From positions 64,001 through 128,000 of IMG/VR virus record IMGVR_UViG_3300050821_002122: DNA of 64,000 nt; one strand, 5' to 3'. Made by a program: the position numbers and the translations under genes. Of this stretch, positions 1-64,000 are shown piece by piece. The stretch comes from a virus. The notes under the pieces are model-generated. The model ran no database searches. It was not told the origin of the DNA and worked only from the letters and a program-made list of their open reading frames with translations. Numbering within the stretch: the stretch's first letter is position 1; each line of letters starts with the position of its first letter.

Positions 1-2
1 AC

Positions 3-524
3 TTCACGTCGAAGGGTGGTGGCATTTGGCGTTGCGATAGCTACCAGAAAGCGAATGGTCAGGCAGTGGTATCAGGTGGGTCACCTTATGCTACGACTCA
101 AGAATTCGATGGCAGCGGTTCAGCGATTGCAGCACGCTTCAAGAATGCAATCGAGATAGCATCGATCATCGCAGCAGCACCTGCGGCCACCCAGAACTTC
201 TATGTGGCTAACGGTGCAGTGCAGTTCCATACAGTCAGCGCAACTGCTAACTGGATTTGGAACTTTGCATCTGATGCGTCGAACACATTGAACTCGGTGA
301 TGGCTGTGGGTGATAGCTTAACTGTCTGCGGTCTAACGACTCAAGGCACAACAGCTTTCTACCCCAACACATTGCGTATCGACGGCAGCACAGTAACCGC
401 AAAATGGCTGGGTGGTGCACCAACGAGTGGCAATGCAAGTGGAGTAGATATCTACACGTTTACCATCATTAAAACCGCTGCTGCCACGTTCTCCGTCTTT
501 GGATCAGTTTCGCAATTCAAGTAA
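3..524 (+). CDS. Tail fibre protein, C-terminal part (5' truncated by window edge)
   Basis: Frame is open from base 3 (FTSKGGGIWRCDSYQKANGQAVVSGGSP...) and aligns residue for residue with the C-terminus of the 1696-aa fibre (FTSLGGGNWRCDDYTKASGQALVGGGSP...YTFTIIKTAA). The GTG at 66 is internal. Confidence 0.85.
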   Translation, partial: FTSKGGGIWRCDSYQKANGQAVVSGGSPYATTQEFDGSGSAIAARFKNAIEIASIIAAAPAATQNFYVANGAVQFHTVSATANWIWNFASDASNTLNSVMAVGDSLTVCGLTTQGTTAFYPNTLRIDGSTVTAKWLGGAPTSGNASGVDIYTFTIIKTAAATFSVFGSVSQFK

Positions 525-542
525 TTTTATAGAGAGGTCCAT

Positions 543-1448
543 ATGACACTGATGGGCATGAGAGGTGCAATGTCTGTATCTGGGTTCGGCAGGTTCCCGC
601 ATAGTAGTGGGCCACCTGCCGGCAGCTTTGGGTTGTTTGCATCAGCGCAGACAACGCCAACAGCAAGGCAGACATCGGCATACAAATTCTCAACTGATAC
701 CGCATCTGCTGGCACGCAGTTGGCCACGCAGGTTGCTGTGTCCGGGGCTGGTGCTGGTAACGTCACGCAAGGCGTTATCTGTATCGGTAACACGTTAAAA
801 ACAACCAACGTCTATACGTATGCGTCGAATGCGGTAGTGGCAGGCGGGGCATTAGCGTCTGCGTTAAATACTGGCGCTGGTGCAGGTAACGATACAACCG
901 CTCTGTTTGTCAGCGGCAAGAATAATGGCAGTTCGGCATCCAATCTGACCAACATCTTCGACTATGCTAGTAGCACATCTGGTGCCGGTACTAACCTGGT
1001 TAATTCAACCCAGGTTCCAGCAGCGTGCGGCATCCTAGCATATGTCATTATTGCCACAGCAGCGGTTAATGGCTCTGCGTCAAAAACGACAAACAAGTAC
1101 ACCTACAGCAGTGGTGCAACGGCTGCCGCTACCGCGTTGGCCAATAACTATGCGTCTGGTAACGCCGTGTCGAATGCTAACGTGGGTGTGTTCTTCGGTC
1201 AAGCTACTGTTAGTTCTCGTTACGTATGGTCTGGGGAAACATCAGTCGCTGGTGCAACCATTCCTATTTCTATCTCATTCGGAGCATCAGTAGGCAACGA
1301 TACGACAGGGGTGGTAACAACTGGAAGCAATGTGCAGGCATATAAATACAACTACGCCGCAGACTCGTTTTCTGCAGGTGGAGTACTGCCACAAACCGTA
1401 GGTGCTGGTGCTGGTGCCTCGCAAGGTGTAACTGGCGTCAGTATGTAA
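543..1448 (+). CDS. Tail-fibre-associated repeat protein (paralog of 7272-8150)
   Basis: SD (gagagg) upstream; repeated TNxYTYxS..A..AL units; same position after a fibre gene as its paralog. Confidence 0.7.
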   Translation: MTLMGMRGAMSVSGFGRFPHSSGPPAGSFGLFASAQTTPTARQTSAYKFSTDTASAGTQLATQVAVSGAGAGNVTQGVICIGNTLKTTNVYTYASNAVVAGGALASALNTGAGAGNDTTALFVSGKNNGSSASNLTNIFDYASSTSGAGTNLVNSTQVPAACGILAYVIIATAAVNGSASKTTNKYTYSSGATAAATALANNYASGNAVSNANVGVFFGQATVSSRYVWSGETSVAGATIPISISFGASVGNDTTGVVTTGSNVQAYKYNYAADSFSAGGVLPQTVGAGAGASQGVTGVSM

Positions 1449-1474
1449 CCCTTCTCATAACAAAGGATTTAAAG

Positions 1475-2098
1475 ATGAACAGCAAGCCTCATCGTCAAAA
1501 CAGTGGTTTTCAACTTCGTTACTTTCTGGCTGGCGATTGCCACACATCGGATGGTGCCTATGTATTGATGTATGGTCAGAAGATCGACATCGAAACCAAG
1601 TTGCGGCATGCCGAAAGTCAACTGCTGCGTCGCCAAGGTAAGATCATGGCAGCACAAGAGATCATCGACACACCGGGCTTGAAACCATCGGAGTACCTGA
1701 TGGCAAAGGCAGACAAGTTAGAACAGGAAGCAGATGTACCCACATGGGAAATGAATCTGAAGGGCGCACATCAAGAACTCCAAGACATCGTAGAGATCAT
1801 GGAGGAGTTGAAACCGCAATGCAAGTATGCGGACCTTGATATATTGGAGCAATCAGAGGCTAGCCAGCAAGAAGAGTGGCTGCTGGAGCTGATGAACCGT
1901 GCGGAGAACTTTTTCTTGTCGGTGGGTTCGATACCGCATGACCATCTCCAGACGATGCGCTCTCACCCTGAGTTCAAAGAGAAGTTGGTTCCATACATCG
2001 CAGAAATTCACAAGAAACTGAGCATAGCAATGGGGCCCGCTGGCGGCGGTATGGTCCAAGCTCTGAGCAATGTAAGCAAGCCTTTACTGTTGGAATGA
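1475..2098 (+). CDS. Helical/coiled-coil protein in tail-fibre module, unknown function
   Basis: 207-aa ORF with aagga SD, tightly packed between fibre genes. Confidence 0.55.
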   Translation: MNSKPHRQNSGFQLRYFLAGDCHTSDGAYVLMYGQKIDIETKLRHAESQLLRRQGKIMAAQEIIDTPGLKPSEYLMAKADKLEQEADVPTWEMNLKGAHQELQDIVEIMEELKPQCKYADLDILEQSEASQQEEWLLELMNRAENFFLSVGSIPHDHLQTMRSHPEFKEKLVPYIAEIHKKLSIAMGPAGGGMVQALSNVSKPLLLE

Positions 2099-2120
2099 CC
2101 TTAACCTTGGAAACAATAAA

Positions 2121-5100
2121 ATGACTACTCCATCGCAATTCTACTATCCAGTAACAATGCACCGTGACGCGGCAGCAAGTGATACGCTGGCTCCTGTCGT
2201 CATGACTCTCCCACTCGTGCAGTCTGTGGAGGATTTGGTTATCATCTTGCTGAACAGCGTTGGTGAGCAGCCCCAAGGTCTCTACGTCTTCGATGGCATT
2301 CAGTGGCGGTTCGCTATGCCGATGCCAGCAGTAAGTGCTTCGATCATTTTCGCAAGTTCGCTGGACGTCTACATCAATGCAACGTTGGATGTTACGCTCG
2401 ATCCATCGACCATTGTGTACAAAAATGGTCAGCAACAACCTGGTGATGTAATCACTCATGGCAATGCTGTGTACGCTGTTCGCACTCCACCAGCAGGTGG
2501 TGGCGGTGGCGGTGCAGTTACTTCTGTCAATGGTCAGACCGGTACGGTAACTATCAATGCTGCGAATCTGCCAGGTTTGGCTGTCGTTGGTAAGACTGGC
2601 CAATACGCTGATCTGATCGGTGCCCCAGGCCCGTACACGTTGCCTGCGGCAACTACTTCCACGCTCGGTGGTGTGATCGTATCGCCATCAGGTAATCTGT
2701 CGGTCAACGGCAGTGGCACTGTGGACATCAGTTCGGCTCTCTTGGCTTCTATTGCTAGCAAGCTGAATAGCGCTGTTCCAATCGGTACCGGTACTACGCT
2801 CATCGACAGTGTAACCAGCGGTATCTTGACGCTGCGCACTATCACTGCAGGTAGTGGCATCTCGCTGGTGAACAGCAGTGGCACGATCACCGTGGCCTAC
2901 GTGCCTACCATTGCCACTGCAACTGCGCTAGGTAGCGTGATAGTACCTTCGTCGTCGAACTTGAGCGTTGACTCGATGGGTAACATCGACATCACTGGCG
3001 CTTTGATGACGACTATCGCGGGTAAACTGAACAATGTGGTCAACAGCGGTGGTGGAGTATCGGTCGTGCGTTCCTCGACTGGCGGCACTGGCACGTTCAA
3101 ATCGTTGGCCCAAGGCAGCAATATCACCATCGTCGATGACGGTGCTGGCACATTGACCATCGCATCCACGGCTGCTGGAGGCTCGGTAACGCTGACTGGC
3201 GATGTGACGGGTTCAGGTACATCCACCGTTGCAACCACATTGGCTGCATCTGGTGTAACTGCTGGTACCTATACCAAGGTCACGGTTGACGCTAAAGGTC
3301 GTGTTACTGTCGGCGCAGCACTGTCTGGTACTGATGTGAATACGGCACTAGGCTACACGCCATACAACGGTACAACCAACCCTAACGGATACATTGCCGC
3401 CAATCAAGCCATCACTGTCACTGGTGATGCAACAGGTTCTGGTACCACGGCAATCACTCTGACCCTGGCCGCCTCCGGCGTAACTGCTGGTACTTACACC
3501 AAAGTTACCGTGAATGCTAAAGGCTTGGTGACCGCAAGCTCTGCGCTGTCGGCTGGTGACATCAACACTGCGTTGGGCTACACTGCGTACAACGGTGGCA
3601 CCAATCCAAATGGCTTCATCGCAGCCAACCAGACTATCACTTTGAGCGGTGATGCTACCGGTAGCGGTTCGACTGCTATTACTGTAGCGCTTGCCAACAG
3701 CGGTGTATCGGCCGGCACTTACAAGTCGGTGACCGTCAACGCCAAAGGTCTCGTGACTGGTGGCACCAATCCTACGACCCTTGCTGGTTATGGTATCACC
3801 GATGCTTTGAGCAGCCTGACAGGCGGCAGTGTCGCTGGTAACATTACGATGACGAGTGGCGCAACTGTAACAGGTCTGCCTACACCTGTGAACCCATCGG
3901 ATGCTGCTAACAGGAGCTATGTAGATAACGCTATTGCTAGCGTGGCCTCTGGCACTTCATGGCGTAACAATGCGCAGGTCGCTTCGACTGGCAATCTGAC
4001 GCTGAGCGGTCTTCAGACCATCGACGGCTATACCACTTTGGCCAATGACCGCGTGCTAGTCAAAGACCAAACGAATCAAACAGAGAACGGTGTTTATGTC
4101 GCAGCATCCGGCGCGTGGACTCGTGCTACGGACACTGACACTGGTGCAGAAATCATTGGTATGGCCATCTTGGTCATCAATGGTACTGCGAATGCGCTGA
4201 GTCAATGGATCAACACGAACACTGGCAGTATTGTTGTCGGCACTACGAACATTACCTACACCAAATTGCAGGGTAACGGCACCATCTATACTGCTGGTAC
4301 TGGCCTGACACTGACTGGTCAAGTGTTCTCGATTACCAATACAGGCGTTACGGCTGGTACCTACACCAAGGTTACTGTCAACGCACAAGGTCAGGTAACG
4401 ACAGGCGCTGCTTTGGCCTCGTCGGATATTACTACTGCACTGGGCTTCACGCCTTACAATTCGACCAATCCGAGTGGCTATATCTCCGCTAACCAGACAA
4501 TTACGTACACTGGTGACGCCACAGGTTCGGGAACCACTGCTGTAACGTTGACTCTGGCCGCCTCAGGTGTTACGGCTAGCACGTATAACAACGTTACCGT
4601 CGATGCTAAAGGTCGTGTGACCAATGGTTCCAACGTTGCGTACCTGACGGCTAACCAAACCATCACGGTGTCTGGTGACGCGACGGCAAGTGGTTCGACC
4701 ACTCTAGCTCTGACTTTGGCTGCTTCCGGCGTAACTGCTGGTACGTACAAATCGGTCACCGTCAACGCTAAAGGTCTCGTAACGGCTGGCACCAACCCAA
4801 CTACGTTGGCCGGCTTCGGTATCACGGACGCGCTGTCGACCTCGGGTGGTTCGCTGACAGGCACCATCACTGTATCTGGTGGCGGTGCGATCACTGGTCT
4901 GCCTACCCCATCCGCAGCATCTGATGCATCGACCAAAGGTTATACGGACGGAGTCGGTACTGCGACCTACAACAGCGTTTCGTGGAAATTGATGGCAGCG
5001 GCTGCGACTACTGCAAACATCACGTTGAGCGGCTTGCAGGCAATCGACGGTTACACCACGTTAGCAGGTGATCGTGTACTGGTCAAGAATCAGACCACGC

Positions 5101-7211
5101 AAAGTGCTAATGGCCTGTACGCTGCGGCGGCTGGTGCGTGGACTCGCGTTGCTGACGCATCGACTGGTGCTAACATTCTGAACTCGATTGTGCTGGTTCT
5201 GAATGGCACTGTCAATGCGCTGACTCAGTGGGCTAATACCAACACAAGCACGATCACGGTTGGTACGACGGCAATCACTTACGGTCAGACGGCCGCAGCA
5301 GGTACTGCTTACACTGCGGGTACTGGCTTGACCCTGACGGGTGCGCAGTTCTCGATCACGAACACTGCGGTAACCCCCGGCACATACACCAAAGTAACGG
5401 TGAATGCGCAAGGCCAGGTAACGTTGGGTGCGTCGCTCGCTAGCGCAGATGTAACAGGCGCGTTGGGCTTCACACCGTATAATGCGACTAACCCTAGCGG
5501 CTACATCAGCGGTAACCAAACCATTACCTACACGGGTGATGCAACTGGTAGTGGTACGACGGCAGTGACGCTGACTCTGGCAGCAAGTGGCGTAACGGCG
5601 GGTACGTACAACAATGTTACCGTCAACGCGAAAGGTTTGGTGACCGGTGGCTCGAACATCGGATACCTGACAGCTAACCAAACGATCACGCTGAGTGGTG
5701 ACGTAACAGGTTCTGGTACTACTGCGATCACTGCTACTCTGGCAAACACCGCAGTGACTGCTGGTTCCTACGGCGATGCAACTCACGTTCCGACGTTCAC
5801 TGTCGATGCGAAAGGTCGCTTGACTGCGGCTGGTAGCGTCGCGATCTCGGCTGGCGTAAGCTCGGTATTCGGACAGACAGGTGCGGTGCCAAACTTGAGT
5901 GGTGACGTAACAACCTCAGGTTCCAGCGCAACGACACTGGCTGCATCTGGTGTTACGGCAGGTACCTATACCAAAGTCACTGTCAACGCGAAAGGTTTGG
6001 TAACGACTGGTGCAGCGCTGGCGTCGTCTGATGTTACGACGGCTCTGGGTTATACTCCGCTGAACAAAGCTGGTGACACCATGAGCGGTGCCTTCAACCA
6101 GGCTCCGACCGTCAACGTTGCGTCTGCTGCTACGACCCTAATCGGTGCTGCGGCTGCGAATGACATCAGCATCACTGGCTCGACGAATATCACAGCATTC
6201 GATACGGCTCCAGCTGGTGCGCTGCGTACTCTGCGCTTCATCAACGGTGGCATGACGATTACCAATAATGGTGCTACCTTGCTGTTGCCGACTGGCGCCA
6301 ATATCACAGTCGCAGCGAACGACCTCGCTGAGTTCTGCTCCAAAGGTAGTGGTGTGTGGGTCTGTAACTGGTACACCCGTGCTTCCGGTGCTGCGTTAGT
6401 AGCCTCCACGGATGCGACGAAGCTGTCGTTGTCCGGCGGTACGATGACCGGTGCCTTGAACAACGCAGCTACCGTAACGTTGGCCTCGGCAGCGACGCTG
6501 AACATTGGCGCTGCGGCTGCGAATGACATTTCAGTTACTGGTACCACCACTATCACTGCGTTCGACACCATTGCAGCAGGTGCTGTTCGCCGTCTGACAT
6601 TCACTGGTATCCTGACGTTGACCTACAATGCAACATCGCTGATTATCCCCGGCGCAGCTAGCGTAACGACGGCTGCTGGCGATACTGCTCAGTTCACGTC
6701 GCTGGGTGGTGGTAACTGGCGCTGCGATGACTACACGAAGGCAAGTGGCCAGGCCTTAGTGGGTGGTGGCAGCCCATTCTCCACTACGCAGGTATTCAAT
6801 GGTTCCACATCAGTGCAAGCCGCCAAATTCACGAACGTTGCTGAGTTGGTACTGGTTACTGCTGCTGTTCCATCGGCTACCTTCAACGTATCGGCTGGCG
6901 CTGTGCAGTTGTTCACGACTGCGGCAACCGCTAACTGGACGTTGAACTTCCAGTATTCGGCTGGTACCACGCTGAATGCAGCAATGGCTGTGGGTGATTC
7001 GATGACAGTGGCTCAGATCACCAATCAGGGCGCAACCGCATTCTTCCCAACGGCGTTCACGATTGATGGTACAACGGTAACTCCTCTGTGGCAAGGTGGT
7101 GTCGCTCCTGCGGCAGGTAATGCAAGTGGTCGCGATGTCTACACGTTCACGATCATCAAAACTGCGGCGTCGACTTACACCGTGTTGGCTGCACAGACCC
7201 AGTATAAATAA
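2121..7211 (+). CDS. Long tail fibre protein, 1696 aa, modular repeats
   Basis: G/T/A-rich; many SGVTAGTYTKVTVNAKG repeats; ~342-aa internal duplication (offset 1026 nt); two C-terminal ANDIS.TG.T.ITAFDT modules (offset 363 nt). Confidence 0.9.
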   Translation: MTTPSQFYYPVTMHRDAAASDTLAPVVMTLPLVQSVEDLVIILLNSVGEQPQGLYVFDGIQWRFAMPMPAVSASIIFASSLDVYINATLDVTLDPSTIVYKNGQQQPGDVITHGNAVYAVRTPPAGGGGGGAVTSVNGQTGTVTINAANLPGLAVVGKTGQYADLIGAPGPYTLPAATTSTLGGVIVSPSGNLSVNGSGTVDISSALLASIASKLNSAVPIGTGTTLIDSVTSGILTLRTITAGSGISLVNSSGTITVAYVPTIATATALGSVIVPSSSNLSVDSMGNIDITGALMTTIAGKLNNVVNSGGGVSVVRSSTGGTGTFKSLAQGSNITIVDDGAGTLTIASTAAGGSVTLTGDVTGSGTSTVATTLAASGVTAGTYTKVTVDAKGRVTVGAALSGTDVNTALGYTPYNGTTNPNGYIAANQAITVTGDATGSGTTAITLTLAASGVTAGTYTKVTVNAKGLVTASSALSAGDINTALGYTAYNGGTNPNGFIAANQTITLSGDATGSGSTAITVALANSGVSAGTYKSVTVNAKGLVTGGTNPTTLAGYGITDALSSLTGGSVAGNITMTSGATVTGLPTPVNPSDAANRSYVDNAIASVASGTSWRNNAQVASTGNLTLSGLQTIDGYTTLANDRVLVKDQTNQTENGVYVAASGAWTRATDTDTGAEIIGMAILVINGTANALSQWINTNTGSIVVGTTNITYTKLQGNGTIYTAGTGLTLTGQVFSITNTGVTAGTYTKVTVNAQGQVTTGAALASSDITTALGFTPYNSTNPSGYISANQTITYTGDATGSGTTAVTLTLAASGVTASTYNNVTVDAKGRVTNGSNVAYLTANQTITVSGDATASGSTTLALTLAASGVTAGTYKSVTVNAKGLVTAGTNPTTLAGFGITDALSTSGGSLTGTITVSGGGAITGLPTPSAASDASTKGYTDGVGTATYNSVSWKLMAAAATTANITLSGLQAIDGYTTLAGDRVLVKNQTTQSANGLYAAAAGAWTRVADASTGANILNSIVLVLNGTVNALTQWANTNTSTITVGTTAITYGQTAAAGTAYTAGTGLTLTGAQFSITNTAVTPGTYTKVTVNAQGQVTLGASLASADVTGALGFTPYNATNPSGYISGNQTITYTGDATGSGTTAVTLTLAASGVTAGTYNNVTVNAKGLVTGGSNIGYLTANQTITLSGDVTGSGTTAITATLANTAVTAGSYGDATHVPTFTVDAKGRLTAAGSVAISAGVSSVFGQTGAVPNLSGDVTTSGSSATTLAASGVTAGTYTKVTVNAKGLVTTGAALASSDVTTALGYTPLNKAGDTMSGAFNQAPTVNVASAATTLIGAAAANDISITGSTNITAFDTAPAGALRTLRFINGGMTITNNGATLLLPTGANITVAANDLAEFCSKGSGVWVCNWYTRASGAALVASTDATKLSLSGGTMTGALNNAATVTLASAATLNIGAAAANDISVTGTTTITAFDTIAAGAVRRLTFTGILTLTYNATSLIIPGAASVTTAAGDTAQFTSLGGGNWRCDDYTKASGQALVGGGSPFSTTQVFNGSTSVQAAKFTNVAELVLVTAAVPSATFNVSAGAVQLFTTAATANWTLNFQYSAGTTLNAAMAVGDSMTVAQITNQGATAFFPTAFTIDGTTVTPLWQGGVAPAAGNASGRDVYTFTIIKTAASTYTVLAAQTQYK

Positions 7212-7219
7212 TGGGTAAT

Positions 7220-7250
7220 GGGAGAAGGGTAGCAATATCCTTCTCCCTTT
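7220..7250 (+). terminator. Stem-loop, possible weak intrinsic terminator or processing site
   Basis: gggagaagg/ccttctccc 9-bp inverted repeat followed by a short T run, just after the fibre stop codon. Confidence 0.5.
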
Positions 7251-7271
7251 CACACAGAAAGAGAGTAAATT

Positions 7272-8150
7272 ATGCCAGTTATAGCAGCACGTGGGGCGTT
7301 CGCAGCCAGGGCATATGGTTCTTACGCTATCCCGACTTTAGTACAAGGTAGCCAGGGAGTATTTGCCTCATACTCCGGTTTCGCGCATGTGGTGAAATAT
7401 CTGTTTGGTAACGATGCCATAGCGTCCTCGACAGCAAGTTCAGCAGCGTCTAGTTACGGGGGTGCGATCAGTAACTACTCGGAAGGCATCTACGTGCTTG
7501 GTAATGGATCAGCCATTACCCGTAAATACACCTTTGCGTTTGATCGTATTATGGTGGGCGTATCGCTATCCAATGCACCAGGTGTTGGTTCTGGTTGTGG
7601 TAACTCGACTGGTGGTGTGTTCGCTATAGCCATACATGGTGTGCTGTCCAACAAATACACTTATGCTGGTGACGTAGTAGCTGCTGGTGGCTCATTCACT
7701 GCTGGTACGTACTATGGTGCCAGCGCTGGCACCTCAACATTCGGTATCTTCGCCCTTGGTAACACTACGACCACTACGAACGTCTACACATACAGTGGTG
7801 ACTCAGTGGCAGGAGGTACTGCGTTGACCACTGCCACCATCGCTGGTTGTGCTGTTGGCAACTCTACTGTGGGTGTATTCAGCATGGGTAACGCGCTGAC
7901 CACGACCAGTACTTACACTTACAGTGGTAGTACGGTTGCCGCTGGAACCGCACTTACAGCAGCCGCATCGTCAAACATGGCAGCCGGTAACGATACGGAA
8001 GGCATCATAGCCATCAGCAATTCCACAACAACCATGAATAAATATACGTATAGTGGCAACTCTGTGGCTACCGCAACTGCACTGTCTGTTGCACCCCCTA
8101 ACCAAAATGCCGCTGGTATGTCCAATGGTATAACTGGCGTCACCGCCTAA
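7272..8150 (+). CDS. Tail-fibre-associated repeat protein (paralog of 543-1448)
   Basis: Repeated (N/T)KYTYSG..VA.GTAL units; ends GITGVTA versus GVTGVSM in the paralog. Confidence 0.7.
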   Translation: MPVIAARGAFAARAYGSYAIPTLVQGSQGVFASYSGFAHVVKYLFGNDAIASSTASSAASSYGGAISNYSEGIYVLGNGSAITRKYTFAFDRIMVGVSLSNAPGVGSGCGNSTGGVFAIAIHGVLSNKYTYAGDVVAAGGSFTAGTYYGASAGTSTFGIFALGNTTTTTNVYTYSGDSVAGGTALTTATIAGCAVGNSTVGVFSMGNALTTTSTYTYSGSTVAAGTALTAAASSNMAAGNDTEGIIAISNSTTTMNKYTYSGNSVATATALSVAPPNQNAAGMSNGITGVTA

Positions 8151-8166
8151 TCAGAAAGGAAAGACA

Positions 8167-8733
8167 ATGACCACGTATTCCGCATTAGTGTATCCTCTGA
8201 CGCAACCAGGTCAACCGTATTCTCGCCCGGACACGCCACCGACGTTTGGTAACCTGTACGGAGTGTCGCCGACCTGGAATCCATATTCAGCGAACGATGT
8301 GGATCGTACAGAATATTGGGAGGACACTGCAGGCACGCTGACTGAATCGCAGGTTATTCTCATGCTGTTTGGCCTGACGGGTGTACAGAATCAACAGATC
8401 GAGATATTGACCCAAGCGTACCAGAATGCCATTATTCAGCCAGTAGCGTATACCAGTGTTGGGGGTGTGGCACAGACCTATCAGGCTGATCTGGCATCGC
8501 AGCAGAATGTGTTGTACTCGATTGCAGGCTCCGCTGCCACCCAGACCACTCCGCAAGGTTTTTATTGGGTTGCTGCTGATAATACGCAAGTGCCGTTCAC
8601 GTATGCCGATCTGCAAGGTTTGGCTGCTGCGATGTTGGCCCAAGGTGCTCCTGCGTTTGCACGTTTGCAGGCACGCAAGGCCTCGGTACGCAATGCGCAG
8701 AACGTGGACCAAGCCCGCATGATTGTCTGGTAA
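8167..8733 (+). CDS. DUF4376-like tail fibre assembly protein
   Basis: YQADLASQQN...FYWVAADNTQVPFTYADLQGL...IVW pattern typical of DUF4376; strong SD. Confidence 0.7.
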   Translation: MTTYSALVYPLTQPGQPYSRPDTPPTFGNLYGVSPTWNPYSANDVDRTEYWEDTAGTLTESQVILMLFGLTGVQNQQIEILTQAYQNAIIQPVAYTSVGGVAQTYQADLASQQNVLYSIAGSAATQTTPQGFYWVAADNTQVPFTYADLQGLAAAMLAQGAPAFARLQARKASVRNAQNVDQARMIVW

Positions 8734-8743
8734 AGGAACGATC

Positions 8744-8968
8744 ATGGATTTCGGAGATGAGGGACAAGAAATAACTGAGAACTTACGCGCTGACGCAATA
8801 GCAAAGGTAAGGAGTGAGGCAAGGACCAACAAGTTTCCGATTACCGGCACTTGCTACAATCCTTTATGTGGCGACGATTCGCCTGATCGACCATTCTGTA
8901 GTAAGGAATGTCGGGACGAGTATGATCGAGTCGAAGTCCTGAACAGGAGAAACGGCCATGGCCACTAA
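8744..8968 (+). CDS. DksA/TraR-like C4 zinc-finger protein
   Basis: MDFGDEGQE N-terminus plus C..C...FCSKEC; SD aagga favours ATG at 8744. Confidence 0.65.
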   Translation: MDFGDEGQEITENLRADAIAKVRSEARTNKFPITGTCYNPLCGDDSPDRPFCSKECRDEYDRVEVLNRRNGHGH

Positions 8969-9344
8969 TAATATTATCGGTACTCCGAGTCCACCCATGA
9001 GCCTTGGCTTGCAGTTGGGTGTTATGAAGGGGCGCAATCAGATACAGCGAAACATCGGTACGTTCAGCGCGTTGTACGAAGCAACAGGTAGCCGTATCGC
9101 GGCCGATTACGTGGAGCTAGGGCCTGGTCAGATATACCAGTCCAATGCGAATGAGCAGATAACACGCCTCGTTGTATCCACTAGCGGGTCGCTGGCATTC
9201 GTGGGATTCAAGGGCACAGCAGAGATTGATCTTACCGTCAGTCAAATGCTGGTCTTGGACGATACGTTGACCTCGTTCTCATTGGCGAATAACGGCACTG
9301 TCCTGATTCGCCTTGAAGTAGATTACGTAGCGGTACCGACGTAA
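8958..9344 (+). CDS. Hypothetical beta-rich protein
   Basis: 128-aa ORF overlapping upstream stop; last plus-strand gene before the terminator. Confidence 0.55.
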   Translation: MATNNIIGTPSPPMSLGLQLGVMKGRNQIQRNIGTFSALYEATGSRIAADYVELGPGQIYQSNANEQITRLVVSTSGSLAFVGFKGTAEIDLTVSQMLVLDDTLTSFSLANNGTVLIRLEVDYVAVPT

Positions 9345-9345
9345 G

Positions 9346-9380
9346 AAAGGGGACGATCATTCAAGATGATCGTCCCCTTT
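9346..9380. terminator. Bidirectional intrinsic terminator at the convergence point
   Basis: Perfect 15-bp inverted repeat aaaggggacgatcat/atgatcgtccccttt with 5-nt loop between convergent gene blocks. Confidence 0.85.
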
Positions 9381-9381
9381 G

Positions 9382-9639
9382 TCATACTCGCCTGAATTTC
9401 TCTGCGAAGTCGGACTCTGTAAAACTTCTGCAAATCCCACTAGGGTAGACTACTATCCAATCCCCTTCACTTATGACCTGAGTGGTTAGTCTGCGAAAGG
9501 TATTGGCCAATACTCCACGCTGTATGGATTTACCAAATACATGAGTTGACCAGACATTGCTTATCAGACCGCCGTAGGTTTCAATTCCATTCCAGCGCTC
9601 TGCCCAAACGTTGACTGGTACCGAAACGAACTGATCCAC
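9382..9639 (-). CDS. Hypothetical protein
   Basis: 85-aa ORF filling the gap in the minus-strand operon. Confidence 0.5.
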   Translation of the reverse strand: MDQFVSVPVNVWAERWNGIETYGGLISNVWSTHVFGKSIQRGVLANTFRRLTTQVISEGDWIVVYPSGICRSFTESDFAEKFRRV

Positions 9640-9649
9640 GGCTTAGCCC

Positions 9650-9937
9650 TTATTGCGGCAGCTGAACGATGTGGATGCCAGTCGTAACGCCACCAACAAC
9701 GGTCACGTCTTGCGTGTCCGTCAGGCTGCCTGAAGTGGCGGTAACTTGCAGCGTGCCGGCCATGGAGCCGGTGATCACTGCGGTTTTGCCATCAGCCGAT
9801 GGAACGATGGTTGCCTTGGTGGCATCCGATACCGTCCAGGTTACTGCGCCCGGCAGTTCGCCGGTTGGGTTGCCAGCAGCATCTGCGTCCAGAGTCAGAC
9901 CCAGGGTAACTGCTACGCCGGAAGTGAGGTTGATCAT
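9650..9937 (-). CDS. Single Ig-like (Big-type) domain protein
   Basis: VTWTVSDATKATIVPSADGKTAVITG...GTLQVTATSG pattern; aaagga SD before ATG at 9937. Confidence 0.7.
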   Translation of the reverse strand: MINLTSGVAVTLGLTLDADAAGNPTGELPGAVTWTVSDATKATIVPSADGKTAVITGSMAGTLQVTATSGSLTDTQDVTVVGGVTTGIHIVQLPQ

Positions 9938-10057
9938 TTTGATTCCTTTGAAGAGAAGACCAGGCGCTTTATAGACAATATGCAATGGGCCGCCCTTACA
10001 CCCAGTACATAATATGTGGCTAAGCCACATAAAGAGATTACAGAACATGATGTTTCC

Positions 10058-11698
10058 TTACCATGTGAGGTTACAGAGACCGTCAGAACCATCGCCACCT
10101 TTACCGCCAGCACCAGTAGACGTGGATATATAGCAAGCGCTGCCACCTCCACCACCCGCGCAGTTGCCAGCAGCATCCCCACCTGGTATACCTGCAGGAC
10201 CTGTTGCTCCGCGTGCCGCTGCACCGCCAGTACCGAATTGTGAACTCGCACCAGGACCACCTGCGCTGCCGAAGTAACCATCAGTGCCATCAGTACCACC
10301 TGGATTGCCACCAGCACCACCTGCACCTGATGCGCCACTCGGTGGACCAAATCCAGCACCTCCGCTAGCACCTTGACCACCGTTTAGCGTAAGTACTACC
10401 ACGCTGTTTACCGTAATTATTGTGGCGGCTCCGCTAGTACCGGCTGCACCATTGCCGCCTGGTGCAATACCACCAGCACCACCAAGGCCTTTTGCGCCTA
10501 CGGTAATGACCACGTTGTCACCAGGATTAACAGGAATAGTGACCCCAGTGGCTGTTTCAGCTACCCCACCTCCACCTCCGCCCCCACCAGCATTATATTC
10601 AGTACCTGGGGTGTGGTCCGGCGTTACGCCTGCGCCAGCGCCGCCAGCGCCACCTCCACCGCCGCCTGCGTCTGCATAGAGGAAATTGACTCCTGCTGGA
10701 ACGGTGAAGTTATAGGTGCCTGCCGTGGTGTGGGATAGCGACCTGGCAAGCACTGCTGCATGATCGATAGTCAGCGATAAAGTCGCCGTAGGACCGCTCA
10801 AAATCACCTGGCCAGTAGTGTCTCCGGTGACTATTAGCGTCGTCTGTAGTATGTCATTACAGAAGATAGCTATATTAGAACCCACCACAGGAGGTATATC
10901 CGTCAGCGCTGTGGTGAAGTGGAATGTTTGGTTGCCACCACTGGAGGTTACCGAACTGCATGCCCTCATATAGCCGTCTTCCGTCTCGATCACGTAGTTA
11001 CGTGGAGTAGACGTATTGTTGACGTTGATTTGAGCCGCAACGGTCACATCATTCAATGTGCCGCCTGTAACGATAGGCGTTGCCACCAGATGGTAGTTTG
11101 TACCCATGGACCAATGAGTATCTGTAGCCTGGTGAATCCATGACGAGTTGCCATTAGCATCCAGTTCACGCACCAGTATGGAAGGTATGTCCGGGTTCGC
11201 CGAAAGCGCAGGCGGATAGACATCGGCCCAGTGATCGACCTCCCAGATCATTGGAGGTTCTGCCATCAGTGTGTCGACCTTGAAGATCGCAACCGGCTGT
11301 GTCAGCTTGATCAGGCAATGGAACGTGTAGGTCGACAGTACATTGGTACCCAGGCTGCTGTATTTCGTTTGTTGAACGGCGAATGCAGCCTTTGCAAACA
11401 TCACGGGACCTGCAATGTCCAAAGCCACTTCACCGAAATTGAATGGACCGGCATCGGCTGGTATCTTGCAAATGACGTCCAGCGTATTGTCACCCACATA
11501 TTTGTAGGTCGAAGGTACACCGCTATAAAGCAGAGTACCATTCAGATCGGTATCCGTCGGCAGCGGATCGTAGCCGAACGCAGAACCTACCCTGAAACCT
11601 ATGATATTCACAAACGGACCAGTAGGGGTAGCTACTTCGGCCGCTGCCATACCGACGTTGGTGATAATCAGAAGGGGTGCTGTGAGAGGATCACTCAT
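10058..11698 (-). CDS. Baseplate-attached tail fibre/short fibre with Gly-rich C-terminus
   Basis: N-terminus LIITNVG...FNFGEVAL resembles fibre baseplate-anchor domains; GGGGGGAGG-rich C-terminal region. Confidence 0.7.
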   Translation of the reverse strand: MSDPLTAPLLIITNVGMAAAEVATPTGPFVNIIGFRVGSAFGYDPLPTDTDLNGTLLYSGVPSTYKYVGDNTLDVICKIPADAGPFNFGEVALDIAGPVMFAKAAFAVQQTKYSSLGTNVLSTYTFHCLIKLTQPVAIFKVDTLMAEPPMIWEVDHWADVYPPALSANPDIPSILVRELDANGNSSWIHQATDTHWSMGTNYHLVATPIVTGGTLNDVTVAAQINVNNTSTPRNYVIETEDGYMRACSSVTSSGGNQTFHFTTALTDIPPVVGSNIAIFCNDILQTTLIVTGDTTGQVILSGPTATLSLTIDHAAVLARSLSHTTAGTYNFTVPAGVNFLYADAGGGGGGAGGAGAGVTPDHTPGTEYNAGGGGGGGGVAETATGVTIPVNPGDNVVITVGAKGLGGAGGIAPGGNGAAGTSGAATIITVNSVVVLTLNGGQGASGGAGFGPPSGASGAGGAGGNPGGTDGTDGYFGSAGGPGASSQFGTGGAAARGATGPAGIPGGDAAGNCAGGGGGSACYISTSTGAGGKGGDGSDGLCNLTW

Positions 11699-11721
11699 TA
11701 TTTATTCCTTTGTTGTAGCAA

Positions 11722-12795
11722 TCAGAACAAACGTCCCGAAATGCAGTTGAGTGGACGGTTCTGTTGGTCCCGAGTTAAATTGAAGAAGTAGTTTGCGAGA
11801 CCAAAGCTCGGGTCTTGCAGAGTTGGGTACGTACCCAACGAAGTCGATGTGCCGACCGGGTCGCTCGCTATATCGCTCCAGCTTAGGTTCATGATACCCG
11901 TACCTGGTGCTCCGCCAAAGATTTCCAACCCGCCTTCATGAATAGCCCTATAATCAGGATAGAATTTGAAGAACCACTTACGGGCAAGCAGATTAGGCGT
12001 AGAGGTCGCGTCCGTTACCAATATGCCGTTGATTCGGAATTGCGAACAGCGTTGATACACAAAGCCCCATGCACCACATTCCCAACCCATCAGACCAAAA
12101 ACTGTCGTGTTGTCCGTGATATTGATAACACTACCGAACAACTGCAAATTAGATCGCGTACCTTGCCCAGCGGTAATGAAATCTACAGCACCAGTTGCAT
12201 GGGCACCACTTGGCAAATTAATCCAGACGCCCATAAGAATAACTTGACTATCTATGTTGCTAGGGCTTGCAATAAGAATGATACCAGCTTGACCACTCGA
12301 ACCAACATCAATGCCTACATTGATAATTGGCCTCTGAAGATCTGACATGTCACATGGTCGAGTAGTGCCATTGGCAAGCGGACCATCGAAGTCTCCGTAT
12401 TGGGGATCACCATAAAAGGTCAATTGTATGGTACCATAGCACGGGAAACTGTCGACAGTAGTGAATGTCTCACCAGCTTTCAATGCTATTATGGTAGATG
12501 CGTTAAAAAACCCGTTGGCCAAATCGATCAGGTGATGGAGTGTAAAATCAAGGGTCTTAAATGGCAGAGCCTTACTACCGTCGTTGGGAGCACCATCAAT
12601 ACCAGCTGCCGCAACATAGTACACCTGCTTTAGCAGTAATGGTCCTGCGTATAGGCCATCAGGATTATTGCGAAGCAGATTGTAGAATACACCGCTCAAA
12701 GGTACTGCGCTGGAATCCAACGCTTCGCCCGTACTGAGAGGGCGATGAGTTGCTGTTGCGTTGTCGTAGACTACGGGTGGGAGTATAGTGGGCAT
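11722..12795 (-). CDS. Putative tail/baseplate structural protein
   Basis: 357-aa ORF inside the baseplate operon; YYVAAAGIDG...KTL motif of fibre-like proteins. Confidence 0.5.
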   Translation of the reverse strand: MPTILPPVVYDNATATHRPLSTGEALDSSAVPLSGVFYNLLRNNPDGLYAGPLLLKQVYYVAAAGIDGAPNDGSKALPFKTLDFTLHHLIDLANGFFNASTIIALKAGETFTTVDSFPCYGTIQLTFYGDPQYGDFDGPLANGTTRPCDMSDLQRPIINVGIDVGSSGQAGIILIASPSNIDSQVILMGVWINLPSGAHATGAVDFITAGQGTRSNLQLFGSVINITDNTTVFGLMGWECGAWGFVYQRCSQFRINGILVTDATSTPNLLARKWFFKFYPDYRAIHEGGLEIFGGAPGTGIMNLSWSDIASDPVGTSTSLGTYPTLQDPSFGLANYFFNLTRDQQNRPLNCISGRLF

Positions 12796-12796
12796 A

Positions 12797-14005
12797 TTAG
12801 TTCCAGTACGGGGCGAATTGACCTGGGGCGACTTCGTAGAAGCCAGCAGGATTGGTTAAGAGTTTTCTGCGGTGCACACCAACACAACGAGCGCTTACTG
12901 CAACACCGTCTAATACCGTGAAACTGGATGTTCCGAACACAGGTATGCTTGAGCCAGTTGCCGTAAAGCCACTGATTTTGTACCACGTTACTGGACCGTA
13001 CACCAGATCATACTTGTTACCGGGTTTAGGATCACCGTAAAGCTGAATACCGATATCGCCTTCTACGGTTACATGCTGCGCCGAATTGGAATAGACCGGA
13101 GCCTTCATCGTATGTGCATCGTCAAGATACATCCAACCCGTTGGCTCTCCCAGTAGGAGCGCTGTCGAGAAGTCAGCAGGCACGCTATTCATTGCGTAAT
13201 AAGTAGTCGGCAGCTCATTAGTATTGAGAATATTTACATCTGGTGGCGTGGCACCGTTATTCTTGATGTTGGATATGACCACGTTCTCCATGCCGAAAAG
13301 TGCCATACCAACTATATCCGCAGTCTCTTTGGTCACGGCATCCACAACCTTCATATTGAATGAGGCATCGATGGCGATCAGCACGAGATTGTAGTTAGCG
13401 ATCTCGTAGAAGAACGACTGCAGGGTGCGGATATCCAGACCGCCGAGACCGCCGTAGGCCTCTATCAGAACGTGCGTTGTAGGATACCAAGTACCACCAG
13501 CCCAGATCGGTGTGCCAATCGAGGGATCGCCCTCTGATACGAAGGTCACGTAATCCTCAGTCCATTGATTCTGAATCTGAAGATCAGAGCCCAGGCAGTA
13601 GTTGATGAAGTCCATGAAACCCTGCGTGCCTTTGCCGAACCAGTAGATGCCAACGAATCGAGCAATCGTCTGGTACGCATCATCACTAACAACACCAGCA
13701 TTGTGCAGATTCATGCCCAGCATATTGACTGTTTTGGTTATTAAGTCTCGATCTGGTAGTGACCACGCATCCGCAGGTACGAGTTGCTGACTCTCCACAG
13801 ATATCTCTGTCTGTGGATTTTGAATCCACATATTTCTGATGTTAGATATGATCGAAATTTTATCGTCCACTGCAGGCCCCATTACAGCATCTATAGCGTC
13901 TGTATAAGCAACGAAATAGGGATTGCTACTAAGATACGGGGGAAGTAAGGTTGATCTTGGTATTTTTATACCATCACGCTGATTCTGTTTGTATGATTCT
14001 TCCAT
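12797..14005 (-). CDS. Baseplate wedge protein (gpI/gp7-like)
   Basis: Follows the gp6/J-like gene; LLPPYL...YWFGKGT..F..Y.LG pattern. Confidence 0.6.
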   Translation of the reverse strand: MEESYKQNQRDGIKIPRSTLLPPYLSSNPYFVAYTDAIDAVMGPAVDDKISIISNIRNMWIQNPQTEISVESQQLVPADAWSLPDRDLITKTVNMLGMNLHNAGVVSDDAYQTIARFVGIYWFGKGTQGFMDFINYCLGSDLQIQNQWTEDYVTFVSEGDPSIGTPIWAGGTWYPTTHVLIEAYGGLGGLDIRTLQSFFYEIANYNLVLIAIDASFNMKVVDAVTKETADIVGMALFGMENVVISNIKNNGATPPDVNILNTNELPTTYYAMNSVPADFSTALLLGEPTGWMYLDDAHTMKAPVYSNSAQHVTVEGDIGIQLYGDPKPGNKYDLVYGPVTWYKISGFTATGSSIPVFGTSSFTVLDGVAVSARCVGVHRRKLLTNPAGFYEVAPGQFAPYWN

Positions 14006-15763
14006 TTAGCCGCCTCGCGTTGGTGTGTTGGTGGCAAGTCGCTGCTGACGTTCGGCGAATTCGACGTTGACCGTCAAGCTGGCGAGTGAGTTGTAGCGAA
14101 TTGGGACGTCAGCGATCATGTTAGGTGGAGGACCAGCTGGGGTAATGGAACCATTGTCAGTGAACGTCAAAGGGCTCGTAGCTGGTATGGTTGCAAGCAG
14201 ACCAATTGCTCCGGCTTTACGACCCCACACTTTGTAAGTCACGATGTCTTGCAGAGGTGCCCAAGTCAGCAGTACAGCATCAGCAGCGGAATGACCAACT
14301 ACTTGTGGGAACACCCAATTATTCGGCGTACCTTCTTCGCCTGCTGTATTGACTGTGGACACAGAGTAAGCATAGACCAACTCGGTCAAAGTGCCGCCGC
14401 CAACGACGATCTCGTACTCCAGCAAGGGACTCAGCGGAGCGGTGACGATCATTGGATCGATAGGGTTGGTAACTATCACGTAACTTACTGCGCCGTTACC
14501 CGCGACCACACATGCGTTAATGAGGTCCGAGTTGTAGAAGTTCGTCATCAGCAAACCTGGGCGTGGTGCAAACAACTCGCGTAACGCTTCTTCGCAGTTT
14601 GCTTGAATGGTCGAAAGAACCGCCGAATTAAAGCAGTAGACGGTCAGATCGACAACACGTGGTACTGGTATTGGGTCCTGCCACAAGAAACGACATGCGT
14701 ACATCGTCACCGTTTGCAGGTAGGCAAGATAATCACGAATCTGATCTTGCGACCATGCTGTGCTAGTCAGTGCTGATATCCGAATGACATTCATCCACTC
14801 CAACGCCAGCGGATTGATGTCGCGCTGTGCTTGAGTAATCGAATCTATGATACCGCTGTAGACACCTATGGTTGCCAAATACTGGCTCTTCGTGACCGCC
14901 GACGAATAGGTACCGAACGCGCCACTAGACAGATTCTTGTAGGTTTGGATCGGTTGTTCGTCACCACCACCAGTTGGATTACTCAGCACTGTACCACTAA
15001 TGGAACTCATGCCGGTAACAGAGATTGGCTTATTGACCAGCACAAAACTCGTGCCGTCAGTACCTTGGGTAACTACATACTGCACGACGACAGTATCAGT
15101 AATCTGGGGTGTGGTGCCGAACTGTTGACTACCGAAGACTACCAGCAGACGACCATCGGAAGTCGAGATATCGGTGTATGCAGGCAGATCACGGTAATTC
15201 CATAATGTACCAAACGACTTAGGAAGTTGTGTGTCATTGACGAAGACCCGTACGTCTTGATCGGATACCGTGAACGAATCCTCATTCGACAGGAAGGTTT
15301 GGCGTGGTGAACCTAAACCAGACATTGCGAATGTCTGTACTTGACCTTGATTCAGATCGACGGTTAGGGGTACGTTCGCAACCAGATTGATTTGACTACG
15401 GTTGAAATAATACTGACCCGACGCCATAAACTGCGTGAATGGGTCAAGCGTGACATTGACTGTTGAGGTCAGCGACACCTGCATATCTGCTGGTAGCTTG
15501 CGGCCCAGTCGTAGACCTTGCATCTGGGTAATCGAACGCACAGCATCATCCGATTGAGCAGTCTCCGAGAACGAGTCCTCACGTGCCCGTACCAAACGCG
15601 CTTGCATGAATGCCCCAATAGCTGCATTCAATTCGATAAGCGTCTGACTGGTCATGGTCGTCAACTGACCTTGCCACACAGGATTGTTATTCAGATAGGT
15701 ATTGAACTGCGTGGTGAATTGAGAAAAATCCATCGTCAGGTCAGCTAATGATAATGTAGCCAT
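14006..15763 (-). CDS. Baseplate wedge subunit (T4 gp6/gpJ-like)
   Basis: F.ETAQS..AV..I..M.G, VQYVVTQGTDG, GGGDEQ and AVTKSQY motifs; follows gp25. Confidence 0.75.
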   Translation of the reverse strand: MATLSLADLTMDFSQFTTQFNTYLNNNPVWQGQLTTMTSQTLIELNAAIGAFMQARLVRAREDSFSETAQSDDAVRSITQMQGLRLGRKLPADMQVSLTSTVNVTLDPFTQFMASGQYYFNRSQINLVANVPLTVDLNQGQVQTFAMSGLGSPRQTFLSNEDSFTVSDQDVRVFVNDTQLPKSFGTLWNYRDLPAYTDISTSDGRLLVVFGSQQFGTTPQITDTVVVQYVVTQGTDGTSFVLVNKPISVTGMSSISGTVLSNPTGGGDEQPIQTYKNLSSGAFGTYSSAVTKSQYLATIGVYSGIIDSITQAQRDINPLALEWMNVIRISALTSTAWSQDQIRDYLAYLQTVTMYACRFLWQDPIPVPRVVDLTVYCFNSAVLSTIQANCEEALRELFAPRPGLLMTNFYNSDLINACVVAGNGAVSYVIVTNPIDPMIVTAPLSPLLEYEIVVGGGTLTELVYAYSVSTVNTAGEEGTPNNWVFPQVVGHSAADAVLLTWAPLQDIVTYKVWGRKAGAIGLLATIPATSPLTFTDNGSITPAGPPPNMIADVPIRYNSLASLTVNVEFAERQQRLATNTPTRGG

Positions 15764-15772
15764 TACTACTCC

Positions 15773-16195
15773 TTAAGGCGTGATTACCTCGGCCCAAGTT
15801 GCCGAGATTGGTTGTTTGGTAAGTGAATCAATACCAGCTACGCGAACATAGTAACCGGGTAGATTCAAATCTGCCTTAACGAAAGACTGCGAATAGTCTA
15901 AGACGATACGCGGCTCCCAGCGCGCTATTGCCTGTATCATGACGATCACCATCTTTGCAGCGGTTAGATCGTCAATCGGTTCTTCTAGCATCTGGTACCA
16001 CTCCGAACCGTACTCCGGTTGGAATATCTTGCCACGTGCACCGATCGGGCAATTGAAAAGATTGCGCAAACTTGAATTGGTGATAGACAGTTGATCTGGT
16101 AATCGATCAGGTAGCGGATCGATAGAGACCAACGTGTTGACATCAACCCACGTCGCGCCGGACAAGCTGAGCTGGTACGCTGTTACTGTTGCCAT
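15773..16195 (-). CDS. Baseplate gp25/gpW-like protein
   Basis: GARGKIFQPEYGS...IARWEPRI motif. Confidence 0.85.
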   Translation of the reverse strand: MATVTAYQLSLSGATWVDVNTLVSIDPLPDRLPDQLSITNSSLRNLFNCPIGARGKIFQPEYGSEWYQMLEEPIDDLTAAKMVIVMIQAIARWEPRIVLDYSQSFVKADLNLPGYYVRVAGIDSLTKQPISATWAEVITP

Positions 16196-16204
16196 CTAAG
16201 CCTC

Positions 16205-16465
16205 CTAATTTGCATTGACGTTCGGGCTGCCGCTAACTATGGTGGCACCGCAACCAGCAGTAGCACCAACGGTTATCGTTTGCCGACCATTTGTTTTGGT
16301 TTGCGCTATTGCGGTCAAGGGTGTTACACCATGGCCACGGATAGGACAGTTATGCATATCACCCTGGCGTGCGACACCGATACCGTTTGCCTTTACGTCG
16401 GACGATGCTGATATGATGGTGCCTCCATGACTTGATGGATCACCTAATCTTGCGACTGCTGACAT
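16205..16465 (-). CDS. PAAR spike-tip protein
   Basis: ARLGDPSSHGG, ARQGD.H.CP..GHG, CGATIVSGSPNV. Confidence 0.9.
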   Translation of the reverse strand: MSAVARLGDPSSHGGTIISASSDVKANGIGVARQGDMHNCPIRGHGVTPLTAIAQTKTNGRQTITVGATAGCGATIVSGSPNVNAN

Positions 16466-16474
16466 GGTTAGTCC

Positions 16475-17179
16475 TTAGTTGAGATTAATAGTTCCGCCGT
16501 GGATGTTGACGCTACCACTTCCCGTTATGTTGACATCGCTGCTTCCCGTGACGTTCACGCTAGCACCGTTGATGGTAATGTCTCCCGTAACACCGATAGT
16601 CAGAGAGCCACTGATGGTCCGTGTCTCATCGCCATCGATGGTGGTCTTCTCGTCACCGCTCACTGTCTGCGTTTCGTCACCGTCGATGGTCGAAGTCGAG
16701 TCACCAGGCACATGGGTAGTTCGATTGCCGTCAACATCATACTTGATGGTCAGACCACTCTGGTGTGTGAACTCCCATGCGCCAGTATCGTAGTTCACGA
16801 ATAGTTCGTTGCCGGCCGGGTCTTTGAAGCCCCACGTTTTAGGGTCTTTAAACTTCGGATTAGCATTAGCTTTGCTATATAGATCAAATTCGGAGATGCC
16901 GTAGTGAGCATTTCCATCTTGGAACTTGATAGCAACTTCGGAACCTACCGCGGGCGAGCCGTAGACACCCCAAGCGGAACCGATGCCGAAAGGGCTTTTC
17001 TTCGCAGGACCGATCCACGGTAGATCACCTTGACCTGGCTCAAACAGATTGGGGATAGATACCTTAATACGTCCAAGACCTTCTGGATCATCGTTGTCTT
17101 CTACCACACCGATTATGTAACCATGGTCAGTGGCATCTTTGGACGCCTGTTCGATACGGTCGTTCAGAGAGTTAAGCAT
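16475..17179 (-). CDS. Baseplate central spike (gp5/gpV-like OB-fold plus beta-helix)
   Basis: GVVEDNDDPEGLGRIKV..P, P.VGSEV...F..G, repeated TIDGDET beta-helix turns. Confidence 0.9.
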   Translation of the reverse strand: MLNSLNDRIEQASKDATDHGYIIGVVEDNDDPEGLGRIKVSIPNLFEPGQGDLPWIGPAKKSPFGIGSAWGVYGSPAVGSEVAIKFQDGNAHYGISEFDLYSKANANPKFKDPKTWGFKDPAGNELFVNYDTGAWEFTHQSGLTIKYDVDGNRTTHVPGDSTSTIDGDETQTVSGDEKTTIDGDETRTISGSLTIGVTGDITINGASVNVTGSSDVNITGSGSVNIHGGTINLN

Positions 17180-17183
17180 CTTA

Positions 17184-18302
17184 TTATCCTTTGTCCGCGT
17201 TGGTTCCGTGCCGCACCAAACCTATCAGTTCGTTGTAGGTAGCACCTTGGATGTACAAGGCACGTGCGGCTACAGTGTATGTACCGCTGTTGATCTTATC
17301 GACCGACGTATCTTCTTTCTGAACCGAAAAATCGATCTGCTCAAACATTCCGATCTCGGTGGGCATTTGCAATAGCGCGTCGAGGCCGAAGTTGAACAGA
17401 TTCATATACCGCAGATTCTGGTACAGAGCTTTTTCGTATTGCTCATGCACGTTACCAACATCTATTGGCCCGAAGCGAACAGCACCACGTGCCATTTGAT
17501 CCTTGAGGTCCTGGTTATAAAGAGGACTGGTCACGTCCGGCGTGAACGTCAGATTCTCTATGGAGGTTTGTGTATCGTCACCAACCGTTGACTGCACGTA
17601 CCGCATATTGTTATAGCCAGTAACCGCATTATTGAAACCACTGACCGTCTTCGATTTGAAGTCCACCGCAGTATATGACTGCTTGGAATACTGGTAGGCC
17701 ACAATACTCTTTGTAGGTGCATCGAGGTCGTTCAGATTCTTGTAAACCAGCGTGTTATCCAAGTCTACGGCCAGCGCCATACAAGAGGTGTCGTCAACAT
17801 AACCAGCACCAGCTATAGCCTTAGCCCAAGCACGATAGAGTTTGTTCTGTGGCAGCCATAGCTGACTGTCACCAGTGTCAGTACCGTCATAATCCAAACC
17901 ACAGGCGTCAGCGATTTGACTAAGTGCGTCATCGCTGGTTCCTTTGATAGGTGTACTGGTACTGGAGTTCCAATATAGGGGCGCCTTCCAGTACCCAAAT
18001 ATGGTGTATGTGTAGGAACCACCGCTCTGTTCCTTGCGTGATGTGAACAGCAAGAAGTTATAGGTCGTCGCGTTCTTACCTATGGCCTTTATGACTACCC
18101 TGATAGGGATACCGTCCTTCAGACCAATAACCTCCATCAGACCCTGCACATCGGTGATTTGCATCGAGAGCAAAGGTACACTACCGCGAGCAGTGGTCAC
18201 GATGTGCATGCTGTTCAACAGGTTTACGGCACCCAGTGGATACTCTAAATCATTGAGGTATACCGAGACCTCAAGCTGATTCAGTAATAGGAAGGCCGTC
18301 AT
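17184..18302 (-). CDS. Baseplate hub protein (gp27/gpD-like)
   Basis: Position immediately upstream of spike gene; size and beta-rich pattern. Confidence 0.6.
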   Translation of the reverse strand: MTAFLLLNQLEVSVYLNDLEYPLGAVNLLNSMHIVTTARGSVPLLSMQITDVQGLMEVIGLKDGIPIRVVIKAIGKNATTYNFLLFTSRKEQSGGSYTYTIFGYWKAPLYWNSSTSTPIKGTSDDALSQIADACGLDYDGTDTGDSQLWLPQNKLYRAWAKAIAGAGYVDDTSCMALAVDLDNTLVYKNLNDLDAPTKSIVAYQYSKQSYTAVDFKSKTVSGFNNAVTGYNNMRYVQSTVGDDTQTSIENLTFTPDVTSPLYNQDLKDQMARGAVRFGPIDVGNVHEQYEKALYQNLRYMNLFNFGLDALLQMPTEIGMFEQIDFSVQKEDTSVDKINSGTYTVAARALYIQGATYNELIGLVRHGTNADKG

Positions 18303-18634
18303 ATAGTGAACGAAGCCGACTGGCTCGCCTGCTGTGCGCTGATGTACTTGATGACATCAGACTTACTGGGGACTTGCAAGATGACACCAGGTACCACCTC
18401 CTGAATCGCATCCTCAAAACCGTTGTAAGCCAATAGAATACGCCACAAACTCACGTCACCGTAGAGGCGAAATGCTATACCTGGCAGATTGGCCATATCC
18501 GATTCGTTGATTGGATACGTACCTGTTGGGGACATTGCAAAGCGGATATTCTTGTAACCACTTCGGAATATCGAGTATTCCGAACCTGTATTGTCTACAG
18601 GAGTATGTGCCGAATAGTCGAAATCTGTACTCAT
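18299..18634 (-). CDS. LysM-like baseplate protein (gpX/gp53-like)
   Basis: LPGIAFRLYGDVSLWRILLAYNG...PGVILQVP. Confidence 0.8.
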   Translation of the reverse strand: MSTDFDYSAHTPVDNTGSEYSIFRSGYKNIRFAMSPTGTYPINESDMANLPGIAFRLYGDVSLWRILLAYNGFEDAIQEVVPGVILQVPSKSDVIKYISAQQASQSASFTI

Positions 18635-19440
18635 GATTGGCTCGCAAATATTTTGATAATGTCATCTTGCGTCAAAACTGTCAGAGGCGCAAAACGCACT
18701 GACACCTTTACGTGGTATGGTATGCCTGTCTGCGCATCAAGTTCGTTGTCGTAGGTTTTCTGTACATTCTTGATGACCACCGAATCAAAGAATGCGTAAC
18801 GTCCTATCCTGACCGATATCTGATTGCTGATCTTGCCTTTCCAAAAATCTGCGCCACCGGCACCAGCTTGAGCAGTAGGTGGCGTATTAGATGCCCCGCT
18901 GCTACTAATGTTCGCGTTCTCTGCATTCATTGTGCCAGGTTTTGCGTTCGGGAAGTTCTGCGCAGCAGTTGCTACCTGACTCGCGCTGTTAGTCAACTGG
19001 TTACCCAATGCGCTCAAGATTGCTGCCGTATCGCCTAGATCGATCCGAGGGCCTGGTGACTTCAACATACCGGTAGTGGGATCAATCGATGGTGCAGTTA
19101 AGCGCAGGAGATTCAGCACCGGTTGAATGACATCGGTTTGTGGGTCAGTGTCCGAATAGAAATCGAAGTCCAGCATCAGATCACTTTCATTCGATCCTTG
19201 CCATATTTGGGCGGTCAACGCCTGAGCCGTCAGCCGTTTACCGTTTACGGCAGCGATTTGTGCAAGCGCGCCGCTACCGTTAAACAGACCCTGCGCGAAT
19301 GGTGTAGCGTAGTCAGCCGAGCTATCGAAGGCAAAGCTCTCCGGCAGATTGGCGGTCACTGTTATACCGGTCGATCCAGCGACACTCGGGTCTGCTGCCT
19401 GCTTGATAATTACCAAGTAGTCTGGATTAGTGTTAGCCAT
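18631..19440 (-). CDS. Tail tube initiator/baseplate-tube junction protein
   Basis: Position between lytic/tape-measure genes and LysM gene; IGRYAFFDSVVI..V.K pattern. Confidence 0.55.
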   Translation of the reverse strand: MANTNPDYLVIIKQAADPSVAGSTGITVTANLPESFAFDSSADYATPFAQGLFNGSGALAQIAAVNGKRLTAQALTAQIWQGSNESDLMLDFDFYSDTDPQTDVIQPVLNLLRLTAPSIDPTTGMLKSPGPRIDLGDTAAILSALGNQLTNSASQVATAAQNFPNAKPGTMNAENANISSSGASNTPPTAQAGAGGADFWKGKISNQISVRIGRYAFFDSVVIKNVQKTYDNELDAQTGIPYHVKVSVRFAPLTVLTQDDIIKIFASQS

Positions 19441-20879
19441 TAGGTTGCTCCGATGATTGTTTTGCCGCCACCACGCACGAGTGTGCGCTCTGGGTTGCTA
19501 TCTGGTACTAAGCTTGCTTGCTGCTGTTGCGGTGTTTTAGTTACTTGCGTTGGAGCTGCGGATGCAATGGCAGTACCATCTTTATACTTCAGGTCAGTCG
19601 GTGATATGACCGTGGACGCATTGGCCTCTTCGTACATGACGTTGAACCTGCCTTTTTGATAGACCAAGAACTGTGCAGCACTTTGACCTGCAAGCATACC
19701 ATTCTGCCGCATTGCCTTCAGTGTAGTAGCAGATGCAGGTTTACCAAGCATCACATCGATAATACCCGGGCCGATGTTGTGCATCATGTACAGGTTCTCA
19801 CCAGTCAACGGCAATCCATTTTTCTTCAGCAGCAGTGCGTTGTTACGTGCGAGTAGGCCAGTGGCCAACGTATTAATTCGTTTGTCACGACGTGGGTCCT
19901 CCGGTGTCCTGAATCTCTTACCAATGACCGTCATCCCGATTTTCTTACCAGCGTCAGTATTTGCTAAACCATCCCAAGTGGATTGAATGAATTGACCAGC
20001 ACCGATAGCACCCGTCGGAGACATGTCACCAGACCAACCAGCCTCCATTTTGATGAAGCCACGAAGAATGTCCTCTGGTATGTTGTACATCTTGGACGCT
20101 TCCTTAATGTAGGCGTCCTCATCGGCACCGAAGCCGGCGAATTTCTTTTTCAATTTGGAGTACAGCTTTTTGGTCGATTCGATTGGTGCAGTTACATACT
20201 CACTGAGCGACGGTGCCTCCTCCTCAGCCACCATCTTCTTGACCGATGCTGGACGGCTAACTGCGTATTCAGCAGATACTGGAGTAGCTACAGGTATAGG
20301 CATTCCTTCACCAACCTGTAGGGGTTCCGCAGCGCCTCGTAGATCAACGTCCTTCTTTGGTGGCTCTACTGCTTGCTCCCTGAAGAATTTATTCCATACC
20401 CAGTATGCACCTCCACCAATAGCTAACGCTGCAAAGATAGCGGCAGTCACCGGGTTGGCTACGGCCAATGCCACCACAAACTCTATCGCAGGTACTATGA
20501 CGTATTCCATTACAGCCGTAAGTACAGTGCGGACAAGATTCATCGCCATGCGAACGGCAAATCTGATGATAGGTTTAACCACCATCTTGAAGATTTTCTT
20601 TGCACCCCACTTCAGAGCCTTACCGATAATCTTACCTAACAACTTCATGATAGGACTACCGGTCTCTTGTTCCTCAGACGTATCACGTTCATCGACCTTT
20701 TGAATCAATGCTTTCAGCAATATTTCGGCTTCAGCCTGCGCGGCTTTTTGCTTGCGCTTTTTCTGTACCAAAGCAGCCAGTTTACCGCTGATGGTACTTA
20801 TGCGAGCCCCTTCCCGTATCGCATCTAACAATGCAAGTTTGGGAAGAGGCTCTTGAAACCTACTCATTGCATAAGTCAT
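19440..20879 (-). CDS. Virion protein with lytic transglycosylase (SLT-like) domain
   Basis: IKMEAGW...GAIGAGQFIQSTW catalytic-Glu and G.GQF motifs; YMMHNIGPG; hydrophobic N-terminal helices. Confidence 0.75.
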   Translation of the reverse strand: MTYAMSRFQEPLPKLALLDAIREGARISTISGKLAALVQKKRKQKAAQAEAEILLKALIQKVDERDTSEEQETGSPIMKLLGKIIGKALKWGAKKIFKMVVKPIIRFAVRMAMNLVRTVLTAVMEYVIVPAIEFVVALAVANPVTAAIFAALAIGGGAYWVWNKFFREQAVEPPKKDVDLRGAAEPLQVGEGMPIPVATPVSAEYAVSRPASVKKMVAEEEAPSLSEYVTAPIESTKKLYSKLKKKFAGFGADEDAYIKEASKMYNIPEDILRGFIKMEAGWSGDMSPTGAIGAGQFIQSTWDGLANTDAGKKIGMTVIGKRFRTPEDPRRDKRINTLATGLLARNNALLLKKNGLPLTGENLYMMHNIGPGIIDVMLGKPASATTLKAMRQNGMLAGQSAAQFLVYQKGRFNVMYEEANASTVISPTDLKYKDGTAIASAAPTQVTKTPQQQQASLVPDSNPERTLVRGGGKTIIGAT

Positions 20880-22687
20880 GATATGAGGCCCATGTTGAGA
20901 ATGTTCAGCGAGTCATCAGCGCTTTGGAACCCGAAGGAACCTAAGCTTGCCACACCAGGTGATGTACCGGAACCATTCTGTTTATCAGCACCACCCGGTG
21001 CCTGAGCAGGTGCAGGTGGAGCTACCGACACACCTTCTTTGTAGGTCAGTGGTTTGTCTGTCACTATTTGTGTCGTATCCTTCGGAGCTGCGGCGGATGA
21101 ACTGCTCAACACCGCCTCAGGGCTTGGACCTTGCAGAGTAGTCGAGGTGGTACCAGCAGTTGGCGTAGCCGTAGTACCTCCAGGGGCTGATGCTGCACCT
21201 GGTGCCGTAACCAACTTCTTAACGTCCGTTGGATTGGAACCAACACTCTTGTCACCACCAATAGGCGGTGCCATAGGTATGGTTGTCGGTGGTGGTGCCG
21301 ATGCACCAGTGCTTTTACCATTAGACGAGATCACCGTTTGATAGTTAGCCAACTGACCTTGCAGAATTTGCAGACGCTGATTCAAATGACTCACCCGAAT
21401 CTTGTTGCGATCTGACGGGTCTTTCTGCAAATCCTTTTGGGCTTCAAGAATAAGGTTCTTAGTGCCTTTTATCTTGTCCTGTATGTCAGGTATAGCCTTC
21501 TTTGCATCGGCTACCGTAGTGTTAGTCGGTATTGCAGATTCTTTTGCTACCGATGCTGCTATGGTGGCCTGTCCTTCTTTGGTAGCAGTTTTCGCTGCCG
21601 TCTTTTTCACATCCTCATTGTTCATCGAGAACGCATCTTTGATTTTCTTGACCACCCAATCTAAGACTTGGCTACCGCCATCTTTGATTTCTTTCCATGT
21701 GTTCGCCATGAAGGTTTCTATGGTATCGAAATTGAGGTACTTCGATACCGCAGCAGTGACTGTAGCGATCAGCTGGGGATTGGTCAAAGCGAGCAGCAAT
21801 ATCTTGCCTATGGGTCCAAATATCTTACCTAATAGCGATGACACCTTAGATGCCTTGCTCTTTGCTTTGTCGAATTTATCGCCAAAGAAGTTGCGCAGCT
21901 TACGTAACCAGGTTTCAGACTTTTTGTCCTCATCCTCTGGGTCTTCCTTTTTGGTGATCTTCGCCCAGCCATCGACAACCGCATCTCGCATTTGACCCAA
22001 TGTAGTCTTGACGTAAGCAGCGGTAATAGTTGCAGCGTGTGGCGTCTTCTTGATTGCAGCCAACGCATTGCGAGAGAGACCACGCAGTGTGTTGGGAGCA
22101 TCTTTTGCCTTCTGCATCGCTACATGCTTCAGGTCACGAAACCGCTCGCTCAAACTACGGTTAGTCTTTTCAGGAATAGCCGCTAGTTCGTGTTTCAGAT
22201 CGTCAAGCTTTCGCTGAGTTTCTGCATCATCTGGCGTAGCAGGTTCTACCTTCTCAGCCGCTTGGGGTTCAGCCGGCGGTCGCTTCTGAAGTACGCGACT
22301 TATGGCAGTCGCGCGCTCATCGCTCTTTACCGACTCTTCGTCGAATCGATCTTGTACAGCGCCCAGTATATCCTCGCTCGCTGCCTGAAGTACCTTCTGG
22401 AAAGTCTGCTTGAACAGACGATCCTGTGCCTTAGGCGTGAGTGGACGCTTACCAATAGCAATACGGTCGGCATTCATCTTGTCGATGATCGCATCGGCAG
22501 TAGCCTCTGCGCTGTGTATGCCTTCCTTGAATGCCTCACCGGCAAGTTCATGCTGCGACTCAACGAGCTTGGTCAACGATTCGATATCGCTAGGCGTAGC
22601 CGTACCGCTAAGCATCTTATCAATGGTAACCGATCCTTTGTCTTGGAGCGATTCCCATTTGTTCTTTTCATTCGCTGTTTTGAACAT
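20876..22687 (-). CDS. Tape-measure-like protein
   Basis: 603 aa, helical, K/A-rich; follows the chaperone/frameshift pair and precedes the lytic protein. Confidence 0.55.
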   Translation of the reverse strand: MFKTANEKNKWESLQDKGSVTIDKMLSGTATPSDIESLTKLVESQHELAGEAFKEGIHSAEATADAIIDKMNADRIAIGKRPLTPKAQDRLFKQTFQKVLQAASEDILGAVQDRFDEESVKSDERATAISRVLQKRPPAEPQAAEKVEPATPDDAETQRKLDDLKHELAAIPEKTNRSLSERFRDLKHVAMQKAKDAPNTLRGLSRNALAAIKKTPHAATITAAYVKTTLGQMRDAVVDGWAKITKKEDPEDEDKKSETWLRKLRNFFGDKFDKAKSKASKVSSLLGKIFGPIGKILLLALTNPQLIATVTAAVSKYLNFDTIETFMANTWKEIKDGGSQVLDWVVKKIKDAFSMNNEDVKKTAAKTATKEGQATIAASVAKESAIPTNTTVADAKKAIPDIQDKIKGTKNLILEAQKDLQKDPSDRNKIRVSHLNQRLQILQGQLANYQTVISSNGKSTGASAPPPTTIPMAPPIGGDKSVGSNPTDVKKLVTAPGAASAPGGTTATPTAGTTSTTLQGPSPEAVLSSSSAAAPKDTTQIVTDKPLTYKEGVSVAPPAPAQAPGGADKQNGSGTSPGVASLGSFGFQSADDSLNILNMGLIS

Positions 22688-22690
22688 GGT

Positions 22691-22855
22691 TTAGCCTATG
22701 TAGGTTTTCCCATCGGATGCTGCTTTGAACCTGTCGCTTCGGCGTTTCTCGGCTACCGCAGCCAAATGCATTAGAGTCTTGACCGGCAGGTTCTCGTCAG
22801 GTATGCAGTGGAACTCGGACGCAATGAGTGAATATAGGTCCATAATCTGACTCAT
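22691..22855 (-). CDS. 54-codon ORF (MSQIMDLYSLIASEFHCIPDENLPVKTLMHLAAVAEKRRSDRFKAASDGKTYIG), probable -1 frameshift extension of the upstream chaperone
   Basis: Translated by hand; absent from the ORF track; fills the gap exactly; in the -1 frame of the upstream gene with no intervening stop; no SD. Confidence 0.75.
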   Translation of the reverse strand: MSQIMDLYSLIASEFHCIPDENLPVKTLMHLAAVAEKRRSDRFKAASDGKTYIG

Positions 22856-22873
22856 TGCGGTTAGTGGAAAAAA
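22820..22873 (-). promoter_or_regulatory. Programmed -1 ribosomal frameshift signal
   Basis: In-frame T TTT TTC (22873-22867), 7-nt spacer, then perfect 10-bp stem CGCAATGAGT/ACTCATTGCG (22859-22850 with 22829-22820). Confidence 0.75.
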
Positions 22874-24072
22874 GAGTTGACGTCAATCACCACAGTATCT
22901 TTGCGCACGGTACCACAACCTTTGCAGGTAACACGCAATGTCTCTTTGACGCCATACTCCGTGATGGCTTTCTCGTAGGCCAAAATGGTCTCGATGTCTT
23001 CCGCACTCATCTCCATCACGATATTGCAGCGTTCCACCAGCGACATCCGGTCATTGCCGATTGGGCGAATATAGCACGCCTTCTCTGCCAAGAAACGGAA
23101 GTCAGCATCGATGAAGTTCGGGTGGTCCGTCATCTCGATGGCATCTTTCATCGTCGCCACCTTTAATTCAACACCTTGACATTCCAGTGTGAACTGCGAC
23201 AGGTCTGGTACAGTGGTTAGGAAGGTCTCTTCCAGAACACCCTTCTTGATGATCTCAGTGTGCTTCAACGATTCTACCAGTTTCGTTCCAGCCACCACAT
23301 CCTTCAAATGCTGTTCGTTGGTGCAGCTCGACGTATGCAGATAGGATGTTTTGGTGTAGCTGTTGATGCGCAGCCAGTACAGGATGTAGTAGAAGTCTGG
23401 GACCGTCAACTGGAATGCCAGATTGGCATGACCTTCAGGCGTACTCAGTACCGAGCTAACGGTCTCAGCAGTGTATAGCAAGCTACCTTCTTCATGCGCA
23501 CGGCTCAACTTCGACAGGTGGTAGCCACGGAATGGCCGTACATACAAGGCCTTGAAGTCGTAGAATGCATAGTTACTAGGCAGGCTGATGGGTACTGCCT
23601 CGACTTCGGTTACCGGAGTAGTGAACGACGGCACCACAACAGGAATCTGGCCCTCCGGTATCTGTACGGCAGCCGCCATAGGCTGGGCTGCGATACGATT
23701 TGAAGTACCACCACCGTAGTAAGCTGCGCCACCCGTGCCACTACCTGAAGCACCAGACATACCTCCGGTGCCGAAGTTACCGGATGCGCCACTACCTGAA
23801 GTACCAGACGTACCTCCACCATGTCCTGCTGCTACTCCACCACGCCCACCAGATATAGAACCTGCGCTATCGGTTGCACCAATTACTCCAGCCGGCATAG
23901 AGTAATTGGTCTGCATGTCACGACCGCTCATACGAGCTTGTGCGCGTGCTTGGGCATCAGGATGATGTGGGCTCTCGTAACGTTCTGCTTTTTCTTTTCT
24001 GCGTGCTTCACCAGCTGCGACACGTTCTGCTGGGAATGCCATGTAGTCAGTGCGTGATTCTTCGTTTGCCAT
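22861..24072 (-). CDS. Tail/baseplate hub assembly chaperone (T4 gp26-like) with Gly-rich N-terminal extension
   Basis: VRPFRG, DFYYILYWLRINSY and C-terminal CKGCG...SFF; lies between tube gene and tape-measure-like gene. Confidence 0.7.
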   Translation of the reverse strand: MANEESRTDYMAFPAERVAAGEARRKEKAERYESPHHPDAQARAQARMSGRDMQTNYSMPAGVIGATDSAGSISGGRGGVAAGHGGGTSGTSGSGASGNFGTGGMSGASGSGTGGAAYYGGGTSNRIAAQPMAAAVQIPEGQIPVVVPSFTTPVTEVEAVPISLPSNYAFYDFKALYVRPFRGYHLSKLSRAHEEGSLLYTAETVSSVLSTPEGHANLAFQLTVPDFYYILYWLRINSYTKTSYLHTSSCTNEQHLKDVVAGTKLVESLKHTEIIKKGVLEETFLTTVPDLSQFTLECQGVELKVATMKDAIEMTDHPNFIDADFRFLAEKACYIRPIGNDRMSLVERCNIVMEMSAEDIETILAYEKAITEYGVKETLRVTCKGCGTVRKDTVVIDVNSFFH

Positions 24073-24108
24073 GATGATCTCTATGTGGGTTAAACATGTT
24101 ATTTACTG

Positions 24109-25137
24109 TTAGGCGGTTGCCGAGAAGTCTGGTACGTCCGATAGACCTGGTACTTCTGGTGGCGTACCAGCATCGACTTGCAGGTTATCCGTGTTGAATG
24201 GATCGATGGATGCTGCCAAAGTTTTGCTTATAGCGAACGCATTTATGTAGACATCATCAACAGAGAAGGTTACCACGTTGACGATGCGTGTCGAAGTATT
24301 GCTGTCTAGCGAATACGATGCTACGTTTGTGGGCCAACACCCCTGATACGTTATCTGGAACAACGTGCGCTTGTCCGGACCTAGTATGTAGATGTTGATA
24401 TCCTTCTTGTAGTCCTTACTACGACCGTAGCCGCCTCCTTTAGCTGATGCCTGCGCTGAAGGTATCGGGTTTACTATAGCACCGTTCCATGCTTGCAGGT
24501 AACCAATTGCGGCATTGGTCGTATCACCATAGAGATGCAGTGTTAGGTTGTCCACCGAGTACGGACCAGGGTAATGCTCTTGGTGACCTTGCACGAATCG
24601 ACTGCGCGTTTCAAAGTTCCTGAATGGAACAGTGGCTTCTTCGACGTAGTACCATGGCAGACTTACTGGTGAACCACCTATAGGTGTGACGTCAGGCATT
24701 ATTGCGTACCATAGGTAGCTCATCATCGGATCAGTACGGGCCATAGCACCTGCCAAACTGTTACCAGGTTGAGCAGCGCCACCAGCACCTGGACCACTCA
24801 TGGTGGAACCGCTACTGATACCAAAGGTTTTACCTAGTTGACCCAAGATATCACTTGGTCCTTTGGACAATTGGGAGAGACCTCCGCTGAAGTCACCGTG
24901 AGCCGCAGCATTGGCTGCACCCGACAGGTCTTTGAGACCTAGGTTGATGGCTTGACTTACACCGCCAGTGACGCCGCCAACTTGATTCTTGATGTAGTTG
25001 GGTACAACGTTGGCTACGGAACTGCCGGCAGACGACATACCGCCGGAGAACGTTTGTTTGACACTGTTACCGCTTGAAGCTGTGGATTGTTTTACCTGCG
25101 ACATTGCAGATGATATGATGTCGGATAAGGATGGCAT
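24109..25137 (-). CDS. Tail tube-fold protein (gp19/gp54-like)
   Basis: VEEATVPF...YPGPYS...L.L.LY.D...YLQAW...DYKKDI......GCWPTNV pattern. Confidence 0.75.
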   Translation of the reverse strand: MPSLSDIISSAMSQVKQSTASSGNSVKQTFSGGMSSAGSSVANVVPNYIKNQVGGVTGGVSQAINLGLKDLSGAANAAAHGDFSGGLSQLSKGPSDILGQLGKTFGISSGSTMSGPGAGGAAQPGNSLAGAMARTDPMMSYLWYAIMPDVTPIGGSPVSLPWYYVEEATVPFRNFETRSRFVQGHQEHYPGPYSVDNLTLHLYGDTTNAAIGYLQAWNGAIVNPIPSAQASAKGGGYGRSKDYKKDINIYILGPDKRTLFQITYQGCWPTNVASYSLDSNTSTRIVNVVTFSVDDVYINAFAISKTLAASIDPFNTDNLQVDAGTPPEVPGLSDVPDFSATA

Positions 25138-25213
25138 AGCGAGACCTTTAGAAAGGACTCGTGGGAATAGCTGGCGTTTGATCCTCTATGGGCCAGCAAC
25201 ACCCACGGGCATG

Positions 25214-25249
25214 AAAAAAGAGGGAGGACAATTCCTGTCTTCCTCCCTC
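25214..25249 (-). terminator. Intrinsic terminator
   Basis: Minus strand gagggagga...tcctccctc hairpin followed by six T. Confidence 0.8.
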
Positions 25250-25394
25250 AACACAATAACCTTGCACCCTTCTCACGGTTTAGGCGGCATGGCCACCCAA
25301 GGTAATTGCTGTATCAGGATATACGAAATGAAATTATCTTCAGTTGCCCAGTGGAAACAGTAATGTTGTCATTATGAGCATGTTACTATTTCTA

Positions 25395-25814
25395 TCACCC
25401 CCATAAGAGGATGACCATCGGGTCGGTTGGCCCGTGGTGCGTAGGCATAGGGTTCTGGGAGATGCGTGGTGACCCAACGCGGCCCTGAGGTTTCAGGTAG
25501 TAACCATGCTTCTGGTCTGTGTCTAGATTTGGCCGTGTCGTCGGCGCGTAAAGATCGCGTTCGATAGTCTGCACCTCTGGGTTCGGACTCTCAGGACCGA
25601 TTGCCTCGGTCTTATACAGAATCCACAGCGTCGCCAGCTCAGCACCAATACCGTGTTCTAGGCCCAATGCGTTGATGACAGCATCAGCATCGGAGTTCTC
25701 GGTGACCACAAGGAAGTCACCGAAGCTCGATTGTAGGGCCAATAGATCGCGTGTGACCTGGCCCTCCACCTGAGGTGTGTAAGTATTCCACTTCAAGCCA
25801 ACAGTGGTAGTCAT
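25395..25814 (-). CDS. Hypothetical protein
   Basis: 139-aa ORF, 4-nt overlap with upstream gene. Confidence 0.5.
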   Translation of the reverse strand: MTTTVGLKWNTYTPQVEGQVTRDLLALQSSFGDFLVVTENSDADAVINALGLEHGIGAELATLWILYKTEAIGPESPNPEVQTIERDLYAPTTRPNLDTDQKHGYYLKPQGRVGSPRISQNPMPTHHGPTDPMVILLWG

Positions 25815-26068
25815 TTCACCACCTTCACTTTCTTTGCAATCTTCTGTGCTACCTCCAACGGCAAGGTAAACACGCGATTGACCTCATCGTCAAAAATCAG
25901 GCGTATCTTCTTACCGTCTGCCGATTTGCGGACTCCGAACTTTTGACCCTTCTCTAAGGGGACTTCTATGCCTCTGTAGGGCAACTTTATAGTTGGTCCA
26001 TGGTAAGTAAAGAACTGGTAATGCTCTTCACCCTTGATCGCTGCCTGTACAACCAGTTGAGACCACAT
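25811..26068 (-). CDS. Small SH3-like hypothetical protein
   Basis: 85-aa ORF directly after portal. Confidence 0.5.
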   Translation of the reverse strand: MWSQLVVQAAIKGEEHYQFFTYHGPTIKLPYRGIEVPLEKGQKFGVRKSADGKKIRLIFDDEVNRVFTLPLEVAQKIAKKVKVVK

Positions 26069-26070
26069 TC

Positions 26071-27945
26071 TTATCTCCCTTTGACATCACCAGCGAGTGG
26101 AATACGCGAGTAGCCCAATTTGCTGATATTGGCCTTAGCCATCTTGACACGATATTCTGGATCGGTAGCCATCTTGTGCGACATCGTAGCAATCGCCGCA
26201 TTATAGTCACGCCGTTTGCCTTGAGCATTGTGGACAATGTGACGTTTCTGACCAGTCTTCGTAATCGAGAAGTCCTCTGGCTCACCCCAACTACGACCCA
26301 AAATCGAACGCTTTGGATACATGCTATTCTTCGAGCTTGAGGTAGTTGGGATACCTAGTAACCGCTTGAGTGCAGCATGTACAGCAGAGGCTTCAACTTG
26401 CTCCTCACCTTCGTGCGAAGTATCTTTACCAGTGAACGATTCCAGTTTCTTACGCAGCTTAACGTCGCCGTCCAAATCCTTTATAAGCGATTCGACATCG
26501 AGGCCAGCAGCAGCCATCCACATACGAATAGGGATAGGTACACCTTTCTCCGAGGCTTGCTCCAACATCTCAAACGTGTTCTCTTCGCCCTTTGCTTCCA
26601 ACGATTTGTGCCACACCAGTTGAGGTGTCAACAAGCGACTACGATTCTTCGCATGCATCAGATACTTGGTGACCTGATTATGTTGTACGCGCTCACTATT
26701 GGCGGTGCCTTCCTTGTACAGGTTGTTGGCAACTGCAATCAGCGGGAACAGCGTGGTGTCAAAGATCGCATTGGTCAGATGCCGACGATACGTATCCTGC
26801 GATTCCAAGAAAGTAGAATATGCAGACTCCGCCGCCGCATACGATGCTTCACCGGAAAGGAATGACTCCGAAACGCCCATTGCGCGCAATTTGTAGGCGA
26901 CTAGGATATCGGCCATATCCGTCCACTTCCAGAAGTCACCACCAGGGCGAATGTCGTTGACCTGCACTGCATTACGTGTCGACACCCAACCACCTAAGGG
27001 ATCGAACTCAGCTTGTTGGAACTGCGACACCAGTGCTTGCAATTCTTCGCCCGTCGGAGTCCAGATATCATCACCTGCCGTCAAGTGCGTAGTTGCACGT
27101 TGCCGTCGGCTGGCCTCAACCAACGTGCCTCTGAACATCGTTTTCTCGATCAGGTACATGGGAAGAATGCGGTGCAAGAACGATACGTAAGCACGATCGG
27201 TCAAGCTACGGCGTGCGACGTAGAGCGTGGACACTGGATTCAAGGTGAATGCGCCCGTCTTCAGCAATTCAATGAACGATTGCGGCAGATAGCTCAGATA
27301 TTCCCGCGAGTACTGCGAATCCGAATTCAGCAGTTCATTGGTTGCCTGACTCGTATGCACGTTGATCTGTGGCATCATGTTGAAGAACGAGTTGGGCATT
27401 ATCTGGCACTGCAAGGCATCATGTATTAAAGTATCCAAGAACCTGCGGGATGTTTGATCGAAAACCAACGAGCCGCAGAAGAAACCATCCGTCAGGTATG
27501 CTGTACTTATGATCGGCAGCATCTGATTTATGTTCAACTGATCCACCGAATCGCGGTAGATGTTTAAGTCTTTCTCGTCCAGACCACGCAGATCGAAGTC
27601 AGAGAACGGGAACGTCGATTGGATGTCAACGCAGGAACCCGCTGTTGCATCGTGCAAGTATATGTCGCGGTAGAACAGTGCAAGCTGACTGGTATCCGCA
27701 TAACCAGGCTCAGACGGAATCAAGCCCGTCATGTAATACTGGTACTGCGAAGACCAATAGGAGTTCACAGACATCGAGTTCCCGCCACCTTGTTGTCCCC
27801 AACCATTACCACCTACTGAGGCTTGAATCTTACTCTTCTCTGAATAGGTATGTGGACTGTTGACAGCGTGTGCTACCTTCGGTGCATAACTCTCAGTCTT
27901 GATTCGGGAGCCAGTGACTCCTGTTACGCGGTTACGTGGAAACAT
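26071..27945 (-). CDS. Portal protein
   Basis: 624 aa; FYRDIYL.D...GSCVD..S.FPFSD, LRAMGVSESFLSGEASYA and LFPLIA helical pattern; packaging-module context. Confidence 0.7.
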   Translation of the reverse strand: MFPRNRVTGVTGSRIKTESYAPKVAHAVNSPHTYSEKSKIQASVGGNGWGQQGGGNSMSVNSYWSSQYQYYMTGLIPSEPGYADTSQLALFYRDIYLHDATAGSCVDIQSTFPFSDFDLRGLDEKDLNIYRDSVDQLNINQMLPIISTAYLTDGFFCGSLVFDQTSRRFLDTLIHDALQCQIMPNSFFNMMPQINVHTSQATNELLNSDSQYSREYLSYLPQSFIELLKTGAFTLNPVSTLYVARRSLTDRAYVSFLHRILPMYLIEKTMFRGTLVEASRRQRATTHLTAGDDIWTPTGEELQALVSQFQQAEFDPLGGWVSTRNAVQVNDIRPGGDFWKWTDMADILVAYKLRAMGVSESFLSGEASYAAAESAYSTFLESQDTYRRHLTNAIFDTTLFPLIAVANNLYKEGTANSERVQHNQVTKYLMHAKNRSRLLTPQLVWHKSLEAKGEENTFEMLEQASEKGVPIPIRMWMAAAGLDVESLIKDLDGDVKLRKKLESFTGKDTSHEGEEQVEASAVHAALKRLLGIPTTSSSKNSMYPKRSILGRSWGEPEDFSITKTGQKRHIVHNAQGKRRDYNAAIATMSHKMATDPEYRVKMAKANISKLGYSRIPLAGDVKGR

Positions 27946-27954
27946 ATGTGCTTT

Positions 27955-28491
27955 CTATACATATAGGAGGAACGTGTCTTCCAGATTGGTCATCAAGCCC
28001 GCTGCCGTCTTTGGGCCTTCCGGCGTGAAATCGAATTCGATATTCATGTGTGATTCAATCGACCACAGCTTGACATGGTAGCCGTATTTGGAAAGTGATG
28101 CCCAGGTGTGAATTGCATCGATACCGATATGCGGATCAGAAACCAGATGCCGAAAAACGTGTAGCGCACCTAGGTAAAGCACAGTACCTAGCTTACGGCC
28201 TCTGTACTCCTTGCGGATGAACACACCGCTTTGGTAGTACTTGAAGCGCAAGCCCCAGTCAGGATCGCAAGCATCGAGGTTCATGTAGCCTACGACTTCT
28301 TTGGTTTCAACCAGACGTAGGCAGAACACTGGACCAATCCAAGTGAACCATACTAGCTCAATGCCATCTTTCACGCCTAGCGACTTACCAACATATCTTT
28401 TTAATTCCGCCTCAAAGTATTTGCACTGCTTATTGCCACCGTGGTCTGATATCGGCTGTACACCAATCGGTTGCGCTGTCGGCTTATACAT
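27955..28491 (-). CDS. GNAT-fold acetyltransferase-like protein
   Basis: GVFIRKEYRGRKLGTVLY matches GNAT motif A. Confidence 0.6.
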   Translation of the reverse strand: MYKPTAQPIGVQPISDHGGNKQCKYFEAELKRYVGKSLGVKDGIELVWFTWIGPVFCLRLVETKEVVGYMNLDACDPDWGLRFKYYQSGVFIRKEYRGRKLGTVLYLGALHVFRHLVSDPHIGIDAIHTWASLSKYGYHVKLWSIESHMNIEFDFTPEGPKTAAGLMTNLEDTFLLYV

Positions 28492-29743
28492 AGGTCTCTA
28501 TCGCCTTTGCTACTTCTCGGGCTACAAAGTCGCGGCCCTTACGTTGTTTGAGTGGGATCGCCAGAATCGCATCAACGCATATTTCAGCTAATCGTTTTGC
28601 AGTTATGCGCGTTGGTTTGTCTTTCGGAACTTCTGGGTAGTTTGTGTCAGAGCGGCTCATAGCTATGAAAGTCAAAACCTTTAATCGGGTCATGCTGTGC
28701 CAATCTTCTGGGAGTTTGAACAGTCGTTTACCGTTACCTGTCATAACAAGCATTGAAAATTTATAGCCAGCAGCCAGCACTGCTTTAGCCTTAGCTTGGT
28801 TTTTTCGCCAATTCTTTCCTGTTTTTATGCCAAGTGTATAATCAGACTTTACCTCGATTATATGATTTCGTCTCGGTATGAAAATATCAGGAAAATACGT
28901 GTGCATTCGCTTCCCCATCTTATACCTTACTGCTGGAACTTCCCCACTAGAGTCCACTTTGATATCCGTAGCTTTGAGTTTTGGATTATTAAGTAGCAGC
29001 CATTCTATAGCCTGGGGTTCGTACCCCTGAACCTTAAACGTAGTACCTTGGATTTCTACCTCTTTAAACTTATAACTGTTGTTACGGTTACGTGTTATTT
29101 TTGCGCAGTTGGGGCATCCACTACCCTTGTGTATGACGCTAGCAATTACGACCTTCCATGATGTATGGCATTCATTGCAACGTATTCGGTGTTTTCTAAG
29201 CATTCCAAGATAATTTCCGACTAGCTGATATTTTGTTCCGTGCACTGCTTTAATACGAGCTATAACTTCGTCGTAAGAAACAGGACGTCCAGTGCCACCT
29301 AATGCCGTTACACACTTTGGGCACCTTTTGAATTTGCTATTTAAAATACCATTTGGTGAAACATTCCACACATTTCCGCATTCACACCTATGTTTAATCT
29401 TTTTAAGGTCATTGAGGTATGGCTCTAAAGGTGTGACATTTATTTTACAGGTTTTAAGTTCATTAATATACCAGTCCGGTGTTCTGGTTTGATGACGGCT
29501 CATACGCTCATAAGCACAGAATTTGCAGCCCTTCACACGCTTGCCTAAATGATTTGTAGGTGTAACAGTAAAATCTCCATGTTGAATGCAAGTAATTGTC
29601 ACAGAACTAGCAGCTTTTTCAAGAATCAGTTTAGAATAGTTATAACCATTACCATGAAGCTTACGTGAAGCTGTAATGAAGGTTTTGCGTGAATACCAAA
29701 CACCACCGACACGAAAAACATTCTTGCTATCTTCTGATTTCAT
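28484..29743 (-). mobile_element. Free-standing putative homing endonuclease: Zn-ribbon repeats plus PD-(D/E)xK nuclease
   Basis: Repeated CxxHG/CxCG...CPxC units; YFPDIFI...IIEVKS; visibly AT-richer than neighbours. Confidence 0.7.
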
Positions 29744-29809
29744 GATTTAAGCCTGTAACTGAATTAGGTCATACTGCCAGTACCGCTTGCCTTATATGGT
29801 TGGCATCCA

Positions 29810-30400
29810 TTAGCTCTCCAAGAATTCAATGAGCTGCGTCCTGGTTTCAGTGTACTGCCGGTTAACAGCGTTGGCCAGGCGTGTGCGAGAATCAGTGAGC
29901 AGTACCTTGAACTTGGCATAATCCTCTGCGGTCATCAACTCTTTGGCATCAGCGGAAATGATCGAGTATTCTTTGACCATCTCTTGAGCCAAATCGGAGG
30001 TCGCTGGTTTGACGACCGTTTCAACCAACTGGTGCCCAAGCATACCACGATCTTGCGCTGCCTGTATGTCGACCAGCAGTTCACGGATAGAAGACACAAG
30101 GGTATTTACCTGATAAATACCCTTCGTACCTTCTGTCTTATGTACGTAGGCTTCAGCCATCGGAAACATCTGGACCAATGATTGCAAGAGAGAACGATAG
30201 ACCAATGGGATGGCCTTGTCGTTCTCTTTGCCTTCCAAAAGCTGAATAATCTGCGCAGAGTTGGTAGCAACTATCGAAGAAACCTCAGATGGTGAACTCG
30301 ATTTCTTTGCCTTCTTTAGCTTTACCTCTGCGACTTCCAGTGTCTTTTTCTTCTTTTTCTTTTTGACTGGCGACACATCCAGTTGGAGAACCTTACCCAT
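29810..30400 (-). CDS. Helical hypothetical protein with poly-Lys N-terminus
   Basis: 196-aa ORF in packaging module. Confidence 0.5.
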   Translation of the reverse strand: MGKVLQLDVSPVKKKKKKKTLEVAEVKLKKAKKSSSPSEVSSIVATNSAQIIQLLEGKENDKAIPLVYRSLLQSLVQMFPMAEAYVHKTEGTKGIYQVNTLVSSIRELLVDIQAAQDRGMLGHQLVETVVKPATSDLAQEMVKEYSIISADAKELMTAEDYAKFKVLLTDSRTRLANAVNRQYTETRTQLIEFLES

Positions 30401-30402
30401 GA

Positions 30403-30636
30403 TTACACCTGGTCGTCAGCGATTGGGATAGCAATACGGTCTGGATTGCAGTACCACACGTTGATGCCATTGCTGACACCACGTTCCATCTGACCACGGC
30501 AGTCAGGGCACAATCCTTGACCAGCGACTTCGGCACTCATGTCGATACGTGCTTCAACCTTTGCGGCTGCCACACGTGCCTTCTCTTCGGCTTTTGCCTT
30601 GGTGCCTGCTTCAATCCATGCTTTTGGTAAATTCAT
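30403..30636 (-). CDS. Small Zn-ribbon protein
   Basis: CPDC...YCNPD; ggag SD supports ATG at 30636. Confidence 0.55.
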   Translation of the reverse strand: MNLPKAWIEAGTKAKAEEKARVAAAKVEARIDMSAEVAGQGLCPDCRGQMERGVSNGINVWYCNPDRIAIPIADDQV

Positions 30637-30652
30637 TTTCAACTCCATTTGG

Positions 30653-31255
30653 TTAGATACGGACCCTACGTAAAGGAAGGCGAGAAGATTCCTCAACCAT
30701 ACGAACAAGACTCCTTGGTCCATATTTCAGCTCACGCTGCAACGCCACTTCAAGACCGTAGCAACCTATCAAGGTCGCATCGAGTGGGTGGGGTGCAGTT
30801 CGACACACCTTATACATGTAATCAAGAGGTGTGGTGAACCTACGATGCCATTGGTTCTTCCATGTTGCTGCCGTAATGAACTTGCAAGGTAGATCGAGTG
30901 CCCGCATACCGATGATCGCGTTCATGGTACTGACCAACTCTATTAGGGGACCCATACCTCCACGCGATTGAAAGCGTTCGGCGATTACCGCATTCGGCTT
31001 ATACAGGTTCAACCACAAGTCTAGTTCATCCAAGAATACCTGGCGTTGTGTTTTGTGACGGTCAACCAGACTGGTAATTGGATTAGTGAACATCGAGTTC
31101 GCCACCACATCGATTACACCATCTTTTACACCCACAACCGAGATGCCGAAATTACGACTACCGGGATCAAGGGAGAGTATCCGGCAATCGTGTTTTCGTT
31201 TGCAAGGTTCCAGCGTGTATGGCTTATTTGGTTTTGGTATTTTCTTCTTTGCCAT
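30653..31255 (-). CDS. ruvC: RuvC-like Holliday junction resolvase
   Basis: ILSLDPGSRNFG, VIAERF, HPLDATLIG catalytic motifs. Confidence 0.8.
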   Translation of the reverse strand: MAKKKIPKPNKPYTLEPCKRKHDCRILSLDPGSRNFGISVVGVKDGVIDVVANSMFTNPITSLVDRHKTQRQVFLDELDLWLNLYKPNAVIAERFQSRGGMGPLIELVSTMNAIIGMRALDLPCKFITAATWKNQWHRRFTTPLDYMYKVCRTAPHPLDATLIGCYGLEVALQRELKYGPRSLVRMVEESSRLPLRRVRI

Positions 31256-31287
31256 AGCAGTCCCTTATGTATCTCGTAAAATTGAGA

Positions 31288-31593
31288 TCAGGCGAGCAAC
31301 CAAACGATGACACCAGCAAGTAGGTAGGCTACCATGATACGCCAAGTCAGAGGTTCTCCAAAGAACAAAATGCCAATTGATACCGCACACAGCATCTGCA
31401 AAGGGCTGTAGAGAATGACTGCCTCGGCAATACCTCTGGTTTTGTAAACCTGTTGCCAAAAGTAGGCAGTCGATCCCCAACATAAGCCAGTTGTTACCAT
31501 GCAAACGGTTGCCATTAGACCGCTATACGTCGCGCTGTATTTTGAAAACACGTCACCGATAGTTCCTAATATGCCTGCAAGGATTAAATACAT
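31288..31593 (-). CDS. SMR/DMT-like four-helix membrane protein
   Basis: Four hydrophobic helices; GILFFGEPLT motif; ggagg SD before ATG at 31593. Confidence 0.7.
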   Translation of the reverse strand: MYLILAGILGTIGDVFSKYSATYSGLMATVCMVTTGLCWGSTAYFWQQVYKTRGIAEAVILYSPLQMLCAVSIGILFFGEPLTWRIMVAYLLAGVIVWLLA

Positions 31594-31594
31594 C

Positions 31595-33763
31595 CTACCT
31601 CCTGTTGTAGAGACCACCTGATCTGCCTGCGAATGCTGGCATTGGCATCCTGGCCGAATTACCGTTACCATAGTTAAAATCTCGGGCTTCCTTCAAGCGA
31701 TCCATCAATTTTGGGTGGTGGATTTTGCTAGCACCCAGAACCAACGCACGCCATATATCGTCAGTGAAGCCGTCACCTTTATCAGGACAACGGTGCTCAC
31801 CAATATCGCGCACGGTATTTAGTTGTAGGAACAAGTGAGGTACTGGCTTACCGAGCATTTCAGTGCGGTAGTTATCGATCTGCCCATCCAAGATGCGCTG
31901 TTTCTCTTTTGGATCAATGGTGGGTAATATCAGATTCTTATTGGTCAGCATTGCAACTGTGGTGTCGAAGTCTTTACGCTTTGGCGAATATTGTGTTGCC
32001 TTGCAGCGCACCTTTTGCAAGGGGTTGTTTCCCATATCCTCTTGGATACGGTACAGCAGGTCAATACCTTGCCAGCGATCAGCGATCATCGCAACAGCGT
32101 TGGTGTCTTTGGCTAAAGGTAATATGGCGTGAGTGTAAAGCAGATTGAAGTTGATGAGACGACCCTCTTGCGGCATGCATTCCAGTATCGTATGCGCTAC
32201 AGTCTTGCCGGTATCGAAATCATAGTGCATGGAAAGAATCACGAACGAGTTATTCACATGGCCTGCGTCAAGAAGAATCACCGAAGGCCAGCGCGTGGTG
32301 CGAATACGTTCAATGCGTCCGTAAATTTCGTCTGGTCGGTCGAATGCATATTGGAAGTTGTGCGAGTTCTGACCATTGACAAACGTGCCCTCTTCGTACG
32401 CCTTGATGGGTACATAGCGGCTATGGACCGTCGGTGGATTGGCGCCCCAGTCACGCTCTGCCTTTTCATAGTTAGAGGCGTAGGCCGAGGCGATCATAGG
32501 TGTGTCACGTTCCATGGAAGGGTTGACCTCCCATGTTGGTAAATTCACACCTAGGATGAATTTGGAGCCAACTTCAGTGCGCGACTCGCGCAGAAGGCGC
32601 ATCATTTTATCGCGTAGGCTGTAAGGAGAAGAAACCGAACCCATGATGCATGGTGGTGCCGAACTCATGCCCTCTTTCAACAAGCGCCAGCGAATGGCCT
32701 GTACGGTAGCCAAGCTATTCAACAGCGACTTGTGGGCCTCGTCTGCGTTGGCGCGCTCGCTTTCCGAATCTTCCTCTTCATCACCTTTCGGTAATGGGAA
32801 CAGACCCAACTCATCGATACCTGCTAGAATGCGCGTATCACCTCGAAGCGTAGATGAGCGAGGACCGGTCGGGTAGAAGCGAATGTTCTTGTGGTAGATA
32901 TCCATATACAGGCTGGATACCCTATAGAAGTCCTTACCATATTTGGCCTTGGCTTGGTCAAGAACCGCAAAGTATGATTGGAACCACTTGGACTTCTCAA
33001 TCAGTTTTTTGAACGGTGTCCACATAACACCAATTGCTTTGGCGAAATTCAGGCTCACGAATGTGCCCGTCAACAGAGTGGAGGCCTGCATCTCTGACCG
33101 AGCCAACGATTCCAAGTCAGGGAACGTCAGGTAGCAGTGTGCAACGTAGGTAGCGTAACCAGCTGCAAACGAACTGGACTTACCACTACGTTGACCCAGC
33201 ACGTTCACCAATTGCTGGTAATCGTTTAGCCTGAAGTTCTTAATCAGGTCGTACTTGTGACGCTTGCATTTAGGACAGACGCCGTGTTCCAATAGCGTCA
33301 TGTGCTTAATGATCTCCTCACTATGCATCGATTTGGGTAACCGATGTACGTCAAGGTATTCCGGTTTGGTACACGCAGTACACACTTCACCGAACAACAT
33401 GATACCTGTCCACATCTGCTTCATCCAAGGTGGATTGGCATCACGCCCAATGATGTGATAAGCGTAATCGTAGTAATTTTTGGCACGCGGCAGATCACGG
33501 TCATCAATGCGCAGGTTACGCATCGTGCCAGTAACTGGGTCTTCTGCCATCTTCATCAACGTCCGCACATCGAAATCATCACCGTAACTATCTGGCATAA
33601 TGATCTCTTGGTCGTCTGGCAGTATGATCTTCGTCTTCTTGCCCTCACCTTTGCTAGCCGTATCCCATTTGGCTATCATCTCCAGATCGGAGTCAGATGT
33701 CAGATCAGGAAATAGGTCATTAAGAAGAACTATCTTCCTTACTTTCTTTGGAACGTCTTTCAT
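31595..33763 (-). CDS. terL: Terminase large subunit
   Basis: Walker A LGQRSGKS, Walker B ILAGIDELG, nuclease LLDAGHVNNSF and DDIWRA. Confidence 0.9.
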   Translation of the reverse strand: MKDVPKKVRKIVLLNDLFPDLTSDSDLEMIAKWDTASKGEGKKTKIILPDDQEIIMPDSYGDDFDVRTLMKMAEDPVTGTMRNLRIDDRDLPRAKNYYDYAYHIIGRDANPPWMKQMWTGIMLFGEVCTACTKPEYLDVHRLPKSMHSEEIIKHMTLLEHGVCPKCKRHKYDLIKNFRLNDYQQLVNVLGQRSGKSSSFAAGYATYVAHCYLTFPDLESLARSEMQASTLLTGTFVSLNFAKAIGVMWTPFKKLIEKSKWFQSYFAVLDQAKAKYGKDFYRVSSLYMDIYHKNIRFYPTGPRSSTLRGDTRILAGIDELGLFPLPKGDEEEDSESERANADEAHKSLLNSLATVQAIRWRLLKEGMSSAPPCIMGSVSSPYSLRDKMMRLLRESRTEVGSKFILGVNLPTWEVNPSMERDTPMIASAYASNYEKAERDWGANPPTVHSRYVPIKAYEEGTFVNGQNSHNFQYAFDRPDEIYGRIERIRTTRWPSVILLDAGHVNNSFVILSMHYDFDTGKTVAHTILECMPQEGRLINFNLLYTHAILPLAKDTNAVAMIADRWQGIDLLYRIQEDMGNNPLQKVRCKATQYSPKRKDFDTTVAMLTNKNLILPTIDPKEKQRILDGQIDNYRTEMLGKPVPHLFLQLNTVRDIGEHRCPDKGDGFTDDIWRALVLGASKIHHPKLMDRLKEARDFNYGNGNSARMPMPAFAGRSGGLYNRR

Positions 33764-34343
33764 TTGGATTCCCCATTGGTATCGGTATTGGCATGATCTG
33801 TGGTTGCTTTGGTGCTACCGATGCCATAATGGCAGCAGCTTCATCAGGCTCCAGACCGTAGTAGCGCGCTATAAACTTCGACATCTTGATGTTGGCAGCA
33901 GTGGCGCTCATACGGTCAAATTTAGCGAATAGGGTTCCGTCTACTTCCGTGTTTAACAGACGTTGTACAACTTGCTGTGCTTGTGTTGCACCTGCCGAAC
34001 CGGCCATCGTCAATGGTCCTACCTCCTTGAGGAAGAATTCCCTGACTGCTTCTATGTTAGCCTCTATCTTGCTTGGTGCTTCTTTGCGGTAACCCTTCAA
34101 TCGGGCCTCAATCTCGTGGTCTATGGGGACCAGTTCCTTACGCCGGGTAATACTACTTCTCTTCTGCACCTCTGTGTAAATCGAATCGGAAAGCACAAAA
34201 AAGAAGCGACTTTTACGCCGCTTCTTTTGTGGTTCTGCTTGCGCCTTCGGTGAAGGCATTGCATAGGCTAGTTCCGACAGCGCACTAAGTATTCCGTCGG
34301 CCTTATCCTCCTCTTTGGTGTCTGTCAGGACTAGGCTATTCAT
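33720..34343 (-). CDS. Hypothetical protein upstream of TerL (small terminase candidate)
   Basis: Position only; helical 207 aa. Confidence 0.4.
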   Translation of the reverse strand: MNSLVLTDTKEEDKADGILSALSELAYAMPSPKAQAEPQKKRRKSRFFFVLSDSIYTEVQKRSSITRRKELVPIDHEIEARLKGYRKEAPSKIEANIEAVREFFLKEVGPLTMAGSAGATQAQQVVQRLLNTEVDGTLFAKFDRMSATAANIKMSKFIARYYGLEPDEAAAIMASVAPKQPQIMPIPIPMGNPNERRSKESKEDSSS

Positions 34344-35780
34344 TTACTCTCCGTCAGGTTCTTCGTTGCATGCTACGTAAAGTTCCTCACCCTTGCCGCT
34401 AGCGATCTGCTTGAAGCAGTATGCTCGCAACGACATCGATTTGAAGCCAGCTTTCTTACTGATCTTAATCATTTGGTCACGATCACCCAACACCCAGGCC
34501 TTGTAGTCGTACCAGCTTAGGGGCTTGGCAGTACCGAGCCCGTCAAGCTTGAGCGTCAGTTTCTCTCGGCCTTTGCCAGCCAGTTGACCAGTCAAGCGTA
34601 GGTAGTGTATGGTATCGAAGAACGGATCGAAACCACGGGCTACACCGCTACCGTCTTGCTCCCATATACGTACCCAGACTTTACGACCTGGTGTCCACAG
34701 CTTGTTCTTGATGGCCTTGACCTGAATGTAGCGATAGATATCCTTACCTTCGAATTCGACGGACTTCTCAACCTCGCTGCGGTTATCATTGAAGTTCTTT
34801 GGCCACAAAGGCATACCGGAAGCACGCGCAGTATTACGAGTGCGAACGTCAGAATTGAAACGCAGAGCCTTCCCGCCTGGTTCTTGTTCTTTCGGACCGT
34901 ACATAGCCATCGGGATATCGCGCAACTGATTTACACCCAGCAATGCTACCATCTTTTCAGCCAAACGACCCTTGACTCGTGGCAAATGCTTGGCAAACAT
35001 CCGAGCGGCTAAGCCAAGGCTGTTGTTTGCATCCTCTTCATCATTGGCGGCTGGATTCATGGCTGGGTACGAGTCAACAAAGAAGATACCCTGCAGATTG
35101 CCGTCCGGTGCCGGAAGCCAGTAGCCTTTGCCGTATTTCTTGGTCATCGACGAGTCAGCCATATCCCCGTATTTGGCCTTATTCTCCTTTGTCTCATCGA
35201 AGCGCAACCACCATTTCTTGGCAATAAATTTCTTGTCTGGTAACTTACGTAGAACCTCCGACATGTAGTCGAAGAATTTATCGCCAACAGATTCAGAGTG
35301 GTAGCGAACTATTGGGCGTATTACCCACTTACCCGTATCTTCATCTCGTTTGCCGAATAGTTGATTTTTCTCCAACTTAACTCCAGCGCCACGAATGATC
35401 GATTCTACGTAACGCTTGGAGTTTCGGGTACTCCCCTCATAATCCCAAAATTCCAACAAGGGAATCTTCGCCTTAATAGCGTTGGCCATGACGGTCAGCG
35501 TATTAGTTGTCTTCGCTGTCTGCTCCCAACCCGAGGAAGTGTACATGCCAGCGCGAACACCACCACCGAGTTGGATATCAAGGCACAGCATGCCGGTAGA
35601 CATCGGGTCACCAATGTCCAAGCTGGAGACCTCTACGCCTTGACGGCGAGCGATTACATCCAGTTGATCCCCGTAGATGGAGGCATAATCGAACTTCTCG
35701 GTTGATCCTTTTTTCTTCTTGGATTTCGGCTCTTCCGCTTCGACATCAACCTCTACGTCTTTCTGTTTCTTTTTTGCCAT
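34344..35780 (-). CDS. RecA/UvsX-like recombinase
   Basis: STG...LDI.LGGG, GWEQTAKTT, FFVDS, NQLR, EPGGKALRF. Confidence 0.85.
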   Translation of the reverse strand: MAKKKQKDVEVDVEAEEPKSKKKKGSTEKFDYASIYGDQLDVIARRQGVEVSSLDIGDPMSTGMLCLDIQLGGGVRAGMYTSSGWEQTAKTTNTLTVMANAIKAKIPLLEFWDYEGSTRNSKRYVESIIRGAGVKLEKNQLFGKRDEDTGKWVIRPIVRYHSESVGDKFFDYMSEVLRKLPDKKFIAKKWWLRFDETKENKAKYGDMADSSMTKKYGKGYWLPAPDGNLQGIFFVDSYPAMNPAANDEEDANNSLGLAARMFAKHLPRVKGRLAEKMVALLGVNQLRDIPMAMYGPKEQEPGGKALRFNSDVRTRNTARASGMPLWPKNFNDNRSEVEKSVEFEGKDIYRYIQVKAIKNKLWTPGRKVWVRIWEQDGSGVARGFDPFFDTIHYLRLTGQLAGKGREKLTLKLDGLGTAKPLSWYDYKAWVLGDRDQMIKISKKAGFKSMSLRAYCFKQIASGKGEELYVACNEEPDGE

Positions 35781-35798
35781 GTTAGCTCCGTGATAGAC

Positions 35799-35840
35799 AA
35801 AAGAAAAGCCCCAGCCTGAGCTACCTCTACCGGCTGGGGC
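35799..35840 (-). terminator. Intrinsic terminator after SSB gene
   Basis: gccccagcc...ggctggggc hairpin followed by ttttctttt on minus strand. Confidence 0.8.
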
Positions 35841-35849
35841 GACTCTTAA

Positions 35850-37391
35850 TTACTTCTTCTTGGACTTTTTCTTTTTCTTCGCTGGAGGTTCGTCATCGTA
35901 ATCCTCATCATCCTCATCATCCTCATCGTCATCCAGGTCGTCGTCGAGGTCATCATCGTCCTCGTCATCGTCTTTGGATTTCTTCGACTTGCCTTTTGCC
36001 TTCACCTTGGGCTTGCTTTTGGATTTCTTGCCCTTCTTGGGTTCGTCATCCTCCTCGTCTTCGTCCTCATCGTCGTCTTCATCGTCGAGGTCATCATCAT
36101 CCTCCTCGTCTTCGTCTTCGTCCTCATCATCTTTCTTCGACTTGCCCTTCGACTTCGCTTTTACCTTGGACTTTCCTTTGCCTTTCTTTGGCTCGTCGTC
36201 TTCATCCTCATCATCGTCATCCTCATCATCGTCATCGTCATCATCATCGTCCTCGTCATCATCGTCACGGGATTTCTTCGATTTCGATTTACCTTTCGAT
36301 TTGCCCTTTTTGGGCTTCTCATCCTCATCGTCGTCATCGTCCTCATCGTCGTCATCGTCCTCATCGTCGTCATCGTCGTCGAGGTCATCATCCTCATCTT
36401 TGGACTTCTTGCCCTTCGATTTTGATTTGGACTTCTTGCCCTTCTTGGGTTCGTCATCCTCATCTTCATCGTCGTCATCCAGGTCATCGTCATCGCGCGA
36501 TTTGGATTTCTTGGCTTTGCCCTTGGACTTCTTGCCCTTCTTTGGCTCGTCGTCGTCATCCAGGTCATCGTCTGGCAGGTCGTCTTCGTCCTCGTCGTCA
36601 TCCTTCTTGGATTTTTTACCCTTCAGCTTAATGCCGTTGCGTTTGGCCCAACCTTCGAAGTCGGCTTTTACCTCAGCTGCTTTCATCGGTTCTTCCAGAT
36701 CGCTCAGATCGTATTTCAGGTATTCCATTTCCTCTTCGGTCAACGGAGTGCGCTTACCGATGACTACCTGATACTGGTTGGCCGGCTCTTTGGTCGAGTC
36801 GTACATGATGCGGATATCGCAACCATACTTCTCATGCGTGACCGGGTAAGCTTTGGCGCCACCCTTCTTGCTTTCGACGATGTTCAGGCCGCCTTGCTCT
36901 TTGATCTTGGTCAGCGCTGAGGTAGTCAGGCGAACCGGCACGATTGGCGTCCACGAGTCGGAGTCTTTGTCTTTGAAGCCGGCTTTGCGTTCGCTTTTGG
37001 TATGCTTCGGTTTCTTACGTGGTTCGTCTTTCTGCGCCTTACGCAGGATCGCATTGATGAAGCCTTGCTTGGAGAAGTTACCACATTGGTCCTTCTGCTC
37101 CATATCCGACTGCGAAGCGATCAGATCGCGCCATGGATCGTATATGGCGCCATCACGTTGCTGCGTTGCCGCATCATACGAGGGGCATGGCGTGTAGAAC
37201 GTGGTCTTTTTGCCCTCTTTGTTCTTGGTCTTGATCCAGTAGCCACCGTAGGTGTAGATCGAACCAATCAAACGCAGTTCAACCCACTTCTTTTCAGGGA
37301 ACTTGAACTGCGGGATTTTGTCACTGATCTTGCCACGTTTGTTGCCACCGCCTGCTAGTACATCGTTGAGGTCCGTGCCCTTTTGTGCCAT
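35850..37391 (-). CDS. ssDNA-binding protein (gp32-like) with ~250-aa D/E and K block tail
   Basis: N-terminal aromatic/basic core (ELRLIG...YW, GCDIRI) adjacent to recA; long low-complexity C-terminus. Confidence 0.65.
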   Translation of the reverse strand: MAQKGTDLNDVLAGGGNKRGKISDKIPQFKFPEKKWVELRLIGSIYTYGGYWIKTKNKEGKKTTFYTPCPSYDAATQQRDGAIYDPWRDLIASQSDMEQKDQCGNFSKQGFINAILRKAQKDEPRKKPKHTKSERKAGFKDKDSDSWTPIVPVRLTTSALTKIKEQGGLNIVESKKGGAKAYPVTHEKYGCDIRIMYDSTKEPANQYQVVIGKRTPLTEEEMEYLKYDLSDLEEPMKAAEVKADFEGWAKRNGIKLKGKKSKKDDDEDEDDLPDDDLDDDDEPKKGKKSKGKAKKSKSRDDDDLDDDDEDEDDEPKKGKKSKSKSKGKKSKDEDDDLDDDDDDEDDDDDEDDDDDEDEKPKKGKSKGKSKSKKSRDDDDEDDDDDDDDDEDDDDEDEDDEPKKGKGKSKVKAKSKGKSKKDDEDEDEDEEDDDDLDDEDDDEDEDEEDDEPKKGKKSKSKPKVKAKGKSKKSKDDDEDDDDLDDDLDDDEDDEDDEDYDDEPPAKKKKKSKKK

Positions 37392-37418
37392 TTGATGCTC
37401 CTGTTACGGTTGAGTTAT

Positions 37419-37814
37419 TTATACGCCAGATACTAAGCAGCCCGTAGAATGCACGAGTTTGCCTTCACTGTCTACGGACACCACACCGAGATAATCTCTC
37501 GGCAAATTCAATTCTGTTTGAGTGTTTGGGTGATAAAAGGCTGGCGTCAAAATATCCATGCCAAACAAAACTGCCATGACACCTTTGTCTACTATTTCCT
37601 TTTCACCATAAGGGTCTATCAGACTGTAGAAGTCCGAGTCGGCGATCATGGTAGCGTACACACTACCTCCGCATATCAAAACGCGATTCTTGGCGTGTGC
37701 ATTCGCCGCAAGTGACATCTCCGCGATCAGCTTCGGCGACATGGGTATCCTGAATTCAGGCACCTCAGTTGCTGCTGCCGCTCCGATGTAACTTATGCAT
37801 TGTTCGAGGTTCAT
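37419..37814 (-). CDS. Hypothetical protein, paralog of 41708-42091
   Basis: ATGA overlap with upstream gene; shared IDP..E.....G..A..FGM.I.T.A motif. Confidence 0.6.
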   Translation of the reverse strand: MNLEQCISYIGAAAATEVPEFRIPMSPKLIAEMSLAANAHAKNRVLICGGSVYATMIADSDFYSLIDPYGEKEIVDKGVMAVLFGMDILTPAFYHPNTQTELNLPRDYLGVVSVDSEGKLVHSTGCLVSGV

Positions 37815-38146
37815 CTTGACTCCGATAGTGTTAGCGCTTGTATGATCTGCACCATACCAGCTTTCGTTTTCTCGTCTGTGGTCTCCCTTGCTAACTGGTT
37901 CAGAGACATCAGCGTAGTCTGAATAAGACCAGCATACTGATCGCACTTTTGGATGCCACGTTCATCCATGTGCTTCATGATATTATTTACTAGCTCACGA
38001 ATACCGTCTTCGCCCAGCTTCTCGGTAAGCAGTTGGGCCGTAGTCCCTTCCGCCTGTTTGGCGCGAAGTTGGTAATCTTGCAGCAGGTTCTTGTATGCCT
38101 GGACCACGACGTTAGGGCCTGTCTGTTGCGTATCAAGACGGCTCAT
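37811..38146 (-). CDS. Small helical hypothetical protein
   Basis: gagg SD before ATG 38146; coiled-coil character. Confidence 0.5.
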   Translation of the reverse strand: MSRLDTQQTGPNVVVQAYKNLLQDYQLRAKQAEGTTAQLLTEKLGEDGIRELVNNIMKHMDERGIQKCDQYAGLIQTTLMSLNQLARETTDEKTKAGMVQIIQALTLSESR

Positions 38147-39101
38147 ATACCAGTGCCTCCAATAGTTGTCGATCAGTCGGTGATACGTATTGCGGGATGC
38201 CCAGCGAGGTCCTGACCAAGCCATGTGGATCAGTGCAATACGCGACGTAGGCTACGTGTGCCCACAGCTCGCTTTCAACGTCTGGATTAGTGACACCGAT
38301 GAAGTCGTGTACCGCATCGCCATGTTCTTCTATCAGACCTTCGTAAGAAGAATCCGATGTGCCTTGCGCGAGTTGCGCTACCTCACCCTTTGCTGACTTG
38401 TACCAATTCTGGATGAAGGTCGTCAGTACACCCTGCCGAGGATCGCATCGGTCAACCGAACGTGATACGATTACCATGTATATCTGCACGATGTCGTCCA
38501 GCTTGACCAGGTAGCTGAAGTCTTTATAGGTCCGCTGCGCGTTCATGATCGTCATGCGCGCATACTTCTCGATGATCTTATTTTTCCATCCGATGGCTTT
38601 GGTGTCCCAGAACTTCGTCTCCTGTATTGCTTGATAGAGATTACCTTGAGGTCGAAGTCCTATGTTGGTTTCAATGCGATGCGTGATCGACCGACGAATC
38701 TCTGGCTTCAGCTTAACGAACTGAAGCTCAGTATAGGTTTTTAGGTAGCGCAAGAAAAAGCCCACAAGACCGAACAGCAAGCCACGGTTAATGTACATCT
38801 CCCGTATATTCGTGAAGGCTTTCTCTTGATCTTCTGCGATCAGTGCATTGAACAATTGGATCGGTAATTTCTGCCGATCGTTGGACGTGAATTTAGCGCT
38901 GGAGCGCAAGCTCTGTCGTGCAACCACTTTAGCAAAGTAGGTGTAGAACAAAGAGGGACACTCGGTGGCTATGGGATGCAAGGACTTCCAAATGAAGGAG
39001 TCCAGCGTTTGCAGATATTGTAGGCTGGTGTAGTTTGTGGTAATCGACTCTTTGGAAATTTTAATCTGGTCAAATACCTGACTATGTTCGTAACTGGCCA
39101 A
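38133..39101 (-). CDS. Sigma-70-like transcription factor (region 2)
   Basis: LDDIVQIYMVIVSRSVDRCDPRQGVLTTFIQNWYK parallels sigma region 2 (DLIQ...AV..FDP..G...TY..WW). Confidence 0.65.
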   Translation of the reverse strand: MASYEHSQVFDQIKISKESITTNYTSLQYLQTLDSFIWKSLHPIATECPSLFYTYFAKVVARQSLRSSAKFTSNDRQKLPIQLFNALIAEDQEKAFTNIREMYINRGLLFGLVGFFLRYLKTYTELQFVKLKPEIRRSITHRIETNIGLRPQGNLYQAIQETKFWDTKAIGWKNKIIEKYARMTIMNAQRTYKDFSYLVKLDDIVQIYMVIVSRSVDRCDPRQGVLTTFIQNWYKSAKGEVAQLAQGTSDSSYEGLIEEHGDAVHDFIGVTNPDVESELWAHVAYVAYCTDPHGLVRTSLGIPQYVSPTDRQLLEALVYEPS

Positions 39102-39149
39102 GGTGTTTCCTTTCAGTTCAATCTTCGCAATTCCCTAACATCATAGCCA

Positions 39150-39575
39150 TTACAGGTACCCTTGCGGAAGTTTTGGTTTGATGAGGTTGACCAATGCTAC
39201 CTGATGCTTACACAAGCCGATCTTGAAGGTCGGATTGGTAGTGGTAGGAGGCTCTCCATTGGAGTACTCGATTTCTGCGGCACCTTTTTGTGTATTGGCC
39301 CACTCCCACCGGAAGGTCTGGTCTCCGCAAGAGCAGCTTGCTACAACGTGTAGTTTCTTATCAACGAAGGTCAGCATCGTCAAATACCGATGCTTGTTAG
39401 TGTTGCGGACCATACGACCGTCTGCGCCTACCTTATGGGTGGAGTAAGTCTGAGCCGCAATGTAGCCTTGACCCAGCTTGTTGTGACCTATCTTGGTCTT
39501 GATGATCTTGACGTAGGCCGCACGTTGCTTGCGGTGTTCATCAGTTCTCGCCATCAGAGATTTCAGTGCGCGCAT
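39150..39575 (-). CDS. SWIM-type zinc-finger protein
   Basis: CSCGD...GLCKH (CxC...CxH). Confidence 0.65.
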   Translation of the reverse strand: MRALKSLMARTDEHRKQRAAYVKIIKTKIGHNKLGQGYIAAQTYSTHKVGADGRMVRNTNKHRYLTMLTFVDKKLHVVASCSCGDQTFRWEWANTQKGAAEIEYSNGEPPTTTNPTFKIGLCKHQVALVNLIKPKLPQGYL

Positions 39576-39600
39576 CGCATTCTCCTTGAAAGAATTAAAT

Positions 39601-39768
39601 TCACGGAATCGGTTTGCTCAGCTTGCCGTAGAGACTAACTGAGGCCCAAGACGCGAAGCCCATAAAGGTCATCATGAGACCATGCCAGTGACCGCTAAAG
39701 AAACCGTGGATGGCTAATCCAGCGAAGATGAGGGTCGTGACGATGCTAAACCACTTGATGAATTTCAT
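39601..39768 (-). CDS. Small two-helix membrane protein
   Basis: Two hydrophobic segments; ggtgga SD-like before ATG 39768. Confidence 0.5.
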   Translation of the reverse strand: MKFIKWFSIVTTLIFAGLAIHGFFSGHWHGLMMTFMGFASWASVSLYGKLSKPIP

Positions 39769-40177
39769 AGGGATTCCACCTGTAGGCAAAAAGAAGAAGG
39801 GTCATATTGTCATGACGGAAGGAGATTGGTGTGGCTTCATTACGGCGTACCACAGGACCAGCAGCGTTACGGCCCTCCGATATAGGAGCCGGAAACATAC
39901 CACGCCGCGCATCAACAATGAATGCGTCGATCTTCTCTTTGGTACCTGGCCCATAGCAAACTGCCTGTCGCTTGCCATTGTAGCTGCCTCGATTTCGTAC
40001 CACTATGATTGCTCCGTAATCGCGCATCGTCTGCAAGTGATTGCGCGCGGTGCTGTCTGATATAACGAAGTGATTGGCGAGATCAGCGGACGTAGCGCAG
40101 TGGGTTCTCATATACTCTGCCGAATTCTCCAGCATCACCTCTCGGGTGACTGCTCTGTTTCTTCGTATTAAGGTCAT
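39746..40177 (-). CDS. Winged-HTH DNA-binding protein
   Basis: TSADLANHFVISDSTARNHLQTM HTH pattern. Confidence 0.6.
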   Translation of the reverse strand: MTLIRRNRAVTREVMLENSAEYMRTHCATSADLANHFVISDSTARNHLQTMRDYGAIIVVRNRGSYNGKRQAVCYGPGTKEKIDAFIVDARRGMFPAPISEGRNAAGPVVRRNEATPISFRHDNMTLLLFAYRWNPYEIHQVV

Positions 40178-40186
40178 GGTAAGCTC

Positions 40187-40789
40187 CTATTTGGATCGCC
40201 AGGCTTCGATTTCTGACATGCGCGTACCGTAATGTTTCACCTTATCAGCATCACGCTGGCCGCTGTTACCAGCTTTACGCTTACCCATTCGTGCAGCCGC
40301 CTTACGCCAGATTGCCTTGAAGGCTTCACCTTCAAAGAAGTCCATTTCTAGGTGCGCAATAATATCCTCGCACTCAGCTTTGTAAGGCTCCAGACGTTTC
40401 GGGTGGTGAATATCGGCAAGATAGTAATTGACGTCACCTCCACTATTTTCTGGTTCTATCTCCGACGGAATGGCGCGCCTGAACTCATCCTGTGTAACCG
40501 CGCAAGATGCACCGACGCCGGGACCTATGTCGAGAATAGAGAGATCATCCGAAAAGGCATCAGGGTATAATTCTACTTCACCGAATTTACGGGCGACTAT
40601 AGCTACCTTCTTCCTTTCGTGTTCAACAACGCGCTCGTCGACCGTAATACGGTAACTGAATCCCATCTCAGTAAGTTCTTCGATAACCTCAGCTACGACG
40701 AAGCAACTATCCAGAATTCGTTTGACCAACTCTGCGCGTGCGCCCACTGACTTGGGATTAACTACTCGCAAGATAGATACCTGGCTCAT
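40187..40789 (-). CDS. DUF3310/SaV-like domain protein with N-terminal extension
   Basis: GGDVNYY...ECEDII..L.MDFFEGEAFKAIWR...DA.K..HY. Confidence 0.7.
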   Translation of the reverse strand: MSQVSILRVVNPKSVGARAELVKRILDSCFVVAEVIEELTEMGFSYRITVDERVVEHERKKVAIVARKFGEVELYPDAFSDDLSILDIGPGVGASCAVTQDEFRRAIPSEIEPENSGGDVNYYLADIHHPKRLEPYKAECEDIIAHLEMDFFEGEAFKAIWRKAAARMGKRKAGNSGQRDADKVKHYGTRMSEIEAWRSK

Positions 40790-41055
40790 TTTGCGTCCTT
40801 CCACTTAGGAATCACTGGCTGACTGTCTGGTACGTCTATGATCGGTACTGGTATGATATCCGACGTAAAGCAGTGTATCCGAGTGTCGAGGATGTCACAA
40901 TATTCGAGCATCGCTCGTCGTTGATGTACCAGGTGCGACAGATCGCGTGCGCTCAAAGCCTTAGCTGAATCGCCAGCGAGGAATGCGGTCAACGCCGTAA
41001 GCTTGGTATGCAACTCGTCACGTTCTTTTACAACTCGTTCTTGGTAGGCTTCCAT
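40786..41055 (-). CDS. Conserved phage helical-hairpin protein
   Basis: YQERVVKERDEL..KL..L..F......L...Q..AM..Y..IL..RI pattern. Confidence 0.65.
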   Translation of the reverse strand: MEAYQERVVKERDELHTKLTALTAFLAGDSAKALSARDLSHLVHQRRAMLEYCDILDTRIHCFTSDIIPVPIIDVPDSQPVIPKWKDAK

Positions 41056-41453
41056 TATTCGCTCCTGTGGATGACGGTTTGATCTTCGAGGCTAACTACC
41101 CGAATGCCGATATTGGCATGTGTGATGATGCACGGTGGGCGTGACCGCAGCATACCATCTGCTCTATCTTGATCGAGAACAGCAAGCACATGGTTGACCA
41201 CTATCTTCACCTTATCGAGTTGTTCAGGGTCCAAAGGCCACAGTGCAGGAGGCATCGGATTGAATATAGAAACCAGCGCCTGGTTCGGTACGCTGATTTT
41301 CTCCATATGAATACGACCACCCGAGATTGCACCCATCTCAGACACTTTGTACTGAAGGTAGTCTTCTGCATACAGGTGATGGACCGCCTGCATATCTTCT
41401 GCTGTGGGTATGTCACCAGGTTTACCCATGGTGATGTGAATGAACGTCCGCAT
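41055..41453 (-). CDS. Hypothetical protein
   Basis: Tightly packed ORF; ATG at 41453 follows upstream stop. Confidence 0.45.
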   Translation of the reverse strand: MRTFIHITMGKPGDIPTAEDMQAVHHLYAEDYLQYKVSEMGAISGGRIHMEKISVPNQALVSIFNPMPPALWPLDPEQLDKVKIVVNHVLAVLDQDRADGMLRSRPPCIITHANIGIRVVSLEDQTVIHRSE

Positions 41454-41454
41454 G

Positions 41455-41700
41455 TTATTCTCGCGTTGTGATAGTGAATGGGATGTGTGGCATTGGCTGC
41501 TGTCGCTCCTCAATTACCATAATTGGATTGCGTGCTTGGATGTTGCGCAGCGCAGTTGCCATGTATTCGGCAGAGATAAGTTGGAACCGATTCAAGCCGA
41601 CATACTGGGTGGTGAAGCCTGCGTCAGTAAGCGCTTTATTTATCAGTTCAACCAAAATATGTTTGCCTTCACCGGCGATACCTTCGACTATGACTTTCAT
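41455..41700 (-). CDS. Small protein with P-loop-like N-terminus
   Basis: VIVEGIAGEGK. Confidence 0.45.
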   Translation of the reverse strand: MKVIVEGIAGEGKHILVELINKALTDAGFTTQYVGLNRFQLISAEYMATALRNIQARNPIMVIEERQQPMPHIPFTITTRE

Positions 41701-41707
41701 GGTTACC

Positions 41708-42091
41708 TCAGAGTAGGAAACAACTTACTTGATCGATGATACGCTCACCATCCCATTTCAACACGTAGAGACAATTGGCTGGGAGCAAAAGTTCATCCGA
41801 AGTGAAATACGCATCAGTGATGAGGTGCATGCCAAACATGGTAGCTACATACCCGGTAAGAACTTCCTCACGGCTTCGGGGCTCGATAGCCACTATGAAT
41901 CCATCGCTACCCATTACTGACCCGTAGGTCTTGGAGCCAAAGGCAACCACAATATCGCCTTTTGTTTTCTTGGTTAGCGACTGGTGCATGGATGCCAACA
42001 ACTGAATCGAAAATGGTAAATCGAACTTCGGCTCAGTTCCAGTAGATTGATCGACCAAGCTAAGGATTGATTTGATGTCTTCGGTTTTCAT
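41708..42091 (-). CDS. Hypothetical protein, paralog of 37419-37814
   Basis: IEPRSREEVLTGYVATMFGMHLITDAYF versus IDPYGEKEIVDKGVMAVLFGMDILTPAFY. Confidence 0.6.
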   Translation of the reverse strand: MKTEDIKSILSLVDQSTGTEPKFDLPFSIQLLASMHQSLTKKTKGDIVVAFGSKTYGSVMGSDGFIVAIEPRSREEVLTGYVATMFGMHLITDAYFTSDELLLPANCLYVLKWDGERIIDQVSCFLL

Positions 42092-42411
42092 TAGACCGCC
42101 ATAGGCGCTTTGATAGCCGCATGATGTTTATAGTTCAGTAGATGGATATCGTTTGGAGCAAGTCCGCTGACTAATTCATCGAGCGACAAGATTGTAGCCC
42201 CAACAGGAACCACTATATCGAGTTCGGGCGGATCGAATGGCTTCCGGCTCAACTGTTCTTCCACCTGATCCAAATGGTTCACGTAGATGTGGGTATCCGA
42301 TAGGAACATCGTCAGCGTTGCTGCGGTGCGGCCAGTCCAGGCAGCGAATAGTCCCAGCAGCAGTGCATAGCCGGCGATGTTGAATGGTGCGCCCAAAAAT
42401 AAATCTACTGA
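42091..42411 (-). CDS. thyA: Thymidylate synthase, exon 2 (106 codons plus stop)
   Basis: Begins TCA GTA GAT (SVDLFLGAPFNIAGY); DTHIYVNH; ends IKAPMAV. Confidence 0.93.
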   Translation of the reverse strand, partial: SVDLFLGAPFNIAGYALLLGLFAAWTGRTAATLTMFLSDTHIYVNHLDQVEEQLSRKPFDPPELDIVVPVGATILSLDELVSGLAPNDIHLLNYKHHAAIKAPMAV

Positions 42412-43541
42412 CATTATGTTCGATGTGGTTCGCGATACCACACCCGCTAGCTTTGGGCCTCAGCTAACTGCTGCATGTTACCATGCAGAGCAGACTATAT
42501 CACGCTCCTACAAGGAGCCCTTTCTTTTCGAGTGCGCTTGCACCCTACTCTACTTGCTTCCGCACATGCGGGCTTTCGATAGTCGTTAGGCATTTAATCT
42601 ACATACGAGTAATCTGGATAATTCTTGGAACGAATACGATTTAGGATGGTTGCGGTAACTACACCAAGTTTTCTTGCTGCTGCTGTCATGCTTACGTAGG
42701 TTTTTTTACCAATTCGAACCCTCCGCGTGTTGGGAGGAAGTTTACCTTTGTTAAGCTCTGACAAAAGCTGTTTTGTTTTCTTGGTATGTACTTTACCAGC
42801 GAACGAATTCACGTAATCATCGGCAGCCACTCGTGCCAATGCTGATTTTCGATAATTTTCTCTGGCTTCAGGTGTAGTGATGCGCCCGACAGCCTTTTGA
42901 TTACCTAACATGGCATCTGAAAGAATCTTTCTAACTTTTTTAGTATGCGTGTTTCCATACATACCGTTAAGCTCACCAGGTCTGCCCCACGTTTCATCTC
43001 GTTCGTCTTGAGTCATTGCAGCGATGTTCTTATGCATTGTGGTTTTGATCTGCGCTATTATTTCAGTGCGCCTACCATTACGCGTAAGATTATCACCACC
43101 GACAGCGCGCATTCCAATAGTCAATGCTTTTTTATTTTGAAGATTTTTTCGTATTAATTTATCTTCAAGTTTATAAGCATCTCCCCTATCAAGTAGTTTT
43201 ACCACGGTAAAAGTCAGATCAGACGCACCATATTTATCATACAGTTTTTGTAACTTCTGATTTATATGGTCACCACTTGCCAATGCCTTAAGGTGGCCTC
43301 TCTTCCGCGCTCGCATGTTTTTTGAACTACCGTGATAGAATTTTCCAGTTGCTGCACTCGTTATTTTGTAAACACCGCATAGTATTTTCATGACACCTCC
43401 CATTTGGTAGCATCATTAAATTGTGTAGCTAAAAGCGATGTCTAGAATGTAGATATTTAGCACGGGATTGGGTCTGTGACCGTTCCCCGTTTAGAAAGGT
43501 TTGCTAGATAGGTTGCCCTATCAAGGCGCTCAGTGTATCGA
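42412..43541 (-). mobile_element. Self-splicing group I intron (T4 td-like, IA2), 1130 nt
   Basis: Exon 1 ends in U and intron ends ...GAACATAATG; core strings CGGGGAA, AATCCCGTGCTAAAT, TAAATGCCTAACGACTATC, GATATAGTCTGCTCTGCATGG; IGS ACTGAGCGC pairs with both exons. Confidence 0.93.
42594..43391 (-). CDS. Intron-encoded GIY-YIG homing endonuclease (I-TevI-like architecture)
   Basis: GVYKIT...KFYHGSS...R...H; NUMOD3-like basic repeats; C-terminal HTH; GGAGG SD before ATG 43391. Confidence 0.9.
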   Translation of the reverse strand: MKILCGVYKITSAATGKFYHGSSKNMRARKRGHLKALASGDHINQKLQKLYDKYGASDLTFTVVKLLDRGDAYKLEDKLIRKNLQNKKALTIGMRAVGGDNLTRNGRRTEIIAQIKTTMHKNIAAMTQDERDETWGRPGELNGMYGNTHTKKVRKILSDAMLGNQKAVGRITTPEARENYRKSALARVAADDYVNSFAGKVHTKKTKQLLSELNKGKLPPNTRRVRIGKKTYVSMTAAARKLGVVTATILNRIRSKNYPDYSYVD

Positions 43542-44165
43542 ACGCATGAGCATTGTCATATGCAAAGTGCCATCTGAGCGCGGCAGGAATTGGAAACTCA
43601 TGTGGCACGCAGGCAAAGCGATCTTATCGATTACCGCCGGATTCCACGCAGTGACGATGATGCGGCGGCTCTGGCTATTGTTCCGAATGTCATTCAAGGC
43701 GTTAGCCAATTGGTCGATACGTTGCTGGGCCACAATGCCGGTTTTGCCTTCCCAGACAAAATCAAATATGGGCATCAGGTGGTCCGGCAAGAAAGGTGCC
43801 TCAGTTAGAATTTGTGGCTGACCTGCCCAGTTACGCCACTGACTGCCGTAGACTGGTCCCAGATCGTCTACGCCTTTACGGTTCGGATTGGCCAACCACG
43901 CAGCGTTCTCGTTGGCGTTCTGATCCCAGACCTTACACCCGTTTGCCCTGAACTCGGCTGCTGATGTGGCGCCATTCAGGAAGCTGATGTATTCACCCTT
44001 GACTGAATCGAAGGCCAGCTTCTTGGTTGTGGTTGCTGGGAAGCCGTCGCGCAGATCGTAGCGCAGCATCTCACCTGGTGTAGTGATCGTGTCGATGCCA
44101 GTACGGTTGGGTTCACGCTGGCCGACGGTCAAAACGTGCTTCATCAAATCTTGGTAGTTTTTCAT
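43542..44165 (-). CDS. thyA: Thymidylate synthase, exon 1 (208 codons)
   Basis: NRTGIDT, GFPATTTKK, LGPVYGSQWR, SRRIIVTAWNP, LPACH; ends at ...MR; spliced product 314 aa. Confidence 0.95.
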
Positions 44166-44190
44166 TTTTGCTTCCTATTAATGAATATCG

Positions 44191-44229
44191 AAAAATACGG
44201 AGGTGGAATCTTGTGGTATTCCACCTCCG
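44191..44229 (-). terminator. Intrinsic terminator
   Basis: Perfect 12-bp stem cggaggtggaat/attccacctccg followed by tattttt on minus strand. Confidence 0.8.
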
Positions 44230-44236
44230 CTTTCTG

Positions 44237-44461
44237 TTACAGACCGTCGCCTACGCCCTCCAGGGGAATCAGCGCACTTGGGTAAAACAGGCCATCGGCA
44301 ATCTCAACTGCGACACCATGTTGCGTGCCATCCGCACCAGTGAAATAGCCGTAAAGATTGCCCTGCTCATCCCGGCGAATGAAGCCCACATGACGCACGT
44401 TGTTGGCATGCCATTCGTATGCACCCACACCAGTTACTTCCGAACCTTTAAGACCGACCAT
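44237..44461 (-). CDS. Small beta protein, paralog of C-terminal part of 45015-45413
   Basis: G.GAY.W.....RH.GFI.RD..G.L.G.F..ADG shared. Confidence 0.6.
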   Translation of the reverse strand: MVGLKGSEVTGVGAYEWHANNVRHVGFIRRDEQGNLYGYFTGADGTQHGVAVEIADGLFYPSALIPLEGVGDGL

Positions 44462-44462
44462 T

Positions 44463-44666
44463 TTATTCTCCTTGAATTGTTACCTCGTCCCATTTGGAAC
44501 GACAGGCGTCTTCGATGTAATCCAAAATTTCTTCCAACGACATACGGTCATCAAAACAGCAACCATATCCTTCAGCACAGCCCATATACTTCGCCGTAAA
44601 ATGCCAACTGTTATACTCAAGAGTCTTGCCCGCAAGTAGCAACTGCCTTGCCTTCGCCCTGTCCAT
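44463..44666 (-). CDS. Small Cys-containing hypothetical protein
   Basis: gaaggtga SD before ATG 44666; abuts next gene. Confidence 0.55.
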   Translation of the reverse strand: MDRAKARQLLLAGKTLEYNSWHFTAKYMGCAEGYGCCFDDRMSLEEILDYIEDACRSKWDEVTIQGE

Positions 44667-45025
44667 GACTCACCTTCTTTTTTGTAGATACCACGAGTTG
44701 TCCAGTCAAACTTACGATTGTACGGCTGCAGGTCAGCCTTATATGCTGCCCACACGGCTTTGCGTTCGGCAGCTTCTTTTTCTTGCTTAACCACAAGTTC
44801 GTTATACTGAGCGTCAGCAGCAGCCTTTGCTTCGGGTGTTGCCAGCATGCGTCGCGCGATGCCCATACGTGTGTTAGCAAGATACAGGCTATCTGCTAGA
44901 CCACAACCTAACGCATTCAACGAAGCATAGCCTAACGAATACGGCACACCATAGTGATGCATGTGAACGCGGTTACGATACGCCCAGTAGGCTTTCGACA
45001 GGTAGCGTTGGTGCTTACGTTTCAT
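44480..45025 (-). CDS. Hypothetical protein; C-terminal ~60 codons overlap the next gene
   Basis: Helical N-terminal two thirds look protein-like; 3' end uncertain. Confidence 0.4.
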   Translation of the reverse strand: MKRKHQRYLSKAYWAYRNRVHMHHYGVPYSLGYASLNALGCGLADSLYLANTRMGIARRMLATPEAKAAADAQYNELVVKQEKEAAERKAVWAAYKADLQPYNRKFDWTTRGIYKKEGESWTGRRQGSCYLRARLLSITVGILRRSIWAVLKDMVAVLMTVCRWKKFWITSKTPVVPNGTR

Positions 45026-45413
45026 TGAAAAACTCCGTCATACTGATATGAAAGAACAGACCTTCCGCAAACGTACCGTCACCGTAGTCCAAGATAATGG
45101 CACGCACGCTACCGTCTGCTGCCACGAAACTACCGCTCAGGTAACCACGCTTGTCGCGTTGAATGAAACCCAGATGTCGCATGCCTTGATTTTGCCATAT
45201 GTAAGCACCTTCGCCCACTTTATCCGCAGTGATACCCTTCATTGTTGCCTCCAAGATCTTCGGCTTGAACGAATCGCAATCTTGGCCGTCATTGGCAAGA
45301 TTGAACGTGTACTTGAACCCGCTAGCTGTCTTGTCCTTCCAGCAGCCGAGGCGCACACCAACCGCACTACAGTTTGGATACGCATGCACGCAGGTACCGC
45401 AGTTCTTGGTCAT
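45015..45413 (-). CDS. Cys-rich N-terminal domain fused to paralog of 44237-44461
   Basis: ATGA overlap at 45410-45413; internal GGAGG plus ATG at 45242. Confidence 0.55.
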   Translation of the reverse strand: MTKNCGTCVHAYPNCSAVGVRLGCWKDKTASGFKYTFNLANDGQDCDSFKPKILEATMKGITADKVGEGAYIWQNQGMRHLGFIQRDKRGYLSGSFVAADGSVRAIILDYGDGTFAEGLFFHISMTEFFNET

Positions 45414-45733
45414 AGGTCCGCCATATAGATAGCTGACGGACGCATGCTGATCCTGTAGTCGCCGTCGTAGACATTGAAGTCTTCGACTGGGCCATCGTTG
45501 ACTGTATCGGTCTTCAACACATAGTGAACCTGACAACCAGCAATCGTTGTGTTGCCGACCTGCATGTACCAATTGGCGGACTTACCGTTTGGCCTGATAC
45601 CCAACGTATCCTCGGCTGTGCAGACACCATTTAGGGTGCCGAAGATAGCTCGGTACTGTTTGCCGTCAGCACCATAGAACCAGCTGTCTACGGTCACCAG
45701 AACTTTGTCACCAACCTGAGCGTTAATCATCAT
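45410..45733 (-). CDS. Conserved phage hypothetical protein
   Basis: WFYGADGKQYRAIFG...NWY..VGN..IAGCQVHY. Confidence 0.6.
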   Translation of the reverse strand: MMINAQVGDKVLVTVDSWFYGADGKQYRAIFGTLNGVCTAEDTLGIRPNGKSANWYMQVGNTTIAGCQVHYVLKTDTVNDGPVEDFNVYDGDYRISMRPSAIYMADL

Positions 45734-46260
45734 TGCACCATGAATGGTATGTGGAAGTGCTTCAGAGCCAACTCAACCTGCAGAGTGGACCAATCGAAAA
45801 GCGGGTACACGTATTGCTGACCATGTTCACCCAGTTCGAGGTACATGGGCATTTGTTCGATTGGCCACTGTACACCCCTGACGTCAAGCGTCTTACCTGG
45901 ATGGCGATCCATACGCAAACCACTGATGCACGTAATAAGACCCATTTCTTTAGCGTCAGCAGCCGCAGGCGCCGAGTAGTAATACTGCGTCAGCGTCTTG
46001 GTAAGCTCAGGCGCAGTAACACCAGGTTCGATGTTGAATACAACCGGGCATCCGATGCTGGCCTCACCAAGCAGTTCCATTATAAGAGTCGATGAGCGGC
46101 CACCGCTGTGTGCAACGTAGAGGCTATCACGGTCAAACGGGATTGCCTTCAATCGCTTGATGGTTTCTTCGATCATACCTGGTACAGTGCCGGTCATGAA
46201 TGCCAGGTATTCAGGAGTATGGCCTTGAGCAGCCAAGTAGCGGTCATCGATCAGTTGCAT
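45730..46260 (-). CDS. Degenerate PP-loop (PAPS-reductase-like) protein
   Basis: VAHSGGRSS (Asp of SGGxDS lost) and YPLFDWS; paralog of 51781-52371. Confidence 0.6.
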   Translation of the reverse strand: MQLIDDRYLAAQGHTPEYLAFMTGTVPGMIEETIKRLKAIPFDRDSLYVAHSGGRSSTLIMELLGEASIGCPVVFNIEPGVTAPELTKTLTQYYYSAPAAADAKEMGLITCISGLRMDRHPGKTLDVRGVQWPIEQMPMYLELGEHGQQYVYPLFDWSTLQVELALKHFHIPFMVQ

Positions 46261-46441
46261 TGTCGTCTCCATCGTATGGTGGTGGGGTTTGGGTCTGCGT
46301 TTCTCCACACATGGGACAACCGTCCTGCGTGTAGTGAATGTTGTCCACAGTTTGGATATGTGCAGGGTACCAATTGCCGCACAAACACTGTGCTACAATC
46401 TGAGGTTTATCTTTGCATGCCTTCCAGTCCAAGACCATCAC
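46244..46441 (-). CDS. Small Zn-ribbon protein
   Basis: CLCG...CPMCG. Confidence 0.5.
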   Translation of the reverse strand: MMVLDWKACKDKPQIVAQCLCGNWYPAHIQTVDNIHYTQDGCPMCGETQTQTPPPYDGDDNATDR

Positions 46442-47124
46442 GTTGCTCCTTTGGTTTGCTCCACCATACGGTAGAATTCTTCTTTTAGGGATTTGTCGGT
46501 GCGCATTTCACCACGCATCACGGAGGTGACCATACGACTACCTTGATCCTTCACACCGCGGTGGCCGCAGCACAAATGATTGCCCACGACCATAACGGCC
46601 AGACCTAATGGTTCGGTCAACGCCTCCAGCTCATTAGCTATCTGATCTGTAAGTTCCTCCTGAATTTGCGGGCGGCTTGCTATATGAGCCACGATGCGAT
46701 GGAACTTGGAGAGGCCGATCAGTTTGTCTTGAGGTAAGACACCGATGTAGGCCTGTCCGGTAATAGGTACCAGATGGTGGGCACATGAGCTACGCATATT
46801 AATGGGGCCAACGACGTATAGCTCATCGACCTTATTCACGTTAGGGAATTCAGTGACATCGGGCATCGGAACATACCGACCGTTGAAGGTCTCCAATACC
46901 AGCATCTTGGCAAAGCGACGAGCGGTATCTGCCGAGTTATGATCGTTCTTCGTGTCGATGACCAGCGACTTTAGCACTGCCTGCATTTTGGTAGCAACCT
47001 CATCGACCAACAGTGGTATGTCTTTCTCATCGATTGCCGACGAGATGTTGTCGTTGCTGAAGAACCGCATTTTACCTGCTGCGAGTCGGTCACGAATAAC
47101 ATCACTGATTGGTTTGATTTTCAT
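46438..47124 (-). CDS. folE: GTP cyclohydrolase I
   Basis: SSCAHHL, LIGLSKF.RIV, RPQIQEELT, HLCCGHRGV; ATGA overlap with queE. Confidence 0.95.
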   Translation of the reverse strand: MKIKPISDVIRDRLAAGKMRFFSNDNISSAIDEKDIPLLVDEVATKMQAVLKSLVIDTKNDHNSADTARRFAKMLVLETFNGRYVPMPDVTEFPNVNKVDELYVVGPINMRSSCAHHLVPITGQAYIGVLPQDKLIGLSKFHRIVAHIASRPQIQEELTDQIANELEALTEPLGLAVMVVGNHLCCGHRGVKDQGSRMVTSVMRGEMRTDKSLKEEFYRMVEQTKGAT

Positions 47125-47909
47125 GCGATCCCCAGAAAAATATGTGCTTGAATACTGACGTTGATAGAGTGCTTCAGTGCGTAGGCTGCCGCGTATTGGA
47201 AGTTTGCTGCGGTCTGTACTTTGTCCACCAAGCCGTCTTCCCAGATGGAAGAAACTTCGCCCATGTACGCCTTCTGATAGATCACCATAGGTGACACGTA
47301 TATAGGCTTGTGGCTTTCTAGCGCCCAATCAGGAACCTCATGATGCGGGTTGTCTGGATCAGCAGATATAACAAACTTAAGGCAGTTAGCCCACCAGAGG
47401 ACGTCGTTGTTGATTTTCGGATACTTGCCAGTATTGACATTTGCTTTAGGCGAAACAACCGATACGAAACGTTTGGTCATCTTGCGACGCACTGCCTCCA
47501 AGTAGAACTTGGGCTGCGTACCGTTGGTTTCCAGTTGGATCGTCTCGAACATCGGCTCTGCCAAAACGATCAGATCGAGTAACGCCAGTTGCAACGTTGG
47601 TTCTCCGCCTGTGATGACCAGTATCTGTTTCTTGTTGTAGCCCTGGGTCATGATGAAGTCTAGCAACTCCTGCGGAGTGTAGGCATTAGCAGTATCGAAC
47701 TGGAAACTGGTATCGCAGAAGTGGCAGAAATCAGTCTTCGATCCGTAGTTGCAGCCAGCTAGGCGCACGAACATAGCTGGACGGCCCACCAAAGGACCCT
47801 CACCTTGATGCGTTGCGAAGACAGACGAAACCAACAGGCGACCATCCAGCGCCTTGTAATCTCGCGCAGATACATTGCGATCTGCGTTTTGGGGAATAAT
47901 TGGGATCAT
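47121..47909 (-). CDS. queE: 7-carboxy-7-deazaguanine synthase (radical SAM)
   Basis: QGEG..VGRPAMFVRLAGCN, CX8CX2C cluster motif, ITGGEP, ETNGT, VSPK. Confidence 0.9.
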   Translation of the reverse strand: MIPIIPQNADRNVSARDYKALDGRLLVSSVFATHQGEGPLVGRPAMFVRLAGCNYGSKTDFCHFCDTSFQFDTANAYTPQELLDFIMTQGYNKKQILVITGGEPTLQLALLDLIVLAEPMFETIQLETNGTQPKFYLEAVRRKMTKRFVSVVSPKANVNTGKYPKINNDVLWWANCLKFVISADPDNPHHEVPDWALESHKPIYVSPMVIYQKAYMGEVSSIWEDGLVDKVQTAANFQYAAAYALKHSINVSIQAHIFLGIA

Positions 47910-47918
47910 GGTAATTCC

Positions 47919-48275
47919 TCAGTAGATCATTTTGTGATGGTCCTTGGTCTCGGCCAACTGGATACCATCGGATTTTGATTTGACGACTGCAGGTTTAAGT
48001 TCGCGTATGAAGCCCTTTATGAGCATAACCTCTGCATCGCGCTTCGGACGTACTGTTGACCGCATGTATAGACCTCGCGCATAAACAGCATCGCAGATCG
48101 GGATACCACAGACCTTCAGAGTGTCAACGTGATCGTAGATATATACATCGTTCGGTTTGCCAGCTTTGACCCAAGCATACACTGACTTGTAGGTCTCCTT
48201 GTCGATCCTGCCAAAGATCAGGCCACCTACTCGGCGTTTGACCTTACAGGAATTTGCGACTATGGAATTTTTCAT
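47919..48275 (-). CDS. Hypothetical protein within modification cluster
   Basis: 118-aa ORF between TGT-like gene and queE. Confidence 0.5.
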   Translation of the reverse strand: MKNSIVANSCKVKRRVGGLIFGRIDKETYKSVYAWVKAGKPNDVYIYDHVDTLKVCGIPICDAVYARGLYMRSTVRPKRDAEVMLIKGFIRELKPAVVKSKSDGIQLAETKDHHKMIY

Positions 48276-49530
48276 AGCTCCTCAGTATCTTGGTATAAAG
48301 TTCTTGATTGGGGACCTTACCCGTTGACCGAAACAACGACTTGGTCGTATTGGATTGTCGCAGGGTAGTGAATTTATCTTTCTCGATAATAGACTCAGCA
48401 TACTTAACAAACTTGTGGAATTCGTTGTACTTGAGCGTCAGGTTCAGTGTCTTGTAAATCTCTTCCAGCTTCACTGTGCCTTTAACGTACTGGTAGGCCA
48501 TGTCACTCATCAGCTTAGCCCACTGTGCGCGCACCCACAGGTTGTGGGCCTCCAGTACGTAGGTGTTGTTGACGATGCGGATGTCATCCAGCGCAAAGCA
48601 AACCGGACAGTTACAGGGCATCGCTTGGTGGTAAGTCTGTTTCTTGTGTAGGCTTATCGTCTGGAAGTCGTAAGTGTCGTACATGCCAACCAAAGCACCA
48701 AGGCGATGGCTAACCGAGTCGGCACCAATCGATTTGACGTAGCCTGACGAATCGAGCAATGCGTATATAAACAGCCAGAACTTGGAGGTGATACCAAGCA
48801 CATGGAAGTAGCGAGCGGATTTGTGGTAGCGTTGAACCACATACATCAAGCTCTCTAGAGCAGTGGTCACGTGATCGACGCCAGGAGCAGGTTTGATACC
48901 CAGACCTGCGATGGCTATAACCCTAGCCTTACGGTCTAGAACATCCAAGCGCGATTTGCGCCGAGCTAACGTTGATCCGTGACTGATGATTGCGAGATCG
49001 ATACCTGGCTTCAGATGCTTCAACATGAAGTCATCGTTGGCTTTAATCATCTTCGACACTGGGTCCCAGAACATATGCTCAGCAGCCGACGGCACCGGCA
49101 AGTCAAGGGGCATTGCGATGTTCGCCTTCACGTTGTAAAGCTTGACGAGATTGGTTGGGTCAACAAAGTCGACCGTACCTTTCAGCATTTGAAAGCCGCC
49201 GCTATCAACAATCGATTCGATGCCTTGCTGCTCGAATGGTTCTTTGATGAATCCACCGTGGATAGGATTGGCCAGAACCTTCGTGATGCCGCAGTTCTTT
49301 AGGAAGGACGAACTCAATGTTGGTACGATGACGTCGGCTTGGTCCTTCGATGTGACGCCACCGCGTGTAGAAGTATTGACGACAACGATGGTCTTCTCCT
49401 TCGCTCGCCATCTCTTGTACAGCTTACCGTGTTCGGATGTCTCCGCTTCATTTGGTTTGTTGGTAATCTGTATTTGAGTTGTGCGATCAGAGTAGCCCTC
49501 ACCACCGGCAGGAACGTAGCAGAGAGTCAT
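48244..49530 (-). CDS. TGT/DpdA-family guanine transglycosylase
   Basis: IVDSGGFQ, PLDLP, ISHG, AIAGL, FHVLG, GADSVS and Zn site CNCPVC...HNL. Confidence 0.85.
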   Translation of the reverse strand: MTLCYVPAGGEGYSDRTTQIQITNKPNEAETSEHGKLYKRWRAKEKTIVVVNTSTRGGVTSKDQADVIVPTLSSSFLKNCGITKVLANPIHGGFIKEPFEQQGIESIVDSGGFQMLKGTVDFVDPTNLVKLYNVKANIAMPLDLPVPSAAEHMFWDPVSKMIKANDDFMLKHLKPGIDLAIISHGSTLARRKSRLDVLDRKARVIAIAGLGIKPAPGVDHVTTALESLMYVVQRYHKSARYFHVLGITSKFWLFIYALLDSSGYVKSIGADSVSHRLGALVGMYDTYDFQTISLHKKQTYHQAMPCNCPVCFALDDIRIVNNTYVLEAHNLWVRAQWAKLMSDMAYQYVKGTVKLEEIYKTLNLTLKYNEFHKFVKYAESIIEKDKFTTLRQSNTTKSLFRSTGKVPNQELYTKILRSYEKFHSRKFL

Positions 49531-49555
49531 ATAGTCTTTCGTGATTAGATACTAC

Positions 49556-49563
49556 TATTTACT
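49556..49563 (-). promoter_or_regulatory. Candidate phage promoter motif AGTAAATA
   Basis: Lies between a terminator and the TGT-like start; same or similar motif at 24100, 54717, 57570, 37416. Confidence 0.4.
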
Positions 49564-49568
49564 GCGAC

Positions 49569-49600
49569 AAAAGGCACTGCTCTTGTTAGGAGTCAGTGCC
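49569..49600 (-). terminator. Intrinsic terminator
   Basis: ggcactg/cagtgcc stem followed by tttt on minus strand. Confidence 0.65.
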
Positions 49601-49608
49601 CAGTTGTC

Positions 49609-50700
49609 TCACAGGTCGAGTAGTTCGTTGATGATGTTGTCCATGCCGGAGGTATCGAGCGGCAACTTCGGACGCGGTGTATCGAATCGGCTTATCCACT
49701 TGCACGCCTGCTCGAAATCATCACCGTTCAAGCGCATGTTGAACTGGTACTGCCGAGTTACAAACTCATCGTGACTTAGGCCTGTTGATAGCAATGGTAC
49801 ACAGCCGTAGTGGACTGCTTCGGCTATGCAGTAGCCATAGTTCTCTTCAATTGAGTGCGAGACCATCATGTAAGCTTCAGCCAATTCGCGGTGATACTGC
49901 TCTTTGGTGAGACCGGGTTTGATGGTAATGATGCCGGCAGCAACCATGTTATTGAGCAGAAGGTTGTCCTCAACGCGACCGCGGAAGCCCGGTCGCCCGG
50001 TGCAGACCACAAATTCCCAATCAGGGAATTTATGCTTCAACTCCCTGAAAAGTTTGAGTGTCAAACTTGGTCGCTTCTCGTGGTCAAAGCGATTGGTCAG
50101 CACGACCTTTTTCTGCTTTTTTACGGCACCGAAATCATGGTATTCATCAAGGAACAGAGGATTCTTCGTGACCACGATTTTAGCCGGCCAGGCAGAACCG
50201 GTTAAACCACGCCGAGTAATAACGACTTGTTGATGATATTTGGAGCCCACGAAGACCTTATCCAACGCACTTAACCAGCCAACCTCGGTGTACTGCTGGT
50301 ACTCCTCTGCGATAGAGAACGCATCCTCTTTGGTATAGGATGCTGCATGCAGGAAGCCCGTCAGCTTCACATCTTTTAGGCCATTCATTTGAGCCATCAG
50401 CTTTACCGATTCCAAGCCCCAGAATTCGATATCACCGAAGAAGAAAATGTCGTCATTGCGGACTTCGCCACAATGGAACATGCGCGCGACTTCCTGCAAC
50501 TGCGTCATCTTGTAGTGGACGGTCGAGTTGATATCCAAGAAGGCGCCGACCTTAATTTCGTTGTCCAGTAGCGGCTTACCCTCTATGGTAAGAACCTCAA
50601 AGCCGAATCGCTCGAAGGCGAGTGGAAAGTTGCGGTACCATTGCTCCGTATAGCGCTCGGTGATAGGCTCGATAGGGACCATTATGATTCGACGTTTCAT
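49609..50700 (-). CDS. GT-B glycosyltransferase 1
   Basis: NRFDHEKRP and EENYGYCIAE (ExxxxxxxE-type retaining GT motif). Confidence 0.8.
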   Translation of the reverse strand: MKRRIIMVPIEPITERYTEQWYRNFPLAFERFGFEVLTIEGKPLLDNEIKVGAFLDINSTVHYKMTQLQEVARMFHCGEVRNDDIFFFGDIEFWGLESVKLMAQMNGLKDVKLTGFLHAASYTKEDAFSIAEEYQQYTEVGWLSALDKVFVGSKYHQQVVITRRGLTGSAWPAKIVVTKNPLFLDEYHDFGAVKKQKKVVLTNRFDHEKRPSLTLKLFRELKHKFPDWEFVVCTGRPGFRGRVEDNLLLNNMVAAGIITIKPGLTKEQYHRELAEAYMMVSHSIEENYGYCIAEAVHYGCVPLLSTGLSHDEFVTRQYQFNMRLNGDDFEQACKWISRFDTPRPKLPLDTSGMDNIINELLDL

Positions 50701-51119
50701 AGCTCGGTATCTCCTTCAAATTCGTCTGGGGTGGTAGCGATAAAGTTTCTAGCCGCAACACACAGTACCTCACGCTCTGGTGAATGGAACTTGACCTGAT
50801 CGTCCTCCCACAAGTTTGCCACTGAATTGAAGTACTCCTGCGGCAACGTCAGCATCAGGCTCACGTTGCTAGGTCTTCGCATGTTTTGCTTACCGCAGAC
50901 CTTCGTCACTTCGATGGTAACCTGCTTGTTCTCAAACATGTTACCGACAGCCTCATAGTTCAGCGTGTTACCGTGATCGCTAACGTAGAGGTGGTTGGTG
51001 CAATTTTCTTTCAGTAGGTCTTGGATGATATGTTTGTTGGTGATCAATTCCACAGCGCTAACGAACAGCGTCTTTACGCCACGCAAGCGCCCTTCGCATT
51101 CTACCCCGATCTTAGCCAT
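50697..51119 (-). CDS. Conserved hypothetical protein in modification cluster
   Basis: GVECEGRLRGVKTLFV N-terminus; translationally coupled on both sides. Confidence 0.55.
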   Translation of the reverse strand: MAKIGVECEGRLRGVKTLFVSAVELITNKHIIQDLLKENCTNHLYVSDHGNTLNYEAVGNMFENKQVTIEVTKVCGKQNMRRPSNVSLMLTLPQEYFNSVANLWEDDQVKFHSPEREVLCVAARNFIATTPDEFEGDTEL

Positions 51120-51788
51120 TTAAGCCTCCACAGTAATATTGTCGTAGGTGACTGTCACCTTACCGGTGCAGATAGCCAGCAAGTCATTCATAAATTCCCT
51201 GCGGTTGTGACCAAATTGACCACCTCGGTTATTTGTCAAATGCCAACCGAGTACCTTATCGACATCGTTCACTGGCACAGTGACGGCTAGCGTACGGCCG
51301 CTCGGCTGCGTCCATGCCAGCGTGCGGTACTCGTCGTAGTCAGTTTCCTGTATGTCCTCAAACAGCCAGTATTTGTCGTTGTTCTCCCATAGCGATGCCT
51401 GACTAGGATAAATATCGTTAAGTAGTTTTTGTTTGGCTCTTGGTACCTGTACCAACTTACCGCATGCCATATCAACGCTATAGAACTTGGTGGCCTTATT
51501 ACGATATTTTGCGTTGACCATCTTGTGGTCCGCATGCCAATCTTTGCGACTCGGGACATAGACCTCGTGGTACCCATCAGGAATTTCGTAAGTATTGAAG
51601 TCAGCGAACTCCAAATCGAAACCAAAGGATGCACAGCACACCAGGGCTTCTGCCTTGCGTTCATCGGTCAACTCAAAAAAGTAGACGACCGACACAGTTA
51701 CTTCAGGGTCCAGTAAGACCGACCAGCAGCCGATGACCTCATCGTCTGCGTGCGGTGCTAAGATCAATACCGGCTGGCGCCTAATCAT
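51120..51788 (-). CDS. PIG-L/LmbE-family de-N-acetylase
   Basis: LAPHADDEVIGC and DWHADH Zn motifs. Confidence 0.8.
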   Translation of the reverse strand: MIRRQPVLILAPHADDEVIGCWSVLLDPEVTVSVVYFFELTDERKAEALVCCASFGFDLEFADFNTYEIPDGYHEVYVPSRKDWHADHKMVNAKYRNKATKFYSVDMACGKLVQVPRAKQKLLNDIYPSQASLWENNDKYWLFEDIQETDYDEYRTLAWTQPSGRTLAVTVPVNDVDKVLGWHLTNNRGGQFGHNRREFMNDLLAICTGKVTVTYDNITVEA

Positions 51789-52371
51789 GATAGTACTCCG
51801 GCGATACTGGGATGTCGTAGTGGAAAATCGCAGCCCATACTTCTTCGTCGGACCAGTCGTAGATCGGGTAGCAGAAATTCTGACCAAATAAACCACTAGT
51901 TAGATACAGCGGGGTCTCCGTGCGTGAGACTTCTCTACCTTCGACGATCAGGCCAATGTCGCGGCCATCACGACGATCAGCCTCAGCGACGCGAGTACCA
52001 TCGATTTGCACTTTGTAACCAAGTCGAGGTAAGTTCTCACCATCCGGTACGTACAGAATTGGACGATTCAGGCTGTACAGAAATTCTTTAGTCAGCGGAT
52101 GGACCTCATTGCGAATACCGCTAGGCTTCGGAGTGTGGATAGTCATCACGCCGGGACCAAGTGCGCGGTCAGTGAGCCAGCGCACGAGGACCGAGTCTTT
52201 GCCGCCGCTGTGGCCAACGTAGACGACGCTTCCAATAATACGAAATGGCATACCGAAGATACGCTGACCGGCCTCTTCCACTAGCGTATGGATACTCGCT
52301 GTGGCGTCACACAGTTTATTACGATCCAGTGCCTGACGTTCGATGATGATATTTTGAATTCTGGAATCCAT
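51781..52371 (-). CDS. PP-loop protein (PAPS reductase/AANH superfamily)
   Basis: GHSGGKDS, DGTRVAEADRR, YPIYDWSDEEVWAAI. Confidence 0.8.
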   Translation of the reverse strand: MDSRIQNIIIERQALDRNKLCDATASIHTLVEEAGQRIFGMPFRIIGSVVYVGHSGGKDSVLVRWLTDRALGPGVMTIHTPKPSGIRNEVHPLTKEFLYSLNRPILYVPDGENLPRLGYKVQIDGTRVAEADRRDGRDIGLIVEGREVSRTETPLYLTSGLFGQNFCYPIYDWSDEEVWAAIFHYDIPVSPEYYHD

Positions 52372-52372
52372 G

Positions 52373-53734
52373 TTATTTTCCTTTGAATAGTTTGCGGGTA
52401 GTGGTCTTCGGCTGCTGATTCTTAACAGGCTTTACACCGGTGTGATAGTAAAGCGTGCCCTTTACTACCGTGGTCTCTACACCTAGCTTACGAAGACCGT
52501 GATAGTAGTCACTCCAGAATGTATTTACTGGCTGACGTCCGGTGGCAGACCATCCCATTACTGCGTAGACTTCTTGCTTCGTCAGCGCCTTCTTGTCGAG
52601 CGCCTTCATGACGAGCGCGATCTTTGGGCTCTTTGTAGATGCACGCTCAAGGCGCTGACCGAATACATCGACTAACCGGGCACTTAGTTTCTTTTTGTAC
52701 TGCTCGGTATTGGTGATTTTCGCCAGACCTTGTGCTGTGTATTTAAGGACCTTATCGGCGTAACCTTTTTCGGTTACCAAGCGATGCAAACGCTCGGGTA
52801 CTTCTTTTGCCTTCAGCGTAGTCTTATCACCTATGATTTTCGTATAGGCTTCGTTGCAAGGCAGATTGAATATCGCCAAACCATAACGTGCGCTTTCTAG
52901 AATGGAGATGCCGTAACTCTCTGCCGTTGACGTGCCAATGGTGACATTTGCGTCCATTAGCGATTGCTCATAAGCTGCGTCGTCATAGGCAAAGGGACGC
53001 TGCTCGGTGACCGCAGCCAGGCTCTTTGGTACTATTTTCTTGATCTCGTCGGATGTCAAGGACGACAGCAAAATGATCTTAATTGGCACCTTTGGGTACC
53101 GTGTGTGGAAGTCTTCTATTATGCCAAAGAACGCCTTTGGATTCTTTGCAGCATTCAGGCGGTGATTCCACAAGAATGTCAAGGTTTTGAAATTCTTCTT
53201 GATGTCCTTGGGCGGCTCAAACTTGTACAGGTCTGGAGGAGGCAAGACCAACATTTTAGATTCCACTACCTTGAGGGCATTCTTAGACCACAGCTTCGGC
53301 AATTCGATATTCATCAGAGTATCGCGCAGTACAGGCGACACCATGATAACATCAGAAACAAGCATTGAGGCAAATATATCCAGCATATGGGCTTTATTCT
53401 TTTGCCACCGCGTGTCCAGCAAATCCATCCCGTAGTGCCCGTGCGCTATACGCATCACCTTCAAGAAGTCTTGGAAATAAGCACCATGGTTACCAGAGAA
53501 GTTCAGTAGCTCGTTGAAGCTCAATGCATCTTCGGCGTAGAAGAAATCCGAATCGCAGTTCCAGAAGTCTATGGTTTCGTATGCCTGTCGCGTGTTCATA
53601 ACCGAACGCGGATTAAACAACGTCAGCCGTGTGTTGTCGTATAGTTTGTTGGCGAGAACGCGGTAGTGAGGAACGAATTTGTTCTTGTTGGCATTCGTTT
53701 CCTCAATGCCGAATATATTCAGAGTAGGCTTCAT
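52373..53734 (-). CDS. GT-B glycosyltransferase 2 with C-terminal basic/wHTH-like extension
   Basis: WNHRLNAAKNP, AESYGISILE; C-terminal LTKQEVYAVMGW...YYHGLRKLGV. Confidence 0.75.
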   Translation of the reverse strand: MKPTLNIFGIEETNANKNKFVPHYRVLANKLYDNTRLTLFNPRSVMNTRQAYETIDFWNCDSDFFYAEDALSFNELLNFSGNHGAYFQDFLKVMRIAHGHYGMDLLDTRWQKNKAHMLDIFASMLVSDVIMVSPVLRDTLMNIELPKLWSKNALKVVESKMLVLPPPDLYKFEPPKDIKKNFKTLTFLWNHRLNAAKNPKAFFGIIEDFHTRYPKVPIKIILLSSLTSDEIKKIVPKSLAAVTEQRPFAYDDAAYEQSLMDANVTIGTSTAESYGISILESARYGLAIFNLPCNEAYTKIIGDKTTLKAKEVPERLHRLVTEKGYADKVLKYTAQGLAKITNTEQYKKKLSARLVDVFGQRLERASTKSPKIALVMKALDKKALTKQEVYAVMGWSATGRQPVNTFWSDYYHGLRKLGVETTVVKGTLYYHTGVKPVKNQQPKTTTRKLFKGK

Positions 53735-53787
53735 TATGCGTCCAAGGCAAAAGCCCTGACCTGATGGTGCAGGCCAAGGCTCGTGGT

Positions 53788-54249
53788 TTAAATAGTTTGA
53801 ACTGGTATTGCCTTGACATACTCCAGCGTCGCACCGTTGATGTTGTCCTCCAGTACCGAGACTTTGATATCACGCCCCTTGTATTTGTCGGCGATGCGGC
53901 CAATCAACGACTCAGCAAGCATCTCGCACGATTGACTGTTCAACTTCATGACGCCTTGATCGTAGAGGCGCTGGCACCAACGGCTGAATTGGATAAATTC
54001 GATATCGCGGTCATTTTGGAAAACTTCGACAGTGACCTTGAACGTGAAGTAGTGGAAGTGAGGTGACGCCAAGAAAGAAACGTCATCCCATTCTCCGGTT
54101 GCCAGATTTGGATCGGTAGCCGCAGCAGGATAGCAGTGTACGCCTTCCTTGACGAACTCAACATGAATCCATCGTTTCATAAGCGGCTGGCTTACAAAGT
54201 CCACACCTTTGCTATCGGGTATGGAGGTCTTTTGATTTGGTTTGAACAT
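53788..54249 (-). CDS. Second QueD-like T-fold protein (DpdL-like candidate)
   Basis: EGVHCYPAA, FLASPHFHYF (LxxxHxHxF), DRDIEFIQF, SCEMLAE; ggag SD before ATG 54249. Confidence 0.7.
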   Translation of the reverse strand: MFKPNQKTSIPDSKGVDFVSQPLMKRWIHVEFVKEGVHCYPAAATDPNLATGEWDDVSFLASPHFHYFTFKVTVEVFQNDRDIEFIQFSRWCQRLYDQGVMKLNSQSCEMLAESLIGRIADKYKGRDIKVSVLEDNINGATLEYVKAIPVQTI

Positions 54250-54250
54250 T

Positions 54251-54697
54251 CTATTCTCCGAGGTAGATTGCGCTGTTGCTGCCGTGTTCCGAAACCTGTG
54301 CCGATACGAGACGCACTCGCGGCGCATGACCACTGCCTTGTAACCACTGGTTGGCTATGTCGTAGGCCATACGAGCGAATGCCTCGCAGCCGACTGCCTC
54401 GACTACCAGCAGGTCCAAGATGCCCTCTTGGCACATAGCCTTAAATTGGTCAAGCTTAGGATCGTCCTTTGCGACCAGCGTCTTGTGATCGAAGTGACTA
54501 CGATAGATAGCCTCCACTTCCTTCAGTGCGCCGAAATCGACAACCCAATTGCGTTCGTCCAATTCGGTGGCCTCGAAGACCAACTCAATGGCGATAGCGT
54601 AACCATGTACACGGGCACAATGCGATGCTGCCCGCCATTGCCTGAATGCGCAACTGAGGCCTCGCTCATGGCCCCATTTCTTGGTAGATCGAAACAT
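54251..54697 (-). CDS. queD: 6-carboxy-5,6,7,8-tetrahydropterin synthase
   Basis: SCAFRQW...HCARVHGY, VVDFG.LK, FDHKTLVA, GCEAFA, EHGSNSA. Confidence 0.9.
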   Translation of the reverse strand: MFRSTKKWGHERGLSCAFRQWRAASHCARVHGYAIAIELVFEATELDERNWVVDFGALKEVEAIYRSHFDHKTLVAKDDPKLDQFKAMCQEGILDLLVVEAVGCEAFARMAYDIANQWLQGSGHAPRVRLVSAQVSEHGSNSAIYLGE

Positions 54698-54722
54698 GTT
54701 TGCTCCTTAAAATCAGTATTTA

Positions 54723-54914
54723 CTACCCGAGCGTATGTGACTCTGGGTCACTACGTGCTGCGCGCATATGGGTGTCGCCGCAGTTCGCGCAAGGTATCCG
54801 TGCAACGATCTGAAGAATCGTGATGTCGAATTTTGCATGACTGCGATATATGTGACCGCATTTGCATTCGACGGTGTATTCTGGGTATTGGTCTAGGTTG
54901 GTCCAGTCAATCAT
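54723..54914 (-). CDS. Small Zn-ribbon protein
   Basis: CKCG...CANCG; ggag SD before ATG 54914. Confidence 0.55.
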   Translation of the reverse strand: MIDWTNLDQYPEYTVECKCGHIYRSHAKFDITILQIVARIPCANCGDTHMRAARSDPESHTLG

Positions 54915-55437
54915 GATTTCTCCCTGCAGGTTTAGGTAAATATCCCTTCTTATGAAAGATAGTTTTTGCAGCAAAATACGCTGCGCTTGCAGCTTTGGCA
55001 GTGTCAAACCTACCAAGATAGTAATATTTACCGTTGAGACCGATTCGTGACATGAATACCCCATTCAGTTTCGTTACACCAAGCAGACCTGTCTTATTAC
55101 GCCTATGGGCAATTACCTGATTCTGTTGATTCACAGAATTAGTAGTTGCCCTAAGGTTGGACCAACTATTATTTTGCTTATTTCTGTCTTTATGGTCTAC
55201 CATATTTTCAGGGTAGCAACCTCTGACGAATAAATAGGCTAACCTATGAGCTTTATACGCCAATCCATGAATACGAATAACGACATAGCCTTTAGCCAAA
55301 GTACCCGCCGTAGTACCTTGTTTAGCTCTGGTAGCTATCGTTATTCGCCACGTAAAAGAGCCCGTAAGTTTGTCATAACGTAAAAGCGACATAAGCTCTC
55401 GGCGAGACAACTCATTTTTCTTTTTGAGTTTTGGCAT
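54907..55437 (-). mobile_element. Free-standing HNH-AP2 homing endonuclease
   Basis: YD..TG.FTW, AHRLAY, VDHKDRNKQNN..NLR, G..GV, YLGRFDT...A..AY; AT-rich. Confidence 0.85.
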
Positions 55438-56416
55438 AGCTTATTGATTTTTCAAGTAGGCGCACGACTGCATCGGGTAATTTCTTGCCAGTCATGTGGA
55501 AGGCAAATACTTCTGCGAATAATTCCTTAACGTTTTTAGTACTATACTCAGATATAACCGGAGCAAGTTCTTTGCGGGGGATATTACGAACTGGCCAAAC
55601 CTTCGCGACTTCATCTTTGAAGCCAGCTTCAAAAAGGGTATCGAGGTCCTTGATGGATAGAGCACTAACTGTAGAGATAGTGCGAATAATCCACTTGAAG
55701 GCGAGTGCTTCTTCTTCATCGAGGTCGCGCTTGAAGTCAGAAGGTACTGCATCTTGGTCCAACAGACGTTCCAACAATTGTTTGGATAAATCCTTCCTGA
55801 CGGATACAACCTTAATCGAGGTATTAAATAATTTTAACCAGTATGCATTCAACTTTTTGGATTTGATAAATTCTAAATGTAGATGATGCCCGAGTTCATG
55901 CAGCAACACGTATGCGTACTCGGTAGCCGGAACTGACTCAGGTCGGAATTGAATACGAACAGGCACCTTTTCGTTTCTCGAAGAGATATAGCACCCTGCA
56001 TATTTCTCGCCGTTGAAGCGCTGCACTTCCCACATGATGTCTTGCAGCAGAAAGCCAAGACCGTGTTTGTCGAGCCGCTTCGATACCTTGCTCATGCTGA
56101 TCCACAGGTCTTTAACAATCTCCTTTTCCGGCTTGTAGAAGAAATGGATCGGACCGAAGTCATCATGGTCCTTACGAGCGCGGAACAGATTGGTGACGTC
56201 TGCACCGTAGACTTTGCCCGGGTGCGGCGTTGGTCCCAGCACAACCACCACGTCCTTCACATCAACAGTCATCGTATGACGCAGACCCTGGATGTGGCAC
56301 TTGTCTTCCAATACAGCTTCTACTGTATTACCGTGCTGGTTGCTCAGTGCCTTGGCAAGGTAGTCTTTGCCCTGTTCCCGAGCTGCCACAAAGTAATCGC
56401 CCTTTGCTAGTTTCAT
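55412..56416 (-). CDS. HExxH zinc metallopeptidase-like protein
   Basis: LLHELGHHLH and EYSTKNVKELFAE. Confidence 0.7.
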   Translation of the reverse strand: MKLAKGDYFVAAREQGKDYLAKALSNQHGNTVEAVLEDKCHIQGLRHTMTVDVKDVVVVLGPTPHPGKVYGADVTNLFRARKDHDDFGPIHFFYKPEKEIVKDLWISMSKVSKRLDKHGLGFLLQDIMWEVQRFNGEKYAGCYISSRNEKVPVRIQFRPESVPATEYAYVLLHELGHHLHLEFIKSKKLNAYWLKLFNTSIKVVSVRKDLSKQLLERLLDQDAVPSDFKRDLDEEEALAFKWIIRTISTVSALSIKDLDTLFEAGFKDEVAKVWPVRNIPRKELAPVISEYSTKNVKELFAEVFAFHMTGKKLPDAVVRLLEKSISYAKTQKEK

Positions 56417-56433
56417 ACCGATCTCCCTAAGGG

Positions 56434-56472
56434 AAAGCCCGACAGAAGCAACGCTCCAGTCGGGCTTCTTTT
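56434..56472. terminator. Stem-loop terminator
   Basis: aagcccgac/gtcgggctt inverted repeat with T-rich flanks. Confidence 0.65.
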
Positions 56473-57512
56473 TACTGTTGAGCCACTACCACCGTGGCAG
56501 GTTGTACTTGCTGCGATGCCATCACGACAGTCGTATCCTGCACTGCTGGTATTGGCGGCGCTACCGTAGCGTTGATTACGATGGGTACGCTCTGAGATAC
56601 CACTGCATCGACAGCGGTAGTCACTGCAGGTACGTAAGTGGCAGCAGTGGTATTAAACAGCGGGATACCACCCACGCTACCAATGATCTGAGCGGCCTGC
56701 ACATCGTGCACTGCGACAGCTTCGACCGCGTTGTCGGCTTTTGCCATCGCGATTTGTGCGTCGGTTGTGAAGATGACCTGGTAGAACGTTTGACCACCGC
56801 GAACCATCGGGTATACACCCAAGAACGTATCCCAGTCGATGTCCAACGTGCCGTCTTTCGAATTGACCCGGAAGGCGTAGACCACGTTGGTCTCGATGTT
56901 GGCCGGCGTGAACGATGCAGTCAGGCTGTCCATCGTGATGCCGAATGCAGGGCGGAACAACAGCGTGTGCTGGATTTTCTTTTCGGAAACCAGGGGTGCC
57001 TGCACGTAGCCTTCGATAGCCGCCGAAAGAGCGTGTGCCGAGATGACGACTGGCAGACCTGTAGCTTCCGAGTAGAAGTCGATCATGTTGCCGGTGCCAG
57101 TATCTTCTTGCAGACCCGTAGCGAAGGGGCTGTCGTCATCGGAGAGGATCGTCTCTTTCATCTCGTCCGGTGCGTCATCGTCAGCAACCAGCAAATCATC
57201 GCCGTCGTCTTCGCCGCCGCCACCCAGATCGAAGGTTTCTTCTTTCGGCAACTGCAACAGATTTTGCAGACGGGTTTCCAGTTCTGGATCGACATTGAAG
57301 AATTTGCACTTGGCAAGGAATGCCTCGATGCTCACTGCCATGATGTTGTCGTTCTCGTCCGCGTAGACGACGACCGGAGGATACTCTTTGTGATACGTGG
57401 TAGGCAGAGATTCGTTTGCGACGAAGAGGAAGCGACGTTGTTTGCCGTTGTCGCGGGTCCAGATGGAACCAGGCGTCATCATTTCGAGGTCTGCGATGTC
57501 AGGTTTTTTCAT
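56472..57512 (-). CDS. Hypothetical protein, DUF1653-like N-terminus, acidic linker and low-complexity tail
   Basis: PGSIWTR...VVVYAD motif. Confidence 0.5.
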   Translation of the reverse strand: MKKPDIADLEMMTPGSIWTRDNGKQRRFLFVANESLPTTYHKEYPPVVVYADENDNIMAVSIEAFLAKCKFFNVDPELETRLQNLLQLPKEETFDLGGGGEDDGDDLLVADDDAPDEMKETILSDDDSPFATGLQEDTGTGNMIDFYSEATGLPVVISAHALSAAIEGYVQAPLVSEKKIQHTLLFRPAFGITMDSLTASFTPANIETNVVYAFRVNSKDGTLDIDWDTFLGVYPMVRGGQTFYQVIFTTDAQIAMAKADNAVEAVAVHDVQAAQIIGSVGGIPLFNTTAATYVPAVTTAVDAVVSQSVPIVINATVAPPIPAVQDTTVVMASQQVQPATVVVAQQ

Positions 57513-57568
57513 TTCAAGAATCCTTGTTAGAGTAATGGTCGGCCGACCAGGTTTGTGTGATACGTGCT

Positions 57569-57859
57569 TTATTTACTACTGTCGATATTGAAAGAAGACT
57601 TGACGGTGTTGATGAGTATCAGGTCTTTGGTCCTGCATTTGTCGTACAAAGTGATGATAGTGTTGAGGTAATTCAGTGTCTCAAGTTGAGAGTATGGTTT
57701 GTCTTCCATCAGCGGAATGAAAGGGCACTCAGCTACCACACTTTGTGGAATATTTCCTTTTGTCGTAGGCGGAACAAGCACTACGTCGTCTAAAGGTTTG
57801 CGTACCGGCACCTGAGTGCATGCACTCAGCAGAAGAAGCGAGGCGAAGAAAGCTTTCAT
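57569..57859 (-). CDS. o-spanin-like lipoprotein (Rz1-like)
   Basis: Lipobox LLSAC; Pro-rich; ATGA overlap with i-spanin-like gene. Confidence 0.7.
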   Translation of the reverse strand: MKAFFASLLLLSACTQVPVRKPLDDVVLVPPTTKGNIPQSVVAECPFIPLMEDKPYSQLETLNYLNTIITLYDKCRTKDLILINTVKSSFNIDSSK

Positions 57860-58302
57860 TTCGGTTCCCCTTGAGTTTTGATCAGGTTGTTGATTGCCCC
57901 AACCGTCTTCTCATCCAGTGCGCAGGTAGCGGTCTGTGGTGGCGCCGTGTTCTTGATGTATTGATCGATTACTGTATTGCGCTGTGTCTCTTTTGCAGTC
58001 TCTGCCTGTGCTGTGGCGATAGCCTGCTCCGAAACCTGACCTTCCAACTCATGCAACCTGTCGTTGCGGGCAGCAGTATCATCGTTGATCTTTTTTGTCA
58101 GAGTATCGACCTTTAACTGTAGAGCATCGACGATTGGTTTCTGAACCGCCACCTCGTCTGTGACACCATCCTTGTGTCCACTGGAATAACCAGTGTGATG
58201 CCCTGCAGAATATATGGCAGTCACAAGTAGCAGCAGAGCGAAGCCCACAATGAGGTCCTTACCTAGCGGCGTACCGAAAAATAGCTTTATTGCTGTGAAC
58301 AT
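57856..58302 (-). CDS. i-spanin-like protein (Rz-like)
   Basis: N-terminal TM helix, periplasmic coiled coil, C-terminal Cys. Confidence 0.7.
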   Translation of the reverse strand: MFTAIKLFFGTPLGKDLIVGFALLLLVTAIYSAGHHTGYSSGHKDGVTDEVAVQKPIVDALQLKVDTLTKKINDDTAARNDRLHELEGQVSEQAIATAQAETAKETQRNTVIDQYIKNTAPPQTATCALDEKTVGAINNLIKTQGEPK

Positions 58303-58311
58303 GATAGGTCC

Positions 58312-59310
58312 TTAGAAGTACTTCGATTTAATTTTGGCGAGAATCCATTCTGGACAGCTACCTGGGTCCCACAAACTAACGCCTGCTTCTTTTGCTGCCT
58401 TGCTCGGTTCTGCTTCGTCAGCGAATGGAATGTAGGGGCTACCCTTTATCTTCCACAAGCGCAGGACCTTGACATCGAACATTTGCTTCAGCGACTCGTT
58501 CAGTTTCGTGGTACAAGCTATACCTGCGCAATCGCCGTCCATGAGCAACACAACTATCTTGGCACCACTAAGCTCAAGTATTTTTGTCTTCGTTGCGGTC
58601 CAACTTTGAGTACCCAAGATACACATCGCAGGTATTCCGTAGGCCAACAAACGCAGCGCATCGCGGGGACCTTCTACCAAGACTATAGTACGCGACTTCA
58701 TTTTGCGCATCATCTGGACGGAATAGTCATACGGGAACAGCCCATGTGTCTTGGACCATACGCCCTTGGAATTGATGTAAGACGAATACTCAGCATGCTT
58801 TTTCAAGCGTGCTTTTATGTAACCCTTGAGATTACCATTGACATAAACTGGTAGCCAAATCTTCTTGACCTGCCACCCGTAGTCTGGATGGTTGACCTTA
58901 CAAAACTTGGCGCCCAACGCAATCAACAGATTCGTAGGTATCTCTCTCCACCGTTTATTTGCCGGCAGCTTGCTATAAACAATCTCTTCGTCTTGGATTT
59001 CGTCTTCGTTTGCTAATGACATGACGGCCGTATTGGCAAACTCATCCTGCGGCTTCGATGGACCGAAGGGTTTCAGACCAAGCAAGGGAGATACCTTATT
59101 CCAAGTTGCAGTTTCGCCACACCCGTAACATTTGAAATAAGGACTGACCAAATGAGGTCCGTGGTAGATACGACCACTTGGGGTCTTCTCTGCGTGGAAG
59201 GGACAAAGCACGAATGTCGAATCGGGTATCTTCTTTGTCTCGCCGCTGTACTGCGCAAGCTGATCGAGTACGAACTGCCGCTTGCTGTCTGTACCAACAT
59301 AATCGTTCAT
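58312..59310 (-). CDS. DNA primase (CHC2 zinc finger plus TOPRIM)
   Basis: CPFHAEKTPS...CYGCG; LVEGPRDAL; MDGDCAG. Confidence 0.9.
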   Translation of the reverse strand: MNDYVGTDSKRQFVLDQLAQYSGETKKIPDSTFVLCPFHAEKTPSGRIYHGPHLVSPYFKCYGCGETATWNKVSPLLGLKPFGPSKPQDEFANTAVMSLANEDEIQDEEIVYSKLPANKRWREIPTNLLIALGAKFCKVNHPDYGWQVKKIWLPVYVNGNLKGYIKARLKKHAEYSSYINSKGVWSKTHGLFPYDYSVQMMRKMKSRTIVLVEGPRDALRLLAYGIPAMCILGTQSWTATKTKILELSGAKIVVLLMDGDCAGIACTTKLNESLKQMFDVKVLRLWKIKGSPYIPFADEAEPSKAAKEAGVSLWDPGSCPEWILAKIKSKYF

Positions 59311-59993
59311 GAGTAGTTTGGAACGTTTGGGTCTTTGTAAAGAATCTGCTCCAGTGCGTTAGCAGACCTCAGAACATTGAGGTAATCACTCGGAAATTTC
59401 CGACGCAAATTCCACCAGCGCGCACAAATATTTTGCGAGTGAATGAACAACGATCGGTTCAACAAAAGCGGAAGGGGGAACAGAATATAGCGTTGGTGCT
59501 TTTGAGCCACCAGAGTCGCCTTCAGATCGAAGGTGGACCACGTTAGGCGCACTGACTGATCCTCCGCGTCAAAAATCAGATTTACGTAAAGTGGTCGCGA
59601 ACCCGCAAACAGATAAAAGCTACCGCTCACTGGTTCGACTTCCGACTCTACACTAGCTATATTTACTACCGCAGTCAAATCTGGTAGTTGAGCCTGTAGT
59701 TGCCCCAACTTATAAAGTTGACGACAGCCTGGCCAAAGAGAATCAAGTTCTTCCAACCCTTTCACCAATGCCTCATGCTCACCGATGCATGATACAACCA
59801 TCCGTTTGAATCTTTGTGGCAGATATATGTCGATTGGTTTGGCCGTTGTTGCCTCTTGCCATGATCCTTTGTTCCTGTCCACTATGTGGATACCCGTACG
59901 CATGTACGGTACACTTAGGTTGAGGGCAAACGGGTTTATTTTTCCATTGGAGTATAGAACAAGACTTCCATACAGAGTATCAGTGTAGTTCAT
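59307..59993 (-). CDS. Hypothetical protein
   Basis: 228-aa ORF coupled to primase. Confidence 0.5.
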   Translation of the reverse strand: MNYTDTLYGSLVLYSNGKINPFALNLSVPYMRTGIHIVDRNKGSWQEATTAKPIDIYLPQRFKRMVVSCIGEHEALVKGLEELDSLWPGCRQLYKLGQLQAQLPDLTAVVNIASVESEVEPVSGSFYLFAGSRPLYVNLIFDAEDQSVRLTWSTFDLKATLVAQKHQRYILFPLPLLLNRSLFIHSQNICARWWNLRRKFPSDYLNVLRSANALEQILYKDPNVPNYS

Positions 59994-60351
59994 TGGTTGA
60001 CCTGTTATAGTTTAGCCGCATACCACTAAGTTCAGAGCCGTAAGTCAACGCCCAGGCGACTGGATTTGTCAGATCGCAGTCGCCCTCATAAAGCATGGTG
60101 AGCATTTCCCTAACAACGTCTTGAACTTGGATTTCGCTGGCAGCCCAGAATATGAAATTTAGGACTTCATGTTCAAAAATAACGAACCGCGGGCTAGAGG
60201 CACCCGCAGCAAGTGCAACGGTAATACGAGTATTAGCCCACGGGCTAACCAACTCGTCAACGAACAGCATGTAAATCTGTTGGTTCAAATGGTCCGATAT
60301 ATAAATCCTGTCTACCTCTACCTGTTCTATGCTGTAGCGGCTTCCTTGCAT
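59980..60351 (-). CDS. Hypothetical protein
   Basis: 123-aa ORF overlapping polymerase stop. Confidence 0.5.
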   Translation of the reverse strand: MQGSRYSIEQVEVDRIYISDHLNQQIYMLFVDELVSPWANTRITVALAAGASSPRFVIFEHEVLNFIFWAASEIQVQDVVREMLTMLYEGDCDLTNPVAWALTYGSELSGMRLNYNRSTNELH

Positions 60352-63300
60352 TTAGACTCCTTGCCCTTATGAATGTAGATTGGCCGGATAGCTTCTACAA
60401 TCTGCTTGTCCAGGTCGCTCACATTCAGTAGAGGATAATGTTTTTGTAGCCAATGACGGCATTTTTTATTAGCCCAAGGTTTGAAGATTTCTTGTAGCAC
60501 ATCCTGTTCGGTTCTACCATCAGCCAACAGGCCAAGCTCTGCCGCTTCTTTTATAGAAGCCTGTATGCCAGAAACAATACTAGGTAAAGACCAATCCCAC
60601 TTATGAGTAATGTCATCACGCGCCCCAAACTCCAACTCGATCTCAGGCTCTACCGGAAACTTGAAGTTGAATTCACGTTCGTAGGCCTCAGTTACACCGT
60701 AAGTTGCACACCACTGGAGAATATGTGCATATGGAATAACCATAGCATACGGCACCGAATAGTAGTTCGCATCGTGAACGGCTCGATTGTACGGCACACG
60801 TAACGACCATGCGTCATATTCAATACCCAGCAGTTCGCAAATCTGAGGCAAACGTTTGTAATAGTGTTCCATAATGATGCGACCAGCTTTGACGCCAATC
60901 TCGGATGCCCAACCTTGGATTGGGGCATTGGAACCTCTACGCACTTGCTGCGCAATGATCTTCTTATCGCCCGTCATTGCAGCGAATAGGTGACGAATAC
61001 GACCGATTGGCGAGAATACGATGTACAGTTCTTCCGCCATCTTTTTCGTCTTGTTGGTCCAAGCACCAGCCTTCTTGAACTCAGCAAAGATTTTGTCGAT
61101 AAGACCTTGAGCGAACGGTGTGCGATCCTCCGCCAGCAAGTCCTTTAACTTCTTCTCGGCCTCAGCAGCCACCTTAGCAGGTGTCTCTTTGTTGCCAATC
61201 GTTGACATCAGTTCCAGCTTATCACCAGTCTTCGTGTCTTCGCCCAAGGTGGCCGCAGACTTACCGTAAATCAGACCGAAGATAATAGCCTTAATCGCAT
61301 CACGAAGGGGATGGTCTTTATCCACGATCTTGTTTAGCAACCGCTTCACGTTCAGGATATGGATATCACCGCGCAACTTTATATCAGCTAAAGCCTTTAC
61401 ACTTGGATGGCGGTAATCACCATCATCTTCGGCCATTGAATACATACCATCATTTGCGAATTCTGCATGATACTTCTTCGCAGCTTTGACGTAGGCCTTA
61501 TGTGCCAATTCTTGTGAGCCAAAGACACCTAAGTGCTTTACCTTTTTACGTGGACTCGGTTTTATCTGTGCTACCCAACTGCCTGCTTTCGGCCCAGGAT
61601 AAACACCTTTGTAACCAGAGCTAGTTTTTGTGGAATCAGTTCTGCGGTTTCTTGAATTCTCCAACCTAGTTGCTGGTCGTAGATTATTAATGCGATTGTT
61701 AAACGGATTGTTGTCTTTGTGGTCTACTTCAACTGGAAGGTACCCGTAAACCAGCAAAAAGGCTATTCTATGTGCTCTATACAACTCACCATTTAGGGAT
61801 AGGTACCACGAATCTTTACGTTTGGAGCCTGCCACACTTCCTATAGGTGTATTGCGGCTGCGAGCTTGTTTCCAGGTGAATTTTCCACTATCTGGGTCGT
61901 AAATAAACCACTCATCCATGAGTTTTTTTAGGTCTTTATCTTCTTGCGGAATACCAGGGATAGCTATATATGCCTGCCGCAATTTCTGACCAATGCGGAA
62001 AATACCAGCCAGCACATCGTCAAGTCCAACGTAAGACCACACACGTACCTCATGCGCGGAATAATCGTAACGCATGAGCAGATAGCCCTTAGGCGTAATG
62101 AACATGTGCTTGATGATCTTGGCCAATTTACCACGAGATGGAATCGTTTGCAAGCTTGGGTTCTTCGATGCCAGTCGCCCTGTAGCGACATCGAAATACG
62201 AATAGTCGGGTCGCAGATGATGGTCTTCAATACTGTCCGCATTAGAGCGGAGTTTTTTCAGCCAACCCTTAGCATAGGTGCCCAGCAGCTTAGAGAGTTT
62301 CGAGTAATCACCGTAGGCTGCTACGACCTGATTCTTATCCTTGTTGGCGGCAACAAAGGCTTTGTCGACCGACGATTCACCCTGCTTGGTCGTGTTGACC
62401 GGCTCGTAACCCATGACATCGAAGAATAGAGTACGCAAGTGATTACCCTTGCTAAGACTCAATGCCCAATTCAATGCCTTGGCTCTCGCTTTGCCGAACA
62501 GTCCTTTGGTTTTCAAACCGCTCTTAGCAAGTATGATATCGTTTGCCTTCACCGCCTCCGGGAACACACGGAATGCATTGCTGAGATTTTTCATCTCAGT
62601 ACGAAGCGGACTTTCTGTGGAGGTGAGATACTTCAGGTACTTCGCATCTATCAAGGACCCATCTTCGCGCAGGTGACTCAGTTGATGGACGGTATCGGAC
62701 ATTTGGTACTGCATATGACGTACGAAATACTCACCATAAGGCTTACCATCGATCAGCTGGTGATCTGCCATCTTGATCTGTTCTTGGCGCATTGCGAGAA
62801 TCGATACTACGTCCATGGCGGCATAGCGCAAGAAGTGCTTGTCGTTGGGCTTGATGTTACCGCAAGTGTTGCGATCTTCCTTGCTGAACTTCGTAGTCTC
62901 GCGGTAGTAGAAGTCGTTGCGATAGCTGCATAGCACAGCAGCCAAGTTACCTGGCTTTGATCCGAAGTTCGACAGCTCGACGATATTTTCATCGAGGTCA
63001 TGCTCACCCGCGATGATATCCCATGCGCGGTGTAGAATGATTGGTATCTTGAAATAGCGACGTATGACTCGCAGATCGTAGGGACCGTTAAAGAACACAA
63101 ACTCTTTAAGACCCTTCTTTTCTGCCTCACTGAAAAATGCCTTCAGTTCACGGCGTATGTATGCAAGTTCCTCTTTGGTCCACGGTGTCATTGGGTGGCT
63201 CAATGGAAGCACGTACCCGACGTCGGGATTCAATTCGGTGGCGAACTGCATCGTGTAGATTTTATTGAAGTGGACTGAGAGGTCTTTAGTCTCCGTATCC

Positions 63301-63992
63301 AATGCAATAGTCTTCGACTTGCGCAGGCGTACCATCAGCTTGTCGAATAATTCTATGGTGCCGATGTACTTAGGTTTAGGTTCCACGTGACCAATGTCAT
63401 GCGGATGTTTACCCAGCAATAGATTGTTCAAGTGTCTGCACCAGAAGCCCAGCAGATTGGCATACTTACCGTCTTTCTCCAACAATCGGCTGAAGTCCAA
63501 CGTCGATACGACTTTCAACTTCAGATCATGCGACTTGAGGTCATGGACCCATCCGCGCTTGTAGGTATGCTTCTCTACCTGCGGCCACATAGCGTTCATG
63601 GCTTCGTCACCGGAGACCAGTACATGCGTCGGCTGTAGTTTCTCAATAAGCTTGTGCATGTGGGCAGCGAACTCAAGTTCTGCTTGCTTGCGGGCTTTGC
63701 CCTTCAGGTGAAGGTGCCGTTTCTGATTGAAGTTCGCTACTGCGTAAGAAGCCTCGGCTGCACCTTCTTTGTAGGAGCGCACAATACCCCTGGTATACTT
63801 GATCGCGTTCTTGAATGCTGTGTTGACATTGCGGTCTTGAAGCAACCCTCGTGCTTTGAGATCGCGGCCGTCAACCGTTTGTAGGCATACCAGTACGCGC
63901 TTCTTACTTTGCTTCCAGTCAGAGCAACGAGGCATATGCAGATTGTATGCGTCCTCGTCCTCATATGGAAACTTGAATGTGGTCTCAAGCAT
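60327..63992 (-). CDS. polA: Family A DNA polymerase with N-terminal UDG-like domain, 3'-5' exonuclease and in-frame HNH-AP2 insertion
   Basis: LDTET (ExoI), YAAMD (ExoIII), ATGRLAS.NPSLQTIP, DYSAHEVR (motif A), R..IKAIIFGLIYG (motif B), NAPIQG, RAVHD (motif C); aggtg SD before ATG 63992. Confidence 0.92.
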   Translation of the reverse strand: MLETTFKFPYEDEDAYNLHMPRCSDWKQSKKRVLVCLQTVDGRDLKARGLLQDRNVNTAFKNAIKYTRGIVRSYKEGAAEASYAVANFNQKRHLHLKGKARKQAELEFAAHMHKLIEKLQPTHVLVSGDEAMNAMWPQVEKHTYKRGWVHDLKSHDLKLKVVSTLDFSRLLEKDGKYANLLGFWCRHLNNLLLGKHPHDIGHVEPKPKYIGTIELFDKLMVRLRKSKTIALDTETKDLSVHFNKIYTMQFATELNPDVGYVLPLSHPMTPWTKEELAYIRRELKAFFSEAEKKGLKEFVFFNGPYDLRVIRRYFKIPIILHRAWDIIAGEHDLDENIVELSNFGSKPGNLAAVLCSYRNDFYYRETTKFSKEDRNTCGNIKPNDKHFLRYAAMDVVSILAMRQEQIKMADHQLIDGKPYGEYFVRHMQYQMSDTVHQLSHLREDGSLIDAKYLKYLTSTESPLRTEMKNLSNAFRVFPEAVKANDIILAKSGLKTKGLFGKARAKALNWALSLSKGNHLRTLFFDVMGYEPVNTTKQGESSVDKAFVAANKDKNQVVAAYGDYSKLSKLLGTYAKGWLKKLRSNADSIEDHHLRPDYSYFDVATGRLASKNPSLQTIPSRGKLAKIIKHMFITPKGYLLMRYDYSAHEVRVWSYVGLDDVLAGIFRIGQKLRQAYIAIPGIPQEDKDLKKLMDEWFIYDPDSGKFTWKQARSRNTPIGSVAGSKRKDSWYLSLNGELYRAHRIAFLLVYGYLPVEVDHKDNNPFNNRINNLRPATRLENSRNRRTDSTKTSSGYKGVYPGPKAGSWVAQIKPSPRKKVKHLGVFGSQELAHKAYVKAAKKYHAEFANDGMYSMAEDDGDYRHPSVKALADIKLRGDIHILNVKRLLNKIVDKDHPLRDAIKAIIFGLIYGKSAATLGEDTKTGDKLELMSTIGNKETPAKVAAEAEKKLKDLLAEDRTPFAQGLIDKIFAEFKKAGAWTNKTKKMAEELYIVFSPIGRIRHLFAAMTGDKKIIAQQVRRGSNAPIQGWASEIGVKAGRIIMEHYYKRLPQICELLGIEYDAWSLRVPYNRAVHDANYYSVPYAMVIPYAHILQWCATYGVTEAYEREFNFKFPVEPEIELEFGARDDITHKWDWSLPSIVSGIQASIKEAAELGLLADGRTEQDVLQEIFKPWANKKCRHWLQKHYPLLNVSDLDKQIVEAIRPIYIHKGKESKCKEAATA
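61407..61955 (-). mobile_element. HNH-AP2 endonuclease domain (~183 codons) inserted in frame in polA
   Basis: YDPDSGKFTW, AHRIAF, VDHKDNNPFNNRINNLR, SGYKGV, HLGVF...A..AY...YHAEFA; boundaries approximate. Confidence 0.85.
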
Positions 63993-64000
63993 ATGCACCT

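Follow-up and report, generated by a model that had tools for sequence, protein, structure and literature searches.

Does a phage that is equipped to replace guanine in its DNA by a 7-deazaguanine also attach a sugar to the replacement base? The question is raised by a 64,000-nucleotide stretch of DNA (the window) from the 190 kb record of a large uncultured phage, in which 12 closely packed genes occupy positions 45730-54697 of the minus strand. From the high-coordinate end, these encode QueD, DpdL, a glycosyltransferase (GT2), a PP-loop protein, LmbE, u140, a further glycosyltransferase (GT1), DpdA, u118, QueE, FolE and a degenerate PP-loop paralog. A sequence-only reading of the window had described a co-oriented, translationally coupled block; every gene that it listed was recovered on the minus strand at the same coordinates, and the proposed coupling fits the spacing of the cluster genes, which overlap or are separated by gaps of 0 to ~130 nt, mostly <80 nt. 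Sugar enzymes that travel with the deazaguanine pathway in hundreds of phages point to a sugar-bearing guanine replacement, hitherto undescribed. Our literature search found no paper on glycosylated deazaguanine DNA chemistry of this kind.

Base synthesis and the identity of the second T-fold protein

The earlier calls of queD, queE and folE were upheld by profile matches. QueD (6-carboxytetrahydropterin synthase; 54251..54697; PF01242, 1.6e-18) carries the CxxxHGY variant common to phage QueDs, among them that of phi19:2, a phage with verified dDG. QueE (radical SAM 7-carboxy-7-deazaguanine synthase; 47121..47909) matches phrog_2076 (9e-37) and PF04055, and FolE (GTP cyclohydrolase I; 46438..47124) matches PF01227 (2.2e-45) over residues 113-289 of a 296-aa ORF. 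The real start of FolE is internal to that ORF, at a Met abutting the queE stop codon; the true starts of DpdL (54180), LmbE (51788) and FolE (47124) probably all lie inside the longest ORFs. By family assignment, the three enzymes would convert GTP into 7-carboxy-7-deazaguanine (CDG). QueC (PF06508) gave zero matches across the whole record (13 of 14 control genomes were matched), and preQ0 is thus not made.

The other T-fold protein (53788..54180), previously described as a second QueD-like protein, is instead a member of the DpdL family, as seen from its homology to gp040 of phi19:2 (31% identity, E 4e-10) and from alignment. The family was defined by the motif LxxxHRHxF in place of the CxxxHGH of QueD; it is a predicted CDG decarboxylase, with the activity not obtained when reconstitution in E. 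coli was attempted (PMC10516641). The protein of this phage reads L-ASP-H-F-H-Y-F, with Leu where QueD has Cys and with Phe for the Arg of the published motif, the latter exchange being found likewise in PA5oct and Ahp1. As expected of a DpdL, it occurs alongside FolE, QueD, QueE and DpdA, with QueC absent. In its combination of FolE, QueD, QueE, DpdL and a TGT-fold transglycosylase without QueC, the cluster resembles the system of Cellulophaga phage phiST/phi19:2, where dDG has been verified as the DpdL-type modification (Cui, Hutinet et al., NAR 2023, PMC10516641), and it shares with phi19:2 both the DpdL motif, in the form LxxxH(R/F)HxF, and the QueD variant. Unlike phi19:2, which lacks GT1, LmbE, the PP-loop protein and u140, the dpdL-dpdA interval here holds four to six extra enzymes.

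DpdL would process CDG, probably to 7-deazaguanine. With DpdL identified, the balance tips from CDG towards 7-deazaguanine as the core base, and it becomes harder to see where a sugar would be attached; an O or N nucleophile is not evident at C7 of 7-deazaguanine, which counts against glycosylation. The earlier proposal of a sugar-decorated deazaguanine is supported in part, namely in the coupling of sugar chemistry to the pathway (below).

The transglycosylase and its target

DpdA (48244..49530), a guanine transglycosylase of the DpdA/TGT superfamily, would exchange guanine in DNA for the modified base. The earlier TGT/DpdA-like call agrees with the DSGGFQ and CNCPVC motifs and with a profile match to ArcTGT (1iq8; whole-profile E 5e-6). 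Both the catalytic Asp motif IVDSGGFQ and the second-Asp motif GADS are present; VDSGxFQ and the zinc site PCNCPVC...HNLW align to ArcTGT, and C306, C308, C311 and H329 are invariant. The enzyme is 53% identical to its BCSR5 homolog, and hhalign (92-96%) links it remotely with the types found in ACP17/X1 and in PA5oct; similarity to DpdA3 of phi19:2 was not detectable. Located between dpdA and queE/folE, u118 (47919..48275) is a conserved 118-aa protein without a match in the Pfam search, with homologs at the same position in BCSR5 and in three further loci (L012, L092, L093).

The sole solved relative in the profile match is a tRNA enzyme, and animal tRNA contains glycosylated queuosine, so the transglycosylase might be thought to act on tRNA and to yield a glycosylated queuosine-like tRNA base. 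The GT4-related QTMAN/GTDC1 form mannosyl-/galactosyl-queuosine in animal tRNA, with the sugar on the cyclopentenediol; as in the chemistry proposed here, a 7-deazaguanine derivative is glycosylated as part of a nucleic acid. However, their QTMAN_N domain (PF12038) is without match at E <= 10 in this genome, and tRNA genes were not found in the window. All phage FolE-QueD-QueE-TGT clusters tested to date modify DNA (PMC10516641), and the DNA of PA5oct withstands restriction enzymes whose recognition sites contain G (PMC12191111). We regard a tRNA target as highly improbable and proceed with DNA as the acceptor of the modified base.

The sugar-processing module

GT1 (49609..50700) is a retaining GT-B enzyme of GT4 type that forms the module's conserved core; the GT-B call made earlier is confirmed by PF00534 at 30.3 bits (cut-off 26.4). 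The enzyme has an E286-x7-E294 motif, in which E294 is invariant in 36 sequences, together with conserved residues R204/E208/K209, and its AF2 model (pLDDT 91.7) shows the two-Rossmann GT-B fold. The top Foldseek matches are MshA and BshA, with PimA, GtfA and other GT4 enzymes also recovered (E ~1e-11 to 1e-12). Matches to the GT4 fold are generic, validated phage DNA arabinosyltransferases matching BshA and MshA just as GT1 does, and the guess of the donor sugar therefore derives solely from the presence of LmbE.

LmbE (51120..51788), an LmbE/PIG-L-type metal-dependent de-N-acetylase, matches PF02585 weakly (19.7 bits, E 1.3e-3), under the gathering cut-off of 28.2; it is classed as LmbE-like because of its motifs APHxDDE and DxHxxH, both invariant in 14 homologs. 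In six contigs, LmbE and DpdL are fused in a single ORF. The PP-loop protein (51781..52371) is a small PAPS-reductase-like ATP pyrophosphatase (phrog_2302, phrog_424) with an SGGKDS motif and the PAPS-reductase-type C-terminal motif YPIYDWSDEEVW; its profile matches CysD (1zun, 1e-6) as well as FAD synthase and PAPS reductase. Assignment as QueC was rejected, PF06508 being without match. The degenerate paralog (45730..46308; SGGRSS), 25% identical to the PP-loop protein of BCSR5, is a second copy seen in this phage only and in none of the analysed loci. Present in every full module, the conserved 140-aa protein u140 (50697..51119) has invariant residues G5, E7, E9, G14, D48, E70, K110 and D137; a fold search with its AF2 model (pLDDT 80) gave no significant match.

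GT2 (52373..53734) is a putative GT4-like glycosyltransferase of 453 aa with an E-x7-E motif (ESYGISILE) and a conserved C-terminal extension of ~70 aa. The protein itself has no significant Pfam match (PF20706 weak, 0.023); in its family (n=12), PF00534 is matched by 8 members (best 1.2e-5) and PF20706 by 11. Assignment to QTMAN/GTDC1 was rejected on the missing PF12038 match. Relatives of GT2 are found inside the same module in two other loci (L107 and L108), and its position represents a variable tailoring slot, filled in L092 by a GT-A enzyme and a DUF2264 protein.

Mycothiol and bacillithiol are synthesized in the order GT4, LmbE, ligase. The phage module has the same logical order as MshA/MshB/MshC and BshA/BshB/BshC, that is, GT4 GlcNAc-transferase, LmbE-family deacetylase and ATP-dependent ligase; it differs in acceptor and product, in having a PAPS-reductase-like PP-loop enzyme as ligase and in being placed in a phage DNA-modification operon. 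This order is also in line with a variant of the main model, in which the PP-loop enzyme would adenylate the CDG carboxylate, as do QueC and RoyL, and form an amide with the GlcN amine exposed by LmbE, so that the sugar is held on C7 via a carboxamide and DpdL binds CDG without decarboxylation. The PP-loop enzyme sits in the slot of QueC, which is absent, and LmbE is fused to a CDG-binding T-fold. RoyL of roseomycin is a PP-loop enzyme that joins CDG to amines as amides, hence a precedent, and HuiG of huimycin is a GT4-type enzyme that puts GlcNAc on a 7-deazapurine base; both are likened to the phage enzymes by chemistry alone and, unlike the phage cluster, belong to actinomycete secondary-metabolite clusters without a transglycosylase (bioRxiv 10.64898/2026.04.15.718813). 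Against the variant, the PP-loop protein is PAPS-reductase/CysD-like and not QueC-like, the acceptor of GT1 remains undefined in it, and both the PP-loop protein and LmbE are missing from most loci with GT1 and DpdL, so that GT1 cannot in general serve the amide route. We consider the variant decidedly improbable and retain glycosylation of 7-deazaguanine as the preferred reading.

Association of the sugar enzymes with the pathway across phages

GT1 relatives were found on 344 IMG/VR contigs and, among prokaryotes, on six MAG contigs only (185,579 genomes searched). In 76 of 79 analysed IMG/VR loci, a deazaguanine marker (DpdL, FolE, QueE, DpdA-like protein or YhhQ) lies <=10 kb from GT1. The 63 loci with full flanks have DpdL <=3 kb from GT1 in 58 cases (in 30 of the 38 clusters formed at 80% identity) and a DpdA-like transglycosylase <=5 kb away in 55. 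GT1 adjoins DpdL in ACP17, PA5oct, Phosso, BUCT-ZZ01, X1/BUDD and BCSR5, and the DpdA-like proteins accompanying it fall into three divergent families. The module of PP-loop protein, LmbE, u140 and GT1 recurs with shuffled gene orders in ~17 phages, with BCSR5 and X1/BUDD as cultured examples of the full set, and the PP-loop protein, LmbE, u140 and GT2 have their close relatives inside this module only. LmbE and the PP-loop protein are missing from most GT1 loci; an NAD-dependent epimerase/dehydratase accompanies GT1 in 42. Four DpdL lineages are without adjacent GT1, and in the related phage Motura, whose genome has no GT1, the queD-dpdA slot is taken by QueC and an AsnB-like protein. One GT1 clade lacks FolE, QueD and QueE and retains a DpdA-like gene and a YhhQ-type deazaguanine-precursor transporter, the gene of which GT1 adjoins; GT1 thus follows the base and the insertion enzyme, not pterin synthesis.

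A lack of co-occurrence of the glycosyltransferase, LmbE and PP-loop genes with dpdA had been set beforehand as a possible refutation, and the co-occurrence proved strong. Together with the module-confined relatives and the LmbE-DpdL fusions, it leaves well supported that the sugar chemistry is functionally coupled to the deazaguanine pathway.

This evidence bears on two other explanations. In the first, the DNA contains plain dDG (or dCDG) and the GT4/LmbE/PP-loop module acts elsewhere, for instance on a different base of the DNA, on a protein or on a glycan of the host envelope, being merely co-regulated with early DNA-metabolism genes. The generic GT4 fold matches, the lack of an obvious acceptor atom in 7-deazaguanine and the precedent of phi19:2, which makes dDG with DpdL and no glycosyltransferase, would all be accommodated. 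A ThyA-family gene is located 1.5 kb away; however, its GAPFN motif includes the Asn that specifies uracil, and the enzymes it matches are thymidylate synthases of the ordinary kind. Co-regulation leaves unexplained the 76 marker-bearing loci from very divergent phages with shuffled gene orders, the LmbE-DpdL fusions and the position of GT1 beside a YhhQ-type transporter in phages without biosynthesis genes. The explanation appears rather unlikely.

In the second, the sugar chemistry takes place on a small molecule and never in DNA, the product being a soluble glycosylated deazapurine or pterin (huimycin- or pterin-glucoside-like) or a transient sugar handle removed before insertion. T-fold enzymes work on free bases or pterins, the LmbE-DpdL fusion suggests a common small-molecule substrate, HuiG glycosylates a free 7-deazapurine, and the cluster resembles the layout of pterin glycoside synthesis, in which FolE is combined with a PTPS-like protein and a GT-B enzyme. 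The close linkage of GT1 to a DpdA-like transglycosylase in the full-flank loci, and its retention with DpdA-like gene and YhhQ in the clade devoid of FolE, QueD and QueE, argue against a soluble product; exporter or regulator genes were not seen, and a soluble metabolite offers the phage no obvious gain. We find this explanation quite unlikely.

Proposed pathway and significance

For the preferred reading of a glycosylated base in DNA, gene linkage suggests how the module may operate. GT1 would draw on a nucleotide sugar to place a sugar of N-acetyl-hexosamine type on the deazaguanine, either on the free base ahead of insertion by DpdA (queuine-like logic) or on dDG already within DNA. LmbE would strip the N-acetyl group and so expose an amine, the PP-loop enzyme could perform an ATP-dependent adenylation or ligation, and in this lineage GT2 might attach a second sugar. 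The outcome would be a bulky, possibly cationic base that blocks restriction enzymes and other DNA-reading nucleases. Judged from the sequence evidence, there is an even chance that the virion DNA carries a glycosylated, probably amino-sugar, 7-deazaguanine. The wider proposal, tentative and somewhat short of even, is that many phages (>340 candidate viral contigs, with ACP17, BCSR5, Xanthomonas X1 and the PA5oct/Paride group among them) have a sugar-bearing 7-deazaguanine, and that in the lineage of the present phage the sugar is a de-N-acetylated amino sugar that the PP-loop enzyme processes further and GT2 extends.

Phage DNA is known to contain glycosylated pyrimidines, such as glucosyl-5hmC in T4 and arabinosyl-5-hydroxycytosine in RB69/DLP3 (PMC13326640). 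There exist analogies to these systems, in viral GT-B enzymes of MshA/BshA-like fold and in a glycan extended by further glycosyltransferases with tailoring genes variable among relatives. In those systems, a ThyA-like dCMP hydroxylase or hydroxymethylase acts first and cytosine is modified, whereas the glycosyltransferase here tracks guanine replacement and is accompanied by a deacetylase (LmbE) and by a PP-loop enzyme. Should the proposal hold, a purine analogue bearing a sugar would have been found for the first time in DNA of any kind, and its assembly would parallel the chemistry of mycothiol and bacillithiol.

Results

The cluster comprises twelve genes, all on the minus strand between 54697 and 45730 and overlapping or separated by short gaps, and the window that carries it lies in a 189,689-bp IMG/VR virus record with an estimated completeness of about 80%. 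The gene list of the sequence-only reading proved correct by Pfam, PHROG, motif and profile evidence. QueD (54251-54697; PF01242, 1.6e-18), QueE (phrog_2076, 9e-37) and FolE (PF01227, 2e-45) are accompanied by a second T-fold protein, a TGT/DpdA protein (DSGGFQ and CNCPVC; profile against ArcTGT, 5e-6), a PP-loop protein (SGGKDS; PAPS-reductase PHROGs; profile against CysD, 1e-6), an LmbE-like protein (APHADDE and HADH motifs; weak PF02585 match), a 363-aa GT4 glycosyltransferase (GT1; PF00534 over cut-off), a 453-aa GT-B-like protein (GT2; Pfam matches at family level) and two small proteins, u140 (140 aa, without family or fold match) and u118 (118 aa, without Pfam match). The twelfth gene, a degenerate PP-loop paralog (45730-46308; SGGRSS), has lost the QIDGxR motif and has a counterpart in none of the other loci examined. 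QueC is missing by PF06508 search of the entire 189,689-bp record. With the cluster as megablast query, GenBank phages gave no match; nor did an Rfam search of the window at gathering threshold. A promoter/terminator scan yielded fewer sites than shuffled sequence, and placement of the DpdA protein in a DpdA subfamily was unsuccessful.

Sequence evidence assigns the second T-fold protein to DpdL: its L-ASP-H-F-H-Y-F motif agrees with the DpdL signature LxxxHRHxF, and it shares 31% identity (E 4e-10) with gp040 of Cellulophaga phage phi19:2. The DpdL family has been proposed to decarboxylate 7-carboxy-7-deazaguanine (CDG), yielding 2'-deoxy-7-deazaguanine (dDG); phi19:2 is a member of phiST, the species from which the dDG measurement comes, and expression of DpdL together with DpdA from phage ACP17 in E. 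coli did not give dDG, for which "other unknown enzymes" were invoked (PMC10516641). The QueDs of these phages carry CxxxHGY in place of the canonical CxxxHGH, as seen in 7/7 proteins (window 54251-54697 and loci L001, L002, L003, L007, L090 and L092), the phi19:2 QueD included.

The thymidylate synthase gene (42091-44165, minus strand) falls into two exons: the first (43530-44165) stops at profile position 169/266 and is followed by a GIY-YIG-type ORF (42594-43403), exon 2 starts near 42415 (SVDLFLGAPFN...), and a group I intron match (RF00028, 42471-42744) is sub-threshold at 21 bits, E 0.011. A free-standing HNH_3 homing-endonuclease-like gene (54907-55437, minus strand; PF13392, 5e-13) is the gene immediately upstream of queD and separates the cluster from a conserved 334-aa gene, which Burkholderia phage BCSR5 and Achromobacter phage Motura also possess.

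The association of GT1 with deazaguanine genes extends far beyond the window. Relatives of GT1 occur on 344 IMG/VR contigs, and ORFs were called in 80 fetched loci and searched with HMMs made from the cluster proteins. DpdL, FolE, QueE, a DpdA-like protein or YhhQ was found within 10 kb of GT1 in 76/79 loci, the three loci without such a marker being truncated or short contigs. Among the 63 loci with both flanks 3 kb or longer, 58 have DpdL no further than 3 kb from GT1, as do 30/38 GT1 clusters formed at 80% identity. By tblastn against GenBank phages, all good GT1 matches adjoin a DpdL homolog (ACP17, the PA5oct group, Phosso, BUCT-ZZ01, X1/BUDD and BCSR5), and among 185,579 prokaryote genomes GT1 appears on six MAG contigs only. 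Three mutually remote DpdA-like families stand beside GT1, with hhalign values of 92-96% to the window DpdA. The nearest GenBank phage, BCSR5 (DpdA 53% identical), has the gene order of the window except for an AAA_28 protein in place of GT2; in Motura, QueC and an AsnB-like gene occupy the queD-dpdA slot, and GT1 is absent throughout the genome.

The small PP-loop protein has its close relatives only beside LmbE, u140 and GT1, remoter matches being ordinary phage PAPS reductases from which deazaguanine genes are absent. The full module of these four genes is present, in several gene orders, in the window, BCSR5, X1/BUDD and about a dozen IMG/VR contigs. On six contigs LmbE and DpdL are fused into single proteins, the LmbE catalytic domain N-terminal and DpdL C-terminal, with the motifs of both intact (L011 8651-9562, L014 7794-8534, L015 7535-8278, L016 4415-5161, L017 4449-5207 and L107 8097-8990). 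The model of u140 is of moderate quality (pLDDT 80), and no persuasive fold match emerged from ESM Atlas, Foldseek or VIA-align.

One clade lacks FolE, QueD and QueE. Its GT1 has a u140-like ORF on one side and a weakly DpdA-like protein on the other, adjoined by a Vut_1 (PF02592) transporter; PF02592 is the YhhQ family, importer of queuosine precursors, and the arrangement suggests salvage of a deazaguanine precursor. The order in L025-L028 (~9500-12700) is PolA, the 150-aa u140-like ORF (DpdL in L027), GT1, the 300-aa weakly DpdA-like protein and Vut_1. By motif, the 150-aa protein that takes this place in L023-L028 resembles u140, but it was rejected as a homolog at an hhalign probability of 0.8%. 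Loci of the PA5oct/marine clade (L004 10648-11612, and 41-42 loci) add two further enzymes to GT1, DpdL and the DpdA-like gene: an NAD-dependent epimerase/dehydratase (PF01370) and a phosphoribosyltransferase (PF00156), neither of which was found in the window's genome. The phosphoribosyltransferase hints that this clade reaches the modified base by a nucleotide-level route. In 32 loci a methyltransferase family is present as well.

GT1 is confidently predicted to adopt a GT-B fold (pLDDT 91.7), its closest solved structures being MshA, BshA, glycogen synthase, GtfA, LmbT, SenB and PimA, and at the level of this model it is established as a retaining GT4-type enzyme using a nucleotide sugar. 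Because validated phage DNA arabinosyltransferases have identical top structural matches (PMC13326640), the ranking does not give the donor sugar of GT1.

GT2 has 11 homologs from metagenomes, and two of its three IMG/VR relatives are inside the module; tblastn with GT2 gave no match. The slot that GT2 occupies, flanked by dpdL and the PP-loop gene, seems to be a second tailoring site of variable content, since the closest relative (L092 5857-7900) has a family-2 glycosyltransferase together with a DUF2264 protein there; the BCSR5 slot (L001 8138-9064) holds the AAA_28 ATPase/kinase-like protein. A QTMAN-like assignment of GT2 was rejected because PF12038 finds nothing, and against solved structures its profile matched BshA best at a non-significant E of 0.62. 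Outside the GT2 family, a second glycosyltransferase of ~450 aa adjoins the DpdA-like gene in BUCT-ZZ01 (L007 6364-7707) and the IMG/VR contigs L036 (6992-8359) and L063 (6974-8332) and appears to be an independent acquisition.

Discussion

Based on the collective evidence, we conclude with confidence that a CDG pathway without QueC, DpdL, a TGT-fold transglycosylase, a GT4 enzyme, an LmbE-type hydrolase and a PP-loop enzyme are genetically locked together. It is equally well supported that the GT4 enzyme is real, that the metal site of the LmbE-type hydrolase is intact and that the PP-loop protein is an adenylating enzyme. The observation behind the earlier proposal, a block of deazaguanine genes with sugar enzymes among them, is confirmed, and the linkage is strong; the sugar chemistry itself we infer, and the interpretation as a sugar-bearing deazaguanine is partly supported.

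In the mechanism proposed, GT1 would glycosylate the deazaguanine derived via DpdL, either as free base before insertion by DpdA or as dDG in DNA; LmbE would de-N-acetylate the sugar, the PP-loop enzyme would catalyze an ATP-dependent ligation and GT2 would extend the glycan. The window cluster mirrors the order of GT4 enzyme, LmbE and ligase in mycothiol/bacillithiol synthesis, and chemical precedents exist in the transfer of GlcNAc to a 7-deazapurine by HuiG and in the formation of CDG amides by the PP-loop enzyme RoyL (bioRxiv 10.64898/2026.04.15.718813). A C7-carboxamide link formed by the PP-loop enzyme is an alternative, as is tRNA as the target. The DNA could also contain plain dDG with the glycosyltransferase acting elsewhere, or the sugar chemistry could take place on a soluble metabolite or a transient handle; weighing most against both are the LmbE-DpdL fusions, the shuffled yet preserved linkage and the YhhQ clade. 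As the main reading, glycosylation based on cytosine or hmU was rejected on two grounds: the ThyA encoded nearby carries the Asn specific for uracil, and GT1 goes with DpdL.

To our knowledge, phage 7-deazaguanines bear small substituents and DNA glycosylation is on pyrimidines. Our literature search found no description of a coupling between glycosyltransferase and deazaguanine (DpdL), also not for PA5oct, ACP17, BCSR5 or MIJ3, and a jumbo-phage review mentions deazaguanine as predicted only. The DNA of PA5oct withstands restriction enzymes whose sites contain G (PMC12191111). The existence of cultured carriers makes the idea directly testable. The virus-restricted GT4 family and the small PP-loop family defined here may be of use as DNA-tailoring enzymes. 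The putative sugar-bearing deazaguanine would be a widespread variant of known phage DNA hypermodification. If true, it would unite deazaguanine modification with DNA glycosylation in a new chemical class in DNA, offer a concrete candidate for the additional enzymes invoked after the failed dDG attempt with ACP17 DpdL and DpdA, and could explain how G is modified in jumbo phages of the PA5oct type, a group being investigated for therapy.

Follow-up and report, generated by a model that had tools for sequence, protein, structure and literature searches.

In the DNA analysed here (a stretch of 64,000 nucleotides, referred to below as the window) we have identified a family A DNA polymerase gene whose reading frame contains, between two conserved polymerase motifs, a whole HNH-AP2 endonuclease. 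The explanation that we consider the best, and to which we give a fair probability, is that this insert represents a homing endonuclease gene that is not spliced out but remains, in frame, as one of the domains inside an essential polymerase.

The polymerase gene is located at positions 60327..63992 (complementary strand) and encodes 3'-5' exonuclease and polymerase domains (Pfam DNA_pol_A_exo1, 33.7 bits; DNA_pol_A, 120.6 bits). It is spanned by a single open frame (60327..63998, complementary strand), whose upper limit is a GTG codon at 63998. Since the related proteins begin at the ATG at 63992, this codon is the likely start, giving a product of 1221 aa (P0002). The DYSAHEVR, K..FG..YG and VHDA motifs are all conserved in alignments, and a model of the polymerase domain (pLDDT 78) matches the KlenTaq and Bst enzymes (E 1e-10). 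As read from the sequence, motif A (DYSAHEVR; 62043..62066, complementary strand) precedes the insert by 28 codons, while the GDIH motif (61359..61370, same strand) follows it by 12. Motif A is invariant across sets of 17 and 39 aligned polymerases, as are the D and H of GDIH in both alignments. This is the sole PolA frame in the 190-kb record, which is about 80% complete, and neither PolB nor Pol III alpha was found in that record. With intact motifs, and as the only replicative polymerase found in a record of this completeness, the enzyme looks functional.

The source of the sequence is a soil jumbo phage. A megablast search against named phages gave no match, and relatives among the named phages are detectable at the protein level only, with approximately 50% identity. 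Polymerases that have been split by other insertions also occur among the relatives.

The insert occupies positions 61407..61958 (complementary strand) and comprises 184 in-frame codons (residues 681-864 of the translation P0001), with no start or stop codon of its own. The first-pass annotation had correctly placed it between motif A and the DIH motif; the limits then proposed (61407-61955) hold for its location, but are one codon short at one end, because deletion of 183 codons leaves Pro-Pro where the empty alleles have a single Pro. The edge itself is ambiguous by one CCN (Pro) codon. Alignment with related polymerases, which had been suggested as a check, revealed the empty alleles: residues 681-864 are missing from BcepSaruman, BCSR5, phiRSL1, Motura and many metagenomic relatives. 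The insertion point falls within a lineage-specific stretch, reaching from the FxxG helix to GDIH, that Taq polymerase does not have, and it is a loop on the protein surface, where the polymerase fingers begin. The AT-richer codon composition noted earlier was also borne out, both in overall GC content (0.433 for the insert vs 0.485 for the host gene) and in GC3 (0.375 vs 0.562). In all seven genomes represented by DNA, the GC3 of the insert is 9-22 points below that of the host gene.

Several lines of evidence identify the encoded protein. Within the single polymerase frame, the Pfam HNH_3 family was recognized at aa 740-783 (50.7 bits vs a cut-off of 24.8; E 1.4e-13), and PHROG 99 (HNH endonuclease family) spans aa 690-861 (E 1.6e-55). 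The Pfam AP2 family was matched at aa 794-845 with 28.2 bits, which is under its cut-off of 33.3. The insert can be aligned end to end with a free-standing 176-aa paralogue, as well as with free-standing phage homing endonucleases (open frames of 157-247 aa); a free-standing HNH-AP2 copy is present in the window at 54907-55437. At its C-terminus the insert has a linker (61407..61451, complementary strand) that ends in a conserved GDYRH and leads back into the polymerase. This linker is found only in the embedded copies (the free-standing relatives stop at ...HGxFA...) and is disordered in both predicted models, that of the polymerase and that of the insert alone.

The HNH (His-Me finger) catalytic core (61650..61781, complementary strand) is supported by the HNH_3 match and by superposition on I-HmuI. 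The insert modelled alone reached a pLDDT of 91.2, and its residues 10-101 superpose on residues 6-96 of I-HmuI (1U3E) with Z 8.1 and an rmsd of 2.4 A over 82 aa, at 23% identity. This match was recovered by an exhaustive VIA structure search, and not by Foldseek, which gave no match to the insert model in the PDB at E<=0.001; among the Foldseek results the AP2 matches had poor E-values, and those to His-Me fingers (I-PpoI) were unconvincing. The AP2-type DNA-binding domain (61464..61619, complementary strand) is assigned from the subthreshold Pfam match together with structural matches to 7WQ5 (Z 8.7), 2GCC (Z 7.7) and 1GCC (rmsd 1.7 A over 49 aa, 35% identity, probability 1.00). Inside the polymerase model, the extra domain was predicted with a pLDDT of only 50-87.

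Residues D79, H80, N88, N92, N101 and N104 (insert numbering) are invariant in all seven embedded copies aligned from DNA, and the EVDH..NLRP..N motif is also present in both copies known only as proteins, i.e. in nine of nine. D79, H80 and N104 are invariant across 64 relatives; from the aligned ranges, we match these residues to D74, H75 and N96 in I-HmuI. The insert is thus a complete I-HmuI-like HNH (His-Me finger) and AP2 endonuclease, apparently an active one, which agrees with the earlier reading of a complete nuclease fused in frame within the polymerase.

In nine polymerases from independent samples the frame remains intact, even though the length of the insert varies from 183 to 189 aa. 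The junction on the N-terminal side (IP..D..LK) is conserved through synonymous codon changes, and GDYRH-P on the C-terminal side is kept in eight of the nine copies, again with synonymous changes in the six such copies for which there is DNA. Between embedded copies, pN of the insert is 0.18-0.37 and pS 0.73-0.97; given such saturation of synonymous sites, only the contrast between pN and pS can be used, and not dN/dS. The insert is under purifying selection in the frame of the polymerase, and we strongly infer that translation runs through both junctions.

The eight other carriers, all metagenomic polymerases, have the insert at the same alignment column and always in frame. The polymerases of the occupied hosts are 30-71% identical and the inserts 41-76%; for one of these eight alleles, Logan and ENA provide two independent assemblies. 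Among the 505 relatives returned by the search with E<=0.001, carriers form only nine clusters. In a tree of 97 polymerases, each of the nine occupied alleles has an empty nearest neighbour and nine changes of state are needed (seven of seven in an IQ-TREE subset), while monophyly of the occupied alleles is rejected by an AU test (delta lnL 2822, p-AU 1e-59). Occupied and empty alleles therefore alternate sporadically at one conserved site, which is the distribution typical of homing elements, and because eight further, distantly related polymerases with empty closest relatives have the insert in an identical position, it has the appearance of a selfish mobile gene, one that persists through its translation within an essential enzyme. 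A search for longer proteins carrying the insert returned the same polymerases only. When 1.84 billion representatives were searched with a profile, mostly free-standing or tandem HNH-AP2 proteins were found, along with one terminal HNH-AP2 fusion to a Mom-family protein. Scanning of IMG/VR for HNH-AP2 revealed 27 free-standing genes and one embedded copy, which was already among the known carriers.

The sequence bordering the insert also differs between the two types of allele. The nine polymerase codons just 3' of it (SVKALADIK; 61377..61403, complementary strand) depart systematically from the (T/S)-D-(E/A)-... of the empty alleles: every occupied allele lacks the P-(T/S)-D-(E/A) of the latter and has a recoded form instead, and a recoded block of the same kind is common to occupied alleles from different host clades. 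This can best be seen in a pair of polymerases that are 98.7% identical, one occupied (P0005) and one empty (P0115). Over 999 residues they show 13 differences, and 6 of these fall in the nine codons after the insert. Such a pair would result from a recent exchange, whether gain or loss of the insert. In a DNA comparison with the empty allele P0093, the 214 nt upstream are identical, while the first 200 nt downstream contain 41 differences; in the nine-codon block, 19 of the 27 nt differ, compared with a background of about 1.4 per 100 nt. The view that this whole 200-nt divergent tract was co-converted with the insert is weakened by the empty allele P0115, which shares the divergent variants of downstream codons +18 to +60. 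Judging from these alleles, only the first nine downstream codons are strictly linked to the insert, and the block that they form is probably part of both the mobile cassette and the target site.

The same site in nine hosts, the patchy distribution, the near-identical pair, the linked recoded block and the foreign GC3 all fit one of the two roles suggested in the first-pass annotation, that of a homing element in a permissive loop. The other, a domesticated nuclease of the replisome, received no specific support. According to this second proposal, the domain was once mobile but is now retained for the benefit of the phage, e.g. as a replisome-borne nickase directed against co-infecting relatives or unmodified DNA, or as a producer of primers or recombination starts. 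Purifying selection on the catalytic residues and on the whole domain across the deep divergence of the inserts speaks in its favour, as do the correlation between insert and host identities (r 0.69) and the published case of an intron endonuclease that aids phage competition (PMC11620839). However, every occupied polymerase has an empty close relative (98.7% identical in one case), so the domain appears to be dispensable; carriers are limited to nine clusters of the 505 returned relatives, and the GC3 of the insert is still foreign. We therefore regard domestication as unlikely, although selfish homing and a competitive benefit are mutually compatible.

Slightly less likely still is an ancient insertion that was passed on by vertical descent and disappeared again on many occasions, either through precise deletion or through recombination with an empty allele. 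It would no longer home, and its frame would be maintained only because the polymerase is essential. The insert tree is poorly resolved and does not reject the host topology (host-like groupings: p-AU 0.27 and 0.41); taken together with the correlation of insert and host identities, it is compatible with vertical descent and repeated precise loss. The saturated synonymous sites between inserts, moreover, indicate that there was no recent sweep. On the other hand, the need to keep the frame open would not in itself explain why the D-H...N residues are conserved and why pN is low over the entire domain. Nine occupied alleles scattered over a tree of 97 would imply far more losses than gains, and the recoded nine-codon block shared across host clades, combined with the low GC3 in every genome, points to movement of a cassette.

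A further question is whether the insert is removed from the transcript or from the protein. No Hint, Intein_splicing or LAGLIDADG family was detected in the polymerase protein at E<=0.1 (Pfam), and all 184 aa are taken up by the HNH domain, the AP2 domain and the linker. The first residue of the insert is P, G, S, D, E or Q, depending on the copy; its end is R-H (T-N in one copy) followed by Pro, and the residue after this Pro (+1) is S, T, F, W or L, so that no nucleophile is kept at either junction. The insert is thus not an intein, either by domain content or by junction residues. No intron family, and thus no conserved group I or group II ribozyme core, was found at E<=10 with Rfam 15 and permissive filters (60300-64000, both strands). 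The initial judgement that it is neither an intein nor an intron is consequently upheld, the whole insert being homologous to free-standing endonucleases. At its ends we found neither terminal inverted repeats nor a target-site duplication, the only shared sequence being the CCN Pro codon; a transposon or insertion sequence was dismissed for lack of terminal repeats. An internal start codon for a separate nuclease was likewise rejected: the Met of KKLMDEW occurs in this phage only, and is replaced by L, V or F in the other copies.

With no Hint domain, no junction nucleophiles and no terminal Asn, the insert is expected to stay in the mature protein; the missing machinery, together with the conservation of the region, suggests that no processing takes place. 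Removal by an unrecognised RNA or protein process, such as a new type of self-excising element or a host protease acting at the junction motifs, seems improbable to us. Short conserved motifs do occur at both junctions (x-I-P-x-x-D on the N-terminal side and G-D-Y-R-H-P on the C-terminal side), and the C-terminal linker is predicted to be disordered. Nevertheless, 184 aa already filled by HNH and AP2 leave no room for a Hint domain, the +1 residue varies, no Rfam intron was matched in a stretch that is under protein-level selection throughout, and plain proteolysis would sever the polymerase rather than rejoin its halves. In a metagenome assembly of modest depth (word depth 4-7) one might suspect an artefact, either a chimeric join or a free-standing gene that in reality splits the polymerase and whose stop codons were lost in sequencing or assembly. 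This is hardly conceivable, however, as both junctions are crossed, with no differences, by contigs from two soil-metagenome runs belonging to two studies (one of these runs may be the source of this record), and eight other assemblies from different samples have the same in-frame architecture.

Returning to the homing endonuclease kept as a polymerase domain, we propose the following course of events. An I-HmuI-like HNH and AP2 homing endonuclease gene would have lost its own start and stop codons, so that it is transcribed and translated together with the polymerase and remains as an extra domain on flexible linkers. The polymerase would consequently work although nothing is spliced out of its RNA or protein. 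When two phages infect the same cell, the nuclease domain may recognise the uninterrupted site in the polymerase gene of the related phage, the putative target being the Pro-(Thr/Ser)-Asp-Glu codons that shortly precede those for GDIH, and introduce a nick or a cut there. Repair from the occupied allele would then copy the insert and, downstream of it, nine or more recoded codons. Immunity of the occupied allele, we suggest, would follow from its target being both split and recoded. The insert could also not decay in the usual way, since a frameshift or nonsense mutation within it would destroy an essential polymerase, and precise recombination with an empty allele would be the sole route of removal. 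An active nuclease in the fusion, its cut site and homing as the route of transfer are all three what we infer from comparison of the sequences.

The closest precedent is the ShiLan insertion in DNA methylase genes of actinobacteriophages (Arsenault, Gosselin & Gogarten 2025, PMC11855218). Like the insert described here, it is a sporadic in-frame read-through insertion in a phage gene, associated with HNH and devoid of detectable intron or intein machinery, and according to its authors' proposal it forms a loop that is retained in the host protein (PMC11855218). The ShiLan HNH, however, uses a different reading frame, which begins with a GTG and has its own stop codon; what is read in frame with the host is no nuclease, and the methylase gene is non-essential (PMC11855218). 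In the present case, by contrast, the in-frame product is a complete HNH-AP2 nuclease with no start or stop codon of its own, and the host is a replicative polymerase.

HNH endonucleases of a further type (I-HmuI, I-HmuII and I-BasI) reside in the group I introns that interrupt DNA polymerase genes in Bacillus phages, and it is I-HmuI (1U3E) that gave the best structural match to the nuclease half of the insert. The host gene of I-HmuI-type enzymes, known from the literature on SPO1 and SP82, is also a phage family A DNA polymerase. These endonucleases are encoded within self-splicing group I introns, are translated separately and have C-terminal DNA-binding modules other than AP2; the insert, unlike them, involves no intron and places the nuclease within the polymerase polypeptide. 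Inteins bearing LAGLIDADG or HNH endonucleases resemble it in being located in frame in essential replication genes and translated with the host protein, and they spread by homing. The insert differs from them in that a Hint domain, conserved nucleophiles at the junctions and a terminal Asn are all missing. Relatives of this phage bear endonuclease inteins in the neighbouring helicase and SNF2 genes.

Free-standing HNH(HNN)-AP2 homing endonuclease genes have been described in phages Xp10, OP1 and Xop411, in T5 and in the RB phages (PMC2248197). They have their own start and stop codons and are situated between genes, or break a gene in two. The insert shares their protein family and size, but is fused to the polymerase on both sides and has the added C-terminal linker ending in GDYRH.

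To our knowledge, homing endonuclease genes in essential genes have been thought to survive only within self-splicing introns or inteins, or else between genes. Fusions of the kind described here are now annotated simply as DNA polymerase I. If this one is made and active, it would offer protein engineers a place in a family A polymerase where evolution has already tested an insertion, as well as a site-specific nickase tethered to a polymerase. It would also mean that splicing is not obligatory for the invasion of an essential gene, a tolerant surface loop being sufficient, and that an essential host frame can spare a selfish gene the decay that usually forms part of the homing cycle. Because the nuclease would be produced one-to-one with the replicase, action at the replication forks of co-infecting genomes may follow. 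We tentatively suggest, as a possibility somewhat short of an even chance, that a permanent in-frame nuclease domain constitutes a third way of colonising such genes, beside introns and inteins: frame-locked, and perhaps acting at the forks of co-infecting genomes, it may couple homing, and possibly the exclusion of rivals, to phage replication.

The family A DNA polymerase gene lies on the minus strand as a single long open frame (60327..63998); the start used in its relatives is the ATG at 63992, and its database copy (P0002) has 1221 aa. The source record is a 189,689-bp viral contig in IMG/VR whose completeness is put at 80%; neither a further PolA nor any PolB or Pol III alpha was found in it. 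Among named phages, the jumbo phages BcepSaruman/BcepSauron, BCSR5, phiRSL1 and Motura are closest to it (polymerase identity ~50%). Pfam recognizes a 3'-5' exonuclease and a family A polymerase in this frame, with pieces of the polymerase domain flanking matches to HNH_3 (aa 740-783, E 1.4e-13) and AP2 (aa 794-845, 28.2 bits, under the 33.3 cut-off); PHROG 99 (an HNH endonuclease family) spans aa 690-861 (E 1.6e-55). The predicted polymerase model retains the KlenTaq/Bst fold. Downstream follow two small ORFs, of 123 and 228 aa, to which no relative's precomputed annotation assigns a Pfam family, and a DnaG-type primase (58312-60351, minus strand), an order conserved with BcepSaruman, phiRSL1, BCSR5 and metagenomic relatives.

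Alignment with related polymerases, suggested by the first-pass annotation as a way to find empty alleles, did reveal them: aa 681-864 (61407-61958) are missing from the named and the closer metagenomic relatives. The left flank is ...QAYIAI and the right flank PSVKALADIKLRGDIH, while in empty alleles the sequence runs ...I-x-x-P-(T/S)-D-(E/A)-x-x-K-x-(I/L)-K-x-K-G-D-(I/L/F)-H. Comparison of these flanks defines an insert of 184 codons, its edge ambiguous by one codon (Pro, CCN); the span first annotated, 61407-61955, was thus one codon short and otherwise exact. Throughout the lineage, ~25 residues more than in Taq polymerase separate the F-x-x-G helix (after motif A) from DIH, and the insert is located within this stretch. 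An exact 10-nt direct repeat, GGTCTTTATC, occurs at 61313-61322, ~85 nt beyond the C-terminal (downstream) boundary of the insert, and at 61931-61940, ~20 nt in from its upstream boundary; neither copy is at a junction and the repeat is probably due to chance.

The insert was initially described as a complete HNH plus AP2 endonuclease, which is borne out by alignment and predicted fold. Over its full length it can be aligned, at 29-33% identity, with a free-standing 176-aa HNH-AP2 endonuclease gene (54907-55437, minus strand) with its own ATG and stop. This gene adjoins a 7-deazaguanine gene block. Free-standing relatives aligned with the insert terminate at ...HGxFA..., and the only addition in the embedded form is a 13-15 residue tail ending GDYRH; in IMG/VR, 27 relatives exist as independent open frames of 120-247 aa, each closed by a stop of its own. 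Free-standing HNH-AP2 genes (PMC2248197) belong to the same family and are its evident source. Folded alone, the insert gave a confident model (pLDDT 91.2, pTM 0.82) with disorder confined to the tail; in this predicted model residues 10-101 superpose on the HNH homing endonuclease I-HmuI (1U3E; Z 8.1, rmsd 2.4 A, 82 aa) and residues 105-175 on AP2 domains (7WQ5, Z 8.7; 2GCC, Z 7.7; 1GCC, rmsd 1.7 A). In P0189 (491 aa) a member of the same endonuclease family is likewise fused in frame to a phage gene, though terminally and not internally: a Mom-family DNA-modification protein (Pfam Mom, E 2.8e-38) here carries two HNH_3/AP2 units at its N-terminus.

The view that the insert is neither intein nor intron was also upheld. 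Pfam detected no Hint or intein family in the polymerase frame at E<=0.1, the aligned occupied alleles have neither nucleophiles conserved at the junctions nor a terminal Asn, and no Rfam intron family was found on either strand at E<=10. Terminal repeats and a target duplication, looked for at the insert as signs of a transposon, were not found. Two soil-metagenome runs, each of a different study and one of them possibly the source, gave contigs that bridge both junctions with zero differences; an assembly artefact is effectively excluded.

A search with the junction region against 5.8 billion protein clusters yielded eight more polymerases (P0003-P0010) of the same Pfam architecture. In all occupied polymerases the insert (183-189 aa) is in frame at one alignment column; the hosts are 30-71% and their inserts 41-76% identical. 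Insert residues D79, H80, N88, N92, N101 and N104 are invariant in 7/7 copies aligned from DNA, and conserved junction residues are written with differing synonymous codons (for GDYRH-P: GGT/GGA/GGC, GAT/GAC, TAC/TAT, CGC/CGA/AGA/CGG, CAT/CAC, CCA/CCT/CCG). Between inserts, pN is 0.18-0.37 and pS 0.73-0.97, similar to the host gene or tighter. This is the sequence signature of an insert translated in the host frame and selected as a protein; the synonymous junction codons and low pN relative to pS are our main argument that the ribosome would read through both junctions. GC3 of the insert is 9-22 points under that of the host gene in 7/7 genomes with DNA.

In a FastTree phylogeny of 97 polymerases, computed after taking out the insert, the nearest neighbour of every occupied allele (9/9) is empty, and nine insert changes are needed, at least eight of them forced by well-supported branches. 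IQ-TREE (24 sequences) required 7 changes for 7 occupied rows, and the AU test rejected the grouping of six occupied hosts in one clade (delta lnL 2822, p 1e-59). The window polymerase pairs with the empty P0011 (81% identity, support 100). Judged from these sequences, the insert is dispensable and patchy. Its long-term conservation would agree with a domesticated domain, but this reading is unlikely, as empty sister alleles do not fit it.

The occupied P0005, assembled independently by Logan and ENA, is almost identical to the empty P0115 and P0093. Without its 183 insert codons it differs from P0115 at 13/999 residues, six of which fall within the nine codons straight after the insert (TDEIRKELK -> SLRIKQELR). 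At the DNA level, the loci of P0005 (L013) and P0093 (L015) are identical over the 214 nt upstream of the insert, whereas 19 of the first 27 downstream nt differ and 41 differences fall within 200 nt on that side (background ~1.4 per 100 nt). Since variants past codon +18 are common to the empty P0115, strict linkage to the insert holds for the nine-codon block alone. By sequence comparison this is a recent exchange, which either gain or loss would fit. Every occupied allele, across different host clades, has a similar recoded block without the (T/S)-D-(E/A) of the empties; the simplest reading is that insert and block move jointly as a cassette through recombination. Vertical descent with many precise losses is quite improbable: the insert tree is unresolved and host and insert identities correlate (r 0.69), as it would allow, but it leaves the shared block, the foreign GC3 and the conserved catalytic residues unexplained. 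Removal by an unrecognised excision process is very unlikely, no supporting machinery having been found, although the conserved junction motifs I-P-x-x-D and G-D-Y-R-H-P deserve attention in this context.

Enzymes of the I-HmuI type share the fold of the insert and its host gene class, phage family A DNA polymerase, but their genes reside in group I introns, while inteins use the same in-frame strategy but splice. The literature searched, which was that outside subscription journals, contained no other in-frame, unspliced, complete homing endonuclease in a polymerase. Of the published cases found, the closest is the ShiLan insertion, which lies in methylase genes of actinophages and is likewise readable in frame, without intron or intein, and proposed to stay in the protein; in contrast to the polymerase insert, its HNH uses another frame and has a start and stop of its own, and its host gene is non-essential (PMC11855218).

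In two insert carriers the polymerase is also broken downstream of motif B, into abutting 966-aa and 271-aa ORFs (P0009; L012:4001-7716) or into 932-aa and 295-aa ORFs ~1.5 kb apart, with a DUF7487 gene on the opposite strand between them (P0006; L010:4001-9272). Many relatives from the junction search have only ~750-800 aa and perhaps represent N-terminal parts of genes broken in a like manner, so that this polymerase family may have a second hot spot at which the gene is split. On the upstream side of the polymerase in these loci (L010:1-2431 and L012:1-2868), classical inteins interrupt a PIF1/AAA_30 helicase (LAGLIDADG_3) and an SNF2-like protein (Intein_splicing and LAGLIDADG_3). Several kinds of selfish element stand side by side in their replication modules.

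We propose that the element is a homing endonuclease gene maintained within the polymerase as a domain that is not spliced out. It would be transcribed and translated from the host gene; no start codon inside the insert is conserved among the occupied copies aligned. The nuclease domain would hang on a disordered linker from the loop peculiar to this lineage, at the foot of the fingers. Because I-HmuI-type enzymes make strand-specific nicks close to the insertion site, the putative nuclease may, by analogy, nick or cut the uninterrupted site in a co-infecting relative, whereupon repair would copy the cassette in. Occupied alleles would be immune, since 552 bp interrupt their site and the half downstream is recoded. 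A frameshift or nonsense mutation in the element would be lethal to the phage and removal could proceed only via precise recombination, which may explain the intactness of 9/9 copies.
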